Source: Escherichia phage UAE_MI-01. From it: a stretch of 44,281 nucleotides of DNA. The notes under the pieces were generated by a model. That model saw nothing but the letters and a program-made list of their open reading frames with translations. It was not told the DNA's origin and searched no databases. The position numbers and the translations under genes were made by a program. The stretch lies in sequence record MW862804. The stretch is one strand, 5' to 3'. This document shows positions 1 through 44,281 of the stretch, one piece after another (the first letter of the stretch is position 1; each line of letters begins with the position of its first letter).

Positions 1-280
1 TCTGAAAGACTGGGCTTTGTCCCGCCTGTCCCGATCGGCTAAAACCCGCGGCAGCACTGGCGGGGACAGGGGTGCTGTCCCGCTTTGTCCCGCCTCATTC
101 TGTCCCGCTTTTTGTCCCGCTTAGTTTATGCAATAAAACTGCATAACTATTCACATTTTGGGGGCGGGACAGATCGGGACAGCACCCCTGTCCCGCTTTT
201 AATTTATGCAATTGTGGTGAGTAAATATGCAGTTTTAGAGGTGCGGGACAAAACGGGACGTCCCGCCTGTCCCGCTCCGT
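1..280. repeat. Noncoding module copy A (right part): 13-nt mini-hairpin TCTGAAAGACTGG, array of at least 12 GTCCCGC/GCGGGAC heptamers, palindrome TTATGCA-ataaaac-TGCATAA at 126..146
   Basis: Direct reading; heptamers at 19-25, 77-83, 87-93, 102-108, 114-120, 164-170, 190-196, 243-249, 260-266, 269-275; near-identical to 16698..16850. Confidence 0.85.
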
Positions 281-956
281 TATGCGGGGTTCTGCCGCGC
301 CATTTCATCCAGCGCAACGCGTTCCATTAGCTTGATATATTTAAACGCACGTTGCGCGTTTTCGATGCCGTGCATCTTAAATAGCCATTCCAGTACGCCG
401 TAGTCGATGCCGTATGCGCCGCCGAATCCGGTACGCCATTGCGTGGCGCAATCGGTGAAGACTGCGACTATCTTCGCATTGTCGGGCCATATCGCAACAG
501 GCGGACAAACATCTTCGGGGGCCGCACCCCATAAACTTGCGGCTAAATCTTCGGAGGGTGGCGGCGGGCCATAAAAGCGTCGCGCCGCCTCAATTAGTTT
601 TTTTCACGCAGGCCCATCAGTTCGAGATAGTACGACGTGTGGAACACACCGAACGCGCGAGGGTAGTTAACCACCAGGCGGCGGACGTTCTCCGCGTTAA
701 ATTCATCTGGCAGATTCCAGCCTTCAGCGACGTGCATGATGGCCTCGACCATAACGTTAAATCCTTCCGGGTCGTTGTCGTCGTATTCCGACAGCTTGCG
801 CTCCGTGTCCTGCATGGTCTGCGAAAACTCGTCGATCGGACGGTGGCGTACTGTAAACGTCATTTTTCCCGGTTCGTTCTCACCAGGGCGCGGGATCTCA
901 ATCGGCAGCTTAAAAGTCGGCTTAGGGTCAAGTGTAAAGAGTGGTGCTTTAGCCAT
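280..956 (-). CDS. Tail assembly chaperone, -1 frameshift-extended form (lambda G-T-like fusion)
   Basis: Slippery heptamer A_AAA_AAC (minus strand, plus 597..603) two codons before the G stop; the -1 frame stays open for about 105 further codons to TAA at 280..282; position between major tail protein and TMP. Confidence 0.6.
594..956 (-). CDS. Tail assembly chaperone (lambda gpG-like), short form
   Basis: ATG at 956 with GGAGAA RBS just after a terminator hairpin; acidic small protein directly downstream of major tail protein gene. Confidence 0.6.
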   Translation of the reverse strand: MAKAPLFTLDPKPTFKLPIEIPRPGENEPGKMTFTVRHRPIDEFSQTMQDTERKLSEYDDNDPEGFNVMVEAIMHVAEGWNLPDEFNAENVRRLVVNYPRAFGVFHTSYYLELMGLREKN

Positions 957-960
957 TGTA

Positions 961-984
961 GTATTCTCCAATAAAAAGGGGCCG
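961..984 (-). terminator. Rho-independent terminator/attenuator between major tail protein and chaperone genes
   Basis: Minus-strand hairpin GGGGCCAGCACGGCCCC followed by TTTTTAT. Confidence 0.6.
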
Positions 985-1024
985 TGCTGGCCCCATATTA
1001 TCACTCGCTATTTAAGCGACCAAA

Positions 1025-1750
1025 TCAAGACAATGCCTCGACCAGATCCTTACGGTAGATAACCATATCAGACTGCATGGTCAGAGTGGACTCCACCGTC
1101 TCCACGTTGTTTACTTCAGCCGATGGAATCTTCCGGAAAGACACTTTAGCCGGGTAAATGCGGATCTCACCTTTGCCGCTTGCCGCTGCCGGGTTAGTGA
1201 ACTTGATCACAGTAGTTTTCTGTGTGTCGTCCAGGTCTTCCAGAATCGGGCGGATCGGGTCTTCTTCGTCGTGGGTGAAGGTGTAAGTCTGGACCAACGG
1301 GTTTTTCGTGGTGTTCAGACTAATCGCGGTATTCACCTGCAACGGCTGGAAGGTAGTAGTCTGCTGGTCGCCACCAGACACGGCGACGTTAGTGATAAAC
1401 GGGAAGTCGATAAAGCCCGACACCTTCACCACCTCGCCTGGTGTGCCTACGCCGAAAGCACCGGTAGGATATTTGGTAACGTCCGAGGTGTCGAAGCGCG
1501 CCAGTGTAACGTCGTTAGTCGCCACTTTACCCACGATGAACGCGCGGTTCAGCGCACGGACCCACGGGGTTTTAGTGAACATAACCACGTCACCAACTTG
1601 CAGGCCATGAGAAGCCGCGCAGGTGATAACGCAACCTTTCGTAAGATCAGAGATCGACGCGGCGGCGTTGGTAGCTGCCGTAACAGCGATGCCGTCGCCC
1701 AGTACGGACCCAATCTGGACGCTAGACCCGTTAGGAAGTTGATAACCCAT
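1025..1750 (-). CDS. Major tail (tube) protein
   Basis: 241 aa; AGGAG RBS; position upstream of G/GT chaperone and followed by terminator, typical for highly expressed tail tube gene. Confidence 0.65.
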   Translation of the reverse strand: MGYQLPNGSSVQIGSVLGDGIAVTAATNAAASISDLTKGCVITCAASHGLQVGDVVMFTKTPWVRALNRAFIVGKVATNDVTLARFDTSDVTKYPTGAFGVGTPGEVVKVSGFIDFPFITNVAVSGGDQQTTTFQPLQVNTAISLNTTKNPLVQTYTFTHDEEDPIRPILEDLDDTQKTTVIKFTNPAAASGKGEIRIYPAKVSFRKIPSAEVNNVETVESTLTMQSDMVIYRKDLVEALS

Positions 1751-1811
1751 AATGAACGCTCCTGTTTAGATATACGGTTTAATGATACAGCACGCGCAGA
1801 ATTGCGCCAAA

Positions 1812-2234
1812 TCAGGCGCAACAGGTGTAGGGGACTGTAACCACAATGCGGGCACGATCAACATCCTCAACCACTGAACTGGTATAGGGCGCATCCTGAA
1901 GCTGGAATGCCGCGCCGGAAATCTTTACCGCCAGCCACTTATCCGACGTAGCGATGGCGTCCGCCAGTTCGCTCGCGTACTGTGTGCCAGTACCCGCGGG
2001 AAACACAACGGCAACCTGATAAACGCCTGCATATATTCTCCCCTTTTGCTGGAGGCCCACAAACTGGGTCGGGGCCGGTAGCAGGTACGGCTCCAGGTAG
2101 ACACCACTCCCGATTGCGTGGTCCCCTTGCACGTTCTCCCAGTTAACCCGGATCGGACGCGGGCTTGTGCTCAGGCTCGCCGATAACTCTTCTACCACGC
2201 TGTTAAGCGCTTTGCGGATTGCGGTATTGCTCAT
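1812..2234 (-). CDS. Tail terminator / tail completion protein (putative)
   Basis: 140 aa; synteny immediately upstream of major tail protein; start overlaps upstream stop (TAATGA). Confidence 0.4.
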   Translation of the reverse strand: MSNTAIRKALNSVVEELSASLSTSPRPIRVNWENVQGDHAIGSGVYLEPYLLPAPTQFVGLQQKGRIYAGVYQVAVVFPAGTGTQYASELADAIATSDKWLAVKISGAAFQLQDAPYTSSVVEDVDRARIVVTVPYTCCA

Positions 2235-2827
2235 TATTTCACCTTCGAATTAATTTCTGCCGCTACGACGCGAACAATCCCCGCTGGCGCTTGTTTACTC
2301 CAGCCATACTCAAGTCGCTGCGCGTATGGCACGTTGTTAGTAAACCAGATCGACCCGTATTCACTCGAATCATAGTGCGCCAACACTTCACGCCCAGCGG
2401 CTAATGTTGCCGTTCCAGCCTTGTCCACGCGATCAATAGCGCCAACAGCCGGGCGGTCGAACGTCACCTGCCAGTTTCCCCGGAAGCGTCCGCCGGTGTA
2501 ATTCTTCGCAGCCCAGCCACGCTGGCGGAACGTGACGTTGCCGTTTTTAGTCTTGAATGATACCAGCACGCTGGCGTGCTTTTTCTGCCCGCGCTTCAGT
2601 TTGCCACCATTCTTGCGACGCTGCGCGGCGTTCACCTTGTTCGCGTGCTGGCGGGCCAGCGCGTAAGCCCTGTTAATTTTCCACCGGCGAGGGTCGCCCA
2701 CCGGGGAGATCTCAATAAGGCGTCCGAGTATTTGCATCCCGTACGCCCGCACCGCCTTATCGTTGTTCTCCTTCGTCTTATCCACCCACGTAGCAATAGT
2801 GGCGGCGAATGAGTAGACTTCAGCCAC
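2234..2827 (-). CDS. Head-tail joining protein (HK97 gp10-like, putative)
   Basis: 197 aa; GTG start with AAGGGG RBS; synteny in neck module. Confidence 0.4.
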   Translation of the reverse strand: MAEVYSFAATIATWVDKTKENNDKAVRAYGMQILGRLIEISPVGDPRRWKINRAYALARQHANKVNAAQRRKNGGKLKRGQKKHASVLVSFKTKNGNVTFRQRGWAAKNYTGGRFRGNWQVTFDRPAVGAIDRVDKAGTATLAAGREVLAHYDSSEYGSIWFTNNVPYAQRLEYGWSKQAPAGIVRVVAAEINSKVK

Positions 2828-2828
2828 G

Positions 2829-3182
2829 TTAGCCCCTTAGCTGTAGTTGAAACAGCATGGTCGTCCCCGCCGGTTGCAGTGGGTTAGGGTTAACGACCCG
2901 GTAGTCAGTGCCGTTCAGGTTAACAAGGTCGCCCACCCGCAATTGCTCAACTGCCCGACATAAAAACTTCACATCACCGGCAACGATACGCGTTCCGTCG
3001 ATCTCGCTAGGCTTGTACTCCTCGCGAAGACCGATGACGTCGAACGACGTTGGCGGGACCACCACTTCGTCGCCGTCTACGCGATTAACCGATCCCGGAC
3101 GCGTAACCGTAACGGTCATGCCGAATTTTTTAATCAGCGGATTCACTTTCCGCTTTAATCCCGCGTAATTAAAGCCCGCCAT
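2829..3182 (-). CDS. Head-tail adaptor / head closure protein (putative)
   Basis: 117 aa; synteny. Confidence 0.4.
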   Translation of the reverse strand: MAGFNYAGLKRKVNPLIKKFGMTVTVTRPGSVNRVDGDEVVVPPTSFDVIGLREEYKPSEIDGTRIVAGDVKFLCRAVEQLRVGDLVNLNGTDYRVVNPNPLQPAGTTMLFQLQLRG

Positions 3183-3288
3183 CTTCTTCGCTCTCCTGTG
3201 CCGGTGGTACTGGTTCTGGCTCCGGTTCTTGTTCCGTCGGCTGTTTAGTATATGCGGCGAGAATAGCCGCCAGTAATGCAGGATTCAT
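3169..3288 (-). CDS. Small hypothetical protein (39 aa, hydrophobic N-terminus, Pro/Glu-rich C-terminus)
   Basis: ATG 4 nt after upstream stop with GGGGG RBS; fills the gap between 3290 and 3182; overlaps next start by 14 nt. Confidence 0.3.
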   Translation of the reverse strand: MNPALLAAILAAYTKQPTEQEPEPEPVPPAQESEEDGGL

Positions 3289-3289
3289 A

Positions 3290-3790
3290 TCACCCCCGGA
3301 ATACGTCAAAATTACCCGCTGCGTTGCCGTCGGAGTCAATCCAGTGGCCCAGCAAGCCATCCCACCACGGGAACGAGACACCGCTACCAATCGTCGCAGG
3401 GTCATATTCCATCGTGATCGGGCCAACAGTCTCGCGGATAGTCTCCTTACCACTGCCAACCGGAGAAATATCGACCTCGTCAGCCACCAACATTGCCAAC
3501 CGGTAAACGGCTTGCTCAACGGCAACAGGGATTGATGCGAAGTCTACAATCTGCCCCGCGGGAACTACCGACACGACTTTGGTTAGCGTGTCGCGCACCG
3601 GCTTACCGTCCGATGGGTAATTGATGCGGGGCCATGCGTCGATGCCTGTCTGGTCTGCGGGTTCTCCGATCCAGTTGATGCCGTTAAGGAAGTCATTAAC
3701 TACGGTAATGTGTCGAGTTGCATCGCTCAGCGTGACTTCAACGCCTCGCACTGCGGCATAATCGACAAAGGTTTGCGGGTCGCCATACAT
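3290..3790 (-). CDS. Head-tail connector protein (putative)
   Basis: ATG at 3790 with AGGAG RBS directly after the capsid terminator; synteny downstream of major capsid gene. Confidence 0.45.
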   Translation of the reverse strand: MYGDPQTFVDYAAVRGVEVTLSDATRHITVVNDFLNGINWIGEPADQTGIDAWPRINYPSDGKPVRDTLTKVVSVVPAGQIVDFASIPVAVEQAVYRLAMLVADEVDISPVGSGKETIRETVGPITMEYDPATIGSGVSFPWWDGLLGHWIDSDGNAAGNFDVFRG

Positions 3791-3803
3791 TTCATTCACT
3801 CCT

Positions 3804-3832
3804 ATAAAAAAGGCGGGCATAAGCCCGCCCCT
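3804..3832 (-). terminator. Rho-independent terminator after major capsid gene
   Basis: Minus-strand hairpin GGGCGGGC-ttat-GCCCGCC followed by TTTTTTA. Confidence 0.7.
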
Positions 3833-3848
3833 TTGGGATGTGCGCCCG

Positions 3849-4949
3849 TTAAGACGCGGTAGTCGCAGTCAGCGTAACCAGTACGCCAGCCGTTTCCTTG
3901 ATGTGACGGGTAGGCACTTCCTGTGCGGCCTGGGTCTTACGACGGCCTTTAGTATCGCCATCACCCACAGCGCCAACATCTTGAACGGTTGCCGGTGCGT
4001 TGTCTACCTGGCCCTGATCCAGCTCCCAGTTAGCGGAAGTGGTGATGTCGGACAGTTTGAACGAGCGAACACCTTCAACCGGAGTACGCGCGGACGCCTT
4101 CAGACGATAGCCTTTAACCGCCACGTTGAAGTCGAACTCGCCCTGCCACCAACGTTCGATGTTCTCGTTACCGCCTTTCTCCTGCGCCAGCATATCAAGA
4201 CCGTTGGTGGTAACTGCAACCGCGCCAGGGACCAGACCCAGCATGTTACCCGTGCCCATAGCATCGGCAGCGGCATCGGAGATAATGAAGCGACGGCCCA
4301 GGCCATCACCCATTACCTGGAGATCGCCAATTGCGAATACCTGTTCAGCGGAAGGGAGTGCCTGGTACGCAATGAAGTTTGCCCAGGTGACGCCGTCCAT
4401 AAACCAGGACTTAATCAAAGACGCCTGATCGCCGAACTTAGAAGCCGCCAGCGGGAAGTCTGCCAGGGTCGGGAAGGTACGACCGCCAACGCCGTCAACG
4501 CGCGCCGGTTGGGTGTATTTTGCCGCTGCGTTGCTCTCGATCGCCGCTTTACTTGCGCCGATGCCAGCCTTCAGGTAATGCAGCATAATCGCTTGAGTAG
4601 CCTGTGCCGCAATCTCAGCCGCAACGCTGTTAACGTTGGTTTCGATTTTAGCCATCATAGCCTTAGTGATTGCTACCGGACCCACTTTCGCGGACAGGTT
4701 GACGGAGTTGGTCAGCATACGCGCCAGCACTTTTGCGGTCGCCGGAGTACCTACAGGGGCATAGGCGTTGCGGTCGGTAACGAGGTTGGCGATCAAGCCT
4801 ACGGACATTTTTTCTATAACATCCTTCAGCACTTCACCCGTGCCGAGAACAACAGCACCGTTAGCGGCAGCGTTGAACACGTTCAGGTTGTCGGGGATCA
4901 TTTGCGTAACCGCGGTGACGAGTTTACGCTGGAACACTGTTAAAGACAT
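3849..4949 (-). CDS. Major capsid protein
   Basis: 366 aa; Ala/Gly/Val-rich composition; scaffold gene upstream, strong terminator downstream. Confidence 0.75.
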   Translation of the reverse strand: MSLTVFQRKLVTAVTQMIPDNLNVFNAAANGAVVLGTGEVLKDVIEKMSVGLIANLVTDRNAYAPVGTPATAKVLARMLTNSVNLSAKVGPVAITKAMMAKIETNVNSVAAEIAAQATQAIMLHYLKAGIGASKAAIESNAAAKYTQPARVDGVGGRTFPTLADFPLAASKFGDQASLIKSWFMDGVTWANFIAYQALPSAEQVFAIGDLQVMGDGLGRRFIISDAAADAMGTGNMLGLVPGAVAVTTNGLDMLAQEKGGNENIERWWQGEFDFNVAVKGYRLKASARTPVEGVRSFKLSDITTSANWELDQGQVDNAPATVQDVGAVGDGDTKGRRKTQAAQEVPTRHIKETAGVLVTLTATTAS

Positions 4950-5046
4950 ATCGAAATCCTTTGAGTTGTGAGCATTCGCCCAGTACCGTTAATGTTACCT
5001 TAGATTTACGCGCTCGCAAAATTGCCCGCTTTCGCGGGCAATTTGC

Positions 5047-5748
5047 TTACTCGTCGCCCATTTTAGCGATGATTTCACCAGCCTGTTTCGTCAGATCGGT
5101 GATGCCGAAGCTGTGGCCCATAGAGATTTTCGACTTCACATCTTCGACAACATGCGTCGGTTTGCTCGGCGCACCACCGGCTGGCGTGCCAGCCAGGACG
5201 GATGCAAAATCGGCGTTATTACGGAACTCTTTTTCAAGCTCTTCCATAGTCAGCGCGGATGGTTTGCCATCCTGCAAGACACGCACCTTCAAGCTGCCGT
5301 CTTCGCCGTCTTCCAGCGTCAGGCGGTCCATAACGTGGCGTTGCATGATGCCCGCATTCTTACCGAACAGCTTCGAGGCCAGGTCTTTGGCAGCGCTGCC
5401 GATGGTTAGATCGTGGATCTGCTTGCGGTAGGCTTCGATTTTTCCCGATGTGTCTGCTTCGTGTTTCGCAAACTTATCTTTCCAGGACTTGTCGATCGCT
5501 TCGAGGTCGCCATTTTTGCGCGCGGCGGCTTCCTCTTTCTCTTTCGCAAGGCGCTCAGCTTCGGCGCGGCGTTCGGCTTCTGCTTTCTTCTCGCTCACTA
5601 GCTTCGCGTTGTTGTCTTTCAGACCCTTGATCTCCGCCTGTACTTCTTCGGCGGTCATGAACGTTGATTTATACCCGTCACCATCGGCAACAAAAAGCGC
5701 CTTCATACCTTCCGGCAACGCGTCATATTCTGCTTTAGTAAGTTTCAT
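5047..5748 (-). CDS. Scaffolding protein
   Basis: ATG at 5748 with AGGGGGA RBS; charged coiled-coil-like (KEKEEAAARK, AEAERRAEAERLAKE) protein immediately upstream of capsid. Confidence 0.65.
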   Translation of the reverse strand: MKLTKAEYDALPEGMKALFVADGDGYKSTFMTAEEVQAEIKGLKDNNAKLVSEKKAEAERRAEAERLAKEKEEAAARKNGDLEAIDKSWKDKFAKHEADTSGKIEAYRKQIHDLTIGSAAKDLASKLFGKNAGIMQRHVMDRLTLEDGEDGSLKVRVLQDGKPSALTMEELEKEFRNNADFASVLAGTPAGGAPSKPTHVVEDVKSKISMGHSFGITDLTKQAGEIIAKMGDE

Positions 5749-5903
5749 GCTATCCCCCTGGGATTGTGGCAGAGCAGGCCACCCGCTCGACTTCACGCTT
5801 CTAATATTATCAGCGATAAAAATAATCGCAAAATTCGCTTGCGTTGCGGGAATTGGTTGCGCTATATTGGTTGCACACCAACAGAGATATGAAGGAAAAC
5901 AAG

Positions 5904-6218
5904 ATGACTAACATGACCGTAGCAACTCCAGTAGACGCCGCAATGGCCCGTTTCAATAAAGCTACCGTAGCGAACACCTTTACCTTTCACGCAATGCGTA
6001 ACGCGGAAGCGTTGAATCTGTGCCAGAGCATGAATGCTTCCGAAGCGGCAAAAGCGGCGATCAACTCCGCAACATTTGATAATCCGGCTTGCGGCCTGGT
6101 TCCGGCATCTTTCATAAACGCCCTGGTCGAAGCCTTTAACGATTTCATGTGCGTCGATGCCGTTGAAGCTGTATGTGCCCGCTTAACTTCCACCGGTGGC
6201 AACATCAAATTCAACTAA
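5904..6218 (+). CDS. Hypothetical protein (moron, opposite orientation to flanking structural genes)
   Basis: ATG 5904 with GAAGGA RBS; preceded by TTGGTTGCACACCAACA motif. Confidence 0.5.
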   Translation: MTNMTVATPVDAAMARFNKATVANTFTFHAMRNAEALNLCQSMNASEAAKAAINSATFDNPACGLVPASFINALVEAFNDFMCVDAVEAVCARLTSTGGNIKFN

Positions 6219-6257
6219 ACCAACCGGGGCGAAAGCCCCAATAATGAGGACATAAAA

Positions 6258-7042
6258 ATGAGACTGACGAAAGACATTAAAAATCAGATCCTGGCTAACA
6301 TCCTGCGCGACCACGAAATAGCGACCGAAGCCAAACAAATCATGATGGACTCGCGCGATCTGGCTTATGCCATTACGCTGGACTGTATGCCATTACGCTG
6401 GACTGTATGCCAGAAGGCATTCGCACGTTCGCAGCGCTCCGCGAGCATATCAAGGCAATTCGCGACGACCAGTCGCAGATGTACGGCGTCAGCGTATACA
6501 CCAACAAGGCGACGTATAGTTATAACTCCGACCGCCCGAAAGGTATCGGCAGCGTTTACAACGCCACTTTCGAAATCAACGCAGGCGGAAATGTTCGCAC
6601 CTTGTCATTGAGTGGAGACGGTCGCCAATACCGCGTGCATCGCGGGTACTGGGAAGAGAAATATATGAATAAGCTCGCGCCCGATCTCGGCGATATCGTT
6701 CCGGGGTTCGAGACAGTTATGCTGGCTTCAGTGTGCGAAGTGGACGAGGACGGGAAAGCGCTGCCGATATATCTCCCACGCGGTCGCGTAGACTACCCGG
6801 CGGACCATGACTTCTGTAAGCGCCTGGACCGCAACGACAAGGCCCGTAGCGAGTTGCGCGCGAAGTATGATGCGTTCAGACTCACCGTTACCGGTGTACT
6901 GGACCTGCACAATACTGACAAGAAGCTGATTAAAGCATGGCCTGAAGTTGAGCAATTCATCCCATACCCGGACAAGCCAAAATCCACGGCGGTGGCGCTG
7001 GATGTGAAAACACTCAACGAGATTTGCGGCATTCCGCGCTAA
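6258..7042 (+). pseudogene. Hypothetical moron gene split by a 20-bp tandem duplication (frames rejoin if one copy is removed)
   Basis: ORF 6258..6611 and ORF 6407..7042 are in different frames; the 20-mer TATGCCATTACGCTGGACTG occurs twice in tandem (6366..6405); deleting one copy restores one continuous ORF of about 255 codons. Confidence 0.6.
6366..6410 (+). repeat. Perfect 20-bp tandem duplication (2.25 copies) inside a coding region
   Basis: Direct reading. Confidence 0.9.
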
Positions 7043-7044
7043 CG

Positions 7045-7072
7045 AAAAAGGGGCCATTATGGCCCCTTAATT
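7045..7072. terminator. Bidirectional terminator between moron island and Rz1
   Basis: GGGGCC-attat-GGCCCC flanked by A-run and T-rich tract. Confidence 0.6.
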
Positions 7073-7287
7073 ATTTGCTGCAACTCCAGCACCTGCGCCC
7101 TTAGCTTCGCCCCGCATTCCATATTTTTCACGTCAATCATCAAATCCTCGTCGGGGTCTGCGGACGGGTTATCGAACTTGCACGGCGGTCGCAGTGCCGA
7201 CTCCGTTAGCGGCATCAACGGCACGTTGCTTGATCCGCACGCGCTCAGCATCAAAACTACAATCAGGGCGGTTAGGGCGCGTAACAT
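7057..7287 (-). CDS. Rz1: o-spanin (Rz1-like outer membrane lipoprotein), overlapping the Rz gene in another frame
   Basis: Signal peptide plus lipobox MLSAC, Pro-rich; start embedded in Rz reading frame and extending past Rz stop. Confidence 0.6.
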   Translation of the reverse strand: MLRALTALIVVLMLSACGSSNVPLMPLTESALRPPCKFDNPSADPDEDLMIDVKNMECGAKLRAQVLELQQIIKGP

Positions 7288-7498
7288 ATTTAACAACCTC
7301 TTTTGTAATGGTCCGGTACTCCACGTCGCGGGCTTGTTCTGCCTGCACGGAGCGCTCAATAACTTTAGTTTGCTGCCGTTGGGCTTGGGCTTGCGCTTCT
7401 TGCGCCGCCTCCGCCACTACGCCAGCGCGATAGGAGTCGCCTAGCCAGAATCCTACAGCCAGACCGATAACCAGTCCGATCGCTGCATATTTAATCAC
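7169..7498 (-). CDS. Rz: i-spanin (Rz-like)
   Basis: N-terminal TM segment (IGLVIGLAVGFWLG) followed by Gln/Ala-rich coiled coil; overlapped Rz1. Confidence 0.65.
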   Translation of the reverse strand: MIKYAAIGLVIGLAVGFWLGDSYRAGVVAEAAQEAQAQAQRQQTKVIERSVQAEQARDVEYRTITKEVVKYVTRPNRPDCSFDAERVRIKQRAVDAANGVGTATAVQVR

Positions 7499-8594
7499 GC
7501 CATAGCCCCCGGTTTTTAAGCTGTGCGATAGTCATTAGTTCGCCGGAATCGGTGAACATCTTCGGCACTTTCACGCCGCGCATAATCTGGTCGGCGCGTT
7601 GCACTCCATATAATTCCTCCAGGATATGGCGCGGCTGGCGCTGCACCCATGAGAAGAAATCAGTCTGCGCGTCGACCTGCTCACTCAGCAATCTGCCTGC
7701 GTCAGCCTTCAGTGCCGGACGCTTACCACTGGGCCAATCTTCCATACCTTTGACTTTCCACGTCTCCGTCGAACGGCAGCAATAATGTAGCTTGCCCGGA
7801 CCAGCGCCATATTGTGATCCCGCCACCACTTTCCCGCCACGCTTCCCTTTCGTATCGGGAGTAACATCAACCGGATAAAACAGGCGATCGCGTAGCTGGC
7901 ACATGGGAGAAGTATGCGTGTCCAATGTAGATAACCATTGGCGGCCTTCGAGAATATCGTCATTTGCTTTTACCATTAGTTCGCGGGCGGTCGCCGCGTA
8001 GTGGTTGACTGCGGACTTAACAACGCTTGAGATGGCTTGCGCACTACGACCGCCGAGCGCGCGCCTCACGTCCGCGATAATTTCCATAGTCGGCTTGCCC
8101 TGGATGAATCCGGCGCGCACCTGATTGCCGATCTGCGTCCTGGTCCACTCAGAAAGTGAATCAGGCCATTGCATCATGGTATTACCCTGGAACGGGTTTT
8201 TCATAGCCGTCGCTGCGATCTGCGCACCGGTCACTACGCCCACAACCTCAACCGCGGGCACAGCGACCACTGGCTGGATTGCTGCCGTTAGCGTGTCGGC
8301 GAGATAATCAGCCTCGGTGTCAGCGAACTCCTGAAGGCTTTCTGCCAGCGCCTTAAACTCGGTGCGCAGTTCCGTTTTGACGGTCTTGTCGAGTTGCGTT
8401 AGCAGGGTGGAAAGCGCCCTGTTATTCATTGACGATTTGCCATCAAGCAACTCGGTCAGCTTTCCCAGTAATGTGGGCCGGAACTTCTCCCACATAGCCA
8501 ACACCCTCCGCGCCTGGTCATTGCTCAGGCGCTGGGTGAAGATGTGACGGCGAATCATTCGATCCGCCATATATTGATTAATTGTCTTCGCCAT
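7491..8594 (-). CDS. Head morphogenesis / minor head protein (Mu F / SPP1 gp7-like, putative)
   Basis: 367 aa; immediately downstream of portal gene. Confidence 0.55.
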   Translation of the reverse strand: MAKTINQYMADRMIRRHIFTQRLSNDQARRVLAMWEKFRPTLLGKLTELLDGKSSMNNRALSTLLTQLDKTVKTELRTEFKALAESLQEFADTEADYLADTLTAAIQPVVAVPAVEVVGVVTGAQIAATAMKNPFQGNTMMQWPDSLSEWTRTQIGNQVRAGFIQGKPTMEIIADVRRALGGRSAQAISSVVKSAVNHYAATARELMVKANDDILEGRQWLSTLDTHTSPMCQLRDRLFYPVDVTPDTKGKRGGKVVAGSQYGAGPGKLHYCCRSTETWKVKGMEDWPSGKRPALKADAGRLLSEQVDAQTDFFSWVQRQPRHILEELYGVQRADQIMRGVKVPKMFTDSGELMTIAQLKNRGLWRD

Positions 8595-10098
8595 TGTCCG
8601 CTACCTTGTCCGGGTCTTCTTCGGTAGATTCTACCGCATCCGGGGACATTTGAGGCAATGGATTCTGATTTCGCAATTCGTCTTCCACCTGCTCGACGGT
8701 TTGCGAGTCGTCAATAACGCCCTGGGCCATCATCCACTTGATAAAGTCCGCCAGACGGACCGTACCGGTCTGCACACCCGCCATCATTGCGGTCATAAGC
8801 TGTGCGTCAACCGTGATTTCGGTGTAAAACTTATTCAGCGTTACGCGTTGGTCTGCGGTGTCGCCAGTGAACAGCTTAACGATTTGCAGCGCACGGTTGA
8901 AAGCCTTCTCAACGTTACCGGCAATCAGTGACAGGATACTGTTATCAGTCTGCGCATCGTAGGCCGCTTCAGTTGCCGTCTTCGGTGCGGTCCCCTTCTC
9001 GACCAGGGCCGCGCCCAGTTTAGCCATTTGCAATTCGCGTCGCTCACACAGTGCGACCGATAAGTTGCGCTCCTCCGCCTGAAGCAGTTTGGCGTCCATG
9101 TTCTGGCCCAGGATAACGCCCTTAGTTGCCCCGAGCGCGATTCCGCCTTTCAGGTTCTTGTCCGCCCACGATTGGGTCAGACCAGTCGCAATGAGGGTAG
9201 GTTGCCCCACGATGTGCGCAATCTCAGCGACGTCTGCTTCGGCGTTGTAGTGCTTAATGTTGAGGGACGCAATATCCGCCAGCGGTGCGGCGTCCGGTGT
9301 CGCGTTGTTGTCCACCGCACCACACCAGCAAAATGGCAGTTGAGTAAGCGCATTACCGGAGGCATCCACCAGCGGTACAAGATCGGTGCGGGTGAATCCA
9401 CGCGGCAAGTCCATTTGCACTTCTGACGTGTCTGCATTGTAAAACCAGCGGCGGGCGTGTGCCTTGCCGTCAATCATGCGAAGCTCGGTCCAGATGGTCA
9501 CTTCGTGGTTTGCGAAGTCGTCCGGGTCTTCGGTGCTGATTTCGTCTGTTTCCTTCAGCACAATTAGCGTATCTACGCCGTGGGTCTGCCGCCAGTTGAT
9601 GATCTGTTCAGCCGTATACAGGCGGATAAGCGGGCGGTGTGCTGCCATTTCAGCGGCGGTCTGCGGTACTACGTTACCCAGTTCGTCAAAATGCGCCTGG
9701 CGGTCGTAGTCGACCATAAACCCGGCACGGCCTGATTGCAGAACTTCAGACATAGCACCGCGCAGGAGTTGCGCCAGCGGCATACCGCTGCCGTCAACGT
9801 CATCAATCAGGTCAGCCATCGCCCCGGAAAGGTCCATACTCACCGGTTTGGCGAAGGCAACGCCTAACAGTGCATTCAGTGTGCGGGCGGTGGCGTTCAG
9901 GAAGACCGCACGTTGCTTATACGCCTTATAGCGTGCACGCGATTTCGGATCGGTAGTGTCGCCGCTGGCTGGGTGTGGCAGGTACAATGGCCCGCACGCC
10001 TTTACGGCGCGCTCCCCTGCCACACAATCACGGATCATTTTCCACTCGGGCGCGATGCGCGCATAGAGCGGGTGCTGGTTGTCAACGTTAACGGTCAT
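8578..10098 (-). CDS. Portal protein
   Basis: 506 aa; between terminase large subunit and head morphogenesis gene; acidic C-terminus. Confidence 0.75.
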   Translation of the reverse strand: MTVNVDNQHPLYARIAPEWKMIRDCVAGERAVKACGPLYLPHPASGDTTDPKSRARYKAYKQRAVFLNATARTLNALLGVAFAKPVSMDLSGAMADLIDDVDGSGMPLAQLLRGAMSEVLQSGRAGFMVDYDRQAHFDELGNVVPQTAAEMAAHRPLIRLYTAEQIINWRQTHGVDTLIVLKETDEISTEDPDDFANHEVTIWTELRMIDGKAHARRWFYNADTSEVQMDLPRGFTRTDLVPLVDASGNALTQLPFCWCGAVDNNATPDAAPLADIASLNIKHYNAEADVAEIAHIVGQPTLIATGLTQSWADKNLKGGIALGATKGVILGQNMDAKLLQAEERNLSVALCERRELQMAKLGAALVEKGTAPKTATEAAYDAQTDNSILSLIAGNVEKAFNRALQIVKLFTGDTADQRVTLNKFYTEITVDAQLMTAMMAGVQTGTVRLADFIKWMMAQGVIDDSQTVEQVEDELRNQNPLPQMSPDAVESTEEDPDKVADNGEDN

Positions 10099-10109
10099 GG
10101 TCGGTTTCC

Positions 10110-11495
10110 TTAGTAGAAGTCTACAGTAGGAACAGCGGCGATTGGACGAATCACAGGGAACAGGTGCGCAATAGGGTATCCCGCTGCGTCATTCATGTGG
10201 TCCACTCCTGCAGTTTTATCCGGCTCGCCTTTCTTAAGGTCGTACACCTGCTGTTCCAGACATTTCGCTAGTGTAGGGCATTTATCCAGGTTGACAAAAT
10301 ACTGGCGCACGCCCTTCGAGTTGCACATCATCGTATTCATCGCGATCAATCGGTCTTTCACAGGTGGGTTAACGCTGTCATATTCCACCTCGAAGCCAGC
10401 GTCTTCCAGTTGTGCGATATCGGACGACGACGCGTTGACCGTCTTGCGGGATTTGCCGCTGCTGTCCGGGTAAACGACAACACGACCGGCAGCACAATGA
10501 TCGGGGTAGCGCTCCTCGATCGCTTCAATCATAGCCGGGGTATCAAACAGGTCCACTAATTCATCCACGGCGTGAATCTCGTCGCGGAACTCCTTGTTCT
10601 CGGTGGTACGCTGCCGTCTTACATACACGACCGCCGCCATTTTCGTGACGTTAAAGTCCATACCGATAATCAGCGTATCTTCCGGTTGTACTTCTTCGGT
10701 GCTGGCGTTCTCCTCGCGATTGAACATCTTGTACACCGCGCCCGACGTAAGGTTAACAAACAGGCCGTTCAGGTACGCGTCGATCAGGTTAGCCGGGTAC
10801 TGACTGCGCAGCGTGTCGATAAAGTCTGCCGGTAAATGGTGGTTGTCTGTGGTCTTCGCCCGGATCAGGCGCTTTTGGCTATCCTTCTCCACCTCGAAAA
10901 TTTGGTACATCGCCCGGTAGCCTTCAGGCGTGGATACTATGACGAACTGGCGGACGAAGCCCGCACGCAGACGACCGAGCAATTTGTGATACGCCGCCAG
11001 CGCAACGTCTTGCTTCGTGGTGTCGAACTCGTCGGCAACAATCCACGCGGCGTTGACCCCGATCAGGCGAGTATAATTCTCCATTGATTCACAGATAACG
11101 CGAGTCCATTTGCCTTTCACCAGCACATTATAGATCTTGTCCTGCTTATTGAACTTCCACCGGAAGCCAGCCTCGTCAAACGCCTTTTCCAATTCCGGGT
11201 ACATGATCTTGACCAGGAGGGGAATAGTCGGCTCCGTCACAATGCCATCATGACCGGGGTTTAGTGTGAGAAGCTGGATTACCTTACGCGCAGCGACCCA
11301 CGACTTTCCGCCCCCGAAGCCGGAACACAGGCCGAGGATTTTAGTCTTCGTGTCGCGTAGTAGTTCGACCTGGTGCGGTAGGCAATCAGGCTGGTAAAGA
11401 CGCACCGCCTGCGCAACGCGTGTAGGGCGTGGCGGTCGGTTGCGCTTTGCGATCGCGCGTTCCAGTGCGCGGTGCTCTGCCGCATAGTTACGCAT
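10110..11495 (-). CDS. Terminase large subunit
   Basis: 461 aa; P-loop-like GFGGGKS near N-terminus; follows TerS-like gene with overlapping stop/start. Confidence 0.8.
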   Translation of the reverse strand: MRNYAAEHRALERAIAKRNRPPRPTRVAQAVRLYQPDCLPHQVELLRDTKTKILGLCSGFGGGKSWVAARKVIQLLTLNPGHDGIVTEPTIPLLVKIMYPELEKAFDEAGFRWKFNKQDKIYNVLVKGKWTRVICESMENYTRLIGVNAAWIVADEFDTTKQDVALAAYHKLLGRLRAGFVRQFVIVSTPEGYRAMYQIFEVEKDSQKRLIRAKTTDNHHLPADFIDTLRSQYPANLIDAYLNGLFVNLTSGAVYKMFNREENASTEEVQPEDTLIIGMDFNVTKMAAVVYVRRQRTTENKEFRDEIHAVDELVDLFDTPAMIEAIEERYPDHCAAGRVVVYPDSSGKSRKTVNASSSDIAQLEDAGFEVEYDSVNPPVKDRLIAMNTMMCNSKGVRQYFVNLDKCPTLAKCLEQQVYDLKKGEPDKTAGVDHMNDAAGYPIAHLFPVIRPIAAVPTVDFY

Positions 11496-12046
11496 TATTC
11501 GCCCTGGCCTTTGCCGGTAGGTTCCACTACGACGTCGCCGTTATCATCGTCGTCGTCATCCAGTGGGATATCGTCGCGGACTCCGTGGTTGGCTTTAAGC
11601 AGGAACGTAGCGAAGCCCGCCGCGATGGTTACGCCGCCAGCTTCCATCAGGAAAGTTTTCTGCAATTCCATAGCGTCCGCCATCGCCTCGGCGAACTCCT
11701 CATGTGCGCGCGCCCAGCGGTACAGGCAGGCAACGCCTACGCCAATTTCTGCGGCAAATCGGCCGAAGGTTGGCATTTTATTGCGCGGTATTACCTGCGC
11801 GGCCCCCTTATCAGAGTAGTTGACCTGCCAGGCTACGGCATCGGCGAAATAACGACGAAGCTGATCACAATACACAGTGCGGTAGTCGGTAGGGCGTCCG
11901 CATTTCCCGCCTTTACGGCGCTTGCCGTATTCGATCTCAGGTCCGAGATTGGTATGTTCGGTTTGCTCGCCTGGTTTACGGCGCGGGGTAACTGCGACTC
12001 GCCCGTCCAGTTTGGCGCGTCGGCCCTTAACTTTGATTTCTGCCAT
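11495..12046 (-). CDS. Terminase small subunit (putative)
   Basis: ATG 12046; basic N-terminus, HTH-like segment (FGRFAAEIGVGVACLYRWA), acidic tail; directly upstream of TerL. Confidence 0.55.
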   Translation of the reverse strand: MAEIKVKGRRAKLDGRVAVTPRRKPGEQTEHTNLGPEIEYGKRRKGGKCGRPTDYRTVYCDQLRRYFADAVAWQVNYSDKGAAQVIPRNKMPTFGRFAAEIGVGVACLYRWARAHEEFAEAMADAMELQKTFLMEAGGVTIAAGFATFLLKANHGVRDDIPLDDDDDDNGDVVVEPTGKGQGE

Positions 12047-12176
12047 GATATAAGCCCTTTTGTGCATATGCGCCGACCATCGGCAACATAGGAGACGGCC
12101 CTGCCATCTAACGGGGATTATAACAGGCACAAAAAAGCCCACCAAATCGGCAGGCTGGGGTGGTTACAGCGCTGGG

Positions 12177-13319
12177 TTACTTCAACATTTCCGGGCTAAT
12201 GGTTAAGCGTGCAACTTCGCCGTAGTTGGCGCTATAGGTAATGACGTTGGCGCTACGGCCGGACATCCAACCGCCACGACTGGCGTAGGCGTCTTTCGCT
12301 GCGAGCGTCCGGTGCTGTTCAACAATCATATTGCGAGACTCGACAATCTTCTGGTGGTGAAAATGGCCTACGTGCGCGTAGCTGTATTCGCTGGCCCCGA
12401 AAGCCTGTCTGAATTTAGAAATCATGACGGTTTCGATAGCGTCAAAGCGCGCTTTGTGCCCGTGGTGGAAGAATAGCGTGGTCTTACCGTGCTGCACCAT
12501 TTTGTAGACGTCCGGGGACGTATCCACATCGACGCGCGGCTCGTTCTCGTACAGCGTGTTGAACATCTCAGCAAGCCAAATCATGCCCGACTCATCATGA
12601 TTCCCCTGGACGATTAGCAGTTTGACTTTGTGGTGTTTTTGCAGCGCCAGTTCGACGACGTTGCGCACCATGCGAATCATGTAGCGGACAAGTTTCTGAT
12701 ATCGGGTGTCGGCGTCCAGTATGTGACCACTTGCCGGAGTGACAGCATCGAGGCTATCAAAGTGGGCCATATCACCGAGGATATTAATTACGGCAGTGCC
12801 TGCGTCCGGTGCGCGGGCGAAGGCTTCGACAAACCAGCGGTAGAACAGGTCTTCGGCGATCGCCATATCCCAGTCTTCGCCAGTCTCCTCGCCCCAGGCC
12901 AACATTCCCAGGTGGAAGTCTGACACGGTGTACAGGTTGAGCAAGTCGAGCGCCTGGATCGGGACTGGCGGGGCGTTTACTGGCGCTGCCGGTGTGATTT
13001 CGCTGTTCATACCCTCGACAACAGCGCGCATAGCTTCGAGTTGGCGCTCCTTGTCCTGCTCAGTGATAACCCACGACATGACCTCTTCGCCATTGCCGCG
13101 TACCAGGGCCGATACGCGCTTAACACCGAAGCCATCGGCAACGCGCTTGCGGATTACGGCATCGTTGCCGTGTCCAATGCCTTTTTTCGACAGGCGGGCT
13201 TTCCGCATGTAGACGTTTCGGAGGGACAAACCGTACTTCTTAGAAATCTCTTTCGATGTAGCGCCGGATTGTAATTCAGCAATCAATTGCTCGTCTGTGA
13301 TTTTAGTTTGCGGGTGCAT
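12177..13319 (-). CDS. HTH domain fused to calcineurin-like metallophosphoesterase
   Basis: ATG 13319 with AGGAAG RBS; N-terminal HTH-like segment (TSKEISKKYGLSLRNVYMRKARL); phosphoesterase motifs GDMAHFD, GNHD, HGH, GHFHH. Confidence 0.65.
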   Translation of the reverse strand: MHPQTKITDEQLIAELQSGATSKEISKKYGLSLRNVYMRKARLSKKGIGHGNDAVIRKRVADGFGVKRVSALVRGNGEEVMSWVITEQDKERQLEAMRAVVEGMNSEITPAAPVNAPPVPIQALDLLNLYTVSDFHLGMLAWGEETGEDWDMAIAEDLFYRWFVEAFARAPDAGTAVINILGDMAHFDSLDAVTPASGHILDADTRYQKLVRYMIRMVRNVVELALQKHHKVKLLIVQGNHDESGMIWLAEMFNTLYENEPRVDVDTSPDVYKMVQHGKTTLFFHHGHKARFDAIETVMISKFRQAFGASEYSYAHVGHFHHQKIVESRNMIVEQHRTLAAKDAYASRGGWMSGRSANVITYSANYGEVARLTISPEMLK

Positions 13320-13384
13320 AATTACTTCCTGATTATGGGACCGGGGACAATATATCACGGGACTTATCGAGGCGGGCAATAAAA

Positions 13385-13404
13385 AGCCCGGATAATACCG
13401 GGCT
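13385..13404. terminator. Bidirectional terminator hairpin
   Basis: AGCCCGG-ataata-CCGGGCT flanked by A5 and TTATT. Confidence 0.6.
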
Positions 13405-13411
13405 TTATTGT

Positions 13412-13579
13412 TTACGTCACGGGGTCAGATTCTTCCTGTGGCGGCGGGCTTGGCAGCTTCGCATCGAATACCCCAGCGTGGTTGATAGTATCCGCGATGA
13501 TAGCTCGCGCGCCAGGGTCTTCGGTTTTAGCCAGCGCGGCGAGCGCGTCGGCGTTATGATCAAGAATGCTTTTTAACAT
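13412..13579 (-). CDS. Small hypothetical protein (54 aa) downstream of endolysin
   Basis: ATG 13579 with GAGGAA RBS 16 nt after endolysin stop; stop just before terminator; translated by hand. Confidence 0.4.
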   Translation of the reverse strand: MLKSILDHNADALAALAKTEDPGARAIIADTINHAGVFDAKLPSPPPQEESDPVT

Positions 13580-13594
13580 ACTGTGTTCCTCGTA

Positions 13595-14086
13595 TTATGC
13601 TGCGTTACGACCGATTCTCTCGGCAACGTCCCACTGCTTACCATCAAACAACGCCTGTCTGCCGATTGCACGGCGCACCAGACCCTTAAGCACTTCGCCA
13701 CCCTGCTTGCGGAACTGCGGCAGAGTAGCTCGTACCTTCGCCCAGTCGCCCAGTCGCACCGCATCGTCAAAGTCGTTGGCAATGTTGTCCGGTACGATCG
13801 GGCCAGGACCGGCATTGATTACCAGGTCCACCAGCGCGTCGAATTGCGCCTGGTTAATGCTCGGATGCGCGTATTTGTTCACCCAGTCCTCGGCATACGC
13901 CACATCGCGCTTGAGCAGTTCCAGCGCTTCAGCACGGGTAATGCTTCGAGGCGGATTAGTGCCGGTGTGCCCATAACCCCAGGTGTACAGGCCGCGGGCC
14001 TGCTCTTTCTTGGTCGCGAAATACGGCACGGGGCTGAAAGCCTCCCATGCTGCCGTAAATCGTAGACCGTTATCACTGAATCGCAT
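13595..14086 (-). CDS. Endolysin (lysozyme, T4/P22-type glycoside hydrolase family 24)
   Basis: N-terminal catalytic signature E...YTWGYGHTG; follows two small membrane proteins. Confidence 0.75.
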   Translation of the reverse strand: MRFSDNGLRFTAAWEAFSPVPYFATKKEQARGLYTWGYGHTGTNPPRSITRAEALELLKRDVAYAEDWVNKYAHPSINQAQFDALVDLVINAGPGPIVPDNIANDFDDAVRLGDWAKVRATLPQFRKQGGEVLKGLVRRAIGRQALFDGKQWDVAERIGRNAA

Positions 14087-14318
14087 GTTTTACCCCATTT
14101 AAAACAGCATTACGCAGTGTGCGCAATGCAAACAGCCAGATTAACGCGGTCCAGGTGGTGTCCGATACGTCTCCTGTTTGCAACAATCCGATAAGACAGA
14201 CCATTGCCGTTAACAGATATAACACCCGGCCGAAGAAGCCATCCTGAACGGATGGCGCGTACACGTTAAACAGGGACGAAGCCCCTATGATAACAAACAA
14301 CAGGACGGTGATAATCAT
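14073..14318 (-). CDS. Holin-like small membrane protein
   Basis: 81 aa, at least two hydrophobic segments; overlaps endolysin start. Confidence 0.55.
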   Translation of the reverse strand: MIITVLLFVIIGASSLFNVYAPSVQDGFFGRVLYLLTAMVCLIGLLQTGDVSDTTWTALIWLFALRTLRNAVLNGVKHAIQ

Positions 14319-14605
14319 TTTGCGCCCCCCGGAAGGTGTAGCGACGCAATTGTCTCCCGGATCCGGTCAGCGATTGGCATCCAGAAGATGGCAGTTACGA
14401 AGCCCAAACCGGCGACAGTGCGCTCCCCGGACAAACCAGACCACTCGGCAATAGCTGGCGCACCAAATATGGCGCACAGGAAGCCAACTACGACATATAA
14501 AACGAAGTTCAACGGCCCTTTCGTCGCCTCGCCGTGAATGCGTGCGCCTACGAAGCCACCAGCAAGACACGCAAGGGCGAATAACCACTCGTTTAGCTTA
14601 TCCAT
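14315..14605 (-). CDS. Holin/antiholin-like membrane protein
   Basis: 96 aa, multiple hydrophobic segments; overlaps next gene (ATGA-type coupling). Confidence 0.5.
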   Translation of the reverse strand: MDKLNEWLFALACLAGGFVGARIHGEATKGPLNFVLYVVVGFLCAIFGAPAIAEWSGLSGERTVAGLGFVTAIFWMPIADRIRETIASLHLPGGAK

Positions 14606-14610
14606 AAAAA

Positions 14611-14638
14611 AGTCCCAGTAAGTTTTAGCTCACTGGGA
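14611..14638 (-). promoter_or_regulatory. Stem-loop immediately upstream of the first lysis-cassette start codon (possible attenuator or RBS-sequestering structure)
   Basis: Minus strand GTCCCAGT-12 nt-ACTGGGAC followed by TTTTTT and then ATG at 14605. Confidence 0.45.
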
Positions 14639-14657
14639 CTATATCACGCTTGCATAA

Positions 14658-14945
14658 TTAATCGAAAATAGACCACTTGCCGACGCCTTTCCACTCCCAC
14701 CCGGATGACCGGACGGCTTCGAATGTTCGACCGCCTATCATATCCCGATACCACAGCCACCACATGCGAATCCTGGTCGGGTGCTCCTTGATTCCACGGC
14801 GCTTGTATACCTCGAACGTCATGCGGGTAATGCTGGCAGCTTCGACGGCGGGCCAAATCAGGAAGACCCACACCAACAGCGCCAGCACCATAGCAAAGAG
14901 TGTCGCGCACCCCAATCCAAACCAATAAATCAAATCGTGTAACAT
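14658..14945 (-). CDS. Hypothetical membrane protein
   Basis: ATG 14945 with GGAAGGGG RBS; hydrophobic N-terminal half. Confidence 0.45.
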   Translation of the reverse strand: MLHDLIYWFGLGCATLFAMVLALLVWVFLIWPAVEAASITRMTFEVYKRRGIKEHPTRIRMWWLWYRDMIGGRTFEAVRSSGWEWKGVGKWSIFD

Positions 14946-15066
14946 CGTATTGCCCCTTCCGGTTTGCCGATATGGCGCGCCCATGCACGCGCCACGAAGT
15001 AATTGCGAAATACCCGACCGCCTATCTCAAATCGGTTATGCATCAGCATATCACGGATAGACGCGC

Positions 15067-15639
15067 TCATTTCAGAATCACCGAGCGCGGGTCGATAGCT
15101 TTCATGCTGCCGTCTTGTTCCACCCGGATGAATCCAACGCCGTATTCCAGCGCATGGCGCTGTGCATTCGTCACGGCATCAAAGCGATTGACGATTTCGT
15201 GTGCGGCGCGGCCCATATTCGCCTGCACCTGGTGGGAGTCGTAGGTTGCGTAGGCGTGTTGTGTCTTGCGGAACTCAACGCGCTCATGCGGATGGCGGTC
15301 ACGAAGGCGGTAGTTTCTGCCTACTCGCTCGTAGTTGATTAGCCCGAAAAATGCCACGCTCTTAACCATGTTGCCAGCTACGCCGCCCTTGCGCGTCTGC
15401 ATACGAAGGTTACTAAAACCCACATATTCTACGATCCACAATTGCCCGTCGCGGATATCACGCAGCACATCGCCGCGCTCAATATCGTGCGTGAGTACGT
15501 CGAAGAACTGCGGCAGCGTGTGTTTCGGTGCCCGCCACACCCGATTGCCTGCCGCGTTTTGTAGGCGGACGTAGGAATCCAGGGTCTGGATCGGCTTCAG
15601 GATTTTGCCATCGTGCTTACGGCGGAATAGTAATTTCAT
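15067..15639 (-). CDS. Hypothetical protein
   Basis: ATG 15639 with AAAGGAGA RBS; 190 aa. Confidence 0.5.
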   Translation of the reverse strand: MKLLFRRKHDGKILKPIQTLDSYVRLQNAAGNRVWRAPKHTLPQFFDVLTHDIERGDVLRDIRDGQLWIVEYVGFSNLRMQTRKGGVAGNMVKSVAFFGLINYERVGRNYRLRDRHPHERVEFRKTQHAYATYDSHQVQANMGRAAHEIVNRFDAVTNAQRHALEYGVGFIRVEQDGSMKAIDPRSVILK

Positions 15640-15652
15640 TGCTCTGTCTCCT

Positions 15653-15862
15653 TTAAAGTTTAACCGTGCCGCACTTGTCGCACACGATGATTTCTTGCTG
15701 GTGGTCGTGGTTGCATTCGCTTTCGTCGATCTCGTCGGCGGTAAGGTTGTCGCCGTCACATACCGTAGCGATGCCGTAATGCTTGTAGTCGTCGTGGCAG
15801 GATTCCAGGTCGATAAACTCCTGCGAGAATCCCTCCATTAGTGTTTTTTGCATTGGTGTCAT
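15653..15862 (-). CDS. Small Cys-rich (zinc-ribbon-like) protein
   Basis: 69 aa; C-terminal CDKC pair plus additional Cys/His; ATGA start/stop coupling with upstream gene. Confidence 0.45.
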   Translation of the reverse strand: MTPMQKTLMEGFSQEFIDLESCHDDYKHYGIATVCDGDNLTADEIDESECNHDHQQEIIVCDKCGTVKL

Positions 15863-16128
15863 TTGCTCAGTCTCCAGTGTTTGCTTACCCGCTCAACGGC
15901 AGGCTTCCGGCGTAATGTAATACGAATGCCAATTGGTTGCAAGGACGTTTTTATGGCTAACCCATGCTCCCTGGCGAACTGGTGCAAGTAGCGAGTCTGC
16001 GTTAATGGCTTCACATCATCGCGGTAGCACCAGAACACAGAATCGCCCTCATTCGCATTCTTAGCCCATATTCGTACGCAATGCAGTGGGATGCTCCACG
16101 AAAGGCGTTTTGCGCGTCTGCGGTCCAT
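15859..16128 (-). CDS. Hypothetical protein
   Basis: 89 aa; tightly packed in operon. Confidence 0.4.
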   Translation of the reverse strand: MDRRRAKRLSWSIPLHCVRIWAKNANEGDSVFWCYRDDVKPLTQTRYLHQFAREHGLAIKTSLQPIGIRITLRRKPAVERVSKHWRLSK

Positions 16129-16137
16129 TTTGGCCCC

Positions 16138-16443
16138 TTATTTCGCAAGCTGGGCGAATAGTTCGCGCTGGGCTTTAATCCGGGCGACGTTTGTCACTGC
16201 TGTCTCACCGATCCCGAAGCGATACGCCAGGCGCTCGCGGGCAAAAGCCATCGCATATTCGCAGATTGCCACGCGCAGCGGTTCTAGTTCGTCCAGGCTG
16301 GCGAACATATCGTCGAACGCGTGCATGATTCCCTGCTGGGCCAGGATGACAACCTGGCGAGCGTCGTCTGCGTTGCCGTCTGTGTGCTTCGCTTCATACA
16401 GCTTCGCCACCGCCATTGTGTAATTCCAGATTAAAGCTCTCAT
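16138..16443 (-). CDS. Hypothetical protein (first gene of the minus-strand operon)
   Basis: ATG 16443 with AAGAGGA RBS; TTGGTTGC motifs upstream. Confidence 0.45.
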   Translation of the reverse strand: MRALIWNYTMAVAKLYEAKHTDGNADDARQVVILAQQGIMHAFDDMFASLDELEPLRVAICEYAMAFARERLAYRFGIGETAVTNVARIKAQRELFAQLAK

Positions 16444-16659
16444 CGTTCAGTCCTCTTGTTGGTGTGCAACCAAAATAGCAGGGTGCCAGGGTGAATGCAA
16501 CCAATATTAATCACGCGTATGAAAAAGTTGATCGCTATCTGCTGTGACTGCAAACTGCATTTCTCACCCTCCATTCTGCAACTCGCATTGGTTGCCTAGT
16601 TCATCGACGACCGCAATCCGCATCATGCTGCCGTGCGTTATGCAATCCTGGATTTTATG

Positions 16660-16850
16660 CAGTCTCAGACGAGGGGGGTGACAGACCCCCCGTCTAGTCT
16701 GAAAGACTGGGGTTTGTCCCGCTTGTCCCGCCCCCCCCCAGGCCGCGTCATCCGTGGGTGGGACGGGGTGCTGTCCCGCTTTGTCCCGCCCCTGGTCTGT
16801 CCCGCTTTTTGTCCCGCTTAGTTTATGCAGTTTTATTGCATAACTATGCA
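16660..16850. repeat. Noncoding module copy B: hairpin, mini-hairpin, GTCCCGC heptamer array (6-7 copies), C9 homopolymer, palindrome TTATGCA-gttttat-TGCATAA at 16823..16843
   Basis: Direct reading; about 85-90% identical to the junction copy over the conserved core. Confidence 0.85.
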
Positions 16851-16902
16851 CTATATTCACACTACACGGCAACCAATGCGACCGCCTAAAAGCCCATAAA
16901 AT

Positions 16903-16983
16903 GGCAACCAATGCGCGCAAAATTTAATCATTTACCGATATGGGAATTCCCATAACGGCAACCAATGCGCGCAAAATTTAATC
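16903..16983. repeat. Two 27-bp direct repeats GGCAACCAATGCGCGCAAAATTTAATC (16903..16929, 16957..16983) flanking a perfect 16-bp palindrome TATGGGAATTCCCATA (16939..16954); third partial copy at 16868..16882
   Basis: Direct reading; lies at and just beyond the 3' end of the primase gene. Confidence 0.8.
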
Positions 16984-19242
16984 TTTTAAATCGTCATCGG
17001 TCGCTGAAAGCGTGATAGGGATATCCGATTTGATGACCAAATTAGACGACCCATAGATGGCCCCGGTGTGCGGATCGGTATAGAAACCTATCACTCCGCG
17101 CTCCACCATATCGTCGATTGCCTTCGTCGAAGTGCCACCTTTTGCGAGTCCCGCCTGGCGGACGATTGCCGATTTACTGAATCCGGTATGGTCCGGGTTA
17201 TCTTCCATCAGTTTTTCCAGTGCCGCATAAAGCACTTTCTCTTTTTCATTGCGCGGTCCGGCGGTGTTCTCTTCCTTAACTGCGGCCTTGCCTGCTGCCT
17301 TCGCCTGTTCGATGGCGAACGGTGCCAGGGCAACCGGTACAAGATACAGCGTCTCATCGCGCGGGGTGGATGCAATCGGCTTGACGTCCCAACCGGCAAC
17401 CACATCTCCGAAGTCTGGCCCGGTGCTGGTGGACTGGTGTGCCTCGAACGCTTCTGACTTGCGGAGATCCACCTTAACTTTGCACTTGAGCAGGACGAAG
17501 CCGCGCGGCGCTTGCTTGATGCCGTTACGTGACTTTTCGTGATACAGGTTCAATTGTCCGGGCTGGTTGTCGTCCGGCTGTTCCAGGAAGAAAGCGGAAT
17601 CGACAGCACCATGCAGCGCGCCGGACCCGCGTGGGGTTCTGCTGCCGTTTGCACCTTTCGCCGGGTGGTGAATGACGCCCGCACTGCCACCTGTGTTTTC
17701 CGCGATGGCCTTCAGAGCTTTGACCACTTCGCCCATATCGCTGGCGTTGTTCTCGTCGAACGGTTTAGCATCGGCGGACCGCAACGCAACCGTCTGGTTG
17801 AGTGAGTCGAACGCCACCAGGCCAACCGGCTCGCCGTTAGCGGTGCGGTTGATAAAGCTGATAACTTCACGCAAGCCAGATTTGCTGGTGATATCCCAGC
17901 CGCGGGATTGCAGATCGATAATGTGCAGCTTGTCCAGGTCGTGCTCGTATTTAATCTGCAATGCTTCTTTACGCTGGTTGGAGGCTTCACCACCTTCCGC
18001 GTCGAAATAGAAGCAATGAGACTGGACGACCTTCGCACCGCCGAACGGGATCCCTGCGGCAACCGCGCCCATTTGGCCCAGCACATAGAAAGACTTACCG
18101 ATATTCGACTCACCCGCCATGTACCAGGTCGATTTAAAGTTAATCAACCCCTCGATAATCGGGTCGTGCTTACTGAACAGCGCGACCGGCTCGTTATCCA
18201 GATCCGCATCGGTGCACACGCCGTATTCTTCGCCGTCGCCAACCGCATCAACAATATGTTCGTATAAGGATTCGACTTCCTCGTCGTCCAGCCCCGGAAG
18301 GATGGCGGCGATTTGCTTGCGCGACATGTTGTGTGGCTCGACGTTCAGGTGGTCCGGGATCCCGATAAGACGCAGCGCCAGGTGCTGGTGTCTGTTCAGT
18401 TCCGAGCAACACTCGTTGCCGGTGTGCATACACTTGAAACGGATCTCGCCATCCTTGACCATAATGGCGGTGGACCCTTCGCCGCTGTGCAGATGTTCGT
18501 TCGGGCACGGCACTTCATAACCGCGACCGGAAGATAACTCCTCGAATCCTGCCTGGAAGCACCAGTCCAGAATGCCGTCTGCCACTGCGTCGTCGCCCTG
18601 GGTCAGTTCGCGGCGGACTTCCTCTTTCTCAACTCCCAGCTTGTCCGCCAGGCGGAGCAGACGACGGACGCGGGCGCGCTTGCCATAGTGGCATTTAATA
18701 ACAGACTGCTGGTGTGGCAGGTACATCAGGCGGTTTGTGTCTTTCGTGCAGTCGTCGAAGTCCACATCTGACAGGCCCAGTTGGTGTAATAGCGCATACT
18801 GGACACGGCCCAGGTCTTCAGCCGGTACAGGCTTGTCAGTGAGTACCAGGAATCGAGCGCAACGCGTGCCGCCTTTCAGTGGGTGACGGTCGCCGGTTGT
18901 GGTGTGGAAGACGTGCTCCAGCCCCGCGTCAGTGAACGCCTTACGGCAACGGCGTAAAGTGCGGGTGTCGGTGCGGTCAATATCGAAGAACAGGATCGAG
19001 CGGTCCACCGCACTGGTCTTACGACGCAATCCGTCACTGGTATACGCCACGATGCCGTCGGCCTTACGCTTGCGGCGCGCATACTCGGCTTTATCTTCTG
19101 TCTTGTTGATATGCACCGAGGAGATTTCTTTCGCATCTTTGATAAATTCGAAAAATTCATCGGTGGTCATCTGGAAGTTTTCCGCCCTGGCTTTTTCGCC
19201 TTTTTTAGCGGGTCTTGTTACAGCGAATTTAATTAAGCTCAT
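16978..19242 (-). CDS. Bifunctional primase-polymerase / P-loop (RecA/DnaB-like) replicative NTPase
   Basis: 754 aa; N-terminal FFDIDR-type primase-polymerase motif, Cys/His zinc-binding cluster, Walker A GESNIGKS in C-terminal half. Confidence 0.7.
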   Translation of the reverse strand: MSLIKFAVTRPAKKGEKARAENFQMTTDEFFEFIKDAKEISSVHINKTEDKAEYARRKRKADGIVAYTSDGLRRKTSAVDRSILFFDIDRTDTRTLRRCRKAFTDAGLEHVFHTTTGDRHPLKGGTRCARFLVLTDKPVPAEDLGRVQYALLHQLGLSDVDFDDCTKDTNRLMYLPHQQSVIKCHYGKRARVRRLLRLADKLGVEKEEVRRELTQGDDAVADGILDWCFQAGFEELSSGRGYEVPCPNEHLHSGEGSTAIMVKDGEIRFKCMHTGNECCSELNRHQHLALRLIGIPDHLNVEPHNMSRKQIAAILPGLDDEEVESLYEHIVDAVGDGEEYGVCTDADLDNEPVALFSKHDPIIEGLINFKSTWYMAGESNIGKSFYVLGQMGAVAAGIPFGGAKVVQSHCFYFDAEGGEASNQRKEALQIKYEHDLDKLHIIDLQSRGWDITSKSGLREVISFINRTANGEPVGLVAFDSLNQTVALRSADAKPFDENNASDMGEVVKALKAIAENTGGSAGVIHHPAKGANGSRTPRGSGALHGAVDSAFFLEQPDDNQPGQLNLYHEKSRNGIKQAPRGFVLLKCKVKVDLRKSEAFEAHQSTSTGPDFGDVVAGWDVKPIASTPRDETLYLVPVALAPFAIEQAKAAGKAAVKEENTAGPRNEKEKVLYAALEKLMEDNPDHTGFSKSAIVRQAGLAKGGTSTKAIDDMVERGVIGFYTDPHTGAIYGSSNLVIKSDIPITLSATDDDLKD

Positions 19243-19252
19243 TGCCGTGGCC

Positions 19253-19582
19253 TTACTTAGAAGTTTTATTATTGCGTACCCAGGAGCGCACTGTGCTCTG
19301 ATTAATCCCAGTCAACTCGGCAATCATCGCCCATGATTTGCCCTCGGCGCGCAAACGGATAACCTGCTTTTTGTATTCTTCCATTTCTTCATTGTGCTTC
19401 TGCAGCTTGCTTGCTGCCGTGCCGTTGAGCAATTCCAGCCTGGCGCGTAATTCTTTTTCTACACTGCGCAGACGTTCAATCTCAAATAGCACCGCCCCCA
19501 CGGCATCGGTATACGCCCATGACCGGCTTGTCTCACTGCAAACAGTCTTCGTTAACATTTCGATTGCGTCGTTGATATTCAT
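19253..19582 (-). CDS. HTH DNA-binding regulator (putative)
   Basis: 109 aa; coiled-coil middle, C-terminal HTH-like segment (KSWAMIAELTGINQSTVRSWVRN); palindrome GTTGGT-taatga-ACCAAC 14 nt upstream of its start. Confidence 0.5.
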   Translation of the reverse strand: MNINDAIEMLTKTVCSETSRSWAYTDAVGAVLFEIERLRSVEKELRARLELLNGTAASKLQKHNEEMEEYKKQVIRLRAEGKSWAMIAELTGINQSTVRSWVRNNKTSK

Positions 19583-19759
19583 TGCTCTGCCCTCAGTTGG
19601 TTAATGACCAACGAAACTACACCTAAAACCGAAAGGTGTCAAATCCTTTGGATATTGAAACGGGCGCGCACGCGTGTAATAATAATTCCCGTCTCATTGT
19701 CTCTTATTGGTTAGCGCCGTCGCATTTTGCCTCGGCGCTTTTTTTTTTGAAATTAGTTG

Positions 19760-19788
19760 TTGACTCCCTTCTGCAACCAATCTAATAT
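19760..19788 (+). promoter_or_regulatory. Sigma70-like early promoter (TTGACT-17 bp-TAATAT) with CAACCAAT motif in the spacer and a T10 tract upstream
   Basis: Direct reading of the -35/-10 hexamers and spacing. Confidence 0.55.
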
Positions 19789-19984
19789 TCACTCCGTCGA
19801 CAGGATGCAGGACGCAAACTGGAGAGGGGCAACGCAGGGGCCGGATCGAAGTGTCAGGATTCCCAACCGTGATTATATAACCAGGTCCACTACCCGAAAG
19901 GGAGAACGCGTAACCTGGCAATATGTTAAGGCCACCGACGAAGTTTACTGCCGACACCTAAACTTAACCAATCGGAGATACACC

Positions 19985-20527
19985 ATGTTTGAACAAATCG
20001 TAAACCTGATCACTCGCGGCGTAGTAGCACTGGAAATCATCGCTAAACATTATGAAACCGTTGGCGCTGCCGTAGACCCAAAAGCAAACGGCACTGCTAA
20101 GAAAGGCAAGGCCAAGCCAGATACTGAAGTCGAAGACGACGACGATCAGGACGAAGTCGAAGATACGCCTAAAACGAAAAAAGGCGCGGCAAAAGAAACC
20201 AAGTCTAAAGGTAAGGCCAAAAAAGAAGTCGTAGAAGATGACGACGACGATGACGCCGATGACGTGAAGCCAGCGAAGGGTAAAAAAGCTCCGGCGAAAG
20301 GCAAAGGCAAGAAAGATGCCGATCCGCTGGCAGAGATGCGCGACGAGATCAAACAGTATGCCGCTATTATCGCTGGTGGTGACGACGACGATGCCAACGA
20401 CGAATTCGACGACCTGCTGGAAGCGTTCGAGATCAAATCAATCGCCAAGCTGGAAGATGACGACGTCGAAGACTTCCACAAAGACCTGAAAGAAATCGTC
20501 GAAACCTATTTCGAATTGGAAGATTAA
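19985..20527 (+). CDS. Highly charged early protein with alternating Lys-rich and Asp/Glu-rich blocks
   Basis: ATG 19985 with GGAGAT RBS; first gene of the plus-strand operon; followed by terminator. Confidence 0.55.
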   Translation: MFEQIVNLITRGVVALEIIAKHYETVGAAVDPKANGTAKKGKAKPDTEVEDDDDQDEVEDTPKTKKGAAKETKSKGKAKKEVVEDDDDDDADDVKPAKGKKAPAKGKGKKDADPLAEMRDEIKQYAAIIAGGDDDDANDEFDDLLEAFEIKSIAKLEDDDVEDFHKDLKEIVETYFELED

Positions 20528-20533
20528 TGTATT

Positions 20534-20561
20534 CCGGCCCGCTAATCTGCGGGCCTCTTTT
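20534..20561 (+). terminator. Rho-independent terminator
   Basis: CCGGCCCGC-taatct-GCGGGCC followed by TCTTTT. Confidence 0.6.
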
Positions 20562-20574
20562 AGAGGACGAGACA

Positions 20575-20826
20575 ATGGCACGATTCACGCTAATCGAGGC
20601 GGTGGATTCCCGCGACCAGCGCCCGTACTATTGGCTATTCGAACGCATCGGCAGCTTTCAGTCACGAGTTGCCGTAATAGATAAACGCCGTAACACCCCC
20701 GCGCAAATTAAGCGCACCACCTTTACTAACCCCGACTTTTATATTTGGGCAGACTCCAATCTGGAATATGTTCGCTTCGCGGTTGCATCCGAAGCAAGAA
20801 CGATTGACCGCTGGGAGACGAAATAA
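20575..20826 (+). CDS. Hypothetical protein
   Basis: ATG 20575 with GAGGA RBS. Confidence 0.45.
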   Translation: MARFTLIEAVDSRDQRPYYWLFERIGSFQSRVAVIDKRRNTPAQIKRTTFTNPDFYIWADSNLEYVRFAVASEARTIDRWETK

Positions 20827-21015
20827 ATGGCTATATTCTTTGTTTTATTTCGTTGCCGTATTACCGGCGATGAGCAACCGGAAATCGTTATGAATCAGAA
20901 CTGGAATTGCTGCTGGATGCAAGCCCGAGGACTGGCGGCTACCATGAACGAAGCCGCGAAGCGGGCTGGGGTTAAACATGAATATTACATTGCTCAGTTT
21001 TCAAGGGTGGAATAA
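20827..21015 (+). CDS. Small hypothetical protein
   Basis: ATG directly after upstream stop; 62 aa. Confidence 0.35.
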   Translation: MAIFFVLFRCRITGDEQPEIVMNQNWNCCWMQARGLAATMNEAAKRAGVKHEYYIAQFSRVE

Positions 21016-22445
21016 TGGCGATTAAACCAAAACGTAAAACGCAATCCGGTAGCAATACGGAACACTCATTACTTGGTCCATCCGGTGCTAAAAAATGGAT
21101 GGGTTGCCCTGCCGCCCTGGTGGTGGAAAAAGATATCCCGAACGAATCCGGGCAAGCCGCGATTAACGGTACGAGTATGCACACCGTATCGGAGGTGGTG
21201 CTAAACCGCATTATCGCCGGTGAGAAGCTGATAACCGCGAAGACGTATAAAGGGTGCTACGTCGAGAACGAAGGCAAGGGGCCAGTAAAGGCACACCCGA
21301 AAGCACCGAAAGGCGGCGTACTGGTCAATGACGACATGGTGAAACAGTGCGACGCGTACATCGACCACTGGCGACCGCTCCTCGAAGTGGCGGAGTTTGT
21401 CCAGCTTGAGATGCGCGCCGATCTGACCCGCGTCCTTCACTCAGGCTACGAGATCGACGGCAACCGGATTAAAACGTTCGGTACTGCCGATATGGTCATG
21501 GTCATGAAAAAGACCGACGGTACGTACATGCTGATTGTTGGCGACCTGAAGACCGGGCGGCATAAGGTCGAGGCAAAAGAAAACAAACAGCTTATGTTGT
21601 ACGCGCTCGGCCTGCTGCGCAAGCTGCAAACCATGTACGACATTACGACCGTTCGCCTGGTTATCTTCCAGCCGTATTGCGGCGGGGCGTCGGAGTGGGA
21701 TATTTCGGTAGAAGCGCTGGAGATATTCGCGAAGTTTGCATCCAAGCGCGCTATTGCCGCACTGGAGGCGTATTCCCGAGGCAAGAAGGGGCTTACACGT
21801 GCCGACTTCCGTCCCAGCGTTGATGCGTGCCAGTGGTGCAGATTTGCGGATCAGTGTAGCGCCAGGGCGAAGGCCGCAATCGATACGATGACACCCCCAA
21901 CGGCAACCGACGAAGACCTGGGCGACGACGTGAGTATTGCGACTGCGGAAGAATGCGCCAACCATGACCGCAATATGACCCGCGAAGCCCGGAAGGCGGC
22001 ACGACGTGCGAAGCGTGGTAAGAAAGAAGCGGCCCCCGGGGCTATGAGCGCGGAGGAACTGCGCAAGGCTTATGAAGGCCTGGACGCAATGCGCCAGCAC
22101 ATCAAAGCTATCGAGTCCGCGGTATTCAAAGCGGTAATGGCGGGTGATGGCGAATCGCTGGGCCTCAAGATGGTCGCCGGTAAGGAAGGGATCCGTAAGT
22201 GGGCGGACGAGAGCGAAGTGATTGAAATCTTCACGAAGGCCCGGATCAAGCGCGATGTGATGTACAAAGAAACATTGCTCAGCCCTACGGATGCCGAGAA
22301 GGTACTGAAGGACGAAAAACCGAAAGTGTGGGCTAAGCTGTGTGATAAAATCACACGCGCGCCAGCTAAACCGGTGTTAGCACCGATCGACGACCCGCGC
22401 CCTGCGTGGTCGGAAGCTACTGACGAGGACTTAAGCAATGAATAA
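21015..22445 (+). CDS. PD-(D/E)xK exonuclease (Cas4/RecB-like, DUF2800-type)
   Basis: D...VGDLKTG motif, C-terminal Cys cluster CQWCRFADQC; position in PolA replication module. Confidence 0.55.
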   Translation: MAIKPKRKTQSGSNTEHSLLGPSGAKKWMGCPAALVVEKDIPNESGQAAINGTSMHTVSEVVLNRIIAGEKLITAKTYKGCYVENEGKGPVKAHPKAPKGGVLVNDDMVKQCDAYIDHWRPLLEVAEFVQLEMRADLTRVLHSGYEIDGNRIKTFGTADMVMVMKKTDGTYMLIVGDLKTGRHKVEAKENKQLMLYALGLLRKLQTMYDITTVRLVIFQPYCGGASEWDISVEALEIFAKFASKRAIAALEAYSRGKKGLTRADFRPSVDACQWCRFADQCSARAKAAIDTMTPPTATDEDLGDDVSIATAEECANHDRNMTREARKAARRAKRGKKEAAPGAMSAEELRKAYEGLDAMRQHIKAIESAVFKAVMAGDGESLGLKMVAGKEGIRKWADESEVIEIFTKARIKRDVMYKETLLSPTDAEKVLKDEKPKVWAKLCDKITRAPAKPVLAPIDDPRPAWSEATDEDLSNE

Positions 22446-22680
22446 AGTATTTGCAATCTTATTGATGTTTTTGCTCGGCGCGCTGGGCTTTATCCTGCAT
22501 TGCGTGCAAGGCGTGTTAATGGTGGCGTGGATGATTCGCCATCCGACCCGCTGGCTGGATGACGGCTATAGCGAAGTTGCCGTCGATTGGGTGGAAAAGA
22601 ACATCGACCGACCGCCGCTAAGCTGGATCGAGAACGCCACCAACTACGTTACCAGAAATCTTTTTAGTGAAAATGCTTGA
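22438..22680 (+). CDS. Small membrane protein
   Basis: 80 aa; two hydrophobic segments; start overlaps upstream stop. Confidence 0.4.
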   Translation: MNKVFAILLMFLLGALGFILHCVQGVLMVAWMIRHPTRWLDDGYSEVAVDWVEKNIDRPPLSWIENATNYVTRNLFSENA

Positions 22681-22770
22681 CCGCTTAGGCGCAACCAAGT
22701 AGATTAGCAACCAAGCCGAACGGGGTGGCTTCCAATAACCCCGATACATGTGAAAATGAGGAATTGGAAA

Positions 22771-23556
22771 ATGGCTAAAGTCAACCTGAAAAATGTGCGC
22801 GTATGTTTCCTGAAAATTTGGGAACGTGATACCCCTAAACAGGACGGACAAAAACCGGCATACCGCGCCGTGATTCTTCTTGATAAAGAAGATCCGCAGG
22901 TGGACAAAGTGGAAGCGGCAGCGCGCGCAGTGCTCACCGACAAGCTGAAATCCGAGAAGAATGCCGATAAGTGGATGGACCGCCACTACGCCCAGGATTC
23001 TAAGGAATGTGCAGTTCGCGACGGCGACGAGCGCGATGAAGTAACCGAAGAATTCGAAGGAATGTTGTACATCAACGCTAAATCGTTCAAACAGCCAAAC
23101 ATCCAAACGTCACTCGGCGAGAAGCAGACCGAACAGGGTCTGACCGTAGAAGGCGACGAAATCGAAGGCCAGGAGATCTACTCCGGTTGTTATTGCAATG
23201 TGTCACTGGATATTTGGGCGTGGAACAACACCAACGGCAAGGGACTCGGTGCTGGACTGCTGGGTTTACGCTTCCGTGATGACGGTGAAGCCTTCGGCGG
23301 TGGCGGATCTTCGTGCTCCGATGAAGACCTGGACAACGACGACGAAGATGAAAGCCCGCGCAAGTCCAAAAAGTCAAAACGTCGTGATGACGATGACGAA
23401 GACGACAAGCCGCGCAAGTCCAAAAAGTCCAAGCGCCGCGATGACGACGATGATGACGAAGACGAGAAACCTCGTAAACGTCGTAAGCCACGCGATGACG
23501 AAGATGATGAGGACGACGACGAAGACGAAGCACCACGCAAACGTCGCCGCCGTTAA
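22771..23556 (+). CDS. ssDNA-binding protein-like (DUF2815-type, putative) with C-terminal basic/acidic repeats
   Basis: ATG 22771 with GAGGAA RBS; synteny between DUF2800-like nuclease and PolA; C-terminus built from 54-63-nt tandem DNA repeats. Confidence 0.4.
   Translation: MAKVNLKNVRVCFLKIWERDTPKQDGQKPAYRAVILLDKEDPQVDKVEAAARAVLTDKLKSEKNADKWMDRHYAQDSKECAVRDGDERDEVTEEFEGMLYINAKSFKQPNIQTSLGEKQTEQGLTVEGDEIEGQEIYSGCYCNVSLDIWAWNNTNGKGLGAGLLGLRFRDDGEAFGGGGSSCSDEDLDNDDEDESPRKSKKSKRRDDDDEDDKPRKSKKSKRRDDDDDDEDEKPRKRRKPRDDEDDEDDDEDEAPRKRRRR
23356..23556 (+). repeat. Imperfect tandem coding repeats (54, 60 and 63 nt) encoding PRKSKKSKRRDDDD(E/D)n units
   Basis: Direct reading. Confidence 0.8.
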
Positions 23557-23574
23557 GGGCAAAGCCCACTATTC

Positions 23575-23597
23575 AAGCCCGCTTAGTGCGGGCTTTT
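23575..23597 (+). terminator. Rho-independent terminator
   Basis: AAGCCCGC-ttagt-GCGGGCTT followed by TTTT. Confidence 0.65.
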
Positions 23598-23614
23598 TAA
23601 TAGGACAATGGAAA

Positions 23615-23785
23615 ATGCGCATTAAAGCCAGCGAAGTAAAAGTCGGAATGCAGGTATGGTCTAAATTGCTGGGCGAGTATTTCACCGTTGCCGAGGTTCG
23701 CAACAACGGCGAGGAGATAACCCTTTCCGACGGTATCTTCTCCATGATCGGCAGCGCCGACGCCGTAGTGAGGATTAAGCAATGA
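23615..23785 (+). CDS. Small hypothetical protein translationally coupled to DNA polymerase
   Basis: ATG 23615 with AGGA RBS; stop overlaps polymerase start (ATGA). Confidence 0.45.
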   Translation: MRIKASEVKVGMQVWSKLLGEYFTVAEVRNNGEEITLSDGIFSMIGSADAVVRIKQ

Positions 23786-26073
23786 AAGACTTTGAACGCC
23801 TGTTTCTCGATACAGAGACATTTAGCGGGGTGGATCTGAAGAAAGCGGGAGCATACGCCTACGCGGAACACCCAACTACTGAGATTATGATTTGCACATA
23901 CGCCATCGACGAGGGCCGCGTGCAGACCTGGGATTGCACCGAATCCCCCACAATGCCGCGTGAACTGCGCAAGGCGCTCCGCCAGGTATCCCGCAAGAAA
24001 GCAAAAATCGTGATGGCTAACGGCCTCCTGTTTGACCGCCTGGTTATTCGCGAGAAGTGGGGCATTGACCTGCCGGTAGGCCAGATCGAAGATACCATGA
24101 TTATGGCCTTTCGCCACGCGCTGCCGGGTAGCCTCGATATGCAATGCCAGGTGCTGGGCGTTGACGCAGAGCACGCGAAGGATAAGGCGGGCAAGGCGCT
24201 GATCAAACGATTCTGTAAGCCAACCCCTAAGACCTACAAAATCCGCCGCTACACGCGCGAGACGCACCCCGAGGAGTGGGCTAAATTCCTGCGCTATGCC
24301 GCGCTTGACATTATAGCGATGAGGGAAGTCTACTGGCGCATACCGGACTGGGGTAACACGCCGAAGGAAGATGAAATCCTGCTTATTGACCAGTTGATCA
24401 ACGACCGCGGCTTCTATGTGGACGTTGACCTGGCGAACGCCGCGATCAAAGCGGTGCAGGCGCATAAGGAAGAATTGAAGGAAGAAGCATGGGAGCGCTT
24501 CGGCGGTAAGCTGACTGGCAATGACTTCCTGCCAGCGCTGCGCGACCTCGCGCCTGCGTTCACAATACACAACGCGCAGAAATCCACGCTTAACGACCTG
24601 CTGGAAGACCCGGACTTCCCCGACGAGGGCAAAGTGCTTATCGAGATGCGCCTCGGTGCATCATCAACGGCATCGACTAAGTACAATCCGCTCGTTAATG
24701 GCTTATCTGCAGATGGTCGCCGTCGTGGGTGTCTCCAGTATGGTGGGGCGAAACGCACGCTACGCTGGGCGGGCAAAGGCTTCCAGCCGCAAAACCTGGC
24801 GCGCGGCGAGTATAGCGACGACCACGAAGGGAAGATTAAGCGCCGTGATGGCGAGAGCGACGTTTCTTTTTGGGTCCGGTCGCACATGCTCACCAACGGC
24901 ATCAACTCCCTGTTACGCGGGACAGCGCACTGGGCGTATGACATATCGAAGTTAACGGCCTCGACCGTTCGCGGGTGCATTATCCCGGCTAAGGGCAAGA
25001 AGTTTGTTGTAGCTGACTATTCTAACGTGGAAGGTCGCGGGCTTGCCTGGATCGCTGGTGAGAAAACCGCGCTAATGGTGTTTAGGGCGGGTCGCGATAT
25101 CTATTGTGAAACTGCCGGTAAGATGTTTGGCCTCGACCCGGAATACATCAAAGCCAACCGAAAAGACTTGCGCCAGATTGGTAAGGCGTGCGAATTGGGG
25201 TTGGGCTATGGTGGCGGCGTTGCAGCGTTCCTGCAGTTTGCTAAAAACCTGGGCCTCGACCTTTACACGATGGCGGACGTCATGAAAGGCACATTCCCCG
25301 ATCACATTTGGGCAGCGGCGAAGCGGGGTTATGAATACGCCCGCATTAACGAAGCGAAGCGCCCGCCGAAGCCTGGCAAGAAGGACGAGCGCCCAACTTA
25401 CATACTGCCGAAAAACGTGTGGTTGACGTGTGACGCGATCAAACGTATGTGGCGTGAGGCCCACCCGAAGACGGTAGCCTTTTGGGCAGAGCTTGAGGAC
25501 GCGGTGTTGTGCGCAATCCGCAATCCGGGCAAAGCATACTGGGCTGGCGCTAACGTTCGCCCGGATGGTAAGAAAGCGCTCAAGATAGTGCGCACGAAGG
25601 CGAAGCATGACCCAACCTTCGACGAGGAGCGCGACGACCCGAACGCGGCGGGGTGGTGGCTTAAAATTGAGTTGCCTTCAGGGCGCATCATGAGCTATCC
25701 CGGCATCGCGCTGTCTGTCACGACCGAGATAGACGAGGACACCGGCAAGAAGCGCACCAGTACCCGCATCAAATACCAGGGCGAGAATCAGACGACGCGC
25801 CAGTGGGGCTTCCAGTATACCTACGGCGGCAAACTGACGGAAAACATCGTACAGGCGCTGTGTCGCGATATCCTCGCGTGGTCCATGCCGGGGGTTGAAG
25901 CCGCGGGCTATGAGATCGTACTGTCAGTGCACGATGAATTGATAACCGAAGTGCCGGATACTGACGACTACACGACCGAGGAGCTATGCGCGCTGATGTG
26001 CGACCTGCCTGTTTGGGCGAAAGGCTTCCCGCTTGCCGCTGAAGGCGACATTATGTACAGGTATAGAAAATAA
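23782..26073 (+). CDS. DNA polymerase, family A, with 3'-5' exonuclease domain
   Basis: Exo I motif LFLDTETFS; polymerase motifs DYSNVEGR (A), RQIGKACELGLGYGGG (B), SVHDE (C). Confidence 0.9.
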   Translation: MKDFERLFLDTETFSGVDLKKAGAYAYAEHPTTEIMICTYAIDEGRVQTWDCTESPTMPRELRKALRQVSRKKAKIVMANGLLFDRLVIREKWGIDLPVGQIEDTMIMAFRHALPGSLDMQCQVLGVDAEHAKDKAGKALIKRFCKPTPKTYKIRRYTRETHPEEWAKFLRYAALDIIAMREVYWRIPDWGNTPKEDEILLIDQLINDRGFYVDVDLANAAIKAVQAHKEELKEEAWERFGGKLTGNDFLPALRDLAPAFTIHNAQKSTLNDLLEDPDFPDEGKVLIEMRLGASSTASTKYNPLVNGLSADGRRRGCLQYGGAKRTLRWAGKGFQPQNLARGEYSDDHEGKIKRRDGESDVSFWVRSHMLTNGINSLLRGTAHWAYDISKLTASTVRGCIIPAKGKKFVVADYSNVEGRGLAWIAGEKTALMVFRAGRDIYCETAGKMFGLDPEYIKANRKDLRQIGKACELGLGYGGGVAAFLQFAKNLGLDLYTMADVMKGTFPDHIWAAAKRGYEYARINEAKRPPKPGKKDERPTYILPKNVWLTCDAIKRMWREAHPKTVAFWAELEDAVLCAIRNPGKAYWAGANVRPDGKKALKIVRTKAKHDPTFDEERDDPNAAGWWLKIELPSGRIMSYPGIALSVTTEIDEDTGKKRTSTRIKYQGENQTTRQWGFQYTYGGKLTENIVQALCRDILAWSMPGVEAAGYEIVLSVHDELITEVPDTDDYTTEELCALMCDLPVWAKGFPLAAEGDIMYRYRK

Positions 26074-26351
26074 TGACCCCCGAAGGCAAGATCCAAAGTC
26101 ACCTTATGAAGCTGGTGAAAGCCGTCGGCGGATTCTGCCGTAAAGTGGCATGGGAGGGGCGCGCGGGAGCGCCCGACCTTATAATCATCATCAACGGCAA
26201 GATAGTTTTCGTCGAAGTGAAGCGCCCAGGCGGTAAACCTAAGCCGCACCAGGTACGAGAACATGAGCGAATGGCCCGCCGCGGTGCGGACGTTCGCGTC
26301 ATAGACAACATAGCCGACTGTGATTTATTGGTTGCTGAATTGGTCGCGTAG
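26073..26351 (+). CDS. VRR-NUC domain nuclease
   Basis: 92 aa; ...IVFVEVKRPGGKPKPHQ... signature; ATGA coupling to polymerase. Confidence 0.65.
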   Translation: MTPEGKIQSHLMKLVKAVGGFCRKVAWEGRAGAPDLIIIINGKIVFVEVKRPGGKPKPHQVREHERMARRGADVRVIDNIADCDLLVAELVA

Positions 26352-26391
26352 CGGTATAGTGTGCCGGTTAGCCATATCGAGGATTTTAGAG

Positions 26392-26565
26392 ATGATTGAA
26401 GAAAAACGTTGCAGTAATTGCGGCTGCGTTAAACCGCTATCCCAGTTCCATAAATACACCGGGAAGACTGCGCGAAGCCCGGACGGGTATCGGGCAGAGT
26501 GCAAATCATGCCGCAATAAAAAAGAGCGCGAACGGCAGCGCCGCTACCGCGCAGAGCAAAAATAA
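26392..26565 (+). CDS. Small zinc-finger protein
   Basis: CSNCGC ... CKSC pairs followed by basic tail; GAGGA RBS. Confidence 0.45.
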   Translation: MIEEKRCSNCGCVKPLSQFHKYTGKTARSPDGYRAECKSCRNKKERERQRRYRAEQK

Positions 26566-26572
26566 TTAATAC

Positions 26573-26596
26573 GGCGGGCTTGTCCCGCCATTTTTG
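26573..26596 (+). terminator. Rho-independent terminator (stem contains a GTCCCGC heptamer)
   Basis: GGCGGGC-ttgt-CCCGCC followed by ATTTTT. Confidence 0.55.
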
Positions 26597-26608
26597 GGAG
26601 ACATGACG

Positions 26609-26827
26609 ATGAAAGAACATTACCGACTCACCAAGCTGGGCGAATGTAAACCGGGCGATCGCGTATGGCTTATTGCTGGCATTAATTCCCCGCTGCCGTT
26701 GACGGTGTGCTGGCAGAAGTTTAAGCGCTTCCGGGCCACCGGTGTCCATATCGGACACGCCACCAACTACGACGCCACAAAAAGGAACTGGAACAGTGAG
26801 ACAGAAGTCTGGAAAAAGGCGGAATAA
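26609..26827 (+). CDS. Hypothetical protein
   Basis: ATG 26609, GGGAG RBS 8 nt upstream. Confidence 0.4.
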   Translation: MKEHYRLTKLGECKPGDRVWLIAGINSPLPLTVCWQKFKRFRATGVHIGHATNYDATKRNWNSETEVWKKAE

Positions 26828-26831
26828 AGAA

Positions 26832-28256
26832 ATGGCAAGATTCCGACGTCGCGAATATCAGAAATTGATAACCGCGTTCATCCTCAAGCATAAGCGCTGC
26901 AATATATGGGCGACAATGGGGTCGGGTAAAACCGGCGCGACTATGTGGGCGCTGAATAAAATGTTCCAGACTGGCATCCTGTCCAGCCAGGAGGACCGCG
27001 TACTGGTGCTGGCCCCGCTTCGCGTTGCGTCGGGCACATGGCCCCCGGAGCAAGAAAAATGGCGCTTCCCCGCCCTGCTGGTAGTAGACGGCACCGGACC
27101 AGAGAAGGACCGCATCGCTGCGCTTGAGAGCGACGCTAACGTGGTTTGTGTTAACTATGATGTGGTTGAGTGGCTGGTTGACTATTGCGGCGACGAGTGG
27201 CCCTTTACGGTCGTTGTTGCCGATGAATCCACTAAGCTGAAAGGCTACCGCAGCAAGCAGGGCAGCAAGCGCGCCCGCGCCCTGGCCGCGATCGCGCATA
27301 AGCACGTCAAGCGCTGGATTAACCTGACCGGCACACCCGCGCCAAATGGCTTGAAAGACTTATGGGGTCAGACGTGGTTTGTCGACGGCGGCGAACGCCT
27401 CGGCAGTAGCTATAAGGCATTCACAGACCGCTGGTTTATTAGCAAGCCGGTTAAGCCTGGCAGCTTCACTATGCAGCACGCTCCGCTAAAGAACTCCGAG
27501 AAAGAGATACAACAACGTCTGTCAGATGTATCCCTCACCGTTGACGCGGCTGAATACTTCGGGTGCGACAAGCCAATCTATACGCCGGTTGTTGTGGACC
27601 TGCCGAAGAAAGCCCGCAAGATTTACGACCAGTTTGAAAGCGAGCTATTTGCCGAACTGGAAAGCGGGACAGTGGAAGCGGCGAACGCGGCATCGAAGAC
27701 AATTAAGTGCCTTCAGCTTGCTTCGGGGGCCGTGTATAAAGTCGACGAAGACGGCGAGCGCACCGATGAATGGGTGAAAATTCACGACGCAAAGCTGGAC
27801 GCGCTGGAAAGTATCGTGGAAGAGTTGAACGGTGCGCCGTTGCTCGTTGCGTATCAGTACAAGCATGACCTGGCACGTCTTAAGAAGAAATTTCCGCACG
27901 GCGTTGCGTTGGGTAAAGGAAAGCAGGGCAATAAGGATATGGAAGCATGGAACAGGGGCGAGATCCCCATCATGTTTGCACACCCGGCATCGGCGGGCCA
28001 CGGCCTTAACTTGCAGGACGGCGGTCATCACCTGGCAATCTTCTCCGACACCTGGAACTTTGAACACTTTTCGCAGATCGTCGAACGTATCGGGCCGGTT
28101 CGCCAGATGCAAGCCGGGCACCCTCGTCCGGTATTCGTCTACATTATCCAGGCGCGTGGCACACTTGACGAACTTGTCGCCGAGCGGCGCGACAGTAAGC
28201 GGGATATTCAGGACGACTTGATGGAATACATGAAAGCTAAAAAGGCGCGTAAATGA
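26832..28256 (+). CDS. SNF2/DEAD-box superfamily II helicase
   Basis: Walker A MGSGKTGAT, DEAD-like VVADESTKLK, C-terminal helicase domain; start chosen at MARFRR to avoid an 86-nt overlap. Confidence 0.8.
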   Translation: MARFRRREYQKLITAFILKHKRCNIWATMGSGKTGATMWALNKMFQTGILSSQEDRVLVLAPLRVASGTWPPEQEKWRFPALLVVDGTGPEKDRIAALESDANVVCVNYDVVEWLVDYCGDEWPFTVVVADESTKLKGYRSKQGSKRARALAAIAHKHVKRWINLTGTPAPNGLKDLWGQTWFVDGGERLGSSYKAFTDRWFISKPVKPGSFTMQHAPLKNSEKEIQQRLSDVSLTVDAAEYFGCDKPIYTPVVVDLPKKARKIYDQFESELFAELESGTVEAANAASKTIKCLQLASGAVYKVDEDGERTDEWVKIHDAKLDALESIVEELNGAPLLVAYQYKHDLARLKKKFPHGVALGKGKQGNKDMEAWNRGEIPIMFAHPASAGHGLNLQDGGHHLAIFSDTWNFEHFSQIVERIGPVRQMQAGHPRPVFVYIIQARGTLDELVAERRDSKRDIQDDLMEYMKAKKARK

Positions 28257-28948
28257 TTATCTGGTCATTGTTTGACGGCAGCGGCTTGATGATTGAGCGT
28301 GCTGCCGAGATGGGGCATAAGTGCTATTGCTTCAACTACTCCGAATCCGACCACGGGTCGTACCTGGACTACCGGATTTATGGTCGCGGGATCCGCTATC
28401 GCAATGCGTTTATTGATCTGGACTTTGTAGACCGCGCGATGAATGGCGATTTCGGTACGCCGGATATCATTTATGCGTTCCCACCGTGTACGGATCTGGC
28501 GGTGAGCGGTGCACCCGCTTTCCCGCGCAAGCGCGCCCGCGACCCCGCCTTTCAGCTTAAGGCGGTGCGCACCGCGAAGATCGCCGCTTACCTGGGTGAT
28601 TTCTTCGAAGTGCCATATATGATTGAGAATCCGCGCAGCGTGCTATCAACTCAATGGCGTAAGCCGGACCACTCGTTTGACCCGTGGGAGTATGGAGGAT
28701 ATCTTCCGGAGGATGACGTGCACCCGCTCTTCCCGGAATACATCAACGCCCGCGATTCATATCCGAAGCTGACCTGCTTATGGACTGGCAACGGCTTCCG
28801 TATGCCCGAGAAGAAACCTGTTTTCGTTGAAAAAGGGTACTCGAAGCAGTATAGTCGCCTCGGAGGCAAATCAGCCCGCACAAAATTAATCCGGTCGCTC
28901 ACCCCGCGCGGCTTCGCGATAGCGGTCAATGAGGAAAATTTAAAATGA
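28253..28948 (+). CDS. C5-cytosine methyltransferase-like protein with atypical motifs
   Basis: Motif I-like SLFDGSG, motif IV-like FPPCT (PCT instead of PCQ), motif VI-like IENP; only 231 aa; ATGA coupling. Confidence 0.45.
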   Translation: MIIWSLFDGSGLMIERAAEMGHKCYCFNYSESDHGSYLDYRIYGRGIRYRNAFIDLDFVDRAMNGDFGTPDIIYAFPPCTDLAVSGAPAFPRKRARDPAFQLKAVRTAKIAAYLGDFFEVPYMIENPRSVLSTQWRKPDHSFDPWEYGGYLPEDDVHPLFPEYINARDSYPKLTCLWTGNGFRMPEKKPVFVEKGYSKQYSRLGGKSARTKLIRSLTPRGFAIAVNEENLK

Positions 28949-29268
28949 ATACTACATTCGAGGCCATTGATTTTTCGGTTGCAATGACTAACCAGTTATT
29001 CTCCTACGACAGCAAGACCGGCGTCATTCGCCTGAAGTCCACCGGATGCAAGATCGGCAACCTTAACACTGCCGATGGCGGTACTCGTATCGAATGCAAC
29101 GGCAAGACGCTATCCGGCGCACGCGTGGCGTGGATTATTGAGACTGGCAATACAATCCCTCCAGGCTATGCCGTAGTGTGCCGTCAACGCACACCAGGCC
29201 ATTACGGCAACCGCATTAGTAACCTGTATCTGGTAGACGTTGCGCGCGACCCAAATTTTTATTCGTAA
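28945..29268 (+). CDS. Hypothetical protein
   Basis: ATGA coupling; 107 aa. Confidence 0.45.
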   Translation: MNTTFEAIDFSVAMTNQLFSYDSKTGVIRLKSTGCKIGNLNTADGGTRIECNGKTLSGARVAWIIETGNTIPPGYAVVCRQRTPGHYGNRISNLYLVDVARDPNFYS

Positions 29269-29349
29269 ATTGGTTGCATAACCGTATTGGTTGCATTATA
29301 TTGAGGGTGTCCGGTTTGGACGCCCTTTTTAATACCCGGAGACAGTGAT

Positions 29350-29592
29350 ATGAAATCATTATTTTTCGACTACGACGGCGACCTTCGATTTTGGGTGCTC
29401 CTCACCCTAATGATTGCCGTTTGTGTTTGCGTACCTGCCGCGGGTGTCTACTACTCGGAACGCTACGAATGCCGGACTGTGTACGCGGAGCAAACAGGTC
29501 GCAACACCCAATGGCGCTATGGTGTCTGCTGGGTAGAGATGGACGGCAAATATATTCCACGCGATGAAATCCGCACTACGGAGACTAAATAG
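29350..29592 (+). CDS. Small membrane protein
   Basis: GGAGA RBS; one hydrophobic segment; preceded by tandem TTGGTTGCA motifs. Confidence 0.45.
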   Translation: MKSLFFDYDGDLRFWVLLTLMIAVCVCVPAAGVYYSERYECRTVYAEQTGRNTQWRYGVCWVEMDGKYIPRDEIRTTETK

Positions 29593-30057
29593 ATGAAAAT
29601 TTTACAAGAAGAAAAAGCATACTGGGCCGCGCAATGCCTCGAAGCCCGTGAACAGGCCGAACGTGCGAACGCGTTGGCGGACACCAACCAGGCGCTATAT
29701 GAAGGAGAGAAGAAAGTGCGCCGGGAGTTAGAGGAGCGCTTCGAACTGCTATTCGAATTGATGGGGATTATGCAACGCACAGGATACACCACCAGCGTTG
29801 CGCTAAACCGCATTACTGCCGAAGGTCTGCGTGAACATTGCAAACGTGCGGAGGCGTATGTGCCTCCGAAGGGTCGCCAGTCTAAGATCGACAGGAAAGA
29901 CCTGGTGCTTATGGCGTGGCGCAACCCTACAAACGGCAGCTTTTACCCAGACGCGCGCCCGCTTAGTGCCGAGGAGACAAAGCGCGTGCAACGCATTCTC
30001 AAAACCGGCAATAAAATCGCCCTGTATGCGATAGACACCGACCATGCAGAAGAGTGA
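29593..30057 (+). CDS. Hypothetical protein
   Basis: 154 aa; start abuts upstream stop. Confidence 0.45.
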   Translation: MKILQEEKAYWAAQCLEAREQAERANALADTNQALYEGEKKVRRELEERFELLFELMGIMQRTGYTTSVALNRITAEGLREHCKRAEAYVPPKGRQSKIDRKDLVLMAWRNPTNGSFYPDARPLSAEETKRVQRILKTGNKIALYAIDTDHAEE

Positions 30058-30529
30058 GCAAAAAGATAGCTGGCGCACGCCGCCAGCTTTATTTAAACCG
30101 CTGCGCCGGAAATACCGATTCCGTTACGATATGGCGGCAAGCGACACCAACCATCTGCTACCACGTTACTTCACGGCGGAGCACAGCGCGCTTGATGCGG
30201 ACTGGGCAGAGTTGAAAGGGTGGAAGTGGTGCAACCCGCCGTATTCCGATCCGCTGCCGTGGGTTGAGTGCGCAGCGCACGGGCGCCGGACTGTCATGCT
30301 GCTAAATCAGGATACGTCAACGAAGTGGGCGAAGCTGGCCCGGAAGACCGCAAACCTGATAATTCTTCTGGACTGGCGTATCCGATTTATACACGCTGTG
30401 ACCGGTGAAGTCGGGCCGAGCAATAACAAGTGTCAGCAATTGATAATCTTTGACGAAGCGCCACCCATAGGCAGCGCACAAATTGAAATAATGAGCGAAG
30501 GAGAACTCCTTGAATATCTTAATAGTTGA
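30044..30529 (+). CDS. DNA N6-adenine methyltransferase (phage Dam family)
   Basis: WRTPP...F near N-terminus and NPPYS catalytic motif; about 160 aa as typical for this family. Confidence 0.7.
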   Translation: MQKSEQKDSWRTPPALFKPLRRKYRFRYDMAASDTNHLLPRYFTAEHSALDADWAELKGWKWCNPPYSDPLPWVECAAHGRRTVMLLNQDTSTKWAKLARKTANLIILLDWRIRFIHAVTGEVGPSNNKCQQLIIFDEAPPIGSAQIEIMSEGELLEYLNS

Positions 30530-30734
30530 CCGCGACCCCGCGGTCGTAGACCAAATGCAAAAAGACTATAACATTGACCCGCGCCGCGATCGTGTGCGTC
30601 GCGTGTCACGACCTGAGTACCTCCTGGGCATGGACCTTACTGGGTGGCTTGTCATTACCCGACGTTGCCATTTCGTGTGCAACTCTTTCACCGCGCGGAG
30701 CGCCCGATACACCCTTATTGAGGCATTGAAATGA
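30510..30734 (+). CDS. Hypothetical protein (TTG start)
   Basis: AAGGAG RBS 6-7 nt before TTG; stop overlaps next start (ATGA). Confidence 0.35.
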   Translation: MNILIVDRDPAVVDQMQKDYNIDPRRDRVRRVSRPEYLLGMDLTGWLVITRRCHFVCNSFTARSARYTLIEALK

Positions 30735-31201
30735 AACTACTGATTTGTGACCTGGATGGCGTTATTAACGGTTCAAGCGATGCGCGTGCCGACCTGGTGC
30801 CGGGGATAAAAACGAAATCCACCTTCTGGGCGAAGTGGCACAAAGCGCATATACGCGAAGATCTGAACATGGATATGCTGCCGCTGTTGCGCATGTATAA
30901 AGCGCAAGGCTTCGAGATCGCGTATCTGACAAACCGGCAGCGAGAATGTTGGGACACCACCGCCGAACAACTGGAAGTATTCCCGACAGGCCGGTTGTTT
31001 ATGCGCCACATGCTGGACGATACCCCGCCGCCAGAGTTTAAGGCGTGCGCCGTGTTCAAAATGGTCTGCTATGCGGACGTGTCGGAACTGGTCATCATTG
31101 AAGATTGCGAGAAGAACATCGCGGCAATTCGTCGGGCGTGCGGAGATTTGGTCCCGAAAATTTATGCGATAAACGTTGCAAAATTCACTTGCAACCAATA
31201 G
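30731..31201 (+). CDS. HAD-superfamily hydrolase (nucleotidase/phosphatase-like)
   Basis: N-terminal LICDLDGVI matches HAD motif I (DxDG). Confidence 0.55.
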   Translation: MKLLICDLDGVINGSSDARADLVPGIKTKSTFWAKWHKAHIREDLNMDMLPLLRMYKAQGFEIAYLTNRQRECWDTTAEQLEVFPTGRLFMRHMLDDTPPPEFKACAVFKMVCYADVSELVIIEDCEKNIAAIRRACGDLVPKIYAINVAKFTCNQ

Positions 31202-31264
31202 GTTGGTTGCACTATAGTAAACGTGTCGGGGGCAATACTGCCCCCTCACTAAAAGGGTAATACT

Positions 31265-31756
31265 GTGAAAGCATACGAATACTGCAAAAACGCCGCCACC
31301 ACTATGGAACAGCGCGGGAAAGAAAACGGCTATGACAACGCTAAAGAAGAACGCAGCGCTAAACAGATCGCCGCCGTGTTTAACGCGCTTACCGGTCGCG
31401 ACCTTACCGAGCAAGAAGCCTGGACCTTCCTGATCTGCCTGAAGCTGGTGCGCCAGCACCGTAAGCACCAGGAAGATAACATCGTGGATCTGGTCGCGTA
31501 TGCGGCCCTGCTGGGCGAATCTTACATGACCGTGCATGACGAGATCCAGATCGATACAACGGCAGCACAATTCGACAGCCTCAAAGGCGGGCATTCATCT
31601 GAGGGCAAGACGGTTAAAGCCGCTAATTTTGGCATCGCAGATCAGGACGTCCAGCCTATGGTCGTGCTCACCGGCGAAGACGGATCTAAAATCTGCATGA
31701 CGCAGGAAGATTTCCGTAACATGGAAAAAACACTGGTGACTGGCGCACTTAAATAA
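31265..31756 (+). CDS. Hypothetical protein (GTG start)
   Basis: AAGGG RBS; preceded by palindrome CAACCAA-tagg-TTGGTTG. Confidence 0.4.
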   Translation: MKAYEYCKNAATTMEQRGKENGYDNAKEERSAKQIAAVFNALTGRDLTEQEAWTFLICLKLVRQHRKHQEDNIVDLVAYAALLGESYMTVHDEIQIDTTAAQFDSLKGGHSSEGKTVKAANFGIADQDVQPMVVLTGEDGSKICMTQEDFRNMEKTLVTGALK

Positions 31757-31798
31757 TTCTAATCGCGGGCTTCGGCCCGCATCAATGAGGACCACACA

Positions 31799-32374
31799 AT
31801 GTACGGCGAATATGAAATATCGGGTAAACAATTCCACCTTGCGGCAATGATAGCAAGCATCGAGTTTGACCAGTGGCGATACAAGTCTGACGCGTGCAAG
31901 CAAAGCCGTCTGGTCGGTGTGCTGGGTGAGATGTTTGCGGGCATGTACCTCGAAGGGCAGGCGGGCGGGCGTAGCTGTATCCCGCAAGGTTTGCTAATGC
32001 GCACCGGCCTGTTTAGCGCTAACACTATCGACCGCGGCGATATTATCATGGTCGGCAAGCGCAAGGTAAAATCCGGTCCCGACTTCCGCGAACATGTGAT
32101 CGATGCCGTATGGACTTACGAGGTTAAAGCCACCAGCGGCATCCGTCGAGGACTGGTAGAGGCACGCTGCGCTCGCGAGTATCTTACCCGTCGCGTTGCC
32201 GGTGTTATCCTTGTGGGCGTAGATTTCGGGCAACATAGCGCGCACGGCGTGATCGAGGATATCGCGGAGCCATACGTGATAGTGAACGACTGGCCCCTGG
32301 TGGAAGTGGATGGTAAGGAATACTACGAAAGCCCGCTTGTGCGGCGCAAAATGGACTGGGAAAACTCAAACTAA
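31799..32374 (+). CDS. Hypothetical protein (possibly nuclease-like)
   Basis: 191 aa; D...EVK arrangement is weakly suggestive of a PD-(D/E)xK site; last gene before bidirectional terminator. Confidence 0.35.
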   Translation: MYGEYEISGKQFHLAAMIASIEFDQWRYKSDACKQSRLVGVLGEMFAGMYLEGQAGGRSCIPQGLLMRTGLFSANTIDRGDIIMVGKRKVKSGPDFREHVIDAVWTYEVKATSGIRRGLVEARCAREYLTRRVAGVILVGVDFGQHSAHGVIEDIAEPYVIVNDWPLVEVDGKEYYESPLVRRKMDWENSN

Positions 32375-32378
32375 AAAA

Positions 32379-32395
32379 GGGGGCCGCACGGCCCC
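32379..32395. terminator. Bidirectional terminator between replication module and tail fibre gene
   Basis: GGGGGCC-gcac-GGCCCC flanked by A6 and T-rich tract. Confidence 0.65.
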
Positions 32396-32401
32396 TTCTC
32401 C

Positions 32402-34018
32402 TTATTTACCTTCCAGCTTCTCCACTTTATGCAACAGGTGGACGAAGGCGGCACACAGATCCATCAACAGCACGTTACTATCCAAAGACAGCACATCGTC
32501 GGTATACCCGATCTCCTTGCGGTCGACTACAACCTCATTCCCTTCCTCGTCCACCCCCTTGACGTCCTCATAAATGGCGTAACCCGGCAGCAAATGCACG
32601 TATTCTGGGTCGATCCTTGCCAGGTCCTGCGCGATAAGGCCGTATCGCTGTACGTCCGACTCCTTATACTTGAACATTGCCGGAAGCCATTGGCGAACGC
32701 GGTTGTAGCTTTCCTCGCCGTCTGTGTATTGGATTTCTTTTTTAAGGTCGCGGTCCGATAGCGGCGCTTTCTGGAACTCGTTAACCGACGGGTTGCCGCT
32801 GTTACCGCTAATAAGCCTTTGGTCTGGCAAGAAGCGGAATAGCGCCTCAGTCACACCATTCTTCCACACATGGACGCGGTAGTCTGATACGTGTGTATCC
32901 CCACCCCTTACCAGGCCCGCGCGCGTCCAGTCCGCATACCACCTATACATCGTATGCCCAACCCAGCTATCAATCCCGTATAAAGCGTTTGACAGACTTA
33001 GCCCGTTAGCCTCTAGGGGCGCTAACTCTACTGAACTGCCGCCATTCAGGTGCAGCGCACCTAACTTAACTAAACTATCCTCGCCGACCCCAAGATTAGT
33101 GCGCGCAGCGGCTACAGTAGTCGCCCCTGTTCCGCCCTTGGTGATAGGCACTGTGTTCTCCGTAGCGACAGACCCCAAACCTAGATTTGAGCGTGCCGCC
33201 GATTGATCTGCTACGTCTGCCAGGTTCTGAGACGTCTTCATGAATTGCGTAGGGTCGATCGCGTTTTTGAAGTCTTCTGCTTCGTCCCGATACCCTTTCG
33301 CGGCATCTCTGGCGGCTTGCGCGTCAGTCTTCGCCGTATTGGCCTGGTCCCGAATAATGCCGGTATCCGTCCTGATCTGATTCGTCTGGTCCTTGATGGC
33401 TTGCGTATCGGCCTTAATCTGATTCGTCTGCGTCTTGATGGTGTTGGTGGCGTCGTGGATCGCCTGCGTATCGGCCTTGATTTGGTCGGTCTGCGTCTTG
33501 ATGGTATTGGCATCGTTCTTGAAGCCTTCGGCCTCATTGCGAAATCCTTGCGCGGCTGCTTCAGACGCGGCGGCTTGTTGTTGTAGGTTGCGCATCTCCA
33601 CCGGGTCGATCTGCTTCATTAGCTGCGACAGATATCCCCATGACATGCCCTGCATAACCTGCCCGTTAGGTAACGTCACTGTGATTTCTTCAGCGTCGCC
33701 AAAGATTGCACGCCAGTTGTTTTCGTCAGCGATCATCAAGCGCAACGCTTTTTGGGCCTGTACTGTTACGCCCATCGTTGCCAGAGACATGGTATCGCGC
33801 TTAACGCCATCCCACGCGAGGCCAGTTGCCGTGGGGCCGTCGAACGGCAGCACAAGCGTAAGCGCGGTGTCGCTTTCTATGGACGCGATTGCCACGGTGT
33901 ATGGGACTTGCCCTACCACCAACGTTAAGAAGTCGCCAGATGCAAACGCGGTAAACGTCGTGCCTACCCCGACAACCGCCTTGCTGTTATTCGTTACGGA
34001 TAGTGTACCCGCTGCCAT
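32402..34018 (-). CDS. Tail fibre protein with coiled-coil repeats and C-terminal intramolecular chaperone (peptidase S74-like) domain
   Basis: ATG 34018 with GAGGA RBS; repeated IKTQTDQIKADTQAI heptad-like units; C-terminal SDRDLKKEI ... GLIAQDL segment characteristic of auto-cleaving fibre chaperone domains. Confidence 0.65.
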   Translation of the reverse strand: MAAGTLSVTNNSKAVVGVGTTFTAFASGDFLTLVVGQVPYTVAIASIESDTALTLVLPFDGPTATGLAWDGVKRDTMSLATMGVTVQAQKALRLMIADENNWRAIFGDAEEITVTLPNGQVMQGMSWGYLSQLMKQIDPVEMRNLQQQAAASEAAAQGFRNEAEGFKNDANTIKTQTDQIKADTQAIHDATNTIKTQTNQIKADTQAIKDQTNQIRTDTGIIRDQANTAKTDAQAARDAAKGYRDEAEDFKNAIDPTQFMKTSQNLADVADQSAARSNLGLGSVATENTVPITKGGTGATTVAAARTNLGVGEDSLVKLGALHLNGGSSVELAPLEANGLSLSNALYGIDSWVGHTMYRWYADWTRAGLVRGGDTHVSDYRVHVWKNGVTEALFRFLPDQRLISGNSGNPSVNEFQKAPLSDRDLKKEIQYTDGEESYNRVRQWLPAMFKYKESDVQRYGLIAQDLARIDPEYVHLLPGYAIYEDVKGVDEEGNEVVVDRKEIGYTDDVLSLDSNVLLMDLCAAFVHLLHKVEKLEGK

Positions 34019-34098
34019 AGCTGAATCCTCATAAATTGGTTGCAATCCAGGTCGAGCGGTGTAATACTAAAACTCAACCAAATATAGGGGATGATACC

Positions 34099-34317
34099 AT
34101 GAAAACCTTAATTATGATTTGTGCGGTTCTTTTGTCCGGTTGCGCCAACATGCCGTCTAAAATCTGCGACGCGACATATGTTAATAGCGGCATGGAATAC
34201 TCGGTCCCGGTGTTCGGTGTTGCCGATTTTAGTGGGCATAAAATGCTGCGGGCGGGCTACCCGTTCAACTTCCGGTATGTTTCGGTAGACCACTTCAAAA
34301 GCACCACTTGCAAATAA
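34099..34317 (+). CDS. Small outer-membrane lipoprotein, Cor/Llp-like superinfection exclusion candidate
   Basis: Signal peptide with lipobox LLSGC; 72 aa; divergently oriented inside the tail fibre region; own RBS and terminator. Confidence 0.45.
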   Translation: MKTLIMICAVLLSGCANMPSKICDATYVNSGMEYSVPVFGVADFSGHKMLRAGYPFNFRYVSVDHFKSTTCK

Positions 34318-34333
34318 GCCCCAGAAGGGGCTT
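34318..34333. terminator. Bidirectional terminator
   Basis: AGCCCC-agaa-GGGGCT. Confidence 0.55.
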
Positions 34334-35005
34334 TCATATTCCATCCACGTTAATCGCTGTCAAAGCAACCCCAGTGTTTTGATACCCCGCGACGCTACCA
34401 GACCCCGCTTGTGTTGCCACGGCGTTAATCCGTGTTCCGCTTCCGTTGTCGTAAGCCCCTGCCCCCGCCGTGATCTGGATAATCTGCGGCTGCCCCTGTA
34501 CAAAGATCTGAATCAGAGTAGCGCCCATTAACATAGGTGATACCGCGTACTTACCTGGTAGCGTCTGGTCTATGTTAATCCCTCCGTTATTGCCGAAGCT
34601 GCCAACGGTGACTAAATCGGTGAGTACCTTGCTTTCGTTGGTTAGTATGCAAGTCCCGCTGGCGTCCCAAATAGCAAACCCCCATCTCGGCAGCGGTTGC
34701 GGGAATCGCGCGAATATGTACGCCGTGACGGTAAAATGTGGGTTATTCTGCCCCTGAATGCTTCCGCTAAATATAATCCGGTTACCTGATCGTGACGCCG
34801 CCAGGACGCAGCGGTTATTTGACCGCATAAACACCATCGCCGGATAGTTCGATGGGATATCCACGCCCCCGCTTGCGGTTTTATAATCAGCACCGGCGTC
34901 CACTGAATTTGCCGACACCTTAGCGTAGAGGACGAACGGCGTTGAGTTTGGCGTGACGAATGGGTTGCCGTTGTTGTTATCGATTAACGCGCCGAAGTTT
35001 GCCAT
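34334..35005 (-). CDS. Tail-associated protein (putative distal tail / fibre protein)
   Basis: 223 aa Gly/Asn/Ser-rich; downstream of J-like gene; GGAGAA RBS. Confidence 0.4.
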   Translation of the reverse strand: MANFGALIDNNNGNPFVTPNSTPFVLYAKVSANSVDAGADYKTASGGVDIPSNYPAMVFMRSNNRCVLAASRSGNRIIFSGSIQGQNNPHFTVTAYIFARFPQPLPRWGFAIWDASGTCILTNESKVLTDLVTVGSFGNNGGINIDQTLPGKYAVSPMLMGATLIQIFVQGQPQIIQITAGAGAYDNGSGTRINAVATQAGSGSVAGYQNTGVALTAINVDGI

Positions 35006-35007
35006 TT

Positions 35008-35310
35008 TTACGCTTTCTCCACAAAAACTACTACTTCACATTCTGACGCCGGGTAGTTTCCAATACCGACGCTGTTTGCCGCAGATACTGTTATCGTGTT
35101 CCCGCTGGCACGGATCGCCCGACCGACCGTAGTGCCGCCTACGTCCAGCGTAACCGCAAAACCTACTTTCATACCGGACGGGATATCGAACGACCACGCC
35201 CCCCATGTTTGACCTTGAGTCAGTTTAATAATTCCGACAACCGAGACAGGCTTGATCCCGTAGTTGTTTGGTCGCCCTTGCGCGTCCCATGTTGCGACAC
35301 CGAAAGCCAT
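35008..35310 (-). CDS. Small tail-associated protein (putative)
   Basis: ATG 35310 with GGAGG RBS after intergenic hairpin; synteny. Confidence 0.4.
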   Translation of the reverse strand: MAFGVATWDAQGRPNNYGIKPVSVVGIIKLTQGQTWGAWSFDIPSGMKVGFAVTLDVGGTTVGRAIRASGNTITVSAANSVGIGNYPASECEVVVFVEKA

Positions 35311-35347
35311 GCTATACCTCCAAAAGAAAGGGGCCGAAGCCCCTATG

Positions 35348-38300
35348 CTACCAACTACCAGTGAGTTCACCAATCTGCACGCGGAGCACGCCGTTTCCGT
35401 CCCTAACGCTGATTTGCGTGTTTGTCTGTTTCATCCCGCCGCCGTTACCGGTTCCCAGGTTGATAAACGTTCCGTCTTTCCCTAAGCGCCAACCACGCGT
35501 GTTGCCGTCATAGTTATTCGATTGCAGCGTGTCCGTGATCTGCGCGAAGTTGATGGACGCATTCTTGATGCGTGCGGTGTCAATGTACACCTGTCCGCCG
35601 TCAACAATAAACGCGGACGAAAGCGACCCATTCGACGGGTGCATGATGTAGAACTGGTCCGCCTTGAACGCGATGCGTGATTTAACCGCGCCGCCTTCCG
35701 CAACGACGGAAAGTTGCATACCGGCATCGTAGTAAGTCCCGTTATACGTTACGCCCGCCTTGAGGCTGTAGGTAGCGTTACCACCGGAGTGGTTAAACGT
35801 AGACGTCATCTTCTGCTCTATAGCGGCGGACTGCTGCCCGAACTGTGCCGCCACCTGGGTCTTGTACTCCGCCAGCGCGCCCGCTACGTCTGCCGTTGCC
35901 GTTTGTACCTGCTGGATGGCGGCTTCCTGTTCCCCAAACTTAGCGGCAACAGTTTGCTGATACTGGGCGAATGCTTGCTCGTGCGTGCTTTGCGCGGTCT
36001 GCAACGTGTGGATTGCCGCTTCCGCATCGTCAAGGCGCGTGCCGATCAACGTCTCCAGTTGCGCTACGGCCTTGTTGGCATCCGCGGCTACGTTATAAGC
36101 CACCTTGATTTCTGCGTAAATCCCTTTGTACTCGGCACGGGCGTTAAACAACTGCTGCGCGTCGGTGAGCATTGCCTCGTAAATACCCTGCGGGATCGTG
36201 TCGATTGCTTCCTGGAAGCGTTTACCATCCTCGGAAGTCAAGAACTCGTTATCAAGCCCCTTCATGTACTCGTCAACTTTGTCACTCACCTGCCCTTCAA
36301 ACGGGGCCGACCAGTCCGACAGGTTGCCGATTTTATCCGCTACACGGGCGCGCAACTGCTGGTAAATTCCGAACTCCAGCGACGTTTGAGCGTACTCCGC
36401 GCCAGGATATGGGACGTTTGTTAAGAATTTCCATTCCGTTTCGCCCGTCTTGCGCACTTCAAGCTCGGTGTAAGAGATATCCGTCGCGGCGTTGTTGTGG
36501 TTCCACTTCCATAGGATCTGGTGCAAACCTGAAATCGCGTTGGTGATGATTGGCGCATTAAGTCCACCGAGGCGACCTTCGATCGGCGTGATGGGAGACG
36601 ACACCCACGGGGACGAGATTTCACCCATACCGATTGCGCGGACGCGTGCCTGATAGTTACCGGAGAACACGTTGGGGATGTGCGCCCCATTCGACGCCGT
36701 GCGCGGGATATTCACCCAGTCGTTACCCCACTGGATTTCCATATTCTGCAGGCTTGTACGCCGCCACTGGATTTCATACACCACGGCATCCTTCACCGGC
36801 GGGAAAACAATATCCACGTTGGTGATTAGCTGGCCTTGCGATGAGATCTGCGACGGGGTGATGGTAACGGATTCCGGCCCCTTCATTACACCGTCTGGCA
36901 CTTGCGTGAAGATACCAGGATCAAGGCGAGCGCCATTATCAACGGCATCATACTTGCTGTCGTTGTATTCAATCCCGCGCACCGAAAAAGTGCTCGTAGA
37001 GTCGTCATACTCCAGATCGGTGATGCGGAATTTTTGCAACTGGATATCGTCGCCATCAACGCAAAACGGCTGGTCTGGAATCGGGTCGGCATCCAGTGCG
37101 GTTTTTAGCGTGACCTTGTTGCCGTTGACGCTGGCGATCTCGCGAGTCTCCACATTTCCGCTATCTGTGCGGACCAGGAACTTATCGCCAGGGCGGAATG
37201 TGATTTCGCTGTCTGTGTTAAGCACGGTACGCGTGCCAGGGTCCGACAACAGGCGACCGCCGCGAGTCTCGAATCCGCCAGAAATATTAGTATCTGCGAT
37301 CGCAACTACGCTACCAGGGATAAAGAATAACCCCTCCATGCCCACCTTAAAACTAACTTGCTGGTCAAGCTGGTTTGAGATTAGCGCCCAGTGCCCGCGG
37401 CGTTGCGCTTCAGATTCACGCGTACAGCCGATCGCCGTAATATCAAGACGGTTAATCTTATGGCGGCGCACCAGTTCGACGCGCTGTCCCGTTGCGATGG
37501 CATCTTCATAGTGGTTCTTCGGGTTGCCGTATGCGACCGCGAAAGTTGAATACCGAGTTTTCTGGCTGCCAGATGCGTAGTCGAATCGTCCATCAATAAC
37601 CGAGGCGTTGGTGATAGTGTGTGACACTGCCGCGACCGGTTGGTCACTGACGATATTCAACATCTGGTTTCCCCACCAGGTCATTCCGGCGAAGATGGCG
37701 GCTAAATCCTTAAGCACGGTCCAGGCGTCTGTCTGCGACTGGATGTACATATCATTCTTAAATCGGATTTCCCGTCCGCCGTTGCCGTCGCTGACCAGCT
37801 GGTCGCAGCGCTGCGCAATCTGGTAGAGCGCGTACCGGTTCAGCATTTGCGGTTTGATACGCCGACCGAGGCCGAATCGCTCAGTAATACAAATATCGTA
37901 CCAGTGCCACGCTGGGTTATCCGTCCATGCGCGTTTGAATGTGCCGTCCCAGTCTCCCGAATAAGTATGATTGATCGGGTCGTAGTTGTTCGGGATTAAA
38001 ACCTTGCGGCCTTTGCACTTGATGGACACGCGCGGGATGTTCTGGAACGCTTTAGCGTCGAACTCCACAAACAACAGCGCAGTTAGAGGGTAACGCAGGC
38101 GGGCGTCGATAATCTCAGTGATGGACTGCACCCGGATATCATTAACCACTTTCGCCGATGTGGAGTCTGCCGTTATGCGGTGCACCTCCACGCGCCAGCC
38201 GGTGTTAACGTTCGGCGGCAGTTCGATGCGGTGATCGCGCTCGTACAGCGACATTGTTTTACCAACGGCAGCGAATGTAAACTCACGCGGGTCGGCGTTA

Positions 38301-38767
38301 TCCGTATACACAACGATCTTATAATCGATGCGCCCGCCCACCAGGTCGCCATTATCTTCGTTTGTGTACAAGGCCGGAATGCCGATGCGAATGCGCACGG
38401 CGTCCAAACTGGTGTCGTTAATCTGGCGCACCCACGGCGTGCCGTTTTCCAGTTTTACACCGACGGATTGCTCACTTTCCACCGCTGAAAATCCGTGGAT
38501 CACGTCCTGGTGCTGTGTGCCTGGGCGGAACTCCACTCGCGCGCCGGGGAAGTTTTCGGACAAGTCAGCGTTCTGGATCGGCGTTCCGTCCAGATATACA
38601 CGCTGCCGCAATTCGCTGGCGCTGGTAATACTTTCGAATTCACCCTCGCCCAGCGCAAGCAAGATGCGGATTTTAGCCAGGGAATGCAGGCTATCCGGCG
38701 TTTCCTGCGGAGTGTGCTGTTTGCCGCCGCCGCCTTTATGCCCTGTGACGTCGTAGATAATCGTCAT
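35348..38767 (-). CDS. Central tail fibre / host specificity protein (lambda gpJ-like)
   Basis: 1139 aa; N-terminus MTIIYDVTGHKGGGGKQHTPQETPDSLHS resembles the lambda J N-terminus; follows I/K/L/M genes. Confidence 0.85.
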   Translation of the reverse strand: MTIIYDVTGHKGGGGKQHTPQETPDSLHSLAKIRILLALGEGEFESITSASELRQRVYLDGTPIQNADLSENFPGARVEFRPGTQHQDVIHGFSAVESEQSVGVKLENGTPWVRQINDTSLDAVRIRIGIPALYTNEDNGDLVGGRIDYKIVVYTDNADPREFTFAAVGKTMSLYERDHRIELPPNVNTGWRVEVHRITADSTSAKVVNDIRVQSITEIIDARLRYPLTALLFVEFDAKAFQNIPRVSIKCKGRKVLIPNNYDPINHTYSGDWDGTFKRAWTDNPAWHWYDICITERFGLGRRIKPQMLNRYALYQIAQRCDQLVSDGNGGREIRFKNDMYIQSQTDAWTVLKDLAAIFAGMTWWGNQMLNIVSDQPVAAVSHTITNASVIDGRFDYASGSQKTRYSTFAVAYGNPKNHYEDAIATGQRVELVRRHKINRLDITAIGCTRESEAQRRGHWALISNQLDQQVSFKVGMEGLFFIPGSVVAIADTNISGGFETRGGRLLSDPGTRTVLNTDSEITFRPGDKFLVRTDSGNVETREIASVNGNKVTLKTALDADPIPDQPFCVDGDDIQLQKFRITDLEYDDSTSTFSVRGIEYNDSKYDAVDNGARLDPGIFTQVPDGVMKGPESVTITPSQISSQGQLITNVDIVFPPVKDAVVYEIQWRRTSLQNMEIQWGNDWVNIPRTASNGAHIPNVFSGNYQARVRAIGMGEISSPWVSSPITPIEGRLGGLNAPIITNAISGLHQILWKWNHNNAATDISYTELEVRKTGETEWKFLTNVPYPGAEYAQTSLEFGIYQQLRARVADKIGNLSDWSAPFEGQVSDKVDEYMKGLDNEFLTSEDGKRFQEAIDTIPQGIYEAMLTDAQQLFNARAEYKGIYAEIKVAYNVAADANKAVAQLETLIGTRLDDAEAAIHTLQTAQSTHEQAFAQYQQTVAAKFGEQEAAIQQVQTATADVAGALAEYKTQVAAQFGQQSAAIEQKMTSTFNHSGGNATYSLKAGVTYNGTYYDAGMQLSVVAEGGAVKSRIAFKADQFYIMHPSNGSLSSAFIVDGGQVYIDTARIKNASINFAQITDTLQSNNYDGNTRGWRLGKDGTFINLGTGNGGGMKQTNTQISVRDGNGVLRVQIGELTGSW

Positions 38768-39375
38768 TCGTTCAAGTCCTCGGTTACGATTCCGGCTGAA
38801 ATAATAGCGCCGCCGATCTCACGCTCGCCCCATAATACACCAAGAGCCGTGCCTTGCGCGGTCGTGTTTACCGGCCCCCCGAACGCATACGACGCCTTGT
38901 TATCCACGTCCTGCCTTGTCTGCAATCCTTTCGGTTGTGGCGACAGCAATTGCATAACGCCACCCAGCGCCATCGACATCCCGAACGAAAACGTCGCCGT
39001 ACCGATAGCGGCAGCGGTTGCAGCCGAAGCCCCAAAAGCGGCAGTAGCAAGTCCGCCCGTATAGAACGACGCCACTACGATAGCGACACCCGCCAGCAAT
39101 TGTCCCAACCCTCTTTTTGCGCCCGTCATAACCGGCGCGATGGTAACGACGCGGTTGCCGTGGAACTCGCCCAGCTCATCATAGCCGGTCATCGTGTGGT
39201 CGCCTTTGCGCACCTTGAACATCATATTGTCCAGGTGGGCCGACATTAGAAAGTCCTGTAAGCCGGGTAACTTCACGCACAGGCCGGTAATACCCTCGCC
39301 AGGAGTGAAGCAGTCCAGTTTATGCACTTTACCGAATCGACGTCCTAAAACGCCGTATAATTTAAATGTGGTCAT
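38764..39375 (-). CDS. Tail assembly protein (lambda gpI-like)
   Basis: ATGA coupling with K; hydrophobic Gly/Ala-rich C-terminal half; synteny. Confidence 0.55.
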   Translation of the reverse strand: MTTFKLYGVLGRRFGKVHKLDCFTPGEGITGLCVKLPGLQDFLMSAHLDNMMFKVRKGDHTMTGYDELGEFHGNRVVTIAPVMTGAKRGLGQLLAGVAIVVASFYTGGLATAAFGASAATAAAIGTATFSFGMSMALGGVMQLLSPQPKGLQTRQDVDNKASYAFGGPVNTTAQGTALGVLWGEREIGGAIISAGIVTEDLNE

Positions 39376-40112
39376 TGCCATTCTGTGATATCCCACGGTA
39401 AGTCTTTGTGACGCACCCATTTAACCACATTGTCGCGGAAAAATCCTGCCCGGAAGGGGACCACGCTCGACAGACTGCCGTAGATATGGTGTAGGAGTTG
39501 GTTGCCCGGAAGGAATATCCCGGCGTGGTTAGGCACTGGCGCGCTAATCTGCATGATGACCATCGCCCCCGGCGTATTCTCCTCGCATTCCCTGAAGCCC
39601 GCGCCGTACCAGTTATCCATATACAGATTTTCGCCTGTCTCCCACCAGTTATATGGCACGCGGAAGTCTGGCAGGTTTACGCCCTGCTTTTTGTGCCATG
39701 CCATGACGAGGCCGTAACAGTCAGTAACCCCGAGAACAAATCGGCGGCCTACCAGCGGCGGGTCTTCCGGGTCGATCTCGATAAAGTCGCCATATTCGTT
39801 AGTGATGGTCCAGACGACGCCGCTGCCGTTGCATCCGTTAACGTCTCCCAGTGATGGGGTAAGCTCGCGCTGACCCGGGTGTGAGTGGACTACGCGAACG
39901 ACGTCGCCCATATCCTCGGCATCCATCCAGGCCATATCACTAATAGTAAACGCGTCTTTGCGTGAGCGCACGCCGGTCGGGTCTTCGAATACGTTCTGAC
40001 ATGGTACGAATACTTGCTTGCGACCCACCATGACTACCAACCCACAGGCTTCTTCCGGCAGACATGCCGCAACGTGCGCGGCGATATCGCTTTTAACCTT
40101 TTTCGTTAACAT
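39372..40112 (-). CDS. Tail assembly protein K-like (JAB/MPN metalloprotease plus NlpC/P60-like domain)
   Basis: JAMM-type motif VVHSHPGQ...S..D; synteny between L and I. Confidence 0.75.
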   Translation of the reverse strand: MLTKKVKSDIAAHVAACLPEEACGLVVMVGRKQVFVPCQNVFEDPTGVRSRKDAFTISDMAWMDAEDMGDVVRVVHSHPGQRELTPSLGDVNGCNGSGVVWTITNEYGDFIEIDPEDPPLVGRRFVLGVTDCYGLVMAWHKKQGVNLPDFRVPYNWWETGENLYMDNWYGAGFRECEENTPGAMVIMQISAPVPNHAGIFLPGNQLLHHIYGSLSSVVPFRAGFFRDNVVKWVRHKDLPWDITEWQ

Positions 40113-40114
40113 GG

Positions 40115-40903
40115 CTACCCCTTAATTAATCTGGACCCAGGAAAGCCGCCGAAGTCCAGCACCGCCGCTTTCGGGTCCGCAAGCCCTTGCCCAAATCGAA
40201 GATAACAGTCGGACAAACAGCCGCCGCATCGGTCCATATTCATCGCAATGACTTCATTACCTCGCTCGTCGTAATACTTGATGCCGGGCTTCGCAAGGTT
40301 CCAGGTGCACCCGTCCCCGCTGGCGTACTTCCCGTTGAGCGCCCATTCGCACATATTCATGATTTGGCGACGGGGAACGACCTGCCCTTCCATATCCGCA
40401 GGCGAGGATAGTGCGAAGGTAATTTGCTTGCCCGGATTGCGCCCGACCTGCGAGTCGATGTAATACTCCTGAACTCGTTTCTGCGTCGGGTCTGGATCTG
40501 TCCCGTTGTCCAGGAACTTCGCGAACGTATCAATGATCTCAACCTTCGCGCCCAGTAGCTGGTCGTGGTTCAGCGACAGCCGGGTTATTATGCCGCCAAT
40601 ATCGACGATTGTTAGTTGCGGTTCTGCTGCCGTCGATGTGGAGAAGTTAAGGCCAGACAGATCGAAGGGCCAGAATTCGAACTCCTGCCCCCCGAAGAAG
40701 ATGGATTTAGGTTTTAGCTTATCCTCGTCACCACCAGCGGCAGCAATATCCTCGGCAGTGTGCGGAATGAAGCAGTAATGAAAATAGTGATGGCCCGCTC
40801 CGATCGCGCCGTCGCCTGGTTCCACGTCCTGCGCGTCAATGTGAATCAGGCGAACGCGGCCCGATGGGTCGAAGCGCGTCGCCTCGCGATAAAGTTTATT
40901 CAT
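40115..40903 (-). CDS. Minor tail protein L-like
   Basis: 262 aa with C-terminal Cys cluster; synteny between M and K. Confidence 0.65.
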   Translation of the reverse strand: MNKLYREATRFDPSGRVRLIHIDAQDVEPGDGAIGAGHHYFHYCFIPHTAEDIAAAGGDEDKLKPKSIFFGGQEFEFWPFDLSGLNFSTSTAAEPQLTIVDIGGIITRLSLNHDQLLGAKVEIIDTFAKFLDNGTDPDPTQKRVQEYYIDSQVGRNPGKQITFALSSPADMEGQVVPRRQIMNMCEWALNGKYASGDGCTWNLAKPGIKYYDERGNEVIAMNMDRCGGCLSDCYLRFGQGLADPKAAVLDFGGFPGSRLIKG

Positions 40904-41499
40904 CTTACAAATCCAATAGCAGTCTTAAGGGTGGCGGATACAGTTGCCGTGTGGTGCCCGTTGTCTGTGTATGACAAGCTCGAACGCTCGACCACGAATA
41001 AACCTGTTTCGCCATCCGGGGCGGTGACGACAAACGGCTTGACGAAGTGCCCGCGAAGGAAGTTGTAAACCAGTTTAGGGTTGCACCATTTGTCAGTAGT
41101 CAGTCCGACGAATTGCACAGGGAACTGTTTCGTTTCGGCGTTCGGGCCGTCCGCGATGTTCTGCCCGTAGCCATTACCAAATTGCAATTCCTCCGACCGG
41201 AAAGCCAACTGCACGTCGCCGCCGCCCTGCAATTGCATGTGCCAGTAATAGGGCCATTCGTTTGATCGCGGGTCGTGTGCTTCGATTAGCTCATATGCCG
41301 CACCGGATTTCGTCGGACCGGCCCAGTTATCTTTCAGTGTAATGACCGTGTTCGAGTTGAACGCCGCAATTTTGCCGGTGTAGTCGTTGCCGTCGATGCG
41401 GGCGAATACGAGTACCTTCCCGATCTCGCTAAGGAACGCCGTTCCCGCGCCTGTAACGGTCTTACTTCCTTTCGTTAGTGTGATTGTACCTTGTGACAT
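40900..41499 (-). CDS. Minor tail protein M-like
   Basis: ATG 41499 with GGGGG RBS; synteny directly after TMP. Confidence 0.55.
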   Translation of the reverse strand: MSQGTITLTKGSKTVTGAGTAFLSEIGKVLVFARIDGNDYTGKIAAFNSNTVITLKDNWAGPTKSGAAYELIEAHDPRSNEWPYYWHMQLQGGGDVQLAFRSEELQFGNGYGQNIADGPNAETKQFPVQFVGLTTDKWCNPKLVYNFLRGHFVKPFVVTAPDGETGLFVVERSSLSYTDNGHHTATVSATLKTAIGFVR

Positions 41500-41534
41500 A
41501 AAAAGCCCCCACGATGGATGTGAGGGCCATTTTA

Positions 41535-44177
41535 TCATCGTTTATAAAGTACACCACCCGGTTTCGTTGCCTTCACGATCTCGGACTTCACCGCCTCGGT
41601 GATCTGCTTGCCGAACGCCTGCGCGGTACGGGGGTCCGGCCCGCTGACACTGGTATCCGTTTTACCGGTACCCGTGTAAACGTTAGTCGTCACGACCATA
41701 CCCCCGCCTGCGCCAGACGCGGCAACGCCCAGTTTCCCGTCCGGCCCGCGCTTCAGTGGCATGATGGCCTCGGGACCAGCCTCGCCCATCAATCCTGCGC
41801 CCTTAGCGAACGCCTGGACGCCATAACTGAAAAAGGTAGGCTGGCTTACCACTTTCCCCGAATAGGCCGCGAGATTGCCTCCTGCGTACGCTCCGCCGTC
41901 CGCATTCTTGGTGAGGCCCGAGAAGATAGCGCCGAACAATCCGTTTTTGCCGCCGTCGCCACCAAAAGCGCTAACGATCGACTTGAAAGCCTGCGAGGTA
42001 GCCAGCTTGATTAATTCGCTCAGGATGGACTTAACCATATCCTTTGCGTTCAGCTTGCCCGTCTCGAAAAACTCGTTCATCGTGTCTTGCATAGCGCTGA
42101 ACGTGAATTTTGTGAGCGTCGTCATCTGCGTATATCCGTTACCCATATCATCCACACTATCCTTAAGCCCGCGGCTGAAGCCATCCCATAGCGAGGCGTT
42201 AGCTCCGGTCTGTGCTTCCTGCACTTCGCGCAGCTTAGACACCGCCTTGTCTATATCGGTATCGTTAGCGCCAACCCGCTTCAGGCGATCAATTAGCTGC
42301 AATTCTTCGCGCAGGTTTGCCGCTTCGCGAGTGGAAAGCGCATACCCCGCGGCGGTGGCTTTTAGTTCGGCGTTCTGGTTCTTAACGAAGGCATCGATCT
42401 GCGCGTGCGCCTTAACCTGCTGCTCTTTCGCATCCAGCAATTTGGCTTCTTCGACGATCTGCTCGCGGACTTCCTTCACGCGCCCGAACTCGACTAATTG
42501 CTGCTTTTCTGCTGCCGTTAGCGCTCTTTCTTTGCTCGCAGCGATTAACTGCTCATTGTCGGCGATCAGCTTGTTTAAGGCCGCTTGAGCGCGTTGCGTG
42601 CGGGTCTGCGTAGACGCGTTGGCTTCGATCTGCTTGCCGGATTCTCGAAGCTGGGCCAGTTCGCTCCGTGCGACTTCCAGCATTTTCATACCGGCATCCA
42701 CGCGAACAGCCGCGGCCTTCTTCGGGGCGGGATCTTTGTAGCGCTCGTTTACCTGCTTCACCGCCTCGGCAAGCTCTTTCTCGTCAATAACGCCACGCTT
42801 ATTCAGCAAATTGAGACGGGCGATCTCGTCGGCGCGCTTCTTCGCGTTAGTTGCGTACTCCTTCTCGAACGCGGCGCGGTCGCGAGCGGTGCGGTTGGCC
42901 TCCTCGTTCGCCTTTGCGGATTCGTCCGCGGCACGGGCGTTGTCGCGCTCCGCACGGTTACGCAGGGTGAGCGACGCCACTACTTTCTCCTGGGCGACCA
43001 GTTCGCTGTAAAGCATGTTAATACGCGCTTTCTGCGCTTCAGTCATTACCCCACCGGCAGCGTTTACCGCTTTCATCTCGGCATAGTAAGCCGTGGTTAG
43101 TCGCTGCAATGACTCACGCGCTTTCATCTCAGATTCATTGGAGGACTGCGCGCGGCCCACATCCAGGATGGCGTCCCACATTGATTTGGCTGCCGATGTG
43201 ACGCCGTTCATCGACCGCTCAAGCGTACCCATGTTGGACTTGATTTCATTGGTCATGCTGGTGAACGACGCAGCGGCTGTTTTGTTAGCCAACGCAACTG
43301 CGTCTGTCTCACGACCCGCATCAACGAGCGACTGTACCTGCTGGATCTGCGCTTCGTTTACGACGTGATACTTATCCGCCAGCGCACGCAGTCCGCCAAC
43401 GGGGTCGGTTGACAGCTTCGCCACAGCCGCTACCACATCCTCGATCGGCTGGCTGGACACCTTCGCGAAGTCATTCACTACCTTAGCCAATGCGCCGAAG
43501 TCACCACCCGCTTTCACACCTGCCGCCGCCAGCGCCTGGATTGTGTCACGCGTCTTGCGAAATGACCCGCCCATGCGCTCGGCGTTCTCGGACAGCACCA
43601 GGATCTGGTTAGCGGTGAGGCCGGAGATATTACCAGACAGCGCCAGCGTCTTGTTAAGCGCTGCCACCTGGTTCTCTGCTCGGGACGTAATTGCCACGCC
43701 CACGCCTAAAGTCGCCGTTACAGCGGTGAGGCCGATCCCTACGGGGCCGAGGAAGCCCGCAACATACCGAAGCGTGTTACCCAGTCCGCCAAATGCGCCG
43801 GTTAGCTGTGGTAACTGCTGAAGCATGACGCGGTGCACCGGCATACCCATCTCAAGCGTAACCGCGATATCCTGTAACTGGAATGCGGCGTTACGCGAGG
43901 CAAAGCCCAAGTTTTTTGTCGACATGCCTAATCGGCTGGCGAGTCGCTCCTGTTTCGTCATGCCGTCGGCGGCGCGCTGCGATTCAGTCGCTAACTTTTC
44001 CATTCCGCCCGCGGCGTCGCCAGTAACCTTTTTCGACTTGCCGAGTGTGTCGTTTAATTTTTTTACTTTCTGTTCTGTGTTCTCGGATTTCTGCGCAAAT
44101 GTGTCCAGCACAGTATTAGCCGTTTTAATTTGCGCGACGTCCGCCTTGAGCGTGATGCCCGCTGCCTGATCTGCCAT
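41535..44177 (-). CDS. Tail tape measure protein
   Basis: 880 aa, Ala/Gln/Lys-rich predicted coiled coil with Gly-rich hydrophobic segments near N-terminus; follows chaperone genes across the window junction. Confidence 0.85.
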   Translation of the reverse strand: MADQAAGITLKADVAQIKTANTVLDTFAQKSENTEQKVKKLNDTLGKSKKVTGDAAGGMEKLATESQRAADGMTKQERLASRLGMSTKNLGFASRNAAFQLQDIAVTLEMGMPVHRVMLQQLPQLTGAFGGLGNTLRYVAGFLGPVGIGLTAVTATLGVGVAITSRAENQVAALNKTLALSGNISGLTANQILVLSENAERMGGSFRKTRDTIQALAAAGVKAGGDFGALAKVVNDFAKVSSQPIEDVVAAVAKLSTDPVGGLRALADKYHVVNEAQIQQVQSLVDAGRETDAVALANKTAAASFTSMTNEIKSNMGTLERSMNGVTSAAKSMWDAILDVGRAQSSNESEMKARESLQRLTTAYYAEMKAVNAAGGVMTEAQKARINMLYSELVAQEKVVASLTLRNRAERDNARAADESAKANEEANRTARDRAAFEKEYATNAKKRADEIARLNLLNKRGVIDEKELAEAVKQVNERYKDPAPKKAAAVRVDAGMKMLEVARSELAQLRESGKQIEANASTQTRTQRAQAALNKLIADNEQLIAASKERALTAAEKQQLVEFGRVKEVREQIVEEAKLLDAKEQQVKAHAQIDAFVKNQNAELKATAAGYALSTREAANLREELQLIDRLKRVGANDTDIDKAVSKLREVQEAQTGANASLWDGFSRGLKDSVDDMGNGYTQMTTLTKFTFSAMQDTMNEFFETGKLNAKDMVKSILSELIKLATSQAFKSIVSAFGGDGGKNGLFGAIFSGLTKNADGGAYAGGNLAAYSGKVVSQPTFFSYGVQAFAKGAGLMGEAGPEAIMPLKRGPDGKLGVAASGAGGGMVVTTNVYTGTGKTDTSVSGPDPRTAQAFGKQITEAVKSEIVKATKPGGVLYKR

Positions 44178-44245
44178 TATGCAGTCCCCCTTTTTATGCA
44201 GTTGCCGTCGGTTATTGTATCAGCGAATTTAAAACAAACCTTATT

Positions 44246-44281
44246 CAGTCTCAGACGAGGGGGGCCATTGACCCCGTCTAG
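44246..44281. repeat. Noncoding module copy A (left part): conserved hairpin CAGTCTCAGACGAGGGGGG-loop-CCCCGTCTAG, continuous with window position 1
   Basis: Matches 16660..16697 (same stem, different loop); window end plus window start reproduces the contiguous internal copy. Confidence 0.85.

Follow-up and report, generated by a model that had tools for sequence, protein, structure and literature searches.

A Compact C5-Cytosine Methyltransferase Homologue, a Dam-Family Methyltransferase, and a HAD Phosphatase in the Early Region of Escherichia Phage UAE_MI-01

We analyzed a window of 44,281 bp, which is the complete genome of the Dhillonvirus Escherichia phage UAE_MI-01. Three closely spaced genes on the + strand most probably encode two independent orphan DNA methyltransferases, yielding plain m5C and m6A, together with an unrelated phosphatase, and not a hypermodification system. 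The first product is a divergent, unusually short homologue of C5-cytosine methyltransferases. It belongs to a very large phage family, one member of which has been shown to methylate DNA.

Genomic Context

The three open reading frames and their motifs were located where a preliminary description of the sequence had placed them (Table 1). They are part of the Dhillonvirus + strand early/replication block, which spans ~19.7–32.4 kb and contains the genes from the helicase through the HAD phosphatase. The helicase stop and the start of the C5-methylase gene overlap as ATGA. The exact matches to all three proteins are those of UAE_MI-01 itself, and the GenBank name of the C5 product is "putative DNA cytosine methyltransferase C5". 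These are ordinary genes, two of the three previously annotated as methylases; the methylases go unmentioned in the 2022 characterization paper of UAE_MI-01.

Table 1. Features of the C5/Dam/HAD region of UAE_MI-01 (positions in the window).
Feature	Position	Strand	Match or remark
SNF2-family DNA helicase (context)	26832..28256	+	PF00176 6e-11; start 26832 inferred from UHP65 annotation
Compact cytosine-C5 DNA methyltransferase, phage "Dcm-like" family, 231 aa	28253..28948	+	PHROG 757 2e-82
Small HNH endonuclease, probably homing-type insert	28945..29268	+	PHROG 99 1.2e-16; weak PF13392
80-aa protein, function unassigned, hydrophobic segment	29350..29592	+	PHROG 18961
154-aa protein, function unassigned	29593..30057	+	PHROG 10530
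Small phage Dam-family N6-adenine DNA methyltransferase, 161 aa	30044..30529	+	PF05869 7.3e-36
74-aa protein, function unassigned	30510..30734	+	PHROG 10685; translational overlap with Dam and HAD
Stand-alone HAD (DxDxV) phosphatase	30731..31201	+	PHROG 415 3.4e-36; PF03767 below cut-off
Bidirectional terminator-like hairpin	32378..32397	.	closes + strand replication/early block

Synteny comparison indicated that the HNH endonuclease adjoins the C5 gene in Dhillonvirus only. The 80-aa protein is present in some related loci and absent from others. Searches of PDB sequences gave no matches for the Dam product, the DUF6378 protein, or the 154-aa protein. The last also had no match in Pfam or NCBIfam, and the "DNA ligase" label that it carries in PHROG and RefSeq found no support here.

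A Compact C5-Methyltransferase Homologue

The product of the gene after the helicase has a class I SAM-methyltransferase fold of the C5-MTase type. Motif I (F7-D-G9-S10-G11) is invariant among 27 homologues and aligns with motif I of M.HaeIII. Motif II is represented by N28 (most distant relatives have D here), motif III by I54-D55, and motif IV by P77-P78-C79-T80, in which P78-C79 aligns with P80-C81 of M.HhaI. In motif VI (E125-N126-P127), Pro replaces Val family-wide. C79, E125, and P127 were invariant in 47 divergent representatives of the family. PCT and ENP belong to the family's invariant signature and are not marks of inactivity. The canonical QxRxR of motif VIII is absent; its probable equivalent is K172-x-T174, situated before the last core strand (residues 174–179) and reading KKT in most members. 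The GNxV of motif X is absent as well. The C-terminal element, R214-S-L-T-P-R-G-F-A, is followed by just 17 residues, and only ~35 residues separate the last core strand from R214, with no separate target-recognition domain (TRD). The preliminary description had noted the C5-MTase motif order, the atypical shortness, and the lack of an obvious TRD, and had found a Dam-family methyltransferase and then a HAD-type phosphatase downstream. The analysis confirms these observations.

Sequence searches placed the protein far from curated families. It had no Pfam match at E ≤ 0.1, so the PF00145 gathering threshold was not reached, and just 4 of 47 relatives matched PF00145 (best E 0.0039). Nothing significant was found in Pfam, NCBIfam, or PDB sequences, the best hit being M.HaeIII over motifs I–IV (E 0.3–0.5). 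In profile-profile comparison, E. coli Dcm and M.HhaI, each used as a single sequence, aligned in register over motifs IV–VI at negligible probability. The family comprises 1,975 cluster representatives, mostly of 210–260 aa, and is carried by ~1,500 of 50,697 phage genomes (1,509 phage records), where its annotation alternates between "hypothetical protein" and "methylase". The UAE_MI-01 gene has a dN/dS of 0.02–0.06, as low as the helicase and the polymerase.

Compared with PF00145 enzymes (E. coli Dcm, M.HhaI, M.HaeIII), the protein is ~100–240 residues shorter and lacks a separate TRD or small domain, along with a recognizable QxRxR or GNxV. The catalytic domains of DNMT3A/DNMT3B are only ~15% identical to it; they are CpG-specific and oligomeric, with regulatory domains, whereas the UAE_MI-01 protein shows no sign of oligomerization. 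A close structural neighbor is CmoX (PDB 8YF3), a DNA cytosine C5-carboxymethyltransferase.

Characterized and Annotated Relatives

Along its whole length, the protein shares 53% identity (E 2e-86) with bas06_0055 of KarlJaspers (Bas06, MZ501090), the product of a 711-bp gene. The K42 orthologue of bas06_0055 raised 5mC on msDNA, as measured by LC-MS. The K42/Bas06 "Dcm" (PHROG 757) has the same family and architecture (236 aa versus 231 aa in UAE_MI-01), and both proteins have the catalytic Cys and Glu as well as the first Lys. Bas06 and UAE_MI-01 are both small siphophages that carry the enzyme as a stand-alone early gene; Bas06 belongs to the Drexlerviridae, and its C5 gene does not adjoin Dam or HAD, unlike that of UAE_MI-01. 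Activity has been demonstrated for the K42 enzyme only, and the UAE_MI-01 protein is a predicted methyltransferase.

The function of K42 Dcm depended on C82/E128/K175/K176, and the quadruple catalytic mutant lost both methylation and triggering of retron Ec86. These positions correspond to C79/E125/K172/L173 in UAE_MI-01, and the family consensus at the fourth is K. K175/K176 were taken as substrate-binding in the K42 study from a superposition on DNMT3A. The CCWGG specificity given there was an assumption based on E. coli Dcm, with msDNA mutagenesis as its only support. The host Dcm of MG1655 leaves the retron untriggered, so the K42 phage enzyme may differ from it in site or substrate form. 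A further relative, AAS23 gp52 (52% identity, E 2e-79), was matched by its authors to a Dcm structure (HHpred 99.7%), and AAS23 phage DNA resisted restriction digestion in a Dcm- and Dam-type manner, to which the host may have contributed.

The Dam Methyltransferase and the HAD Phosphatase

The Dam product scored 123.8 bits against PF05869 (cut-off 28.1) and 85.8 bits against the TIGR01712 equivalog, which is below its cut-off of 97.05. The catalytic motif NPPY occupies residues 64–67. The protein is 36.7% identical to 933W L0094 and 30% identical to KarlJaspers Dam, and its small size and NPPY are common to the PF05869 phage Dams (933W L0094, T1-like Dam). The dN/dS of the gene is 0.05–0.13. 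Its site is probably GATC, which we take to be so from its relatives.

In the HAD product, D7, D9, K104, and D125 were invariant and T/S67-68 conserved among 12 homologues; the profile is shallow, a word-indexed search having given only 16 relatives. Foldseek searches with the predicted model (pLDDT 84.4) ranked Pnkp1 (4xru, 4.6e-5) and the T4 Pnkp phosphatase (5uj0, 8.2e-5) at the top, with TM ~0.6. Lipin/Pah, the N-terminal domain of soluble epoxide hydrolase, and acid phosphatases followed within one log, and the scores of lipid and sugar phosphatases were almost as good. The predicted model suggests an intact phosphatase whose closest, though weak, fold similarity is to the 3'-phosphatase domain of polynucleotide kinase-phosphatase (Pnkp). 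As in HAD, the 3'-phosphatase domains of T4 Pnkp and Capnocytophaga Pnkp1 combine a DxDxT/V motif with a minimal cap, and PHROG 415, which HAD matches, carries the label "polynucleotide kinase". HAD differs from Pnkp in having neither a kinase domain nor a ligase partner, and the identity is ~16–19%.

Proposed Mechanism

The C5 protein would act as a minimal cytosine-C5 methyltransferase. FDGSG, N28, and D55 would bind S-adenosylmethionine, Cys79 (motif IV, PPC) would attack C6 of the flipped cytosine, and Glu125 (motif VI, ENP) would protonate N3, with transfer of the methyl group to C5 giving 5-methylcytosine. DNA may be read by a conserved insertion (144–172) and the short segment 180–213 in place of a separate TRD. 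The target is probably CCWGG, by analogy with K42 and the 52%-identical homologue. Dam would make N6-methyladenine. Both methylases may outpace the host, or act more completely, on replicating phage DNA, and would protect it from methylation-sensitive restriction. In the UAE_MI-01 genome, observed/expected ratios of 0.98 for CCWGG and 0.85 for GATC indicate no avoidance, which is compatible with protective methylation; the only depleted sites are CTAG (0.21) and GGCC (0.68). The cost would be detection by retrons such as Ec86/Eco1, which can sense phage methylases. HAD, a putative Pnkp-type phosphatase, would act independently of the methylases; it probably removes 3'-phosphates from nucleic-acid ends or nucleotides, a substrate assignment of low confidence.

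Alternative Explanations

The preliminary description had suggested that the three genes form one DNA or nucleotide modification pathway. A multi-step hypermodification of this kind, for example base modification with a phosphatase step, is very improbable in our judgment. The idea is unsupported because the synteny is confined to the Dhillonvirus clade. Elsewhere the C5 gene stands alone or lies 7–10 kb from Dam on the opposite strand, as seen in presumptive Kagunavirus/Jerseyvirus-like phages, Drexlerviridae, Krischvirus, and large myoviruses. The losses are reciprocal: Opt212 keeps Dam and HAD with C5 reduced to a 66-aa remnant, and L015 keeps C5 and Dam without HAD. The abundances are also unequal, with 188 phage records for the HAD type against 1,509 for C5 (~8-fold rarer) and 1,753 for Dam. 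Unrelated small genes, including the HNH endonuclease, are interspersed in the cluster. Of the possible partner genes, CmoA, an amide ligase, TET/JBP, a glycosyltransferase, and a hydroxymethylase, the annotation of the EK99P-1 genome (91% identical) contains none, and neither CmoA nor the ligase appeared in 10 extra UAE_MI-01 ORFs scanned. The sole possible hypermodification partner found is a frameshifted gene 22 kb from the cluster for Nmad5 ("nucleotide modification associated"), reportedly defined by Iyer et al. in 2013; given this gene, some further modification in Dhillonvirus is conceivable. The plain 5mC product of the K42 homologue, and the reported restriction sensitivity of Dhillonviruses relative to the truly hypermodified Queuovirinae, also argue against a joint pathway.

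The remaining alternatives concern the C5 protein itself. It might have the C5-MTase fold and use another cofactor (host carboxy-SAM, as in a CmoX-like enzyme), a non-CCWGG or relaxed site, or preferentially single-stranded or hairpin DNA, which we regard as unlikely. The lack of a separate TRD, the unrecognizable motif X, the missing Pfam match, and the proximity to CmoX are consistent with such a departure, as is the activation of Ec86 by a phage enzyme and not by host Dcm. The 5mC increase seen with the K42 enzyme and the Dcm-methylated behavior of AAS23 DNA in digests argue against it. Carboxy-SAM use is further disfavored because the CmoX type is defined by SPPC and an Arg (Arg350) at the M.HhaI N304 position and co-occurs with phage CmoA and the CmoY ligase, whereas the UAE_MI-01 protein has FPPC. 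Shortness, the atypical PCT/ENP, the missing curated family, and L173, at a position where the K42 study had mutated a lysine, could point to a dead pseudo-enzyme (compare DNMT3L) or a DNA-binding regulator or decoy. The invariance of the catalytic Cys, Glu, and cofactor motifs across ~2,000 clusters, the very strong purifying selection, and the loss of function in the K42 quadruple mutant make this reading highly improbable. A further view, to which we give a small chance, is that of a truly minimal C5-methyltransferase with a new mode of DNA reading, through the 144–172 insertion or a DNMT3-like dimer, and a site or substrate unlike that of host Dcm, perhaps hairpin or single-stranded DNA; it may also cooperate with the genus-specific Nmad5 in a new kind of modification. 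Such a mode or site would explain why Ec86 is triggered by the phage enzyme and not by host Dcm. Two independent methyltransferases with plain products and an unrelated phosphatase remain our preferred reading.

Significance

Little here is new, since the genes are already named in a deposited record and one family member is characterized. Pfam and NCBIfam nevertheless miss a very large family of compact C5-methyltransferases encoded by phages. The K42/KarlJaspers Dcm is the trigger of retron Ec86/Eco1, and the prediction is therefore that this retron senses UAE_MI-01, which would matter for the choice of therapy phages.

Genomic context

All three open reading frames of the preliminary description were recovered in place, with every motif quoted for them: the C5 gene (a 231-residue C5 methyltransferase-like protein), the Dam gene, and the HAD gene. 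Their products match UAE_MI-01 QVD49052.1, QVD49056.1, and QVD49058.1 exactly, and GenBank names them, in that order, ‘putative DNA cytosine methyltransferase C5’, ‘putative methyltransferase’, and ‘hypothetical protein’. UAE_MI-01 is a Dhillonvirus, and the window is its complete genome of 44,281 bp. The 2022 paper on UAE_MI-01 does not discuss these three genes. More than 140 Dhillonvirus genomes, among them UHP65, EK99P-1, SSL-2009a, and HK578-like phages, share 90–92% nucleotide identity with the 3.4-kb region. Stop/start overlaps occur at the helicase/C5 and C5/HNH junctions (both ATGA), and at p154/Dam, Dam/p74, and p74/HAD, where p154 and p74 are small open reading frames.

Across the whole window, CTAG occurs 11 times against 51.5 expected, a strong depletion; that of GGCC is moderate (ratio 0.68). 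Several 6-bp palindromes, CAGCTG, GGTACC, and CCCGGG, are rare, at 1, 1, and 2 occurrences, respectively.

Coordinates of the genes and sequence features considered
Feature	Position	Strand	Remarks
nmad5 gene	6258-7042	+	antisense inside structural module; two ORFs here
20-bp tandem duplication in nmad5	6366-6385, 6386-6405		
ORF matching Nmad5	6407-7042		
Plus-strand block	about 19.7-32.4 kb	+	contains C5, Dam, and HAD; other genes include PD-(D/E)XK/DUF2800 nuclease, Enc34-type ssDNA-binding protein, VRR-NUC nuclease, SNF2 helicase
Family A DNA polymerase		+	same block; name taken from relatives' annotation
Zinc-ribbon protein	26392-26565	+	57 aa
Helicase	26832-28256	+	SNF2 family
C5	28253-28948	+	231 aa
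HNH	28945-29268	+	small endonuclease gene
p80	29350-29592	+	small ORF
p154	29593-30057	+	154 aa
Dam	30044-30529	+	
p74	30510-30734	+	small ORF
HAD	30731-31201	+	
DUF6378	31265-31756	+	0.7 kb downstream of Dam, 64 bp after HAD
Bidirectional hairpin	32378-32397		closes plus-strand block

Sequence family and fold of the C5 protein

The 231-aa protein has no match in Pfam or NCBIfam, and PDB sequence searches yielded nothing beyond a marginal match, in register, to M.HaeIII motifs I–IV. It matches PHROG 757 ‘DNA methyltransferase’ (2e-82). A word-indexed search found 2,878 relatives, and an exhaustive HMM search gave 1,975 cluster representatives (50% identity). Nearly all of these are 210–260 aa long, and 851 scored below 1e-10. 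FDGSG, N28, PPCT, and ENP are invariant in 27 homologues. Among 47 representatives that are 32–55% identical to the query, C79, E125, P127, P144, Y170, W177, and P185 are still invariant, and position 28 is mostly Asp, the usual acidic residue of motif II. The PCT and ENP noted in the preliminary description are indeed present; they are the family norm rather than a sign of degeneration. Within Dhillonvirus, the dN/dS of the gene is 0.02–0.06, the same as for the helicase and polymerase.

The AlphaFold2 model was confident (pLDDT 89.7, pTM 0.88), and its top Foldseek matches were the catalytic domains of DNMT3A/3B (E about 3e-7). The secondary structure and an hhalign alignment to M.HhaI, itself of low probability, agreed in placing motif I at strand 1 and FDGSG, motif IV at strand 4 and PPC, and motif VI at strand 5 and ENP. 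The same two lines of evidence pair ‘DHSF’ with the ‘DYSFH’ strand of M.HhaI. This strand is followed by a conserved family insertion (residues 144–172), which ends in K172-x-T174 at the place that QxRxR takes in canonical C5 enzymes. Beyond the insertion lie one last core strand (174–179) and about 50 residues, with a conserved RSLTPRGFAxAV helix toward the C-terminal end. The protein has neither a separate target-recognition domain (TRD) nor a recognizable GNxV. The earlier characterization of the protein as atypical, short, and devoid of an obvious TRD was thus accurate.

Predicted activity and target site

Several relatives give evidence that the family is active. In a retron Ec86 preprint, mutants of K42, a Hanrivervirus resembling KarlJaspers (Bas06), were isolated that escape the retron, and every one of them had a disrupted 711-bp ‘dcm’ gene. 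By LC-MS, msDNA contained more 5mC when this gene was expressed, and no such rise was seen with the C82A/E128A/K175A/K176A mutant, whose residues the authors had picked from the superposition of an AlphaFold model onto DNMT3A. The 711-bp bas06_0055 of KarlJaspers (MZ501090) encodes a protein with 53% full-length identity to the 231-aa protein (E 2e-86). In this alignment, C82, E128, and K175 correspond to C79, E125, and K172; K176 corresponds to L173. The gp52 protein of Pantoea phage AAS23 shares 52% identity with the 231-aa protein, and the AAS23 authors reported a 99.7% HHpred probability to a Dcm structure, together with restriction patterns of the phage DNA indicating Dam and Dcm methylation. 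Both of the 168-kb T4-like carriers of the C5 family that we examined belong to Krischvirus. Cytosine is unmodified in Krischvirus, so the substrate of a C5 enzyme is available there.

From these comparisons, we predict with high confidence that the 231-aa protein is active as a DNA m5C methyltransferase. Less certain than this activity is the site, putatively CCWGG. The K42 authors assumed CCWGG by analogy with E. coli Dcm, and their only test of it was mutation of the msDNA stem; the host Dcm of MG1655 gave little msDNA methylation and did not trigger the retron.

Dam-like and HAD proteins

A Dam-family methyltransferase had been placed downstream of C5, followed by a HAD-type phosphatase, and both assignments were borne out. 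The Dam-like protein scored 123.8 bits against PF05869 (cut-off 28.1), contains NPPY, and falls under the TIGR01712 equivalog cut-off. It is 36.7% identical to 933W Dam and 30% to KarlJaspers Dam, and 1,753 phage records contain homologues. We take its specificity to be GATC, as in characterized relatives; the UAE_MI-01 genome shows no GATC avoidance (ratio 0.85).

The HAD protein matches PHROG 415 ‘polynucleotide kinase’ (3.4e-36), with a PF03767 match below threshold. Across 12 homologues, the four HAD motifs are all invariant, and the small cap is formed by a conserved W33-x-x-W36-H-K-x-H40 element. The best structure matches of its model (pLDDT 84.4) were the phosphatase domains of the polynucleotide kinase-phosphatases Pnkp1 (4.6e-5) and T4 Pnkp (8.2e-5), closely followed by lipin/Pah, epoxide-hydrolase N-terminal, and acid phosphatases. 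A phosphatase acting on nucleic-acid 3' ends or nucleotides is a credible role, and nothing ties the protein to base modification. Neither the Dam-like nor the HAD protein stands out within its family.

One pathway or separate genes

The preliminary description proposed that C5, Dam, and HAD may together form one modification pathway. We searched 80 viral contigs encoding the C5 family with every gene of the region, and the order helicase-C5-HNH-(p80)-p154-Dam-p74-HAD-DUF6378 was confined to contigs resembling Dhillonvirus. One member of that clade, L015, has C5 and Dam and lacks p74 and HAD. In the natural Dhillonvirus Opt212 (L089), C5 is reduced to a 66-aa in-frame remnant (3507-3707), and the helicase, HNH, Dam, and HAD genes flanking it are intact; the C5 methylase is therefore dispensable. 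Putative Kagunavirus/Jerseyvirus-like contigs, identified from their relatives, carry VRR-NUC-C5-helicase, and neither Dam nor HAD lies within 10 kb of it. The Drexlerviridae have Dam 7–10 kb from C5 on the opposite strand, with the Pnkp-like gene elsewhere, and Krischvirus and large myoviruses have C5 alone. The HAD type appears in 188 phage records vs 1,509 for C5. In the annotation of EK99P-1, partner enzymes of known hypermodification routes are absent, and the BASEL study found Dhillonviruses restriction-sensitive in comparison with the 7-deazaguanine-modified Queuovirinae. A single pathway is not supported, given the limited synteny, the separate gene losses, the rarity of HAD, the lack of annotated partner enzymes in EK99P-1, and the restriction sensitivity.

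One further gene may bear on base modification. The nmad5 gene matches Pfam Nmad5 (PF18757, ‘nucleotide modification associated domain 5’; 3.8e-42) and is divided into two ORFs by a perfect 20-bp tandem duplication (TATGCCATTACGCTGGACTG twice) found in none of 111 GenBank relatives, which could be a true inactivating mutation or an assembly error. In published work on Dhillonvirus nmad5, a Lys-to-Glu missense change conferred escape from Tmn defence, deletion was tolerated, and cloning was toxic. The C-terminal part of Nmad5 has further matches among proteins of M6/YuA-like phages, whose thymidine is hypermodified. This leaves a small chance of an uncharacterized modification in the genus. The gene lies 22 kb from C5, Dam, and HAD and is unconnected to them.

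Other neighboring genes

The HNH gene, whose ATGA overlap with C5 implies translational coupling, is a companion of C5 in Dhillonvirus alone; it is probably an insertion of the homing type. The zinc-ribbon protein, with its CxxC...CxxC pattern, has matches both to PHROG 5558 ‘Lar-like restriction alleviation protein’ (6.5e-17) and to endonuclease VII/HNH zinc-finger families; it is possibly an extra anti-restriction factor of the same operon. The 154-aa protein is labeled ‘DNA ligase’ in PHROG 10530 and RefSeq. It is far too small for a ligase, and Pfam, NCBIfam, and PDB offer no support, so the label is probably a propagated misannotation. DUF6378, whose related PHROGs 474 and 1167 are oddly labeled ‘phosphofructokinase’, forms a recurrent neighborhood with methylases: Dam, DUF6378, and a short C5 methylase follow one another in that order within 1.5 kb in an unrelated group of 14–71-kb viral contigs (L063, L074, L076, L078–L082).

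Classification and biological meaning

Compared with canonical PF00145 enzymes, the 231-aa protein lacks a TRD/motif X and scores below threshold; because of these two differences, we file it in a phage family rather than as a canonical Dcm. On our analysis, it functions like a C5-cytosine methyltransferase and belongs to the compact phage Dcm-like family; K42 Dcm is the characterized example of this family. All the genes are already deposited, both methylases are named, and one family member is characterized. This minimal C5 enzyme is predicted to act as a trigger of retron Ec86.

Follow-up and report, generated by a model that had tools for sequence, protein, structure and literature searches.

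The gene at positions 32,402 to 34,018 of the DNA analysed here very likely encodes the lateral tail fibre of the siphophage UAE_MI-01, a fibre that would carry a self-cleaving S74 chaperone at its C-terminus. UAE_MI-01 is a published E. coli phage of the genus Dhillonvirus, and the window comprises the whole stretch of 44,281 nucleotides from its sequence record (MW862804). The domain architecture of the protein, its family, as judged from both sequence and fold, and the conservation of its catalytic dyad can be seen in the protein and its homologues, and the coordinates of the features are collected in Table 1. S74 chaperones on Dhillonvirus fibres have already been reported: the fibres of JLBYU60, another member of the genus, were described as having carbohydrate-binding ends and intramolecular autocatalytic chaperones (PMC12309495). 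The fibre described here is thus an ordinary one, with nothing new about it.

Table 1. Features of the fibre gene, its product and its flanks (positions are those of the window).
Feature	Position	Strand	Basis or remark
Lateral tail fibre CDS (predicted)	32402..34018	minus	ATG 34018-34016, stop 32404-32402; 538 aa + stop codon
Shine-Dalgarno GAGGA	34026..34030	minus	7 nt 5' of ATG; read from sequence
N-terminal domain, aa 1-135	33614..34018	minus	nearly invariant in alignment A1 (Dhillonvirus fibres)
Alpha-helical coiled-coil shaft, aa 139-253	33260..33604	minus	heptad periodicity and single AlphaFold helix
Two 30-aa 'AARxNLGxG' tail-fibre repeats, aa 263-312	33083..33232	minus	NLGLG at aa 278, NLGVG at aa 308
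Distal beta-rich tip, aa 337-420	32759..33010	minus	AlphaFold beta-strands 338-415; pLDDT 77-87 over aa 350-410
Peptidase_S74 intramolecular chaperone domain, aa 421-538	32405..32758	minus	Pfam, profile and fold; predicted release at Leu420/Ser421
Ser421 codon TCG, predicted nucleophile and scissile residue	32756..32758	minus	at least 90% conserved in alignment A2, nearly invariant in A3
Lys426 codon AAA, predicted general base	32741..32743	minus	invariant in A2 (42 sequences), nearly invariant in A3
GC-rich hairpin GGGGCCGCACGGCCCC	32378..32397	T-runs on both strands	terminator scan of both strands
9-mer TTGGTTGCA, one copy	34036..34044	plus	in the 80-bp gap 34019-34098 between fibre ATG and cor ATG
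Lipoprotein gene cor	34099..34317	plus, divergent from fibre	begins MKTLIMICAVLLSGC

The fibre gene and its flanks

A sequence-only reading of the window had placed a side tail fibre with coiled-coil repeats at 32402-34018. The open reading frame is present, although it lies on the minus strand, and the strand was absent from that reading. In a protein comparison, its product, with a predicted full-length mass of 58.5 kDa, showed 100% identity to a protein annotated in Escherichia phage UAE_MI-01 as 'putative tail tip protein'. A TTG at 34045, the extension proposed by the open reading frame lister, was considered as the start codon and dropped, because the Shine-Dalgarno sequence and the annotation of the relatives from ATG both favour ATG 34018.

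Downstream of the gene, the GC-rich hairpin is probably a bidirectional terminator, common to the fibre gene and the convergent plus-strand gene 31799..32374, and in phage WF5505 a terminator is annotated at the equivalent position. No separate tail-fibre assembly gene follows the fibre gene; the probable terminator and the convergent gene come directly after it, and this arrangement fits with an intramolecular chaperone. Pfam returned no match for cor, for the 223-aa and 100-aa proteins of the RBP locus or for the convergent 191-aa protein.

Identity as a lateral tail fibre

The proposal that the protein is a side tail fibre was supported by family, homology and location. The protein matches PHROG 1980, 'tail fiber protein' (2.8e-129), and its N-terminal part (aa 1-303) has 80% identity to the protein deposited for BASEL phage Oekolampad (Bas18) as 'lateral tail fiber protein', an identity that collapses past about aa 280. 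The closest genomes are those of Dhillonvirus (SSL-2009a, 88.8% nt and 91.8% aa), and SSL-2009a shares the order J, small RBP genes, cor, fibre. In Dhillonvirus, the BASEL authors place a lateral tail fibre locus 3' of J and the RBP genes, in the form of a suggestion ('we suggest'; PMC8594841). By orthology and place, the gene is assigned to this locus, and the sequence comparisons support the protein as the lateral (side) tail fibre of UAE_MI-01, with a predicted position in the virion and a predicted role in adsorption to glycans. Mass spectrometry of phage lysate has detected the orthologue of Dhillonvirus EE09 (CDS8) through 14 peptides.

In alignment A1, the Dhillonvirus fibre alleles range from 466 to 598 aa and differ in the number of 21-aa and 30-aa units; the fibre of phage mckay (424 aa) is without the coiled coil. 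The relatives in this alignment carry 1 to 4 NLGxG motifs, equivalent to 0 to 3 extra 30-aa units, and UAE_MI-01 carries one extra unit. The allelic mosaic breaks within this NLGxG repeat region. Most alleles end in S74, and some have PF25670 (Phage_tail_C_2) in its stead. Relatives with the same tip have been isolated on O157:H7, K-12 and other E. coli, and because these hosts vary, O157 specificity of the tip cannot be claimed.

Shaft, repeats and tip

The N-terminal domain is the best-conserved part of the Dhillonvirus fibres in alignment A1 and presumably attaches the fibre to the tail. It is followed by a single helix in the AlphaFold model (aa 139-253), with a mean pLDDT of 74-96 in blocks of 10 residues and values above 90 over about aa 171-240. 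Fourteen heptads of the form x-[IF]-[KR]-x-[DEQ]-[TA]-x run through aa 158-255, with F, I, A or Y at position 2, K, R or H at position 3, and A, T or I at position 6. The periodicity power of this run was 1.38 at periods of 3.5 and 7, as compared to at most 0.05 at 3.6-3.67. This core heptad periodicity over a long helix identifies aa 139-253 as an alpha-helical coiled coil. The repeated units that had been noticed in the sequence are borne out as well: IKTQTDQIKADTQAI (aa 173-187) has a near-copy, IKTQTNQIKADTQAI (aa 194-208), and two 21-aa units of the coiled coil (aa 171-212) are identical at 18 of 21 positions. Direct repeats at a spacing of 21 or 42 nt (64-74%) occur in the DNA at 33363-33530; Tandem Repeats Finder, at a score of 30, found no DNA tandem repeat in the fibre gene, the repeats being clear at the protein level. 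The coiled-coil region also weakly matches that of T7 gp17 (E=0.014).

The AARxNLGxG repeat that follows the shaft is also present in two solved fibres, 9zd7 gp92 (E=7.5e-12) and 7z47 (E=3e-8). The beta-rich tip beyond it is presumed, by analogy with T5 pb1 (PMC4690869), to be the receptor-binding (glycan-binding) part of the mature fibre. In a tblastn search, aa 317-483 were 44% identical to the L-shaped tail fibre of Salmonella phage Stitch. The full-length AlphaFold model, a monomer, was mediocre as a whole (pLDDT 70.2, pTM 0.28), with poor stretches at aa 58-127 and 317-345.

The C-terminal S74 chaperone domain

The S74 domain sits at the extreme C-terminus (aa 421-538 of 538), after the shaft, the fibre repeats and the tip. 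The S74-like signature noted earlier, SDRDLKKEI, occupies aa 421-429 (nt 32758-32732) and contains the only SDxxxK of the fibre protein; PF13884 matched aa 421-474 with E=1.3e-8 and 35.4 bits, above the gathering score of 22. Among PDB sequences, a single-sequence search with the full protein did not find the classical S74 entries, and the C-terminal 152 aa alone had DT57C LtfA as their sole match. Because single-sequence searches missed these entries, a profile was needed. A profile of 42 diverse S74 domains matched DT57C LtfA (2.2e-34), the MyRF ICA (5.7e-15), 8jov (2.6e-10), S16 gp37 (3.5e-10) and the GA-1 neck appendage 3GUD (5.7e-5), the last in an alignment that starts at the Ser. The number of homologues recovered with the C-terminal 221 aa depended on the method, with 8 proteins in a word-indexed search and 93 in an exhaustive HMMER search.

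Ser421 aligns with the Ser at the start ('SDERHK') of the fragment that is released in 3GUD. In the 7DC3 chain it aligns with the Ala of 'PADLRAK', which would replace the catalytic Ser there. The dyad of endoNF is Ser911/Lys916. In the fibre, Lys426 follows Ser421 at a distance of five residues (S421-D-R-D-L-K426), the spacing of the T5 pb1 dyad Ser1264/Lys1269 (PMC4690869). In T5, the oxyanion hole is provided by Arg1250 of a neighbouring chain. Such a 'sensor' arginine from the neighbouring chain is needed in both T5 and endoNF; the candidates here are R395 and R401, both conserved without exception in eight close relatives and located 20-26 residues N-terminal to Ser421.

Structure prediction gave the S74 fold. 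All seven Foldseek matches with E<=1e-3 were 4UW8, 7DC3 or 3GW6, with 4UW8 at the top. The domain was modelled complete and with high confidence, and its secondary structure, in which two short helices and strands precede a long hairpin (481-505) and a terminal helix (514-537), follows the order published for the T5 pb1 chaperone (PMC4690869). By sequence, dyad, modelled fold and C-terminal location, aa 421-538 are thus assigned to Peptidase_S74.

Alternative readings

The S74 domain could be present and yet remain uncleaved, retained as a C-terminal trimerisation module in virions with an uncut protein of 58.5 kDa. Virion proteomics and fibre analysis are absent from the UAE_MI-01 papers, and many homologues have a longer C-terminal helix, with 15-30 further coiled-coil residues. 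However, Ser421 and Lys426 are kept in homologues down to 23-30% identity, which would be expected only if catalysis were under selection, and the modelled fold of the domain is complete. In addition, the uncleaved form of T5 pb1 fails in adsorption competition (PMC4690869), and retention of the domain would mask the binding site. We therefore consider a retained chaperone unlikely.

Still less probable is that the protein belongs to the central tail tip and is not a lateral fibre, as its GenBank name, 'putative tail tip protein', would have it. Its first 73 residues do match PDB chain 23gd_B, a 'distal tail protein gp20', with E=3.3e-5, but the GenBank label was copied from ES18 by similarity, and the central tip protein has a gene of its own, that of the 1139-aa J homologue, which carries the FNIII-A_GpJ, Phage-tail_3 and Phage_Tail_Tip domains. 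A coiled-coil shaft, fibre repeats, a variable tip and S74 are combined in the same way in side fibres, among them T5 pb1 and DT57C LtfA, and it was as a lateral tail fibre that the BASEL authors deposited the orthologue and described its locus. The Pfam family name, 'chaperone of endosialidase', and the enzymes in which S74 was first found might also suggest an enzymatic tailspike, i.e. a depolymerase such as an endosialidase. This reading is rejected because the protein is without a catalytic domain, there being only about 85-100 residues between the fibre repeats and S74. Neither Pfam nor PHROGs gave a match to a glycosidase or beta-helix family, the fold matches were restricted to the chaperone and the T5-like tip region, and O-antigen hydrolase activity was not seen in DT57C fibres, whose chaperone is homologous (PMC4728585); a tailspike is hardly conceivable in light of these results. 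A lateral tail fibre with a cleaved chaperone is the reading that we prefer.

Proposed assembly and maturation

The following scheme for the lateral fibre takes its trimeric state, chaperone mechanism, cleavage and glycan binding from endoNF, T5 pb1 and GA-1/phi29 gp12. Three chains would assemble into one fibre, the N-terminal domain docking on the tail tip region. The trimeric coiled coil would form a shaft of about 115 residues, roughly 17 nm, with the 'NLGLG' fibre repeats as a short linker between shaft and tip. At the C-terminal end, the terminal helix of the last 118 residues, the S74 chaperone, would trimerise, while the long beta-hairpin of the chaperone would pack on the tip and template its folding, starting at the C-terminal end. 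After correct folding of the trimer, Lys426 would activate Ser421, and autoproteolysis is predicted to cut between Leu420 and Ser421, freeing the chaperone as a 13.7-kDa fragment and leaving a mature fibre of 44.8 kDa whose receptor-binding end is exposed. The beta-rich distal tip would then probably bind a surface glycan such as O-antigen in reversible primary adsorption.

These predictions suggest that the annotation 'putative tail tip protein' be replaced by 'lateral tail fibre with C-terminal S74 intramolecular chaperone'. If the predicted maturation site is right, Leu420 is the true C-terminus of the receptor-binding tip, and the band expected in virion proteomics is about 45 kDa, not 58 kDa. 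The predicted tip C-terminus may be useful for expression of the fibre and for tip swaps that retarget O157:H7 biocontrol phages. The variation in repeat copy number and the mosaic break in the NLGxG repeats indicate where natural recombination swaps cassettes of tip plus chaperone, and these break points are sensible junctions for engineering. The general view of S74 domains and of siphophage fibres is left unchanged.

The fibre-cor intergenic spacer

What is least ordinary at this locus is not the fibre itself but the spacer that separates its gene from cor. A short upstream region with a motif had been attributed to the fibre gene, along with a lipoprotein gene separating it from the J operon. 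Both are present: TTGGTTGCA lies in the 80-bp gap, and cor, a superinfection-exclusion lipoprotein gene, does separate the fibre gene from the J operon. However, the motif points at cor and not at the fibre (at 34036-34044 it is antisense to the fibre and sense to cor, 55 nt upstream of the latter), and the divergent orientation of cor, on the opposite strand, had been missed.

Genome-wide, TTGGTTGCA occurs in 10 exact copies as compared to 0.33 expected, and none of 100 shuffles reached 10; other copies form tandem or palindromic pairs just 5' of genes. The copy in the spacer is invariant in six Dhillonviruses, in which the spacer and about 30 flanking coding bases have a mean column identity of 95%, as compared to a nucleotide identity of 85-89% for the fibre gene. 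In a literature search, TTGGTTGCA was found only in unrelated primer sequences. A role as a plain -35 element was not established, a plausible -10 element following at 16-17 nt after only three copies (34036, 29270 and 16496). The only minus-strand match to a sigma-70 promoter for the fibre gene was CGGACA-16-CATAAT at 34138-34111 (9/12), and the region had 3 matches in total as compared to 2.7 in shuffled sequence; since this is the number expected from shuffling, no promoter is claimed for the fibre gene. It is conceivable, if rather doubtful, that TTGGTTGCA serves as operator or promoter element for a regulator that the phage encodes and that is as yet undescribed; such a regulator could coordinate the divergent expression of cor and the lateral fibre gene, among others.

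Comparison with known systems

The fibres encoded at the same locus in other Dhillonviruses (SSL-2009a gp28, JL1 gp38, Oekolampad/Bas18, JLBYU60 and EE09 CDS8) are 80-92% identical to that of UAE_MI-01 in the N-terminal anchor and coiled coil, but differ from it in the number of 21-aa and 30-aa units and in the tip module. More distantly, endoNF of phage K1F (3GW6) and the GA-1/phi29 neck appendage gp12 (3GUD) have chaperones that also belong to MEROPS/Pfam Peptidase_S74. Their clients are enzymatic spikes with a triple beta-helix or beta-helix, whereas the client here would be a small tip below a coiled coil. The ICA domain of MYRF (7DC3) is homologous but stands in an unrelated context, a eukaryotic membrane-bound protein from which cleavage frees a transcription factor.

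The closest parallels outside the genus are T5 pb1 and DT57C LtfA (4UW8; 8HQZ chain d), which are likewise side fibres of siphophages with a C-terminal S74 chaperone, and of which DT57C LtfA was the best profile match and T5 4UW8 the top Foldseek match to the UAE_MI-01 fibre. The Ser-x4-Lys dyad is the same, as is the order of secondary structure, including the long hairpin and the terminal helix, and the reversible binding of these fibres to O-antigen is the role expected here too. In contrast, the UAE_MI-01 fibre has 538 aa as compared to 1396 in T5 and 1076 in DT57C, it has a simple heptad coiled coil for a shaft, and its tip of about 85 aa is a candidate only for the 'bullet' fold of T5. 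Identity to T5 and DT57C in the chaperone domain is only about 16-30%, and the phage that carries the fibre is a 44-kb Dhillonvirus, whereas T5 and DT57C are Demerecviridae of 110 kb.

The lateral tail fibre carries a C-terminal S74 chaperone domain

The lateral tail fibre gene of UAE_MI-01, whose complete genome makes up the window, lies on the minus strand (ATG at 34018, stop at 32404-32402) and encodes 538 aa, 100% identical to the deposited UAE_MI-01 'putative tail tip protein'. The closest annotated genomes are those of Dhillonvirus siphophages, SSL-2009a (88.8% nucleotide and 91.8% amino acid identity) and next BF9, UDS3lw, JL1 and others. A sequence-only reading had proposed a repeat-containing fibre with an S74-like C terminus. 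Both peptides that it quoted were found, IKTQTDQIKADTQAI at aa 173-187 (near copy at aa 194-208) and SDRDLKKEI at aa 421-429. The S74 assignment was borne out by a Pfam match to PF13884 above the gathering score (aa 421-474; E=1.3e-8; 35.4 bits versus 22), by profile matches to solved domains and by conservation of the predicted catalytic dyad.

An exhaustive search by HMMER, with aa 318-538 as the query, recovered 93 representative proteins, most of which align to the last ~125 residues alone. Of 90 non-redundant C-terminal domains, nearly all have the Ser-x4-Lys motif, with SGRxxK and CDxxxK (5 sequences) as variants. In a 42-sequence alignment with a mean column identity of 33%, the Lys426 position does not vary, and conservation reaches 90% or more at Ser421 and Asp422. 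As a profile for structure-sequence search, this alignment matched DT57C LtfA (2.2e-34), the MyRF ICA domain (5.7e-15), 8jov (2.6e-10), S16 gp37 (3.5e-10) and the GA-1 neck-appendage chaperone 3GUD (5.7e-5). The crystallised chain of 3GUD starts at the Ser of SDERHK, which aligns with SDRDLK of the fibre. The sequence-only reading had named absence of an S74 fold in structure prediction as a refuting outcome, and this outcome did not occur: aa 406-538 were modelled with a pLDDT of 93.2 (pTM 0.74), and the only significant Foldseek matches of the full-length model were to the S74 chaperone family.

In five distant homologues outside the window (P0168, P0172, P0179, P0185 and P0191), Cys replaces the nucleophile Ser and Lys is kept (CDITLK, CDIDLK, CDRDIK, CDIKLK, CDERLK). 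They are possible forms of the auto-processing domain with a cysteine nucleophile. SGRxxK marks a further group.

Fibre architecture and allelic variation

Residues 1-73 are similar to a chain whose deposited name is distal tail protein, and we infer that the N-terminal domain would serve for attachment. The shaft includes 14 consecutive heptads (aa 158-255; x-[I/F]-[K/R]-x-[D/E/Q]-[T/A]-x), among them the IKTQTDQIKADTQAI repeat. The hydrophobic periodicity of this heptad run has peaks at 3.5 and 7 residues and none at 3.6. The AARxNLGxG repeat that follows is shared with the solved fibres 9zd7 gp92 and 7z47, and aa 317-483 are 44% identical (tblastn) to the L-shaped tail fibre of Salmonella phage Stitch.

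The fibres of relatives vary by whole repeat units, in steps of 21-aa (three-heptad) units (466, 487 and 508 aa) or of 30-aa NLGxG units (508, 538, 568 and 598 aa); the 424-aa fibre of phage mckay is without any coiled coil. Identity to the lateral tail fibre of the BASEL phage Oekolampad is 80% to ~aa 280 and then collapses, with a weak return (34%) in the S74 domain, which places the mosaic junction within the NLGxG repeats. A few Dhillonvirus fibre alleles, P0059, P0063 and P0066 among them, share the N-terminal anchor and the coiled coil and have a PF25670 (Phage_tail_C_2) end in place of S74 (2.2e-54 in P0059). Thus, whole tip cassettes, some with a built-in chaperone and some lacking one, are exchanged at the locus.

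Features of the fibre, its gene and its surroundings
Feature	Position	Strand	Remarks
N-terminal domain	aa 1-135		almost invariant among Dhillonvirus fibres
Coiled-coil shaft	aa 139-253		single continuous AlphaFold helix, pLDDT mostly >90
Two 30-aa units	aa 263-312		AARxNLGxG end
Beta-rich tip	aa 337-420		moderate AlphaFold confidence
S74 domain	aa 421-538		
Shine-Dalgarno GAGGA	7 nt 5' of fibre ATG	minus	
GC-rich hairpin	32378-32397		T-runs on both strands; directly 3' of fibre stop; common to convergent plus-strand gene ending at 32374
J	38767-35348	minus	
100-aa gene		minus	between J and 223-aa gene
223-aa gene	ends 34334	minus	
cor	34099-34317	plus	72-aa lipoprotein (MKTLIMICAVLLSGC...); divergent from fibre
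TTGGTTGCA sites	5853-5875, 15933-15941, 16465-16504, 16588-16965, 19772-19780, 22690-22714, 29270-29295, 31190-31211, 34036-34044		
Compared receptor-binding loci of other phages	L003 3123-4017; L004 3302-4197; L005 3321-4286		

Transcription of the fibre gene and a recurrent upstream motif

The gene order is J, the 100-aa gene, the 223-aa gene, cor and the fibre gene. The lipoprotein gene therefore does separate the fibre from the J-linked genes, as had been claimed, but on the opposite strand, which had been missed. Its SSL-2009a orthologue is annotated as a Cor superinfection exclusion protein; the product has no Pfam match. Neither a convincing minus-strand promoter for the fibre gene nor a minus-strand terminator between it and the 223-aa gene was found, so that the gene is as likely to be read through from the late tail operon as to have a promoter of its own.

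The motif assigned to the fibre in the earlier reading, TTGGTTGCA, is present upstream (34036-34044), but on the plus strand and oriented towards cor, which that reading had overlooked. Lying 55 nt 5' of the cor ATG, in the sense orientation that most copies have to their downstream genes, it more probably serves cor. It is not a chance word: the window holds 10 exact copies against 0.33 expected, a count reached in no shuffle, and 25 matches with one mismatch against 11.4 expected, mostly TTGGTTGC[C/G/T] variants. Most copies lie 30-65 nt 5' of start codons. Copies often form tandem pairs at 15-31 nt spacing or a palindromic pair (31190/31203). SSL-2009a and WF5505 keep copies at the same places, and in six Dhillonviruses the aligned fibre/cor intergenic region has 95% mean column identity, with the motif invariant. 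The motif resembles a promoter or operator element. No published description of it was found, and the recurrent TTGGTTGC(A) motif is the only mildly unexplained item.

Other features were observed nearby. A terminator-like hairpin (AGGGGCTTCGGCCCCT, then a T-run; 35329-35344, minus strand) lies directly past the J stop codon, ahead of the small receptor-binding genes, and may attenuate distal tail gene transcription. These genes occupy a locus (34334-35310, minus strand) with alternative alleles: UAE_MI-01 and SSL-2009a have the 100-aa and 223-aa genes on the J strand; in JL1, Pandora71 and WF5505 their place is taken by a ~321-aa DUF6453/'membrane protein' gene that runs opposite to J and adjoins the lipoprotein gene. 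The alleles probably reflect different terminal receptors, as described in the BASEL papers. Beyond the fibre, the convergent 191-aa gene (31799-32374, plus strand) stops 4 nt short of the shared hairpin; its product has no Pfam match, and its orthologue is annotated in phage UDS3lw as a 'restriction endonuclease' and in other phages as hypothetical.

Proposed maturation and comparison with known systems

In T5 pb1, cleavage of the Thr1263-Ser1264 bond by Ser1264 and Lys1269 requires correct folding of the trimer, and uncleaved pb1 fails to compete for adsorption (PMC4690869). By analogy with pb1, the C-terminal helix of the chaperone would align three fibre chains in register and its hairpins would template the tip, after which Ser421 and Lys426 would cleave between Leu420 and Ser421, with predicted products of 44.8 kDa (mature fibre) and 13.7 kDa (fragment). 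No tail-fibre assembly gene lies 3' of the fibre gene, which fits a built-in chaperone. The fibre is a putative primary, probably O-antigen, adhesin, the role that the BASEL authors propose for the Dhillonvirus lateral fibre locus (PMC8594841).

The sequence-only observation is thus confirmed, with corrections of strand and orientation, and its interpretation is supported. It is a correct reading of an ordinary feature of a published genome, one already described: phage fibres and spikes with S74 intramolecular chaperones are textbook knowledge (endoNF, phi29/GA-1 gp12, T5 pb1, DT57C LtfA/LtfB), and the proteins of close relatives are tagged 'Peptidase S74 domain-containing protein' in databases. 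The EE09 fibre orthologue was detected by mass spectrometry in lysate, and a 2025 paper describes Dhillonvirus JLBYU60 fibres as having ends that bind carbohydrates, together with 'intramolecular autocatalytic chaperones' (PMC12309495).

Follow-up and report, generated by a model that had tools for sequence, protein, structure and literature searches.

A cor Gene Beside the Receptor-Binding Genes of Escherichia Phage UAE_MI-01 and Its Probable Role in Closing Infected Cells to FhuA-Dependent Phages

Introduction

What would a virulent siphophage gain from a small lipoprotein gene that is read against its tail genes and lies between the tail tip operon and the lateral tail fibre gene? We asked this question for such a gene in Escherichia phage UAE_MI-01 (record MW862804), whose sequence of 44,281 nucleotides is called the window throughout. 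Two lipoproteins of other phages are relevant here. Cor of mEp167 and of phi80 has been reported to exclude FhuA-dependent phages and to inactivate FhuA functions (Uc-Mass 2004), and Llp of T5 is described as binding the periplasmic face of FhuA, allosterically folding its loops 7 and 8 inward. Llp and Cor are regarded as one fold in the literature, where Cor is docked by AF3 to FhuA from the periplasm (PMC9586334, PMC13164509), an ipTM of 0.84 being given for the complex with a T1-like Cor (PMC13164509). We propose, with a probability of roughly 85%, that the gene is cor, carried by a virulent Dhillonvirus, and that its product in the outer membrane binds FhuA from the periplasm and closes the cell to FhuA-dependent phages. 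The gene as such is already known, as it is annotated as Cor or superinfection exclusion protein in sister Dhillonvirus genomes; for UAE_MI-01 we infer the mechanism of Cor from sequence features and homologues.

Coding Potential and Family of the Lipoprotein Gene

The cor gene (34099..34317, +) runs from the ATG at 34099 to the TAA at 34315-34317, and its 72 codons translate into the prolipoprotein MKTLIMICAVLLSGCANMPSKICDATYVNSGMEYSVPVFGVADFSGHKMLRAGYPFNFRYVSVDHFKSTTCK. Reading this frame bears out the 72-aa plus-strand protein of the initial annotation, together with its signal peptide and its lipobox LLSGC. The N-terminus of the prolipoprotein is MKTLIMICAVLLSGC, followed by Ala, and the segment at 34099..34143 (+) is read from the sequence as a signal peptide MKTLIMICAVLLSG ahead of the lipobox Cys, comprising K2, a hydrophobic core (TLIMICAVL) and the lipobox L12-S13-G14-C15 (L-S-G-C codons 34132-34143). 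The predicted mature protein has 58 amino acids (6.5 kDa, pI 8.6), beginning with the lipidated Cys15. The lipobox is of the form LLSG/C-A, with Ala and no Asp at position +2. Cor thus has no inner-membrane retention signal, and under the established '+2 rule' the Ala marks it for predicted sorting to the outer membrane via Lol. In each of the 15 Cor members that were aligned, position +2 is A, S, K or Q. Across seven Dhillonvirus copies, cor is under purifying selection, with a dN/dS of about 0.06 (mean dN 0.047, mean dS 0.78, dS reaching about 1), and because of this ratio and of the conservation in homologues we regard it as a selected protein-coding gene and not a chance ORF.

A Cor/Llp-like protein had been suggested here as a candidate on the strength of position and lipobox alone, and the homology found is to the Cor family. 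The protein scores 60.7 bits against the NCBIfam equivalog NF047972, 'phage exclusion lipoprotein Cor' (E 9.8e-17, residues 2-71; curated cut-off 31 bits), and matches PHROG 1119, 'Cor superinfection exclusion protein', over its full length (E 6.3e-28). On these two matches, on the identity to the phi80 and T1 proteins (43-51%) and on the matching neighbour genes, the product is a member of the Cor family. Its sequence matches that of the protein annotated as 'putative superinfection exclusion protein' in YD-2008.s (EpYD_16) at 100% identity and that of gp27 of SSL-2009a at 94%, with identities falling to about 50-51% for T1 Cor, about 46% for HK022 and the mEp phages, about 42-43% for phi80 and 40% for N15. 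A Pfam search returned no model for Cor; its sole match, DcuA_DcuB (E 0.26), was set aside as noise from the hydrophobic signal peptide.

Cor homologues were found in 244 phage records by a translated search of 50,697 such records, the most distant being those of ES18, Stx2 phage 86 and SSU5 (30%). A word-indexed protein search recovered only 6 close relatives, and only 13 of 1.84 billion cluster representatives, searched exhaustively, matched at E <= 1e-3, from which we take the family to be small and bound to enterobacterial phages. The lipobox C15, C23, C71, A52, G53, V61 and F66 are invariant in the Cor alignments, and R51 and F56 nearly so. The motif RAGYPF is unchanged in the Dhillonvirus, T1 and phi80 copies of one alignment (A1); in the wider family A52 and G53 are its only invariant residues, Y-P being replaced in Stx2 phage 86 and SSU5. 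A statement in PMC9586334 suggests that C23 and C71 form an intramolecular disulfide in Cor.

An AlphaFold model of Cor, built on an alignment of 7 close sequences, contains five beta strands, with a pLDDT of 65 for the whole chain and about 64-80 for the mature domain. When this model of moderate confidence was compared with 350,542 PDB chains using Foldseek, the top match was the T5 Llp-FhuA complex (8a60_B; E 0.075, probability 1.00, TM 0.49/0.56, rmsd 2.9 A over 51 columns, 24% identity). A profile of 15 Cor sequences also placed Llp (8a60_B) first among PDB sequences (E 0.013), and the single Cor sequence reached E 0.97 against the same chain, the alignment covering mostly the signal peptide and first strand in both cases. 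We regard these indications that Cor shares the Llp fold as weak but consistent; two recent papers arrived at this fold from better models. In the single-sequence structure comparison, gamma-crystallin S came ahead of Llp, a match that we attribute to chance (E ~0.7-1).

Transcription and Translation Signals

The gene does have its own ribosome-binding site, as the initial annotation had stated: AGGGGA at 34086..34091 (+) lies 7 nt upstream of the ATG, and 16 of the 17 Dhillonvirus loci in the alignment retain it in the form AGGRGA. The interval of 80 bp between the ATG of the fibre gene and that of cor is conserved in 16/17 loci as well, irrespective of the lipoprotein allele. Within this region lies a candidate sigma-70 promoter of cor (34040..34068, +), made of TTGCAA at 34040-34045, a 17-nt spacer and an extended -10 element TGtAATACT at 34060-34068. 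It is preserved alongside any allele (16/17 loci), and the n of TGnAATACT is the sole variable base of that element. The consensus promoter scan reported none upstream of cor, the candidate scoring below its threshold, so that this promoter is one that we infer. What the scan did report are two promoter-like matches within the cor start region, at 34091-34118 (+) and 34138-34111 (-); the second, directed toward the fibre gene, was dropped because allele classes C and D do not preserve it. In the phi80 record, cor is annotated with its own promoter and start site. The gene probably has its own promoter in the window too, and as its transcription runs opposite to the tail operons, expression independent of the late genes would be possible.

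Downstream, a hairpin with a 7-bp G+C stem (AAGCCCC-AGAA-GGGGCTT; 34316..34333, unstranded) lies between convergent stop codons, occupying the 16-nt gap between the stop of cor and that of the 223-aa gene (34334-34336). Its folding energy is -12.2 kcal/mol on the plus strand (z -2.3) and -14.6 kcal/mol on the minus strand (z -1.6). A simple terminator scan did not list it, probably because the extension of the stem takes up part of the T run. A terminator is annotated at the equivalent place in the T1 record, and it is plausible that the hairpin terminates transcription in both directions, that of cor and that of the J/p100/p223 operon. Of the terminator that had been ascribed to the lipoprotein gene itself, the hairpin between the two stops is thus confirmed, and its action as a terminator, given the negative scan, is plausible.

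Genomic Context and Related Phages

The cor gene stands tail-to-tail with the J operon and head-to-head with the lateral fibre gene. Its convergent neighbour encodes a 223-aa protein (p223; 34334..35005, -) of PHROG 425, 'membrane associated protein', a candidate FhuA receptor-binding protein that is 48% identical to phi80 gp23 (E 1e-63) and 47% identical to T1 Orf31 (E 2e-52); a protein of the PHROG 425 type has been proposed as an FhuA binder from AlphaFold modelling (PMC12309495). The second cassette gene encodes a 100-aa protein (p100; 35008..35310, -) of PHROG 557, 'outer membrane protein', with 74% identity to phi80 gp22. Neither p100 nor p223 has a Pfam match. For p100, the mechanical ORF call has 121 aa (35008-35373) and begins at the TTG at 35373, overlapping the end of J. 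As the PHROG 557 match spans residues 22-120 of this long ORF and relatives annotate 100 aa, we place the start at the ATG at 35310 and not at this TTG. The operon is completed by the J-like central tail fibre or tail tip protein of 1139 aa (35348..38767, -).

On the other side, and divergent from cor, lies the lateral tail fibre gene (32402..34018, -; Pfam PF13884, PHROG 1980), whose product carries a C-terminal intramolecular chaperone domain. Its start is likely the ATG at 34018 (MAAGTLSV..., with GAGGA before it), as in relatives, and not the TTG at 34045. Self-overlapping BLAST matches reveal internal near-repeats in the fibre gene at 33368-33510, where the motif IKTQT(D/N)QIKADTQAI is repeated. 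In its distal part (about 32408-33270), the fibre gene has a second region that is hypervariable among relatives.

In the records of T1, phi80 and N15, the annotated genes follow one another as J, ~100 aa, ~224 aa, cor, and so they do in the window. More broadly, cor comes directly after J-p100-p223 in 61 of the 83 Cor-containing loci, and the J/p100/p223/cor cassette is present in HK022-like prophages as well. The strand of cor relative to J is opposite in virulent phages (T1-like, Dhillonvirus) and the same in temperate ones. Over the 3 kb around cor, the window is 89-94% identical to many Escherichia Dhillonvirus phages, e.g., SSL-2009a and YD-2008.s. The annotated relative SSL-2009a has an identical gene order, and in its annotation no lysogeny functions, integrase or repressor were seen. 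Three records labelled 'Campylobacter phage' (A144, MG065648.1; A13a, MG065679.1; A110b, MG065688.1) contain ~90% Dhillonvirus-identical DNA or T1-like Cor homologues, and their host attribution looks doubtful.

Lipoprotein Alleles Among Dhillonviruses

Sixteen Dhillonvirus loci were collected via the conserved part of J, and all of them (16/16) carry a small opposite-strand lipoprotein gene just before the fibre gene, which comes in four types. Cor is found together with p100 and p223 in 6 of the 16 loci. PHROG 4281 lipoproteins occupy the slot in others, with 73 aa in five loci and 72-76 aa in three, the latter being ~90% identical to chain D of PDB 9RPS, which is Rtp45, an LptDE-specific exclusion protein. 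In the last type (2/16), a PHROG 12984 lipoprotein of 80-81 aa stands beside a longer J (1262-1272 aa). The loci with a lipoprotein other than Cor are L090, L093, L096, L098 and L102 (lipoprotein at ~11346-11664, -), L091, L095 and L097, and L100 and L101. That phages would place a receptor-blocking lipoprotein in exactly such a position, as had been supposed for the window, agrees well with a slot that is filled in 16/16 loci and whose type co-varies with the receptor-binding cassette. The change of lipoprotein type with the receptor module argues for a receptor-specific blocker and against a generic membrane effect.

In comparisons of the window with every non-Cor Dhillonvirus, homology at the DNA level ends at 35512, inside J near residue 1086, and the other breakpoint, at 34146 or 34112, lies within the codons of the signal peptide. 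It follows from these breakpoints that the mature Cor domain moves with the receptor-binding genes, in an exchangeable cassette of ~1.4 kb (34147..35511, unstranded) that takes in p100, p223, the hairpin and mature Cor as well as ~54 codons at the end of J. The signal peptide MKTLIMICAVLLSGCA, of 16 residues, is identical in the Cor allele and in one Rtp45-related allele. We would give even odds to a broader proposal, that Dhillonviruses exchange receptor-binding genes and the matching exclusion lipoprotein as one unit of ~1.4 kb with junctions in J (near residue 1086) and in the signal-peptide codons; the segment of signal peptide, 5'UTR and promoter would then act as a recombination anchor, and a new receptor specificity would never be acquired without its cognate blocker. 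That receptor loci are shared and carry cognate exclusion genes is, as a general idea, already published (BASEL papers), and only the exact junctions of the cassette and the signal peptide common to Cor and Rtp45-related alleles are modestly new.

Three loci (L087, L089, and L092; p223 homologue at 10759-11433) encode a Cor 89-90% identical to that of the window, next to a p223 homologue (224 aa) with 54% and a p100 with 71% identity. This pairing of a near-identical Cor with divergent p223 and p100 indicates that the FhuA-type cassette has sub-alleles. A further set of loci (L027, L028, L043, L045, L047-L049, L052-L055, L057-L062, L065, L073, L076) encodes a Cor-like lipoprotein of 91 aa with a C-terminal tail DKKPE(I/V)RNDLPTKSA (e.g., L052:3663-3938). 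Its gene is flanked by genes for a major tail protein, PHROG 791 and the regulator-like PHROG 129, with a tape-measure gene on the other side. These loci have no adjacent J, p100 or p223, the only J match within 6 kb being a marginal one at the far end of L073, and the gene resembles a Cor moron that has left the cassette in which Cor usually occurs.

Function and Alternative Explanations

The Cor proteins of phi80, T1, N15, HK022 and mEp167 resemble that of the window in length class, lipoprotein signal peptide, the two Cys and RAGYPF; their genes likewise follow those of J, the 100-aa and the ~224-aa protein, and FhuA is their inferred target as well. The lambdoid Cor has a 3-residue insert (KQE/KQQ) after the lipobox, whereas that of the window is devoid of it and slightly shorter. 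In strand, the gene of the window is opposite to J as in T1, unlike in temperate phages, and a role in lysogenic conversion does not apply to it, the phage being virulent. EpYD_16 of YD-2008.s and gp27 of SSL-2009a are the same gene at the same locus in sister isolates, with no substantial difference. T5 Llp is, like the Cor of the window, a small outer-membrane lipoprotein of a virulent siphophage, with Cys residues shortly past the lipobox and close to the C terminus, and T5 uses FhuA, as the phage of the window probably does. Yet Llp adjoins the receptor-binding gene pb5 whereas Cor adjoins p100 and p223, the sequence similarity of the two is not significant by itself, and RAGYPF was not part of the alignment to Llp. 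Rtp45 (PDB 9RPS; Rtp and Oekolampad-type phages) shares with Cor the genomic slot and orientation, in sibling Dhillonviruses, but differs in its unrelated mature domain (PHROG 4281), its target LptD and its steric mechanism.

Concerning the receptor, the Dhillonviruses JLBYU37, JLBYU60, and Teewinot have been reported to be experimentally FhuA-dependent (Lewis 2023, PMC10373560), and the Cor proteins of JLBYU37 and Teewinot are 85% identical to that of the window. According to PMC13164509, the BASEL Dhillonvirus/Drexlerviridae phages with the full cor cassette are all FhuA users, and the same article summarises the tie between cassette and FhuA from Wietzorrek 2006 and the BASEL analysis. In the mechanism that we propose, the Cor prolipoprotein would be exported, lipidated on Cys15 and cleaved by signal peptidase II, and mature Cor would be anchored in the inner leaflet of the outer membrane. 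Its 58-residue beta domain, presumably stapled by the disulfide C23-C71, would bind the periplasmic face of FhuA, the receptor that the J/p100/p223 module of the phage would target. Cor would lock the conformation of FhuA such that the surface loops refuse phage, as structurally shown for T5 Llp; the infected cell would be shut to further FhuA-dependent phages, and released progeny would not be lost on FhuA in debris.

The last two consequences may differ in their weight. With the same Cor and the same target, the selected benefit could be lytic conversion, that is, the masking of FhuA on lysing cells, debris and vesicles, which would spare progeny virions, as proposed for T5 Llp. Prophage-type immunity is irrelevant to a virulent Dhillonvirus with neither integrase nor repressor in its annotated relative, and the protection of progeny is listed among the roles of Llp and Cor in PMC13164509; this benefit is nonetheless compatible with superinfection exclusion, and the sequence does not separate the two, so that we hold it tentatively and lean slightly against it as the main one. 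The role of FhuA itself may be questioned on two grounds. Interactions of Cor with OmpA, OmpC, OmpF, and other outer membrane proteins have been reported (Arguijo-Hernandez et al. 2018), hence the binding of FhuA may be neither direct nor exclusive, and Cor might act via these proteins without a one-to-one complex, disturbing the function or accessibility of FhuA indirectly. This route seems unlikely to us, given that Cor strictly co-varies with the FhuA-type cassette and gives way to another lipoprotein when the receptor module differs, that its model is nearest to Llp, a direct FhuA binder, and that AF3 puts a T1-like Cor on periplasmic FhuA with the ipTM of 0.84 cited above (PMC13164509). 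Alternatively, the target could be another TonB-dependent transporter, e.g., BtuB, or the phage could use a receptor other than FhuA. Cor-like proteins accompany BtuB in some T5-like phages, BtuB-dependent themselves, and in one Tempevirinae case (PMC13164509), from which it is clear that the target does not follow from family membership by itself, and the Dhillonvirus PTXU06 has been reported to be BtuB-dependent (PMC10373560). The window, however, contains the complete J/p100/p223/cor cassette, which among BASEL phages is reported only with FhuA (PMC13164509), and its Cor is 85-94% identical to the Cor of FhuA-dependent or FhuA-assigned Dhillonviruses, which makes a different target very improbable.

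There is next to nothing to recommend the view that 34099-34317 encodes a lysis protein or is a chance ORF. Its small size and lipobox do recall Rz1, the outer-membrane lipoprotein that acts as o-spanin. But the window has a separate Rz/Rz1 pair at 7057-7498 (-), which shares 97-99% identity with the spanins annotated in SSL-2009a, and the gene is neither embedded in nor adjacent to Rz, for which reason we rejected the o-spanin identity; searches of Pfam, PHROG and NCBIfam showed no similarity of Cor to spanin families, and the dN/dS of 0.06 rules out a chance ORF. Between the Rz/Rz1 pair and the genes for holin and endolysin (13598-14605, -) there are ~6 kb, as in SSL-2009a.

If Cor indeed binds FhuA from the periplasm and closes the cell, as we consider most probable, the locus has practical consequences. 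The J/p100/p223/cor cassette would predict from sequence alone the use of FhuA by this phage. It would also predict that infected cells are refractory to phages of the T1, T5 and phi80 types, which may be useful for the design of cocktails and for forecasts of cross-resistance. The locus also clearly exemplifies the rule by which small siphophages keep a receptor-specific blocking lipoprotein beside their receptor-binding genes.

Follow-up and report, generated by a model that had tools for sequence, protein, structure and literature searches.

The genome of Escherichia phage UAE_MI-01 (MW862804) is deposited as one linear stretch of 44,281 nucleotides, referred to here as the window. When its two ends are joined, they spell out a module that is also found once in the interior of the same stretch. 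This raises the question of whether the window ends are the physical termini of the virion DNA or only the place at which a circular assembly was opened, and what the repeated module might do for the phage.

To address this, the artificial end-to-start junction was compared by BLASTN with positions 16301-17100. The window ends with ...CAGTCTCAGACGAGGGGGGCCATTGACCCCGTCTAG (44246-44281) and starts with TCTGAAAGACTGGGCTTTGTCCCGCC..., and the internal copy reads ...CAGTCTCAGACGAGGGGGGTGACAGACCCCCCGTCTAGTCTGAAAGACTGGGGTTTGTCCCGC... from 16660 onward. Positions 44241-44281 followed by 1-154 aligned to 16655-16851 as one colinear match with 163/198 identities (82%) and 4 gap positions (E=4e-48), and a repeat search separately recovered the same pieces (D5, D7, D14, and D17). 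We call the copy that is split by the window ends copy A and the internal one copy B. A 565-nt query across the join was covered to at least 80% in one piece in 151 of 157 related GenBank phage records, with a best identity of 98.4%. In an alignment of 13 genomes, no base was lost or gained at the join; the only nearby difference was a single G missing from a run of Gs located 6-10 nt before the window end. These data confirm two parts of the original prediction, namely that the last 36 nt and the first ~150 nt together reproduce the internal module, so that the ends are circularly continuous, and that the window is a complete genome. The further statement that the genome had been linearised exactly at a module boundary was incorrect, as the break falls within the 48-50-nt hairpin that belongs to the module, after the first 36 nt of this hairpin.

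Megablast searches with positions 1-6000 and 26000-38000 as queries returned ~160 phage records with 80-95% identity to the window, none of which was identical to it. Nearly all of the matched records belonged to the genus Dhillonvirus, being phages of Escherichia or Shigella such as HK578, SO-1, SSL-2009a, and JL1, and the gene order of the window was that of HK578 in reversed orientation. Judged by its sequence, the window represents an entire Dhillonvirus genome of the HK578/SO-1-like type, circularly permuted.

The late genes, including the portal and head genes, are all encoded on the minus strand. Among the minus-strand genes are those for the terminase large subunit TerL (10110-11495; Terminase_6N/6C), the terminase small subunit TerS (11495-12067; weak matches to P22 gp3 (GP3_package) and Sf6 TerS (Sf6_terminase)), the major tail protein (1025-1750), the tail assembly chaperone G (594-956), and the tape measure protein (41535..44177). 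Chaperone T is the -1 frameshift extension of G, reaching to about position 283, with the slippery sequence GAAAAAAAC at 597-605. Also on the minus strand is the gene for a helicase-primase of 754 amino acids (16978..19242), which contains an AAA_25 domain at 357-531 and matches PHROG 3228, "replicative helicase-primase." An HTH protein of 109 amino acids is encoded at 19253-19582. Both window ends sit in a 384-nt non-coding gap that extends from the GT stop to the tape-measure start.

We next considered how this DNA is packaged. Three independent PhageTerm analyses assigned Opt-212 (PMC9022532), BF9 (PMC10059673), and UDS3lw (PMC13348001) to the headful (pac) class, with one fixed end and otherwise distributed ends; the assemblies of these phages circularise, and all three are close relatives of the window phage. 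The TerL of the window is 98-99% and its TerS 97-98% identical to the proteins of these PhageTerm-typed phages. The supplement on BF9 reports a single significant read-start peak at position 28168 on the minus strand (T=0.53, p=8e-65; PMC10059673), and its top-five PhageTerm lists for both strands contain no peak near copy A or the tape-measure gap. Position 28168 of BF9 aligns to window position 16544, and the GenBank records of UDS3lw, PEC9, and Pandora71 begin at the exact nucleotide homologous to window 16544. From this exact coincidence with three record starts, we infer that the "BF9_new" coordinates are those of the GenBank record.

The pac end occupies positions 16519..16544 on the minus strand; the packaged strand begins at 16544 and reads CAGCAGATAGCGATCAACTTTTTCAT on the minus strand. 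Its first 15 nt (CAGCAGATAGCGATC) were invariant in 13/13 genomes, and the next 11 nt were nearly invariant in the same set, with two variable positions. Packaging from 16544 runs toward lower coordinates, and the end lies 116 nt from the copy B hairpin. In several GenBank records, the first base lies close to copy B and the first CDS is placed at 101-102; a software convention behind these starts was ruled out for UDS3lw, PEC9, and Pandora71 by the exact match to the BF9 peak. The record of HH3 starts at 16654, 5 nt past the homologous copy B hairpin. The HK578 and Opt-212 records were deposited with terS as their start because these assemblies circularise. None of the 13 full relative genomes has a record start at the nucleotide homologous to the window start.

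Together, the near-identity of TerL and TerS, the BF9 peak, and the three record starts argue that the real packaging end is probably at 16544, beside copy B and 16.5 kb away from the window ends. Neither window end is likely to be a terminus, and the cos-like physical ends that had been considered for this position are very unlikely. Copy B had been proposed to act as an uncut pseudo-terminus in case the window ends were real; the roles appear to be reversed, with copy B adjoining the real end and copy A being the uncut one. Headful packaging from a pac site would yield virion DNA with no unique pair of ends, and its assembly would be expected to close into a circle. Circular continuity is ordinary for the assembly of a headful phage, and physical termini cannot be deduced from a seamless end-to-end join that falls inside a repeat.

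The assembly was opened arbitrarily, inside the strong GC-rich hairpin of copy A. The contigs of PNS1 and Lzu_P3 were left untrimmed, each with a 127-nt overlap between its ends, and break at window positions 266-392 and 271-397, respectively. BEK2-2 starts at about 420 with a gap of about 500 nt, and the metagenomic IMG/VR contig 3300045988_009799 stops within the CGGGACGTCCCG palindrome, at about 182. These are four other independent assemblies that break in or next to copy A, a clustering that is suggestive only. Besides a 32-nt inverted repeat, the copy A region contains many short repeats and a number of hairpins that are rich in GC. A break in such a repeat-rich region fits the suggestion of an assembly break at a repeat, but not in its simple form. 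The longest exact word common to copies A and B is 34 nt long and lies at 99-132, away from the break, and the collapse of an exact repeat was therefore rejected as the direct cause. The break may instead stem from coverage loss or chimeras related to structure, or from inversion heteroplasmy.

The module core measures 184-187 nt (~185 nt) in both copies. Read in the direction of late transcription, it begins with a quasi-palindrome of the form TTATGCA-N7-TGCATAA in a stretch of 67-71% A+T. This is followed by a pair of CGGGACA boxes 12 nt apart and by a second pair 10 nt apart, after which an inverted box gives rise to a small hairpin. After a copy-specific stretch of 35-40 nt comes a third pair of boxes, 9 nt apart, and the core closes with a long hairpin of the form CAGTCTTTCAGACTAGACGGGGG(G)-loop-CCCCCCTCGTCTGAGACTG.

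In copy A, the first 36 of the 48 nt of the long hairpin are at 44246..44281 (CAGTCTCAGACGAGGGGGG, loop, and CCCCGTCTAG..., GC-rich and imperfect), where the window is cut in the right arm, and the last 12 nt (TCTGAAAGACTG) are at 1..12. Its predicted RNA fold has an energy of -27 kcal/mol with z values of -3.3 to -4.0. The copy A iteron array (18..125) consists of six co-oriented GTCCCG(C) boxes, which read CGGGACA on the coding strand, and one inverted box, with start-to-start spacings of 9, 49, 10, 15, and 12 nt. The AT-rich 21-bp quasi-palindrome of copy A (repeat I11) is at 126..146, and positions 119-160 are 71% A+T, compared with 45% for the genome. A part specific to copy A (155..283) lies directly after the GT stop and contains an inverted second box set, the CGGGACGTCCCG palindrome, and terminator-like hairpins; the inverted box set corresponds to the 32-nt inverted repeat 63-94/163-194 (I1).

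The corresponding elements of copy B are a 50-nt hairpin at 16660..16709 (fold of -28 to -31 kcal/mol, z of -3.6 to -4.7), an iteron array at 16715..16818 with six direct boxes and one inverted box (spacings of 9, 48, 10, 16, and 12 nt), and a 21-bp AT-rich quasi-palindrome at 16823..16843, whose central 7 nt run in the opposite orientation to those of copy A. Positions 16817-16868 are 67% A+T, and the AT-rich element is short.

Thus, each core presents short repeats phased in non-coding DNA, six direct and one inverted, with 9-16 nt within the pairs. The two modules contain 16 of the 22 GTCCCGC sites of the genome, and the other six match the chance expectation. Among 46 distinct sequences, the hairpin stem was nearly invariant and the loop varied, and in a divergent lineage we noticed a compensatory A-T to G-C change at the base of the stem. 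A search for a host origin of the module gave no match in 5,426 E. coli genomes.

Copy B is located 127 nt downstream of the helicase-primase stop codon. IMG/VR was scanned without regard to genes for groups of three CGGGACA boxes separated by short gaps, and at least 120 viral stretches with CGGGACA arrays were found, whereas by a rough estimate only a handful were expected by chance. The GC content of the loci ranged from 31 to 72% among the matches listed, and many of the listed arrays consisted of 4-10 direct boxes, a GC-rich palindrome, and then inverted boxes. From the matches listed, 115 non-Dhillonvirus loci were analysed, with up to 15 kb of DNA fetched per locus. A homologue of the helicase domain was present in 53 of these 115 loci, and in 45 of them the array was within -150 to +400 nt of the 3' end of the helicase gene, usually at 0-120 nt. 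For 62 of the 115 array loci among the matches listed, no helicase homologue was found within the fetched DNA. Some arrays at those 62 loci are plainly coding repeats. A further class of arrays is found inside small ORFs with a weak MarR-like or wHTH-like helix-turn-helix.

The primase domains fused to the array-linked proteins vary, being Prim-Pol, Toprim with a zinc ribbon, or none that was recognised; what the array accompanies is therefore the helicase part. In more remote homologues, this position is occupied by different repeat arrays that are specific to the lineage, together with a TATATA box and a GC hairpin. The C-terminal tails form one family in 39 of 47 other array-linked helicases. 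When the C terminus of the Dhillonvirus helicase-primase was compared with that tail family, phmmer returned nothing, hmmsearch gave 4 bits, and hhalign gave a probability of 2%. No DNA-binding domain was identified in the helicase-primase, for which a single-sequence model of the C-terminal 130 amino acids was unusable (pLDDT 40), and a PDB sequence search with the protein gave no match.

Neither of the two copies resembles a terminus element in itself, and the module appears to be a replication-origin iteron array. The arrays adjoining helicase 3' ends across phages argue for an origin beside an initiator-helicase gene, and the module is most likely an iteron-type replication origin of the phage. 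The AT-rich 21-bp quasi-palindrome would then be a candidate unwinding element, and the six phased CGGGACA boxes would be candidate binding sites for the helicase-primase or a partner protein. Copy B, just downstream of the helicase-primase gene, would occupy the canonical place of such an origin.

Copy A, 16.7 kb from copy B, is flanked by the genes for the tail chaperone and the tape measure protein. In distant phages with homologous tail chaperones, the distance from the T stop to the tape-measure start was -41 to +65 nt in most loci, and the longer gaps of this kind that we examined contain a gene, suggesting that the 384-nt non-coding insert is specific to Dhillonvirus. The length, box positions, and hairpin of copy A were kept in every genome examined (13 full genomes and divergent lineages), and its inter-box sequence diverges while the boxes and hairpin persist. 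In a lineage whose major tail protein is 73% identical, copies A and B share lineage-specific variants. The hairpin tops of A and B were identical in 8 of 25 genomes, in five variants, compared with 2.8 expected (p=0.0016), which indicates sequence exchange or co-selection. By analogy, we infer that copy A is probably a second initiator-loading site of the P4 crr kind.

Several other explanations of the ends and of the module were weighed. Physical termini at the window ends, cos-like or made by a pac cut at copy A, with copy B as the uncut counterpart, would account for a seamless break in a structured, conserved, non-coding element, for the HH3 record start just behind the homologous copy B hairpin, and for the 5' cos reported for the Dhillonvirus EE09 (PMC10673088). 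However, the EE09 "cos" falls at window ~29298 within a promoter-like TTGGTTGC region that is unrelated, is unsupported by any other data set, and has a sequence, ATCTTAAGGG, that is absent from the window. With TerL and TerS 97-99% identical to those of headful/pac phages, an end mapped to 16544 and no BF9 top-five position near copy A, and a junction that is internal in 151/157 relatives, we regard termini at the window ends as highly improbable. The module could instead be the array recognised by TerS, that is, pac proper, with copy B directing the cut 116 nt away and copy A bound but left uncut. Short repeats in phase on either side of a cut occur in P1 pac and in SPP1 pacL/pacR, copy B does adjoin the mapped pac end, and several arrays in other contigs lie near contig ends among the matches listed. 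Against this, the arrays of unrelated phages track the 3' end of the helicase gene and not the terminase genes, copy A has a full array but no listed BF9 read-start peak, and about 55 nt of copy B, two boxes among them, are missing from EE09. The cut-site sequence at 16519-16544, with its invariant first 15 nt, is unique to copy B, which suggests that pac specificity resides there and not in the shared module. A TerS recognition array is thus an unlikely identity for the module.

A role in transcription was considered as well, in which the hairpin would serve as a terminator, RNA-processing site, or antitermination element and the boxes as activator sites, placed before the late operon (copy B) and before the tape-measure and tail-tip genes (copy A). 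Both copies are co-oriented with late transcription, a promoter-like TTGCAT-17-TATTTT follows copy B at 16472-16500, and an extended -10-like TGATACAAT at 44214-44222 follows copy A upstream of the tape-measure start. The conserved stem with its variable loop and one compensatory change, the U-rich run that comes after a short gap behind the copy A hairpin, and the terminator annotated by HK578 in the A-specific part point in the same direction. On the other side, scans for sigma-70-like promoters and canonical terminators scored nothing in the shared core, the copy B hairpin has no U-tract and is followed by GAGACUGCAUAAAAUCC, both strands fold about equally well, and the link to a helicase gene across phages is unexpected for a late-transcription element; we see a transcription cassette as a minor possibility. 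Rfam 15 gave no match in the whole window at the gathering threshold and one chance-level match (E=1.3) around copy B, and tRNA and tmRNA searches gave no match. An antitermination RNA like HK022 put, with two adjacent stem-loops in two copies, was rejected on the grounds of the one long minimum-energy hairpin, the equal folding of the strands, and the lack of an Rfam match, and a Rho (rut) site on the antisense strand was rejected with C barely exceeding G (42 versus 35). Finally, copy A might be a functionless duplicate of the origin region that recombined into the tail operon and is merely tolerated. The absence of such a gap in distant relatives with homologous chaperones and the exchange of sequence between A and B are compatible with this, but the 184-187-nt length, the boxes, and the hairpin are kept everywhere examined, the 73%-identity lineages included, and the compensatory change preserves the pairing of the stem. 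Copy A as a mere remnant is therefore quite improbable.

As a whole, the observations are best explained by an arbitrary permutation of a headful genome that was opened in a duplicated candidate origin module, with pac at 16544, a reading to which we assign a probability of roughly 0.6. A more far-reaching version remains tentative, and we hold it to be rather doubtful: the two 185-nt units of iterons and hairpin, 16.7 kb apart and one of them within the tail operon, may form a bipartite origin that is gene-converted and bridged by the helicase-primase, with pac 116 nt from one of the units, and CGGGACA may be an origin code shared by well over 100 otherwise unrelated phage lineages with AAA_25 helicase-primases.

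The literature searched contained nothing relevant on a Dhillonvirus pac site or on the box sequence. It mentioned neither a pac end mapped to the nucleotide nor the candidate origin with its conserved duplicate in the tail operon, nor the wide link between CGGGACA and AAA_25 helicase-primases, whereas an iteron origin is a known kind of element. For Dhillonvirus, a common coliphage genus with therapeutic and model members, our results provide a candidate origin and a pac end defined to the nucleotide (16544). If the link between CGGGACA arrays and AAA_25 helicase-primases holds, origins could be predicted in metagenomic phage genomes from sequence alone. The conserved copy A in the tail operon offers a tractable case in which origins with two sites, as in P4 ori/crr, could be studied.

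Compared with known systems, the likeness to lambda cos is superficial and limited to a linear record that ends in a structured non-coding region; unlike the situation in lambda, no fixed ends were seen in the relatives, and the terminase type and read data indicate headful packaging. The pac phages P1, SPP1, and P22 are closer, given the one sharp initiation cut seen in BF9, the Terminase_6 family, and a TerS that weakly resembles P22 gp3 and Sf6 TerS. They differ in that the cut at 16544 is about 4.5 kb upstream of terS and not inside or adjoining it, and in that the module is repeated at a site with no listed BF9 peak.

Among replication systems, the iterons of lambda (ori-lambda) lie within the initiator gene O, which is mirrored by the subset of CGGGACA arrays in other viral contigs that lie inside small wHTH-like ORFs. 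In contrast, the arrays of the window are intergenic, and the associated protein is a helicase-primase and not an O-type initiator. For the Rep helicase of the staphylococcal pathogenicity islands (SaPIs), the origin lies immediately 3' of rep, with iteron sets flanking an AT-rich stretch. The candidate origin of the window is likewise directly downstream of a helicase gene and combines short iterons with an AT-rich element, and in both cases the iterons are lineage-specific among homologues. The differences are the helicase family, the GC-rich hairpin within the unit, and the second copy here as opposed to the single SaPI origin.

Satellite P4 offers the remaining comparison. Its alpha protein is reportedly a primase-helicase with origin recognition that acts on ori and a distant crr (cis replication region). 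The helicase class of P4 alpha differs from the AAA_25 (RepA-like) domain of the Dhillonvirus protein, and no sequence similarity between the two was found, as a PDB search with the Dhillonvirus helicase-primase gave no match of any kind. The box is CGGGACA here and TGTTCACC in P4, and the two sites are 16.7 kb apart here compared with 4.5 kb in P4. As in P4, primase and helicase are combined in one protein, and short boxes are arranged in two separated clusters that lie kilobases apart on one genome.

The pac end of the genus is position 16544, precise to the nucleotide. Both the PhageTerm read-start peak of phage BF9 and the record starts of the related phages UDS3lw, PEC9, and Pandora71 map to this position, which belongs to the minus-strand motif CAGCAGATAGCGATCAACTTTTTCAT (16519–16544). 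The first 15 nt of this pac motif are invariant among the 13 genomes of the full-genome alignment, whereas two later positions are variable. The motif also contains a GATC site.

The small terminase gene, terS, is located ~4.5 kb downstream of 16544, a distance that is unusual for a pac site. Two other record ends fall at or near the GC-rich hairpins of the two module copies, copy A (hairpin 44246–44281 plus 1–12) and copy B (hairpin 16660–16709). The record of phage HH3 begins at the equivalent of 16654, 5 nt past the copy B hairpin, and the window's own cut lies inside the copy A hairpin. In all other genomes examined, the hairpin homopolymer run of copy A has one G/C more than that of the window (44270–44273). 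This run is situated 6–10 nt from the window end, and the missing nucleotide may reflect a homopolymer error or one arising at the contig end.

Both module copies carry a 21-bp element, TTATGCA-N7-TGCATAA, whose central 7 nt are inverted in copy A (126–146) compared with copy B (16823–16843). At both loci, close relatives also differ in the orientation of this element, as seen for copy A of EE09 compared with that of BF9. The pattern suggests recurrent quasi-palindrome inversion. The structure of copy B is plastic among relatives. UDS3lw has a tandem partial duplication in copy B (last 400 nt of its record), with two hairpins directly joined to a box pair, and copy B of EE09 lacks ~55 nt, a loss that takes in both the copy-specific stretch and box pair three. 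Between the helicase-primase stop codon and copy B there are 54-nt tandem units (16886–16990), each carrying one CGCATTGGTTGCC box together with an almost perfect palindrome (ATATGGGAATTCCCATA at 16938). Their number differs by phage, from none up to three, the latter in PNS1.

The 8-mer GCAACCAA/TTGGTTGC occurs at 19 sites in the window compared with ~1.4 expected. Its sites are mostly paired and intergenic, with examples at 5853/5867, 16466/16497, 16588, 16869/16904/16958, 22691/22707, 29270/29287, and 31191/31203. The 8-mer is contained in promoter-like sequences, namely TTGCAT-17-TAT(A/T)TT arrangements at 16472–16500 (minus strand) and 29274–29302 (plus strand) and a near-identical 23-nt element found at 5861–5883 and 16457–16479. 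It probably acts as a promoter or operator motif specific to the phage. Just upstream of the helicase-primase gene, the minus strand encodes a 109-aa helix-turn-helix protein (19253–19582) with Sigma70_r4_2 and HTH_23 matches, which is annotated in relatives as either a transposase or "Gam." Regulation and box binding are candidate roles for this protein. Two early-region ORFs (19757–20527 and 22750–23556) carry long GAC/GAT/GAA-rich repeats (20100–20480 and 23330–23550) encoding acidic D/E-rich stretches that alternate with K/R-rich segments.

An extended −10-like element, TGATACAAT (44214–44222, minus strand), separates the hairpin of copy A from the start of the tape-measure gene and is kept in 13 of 13 genomes. 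One divergent lineage has a related AAATTCGC(A/T)nAT element after the hairpin in copy A and copy B alike. In the divergent relative IMGVR_UViG_3300045988_050407, a small reverse-strand gene (4215–4460 of that record) that brings a TTGGTTGC-box promoter region of its own interrupts the interval from the tail chaperone gene to copy A, indicating that this gap tolerates insertions on the upstream side of the module. On the minus strand, the major tail protein gene is directly followed by a canonical terminator (978–994), in which a T-run comes after GGGGCCAGCACGGCCCC, and the tail chaperone gene contains a G/GT −1 frameshift site, GAAAAAAAC (597–605); both features are typical of lambda-like tail operons.
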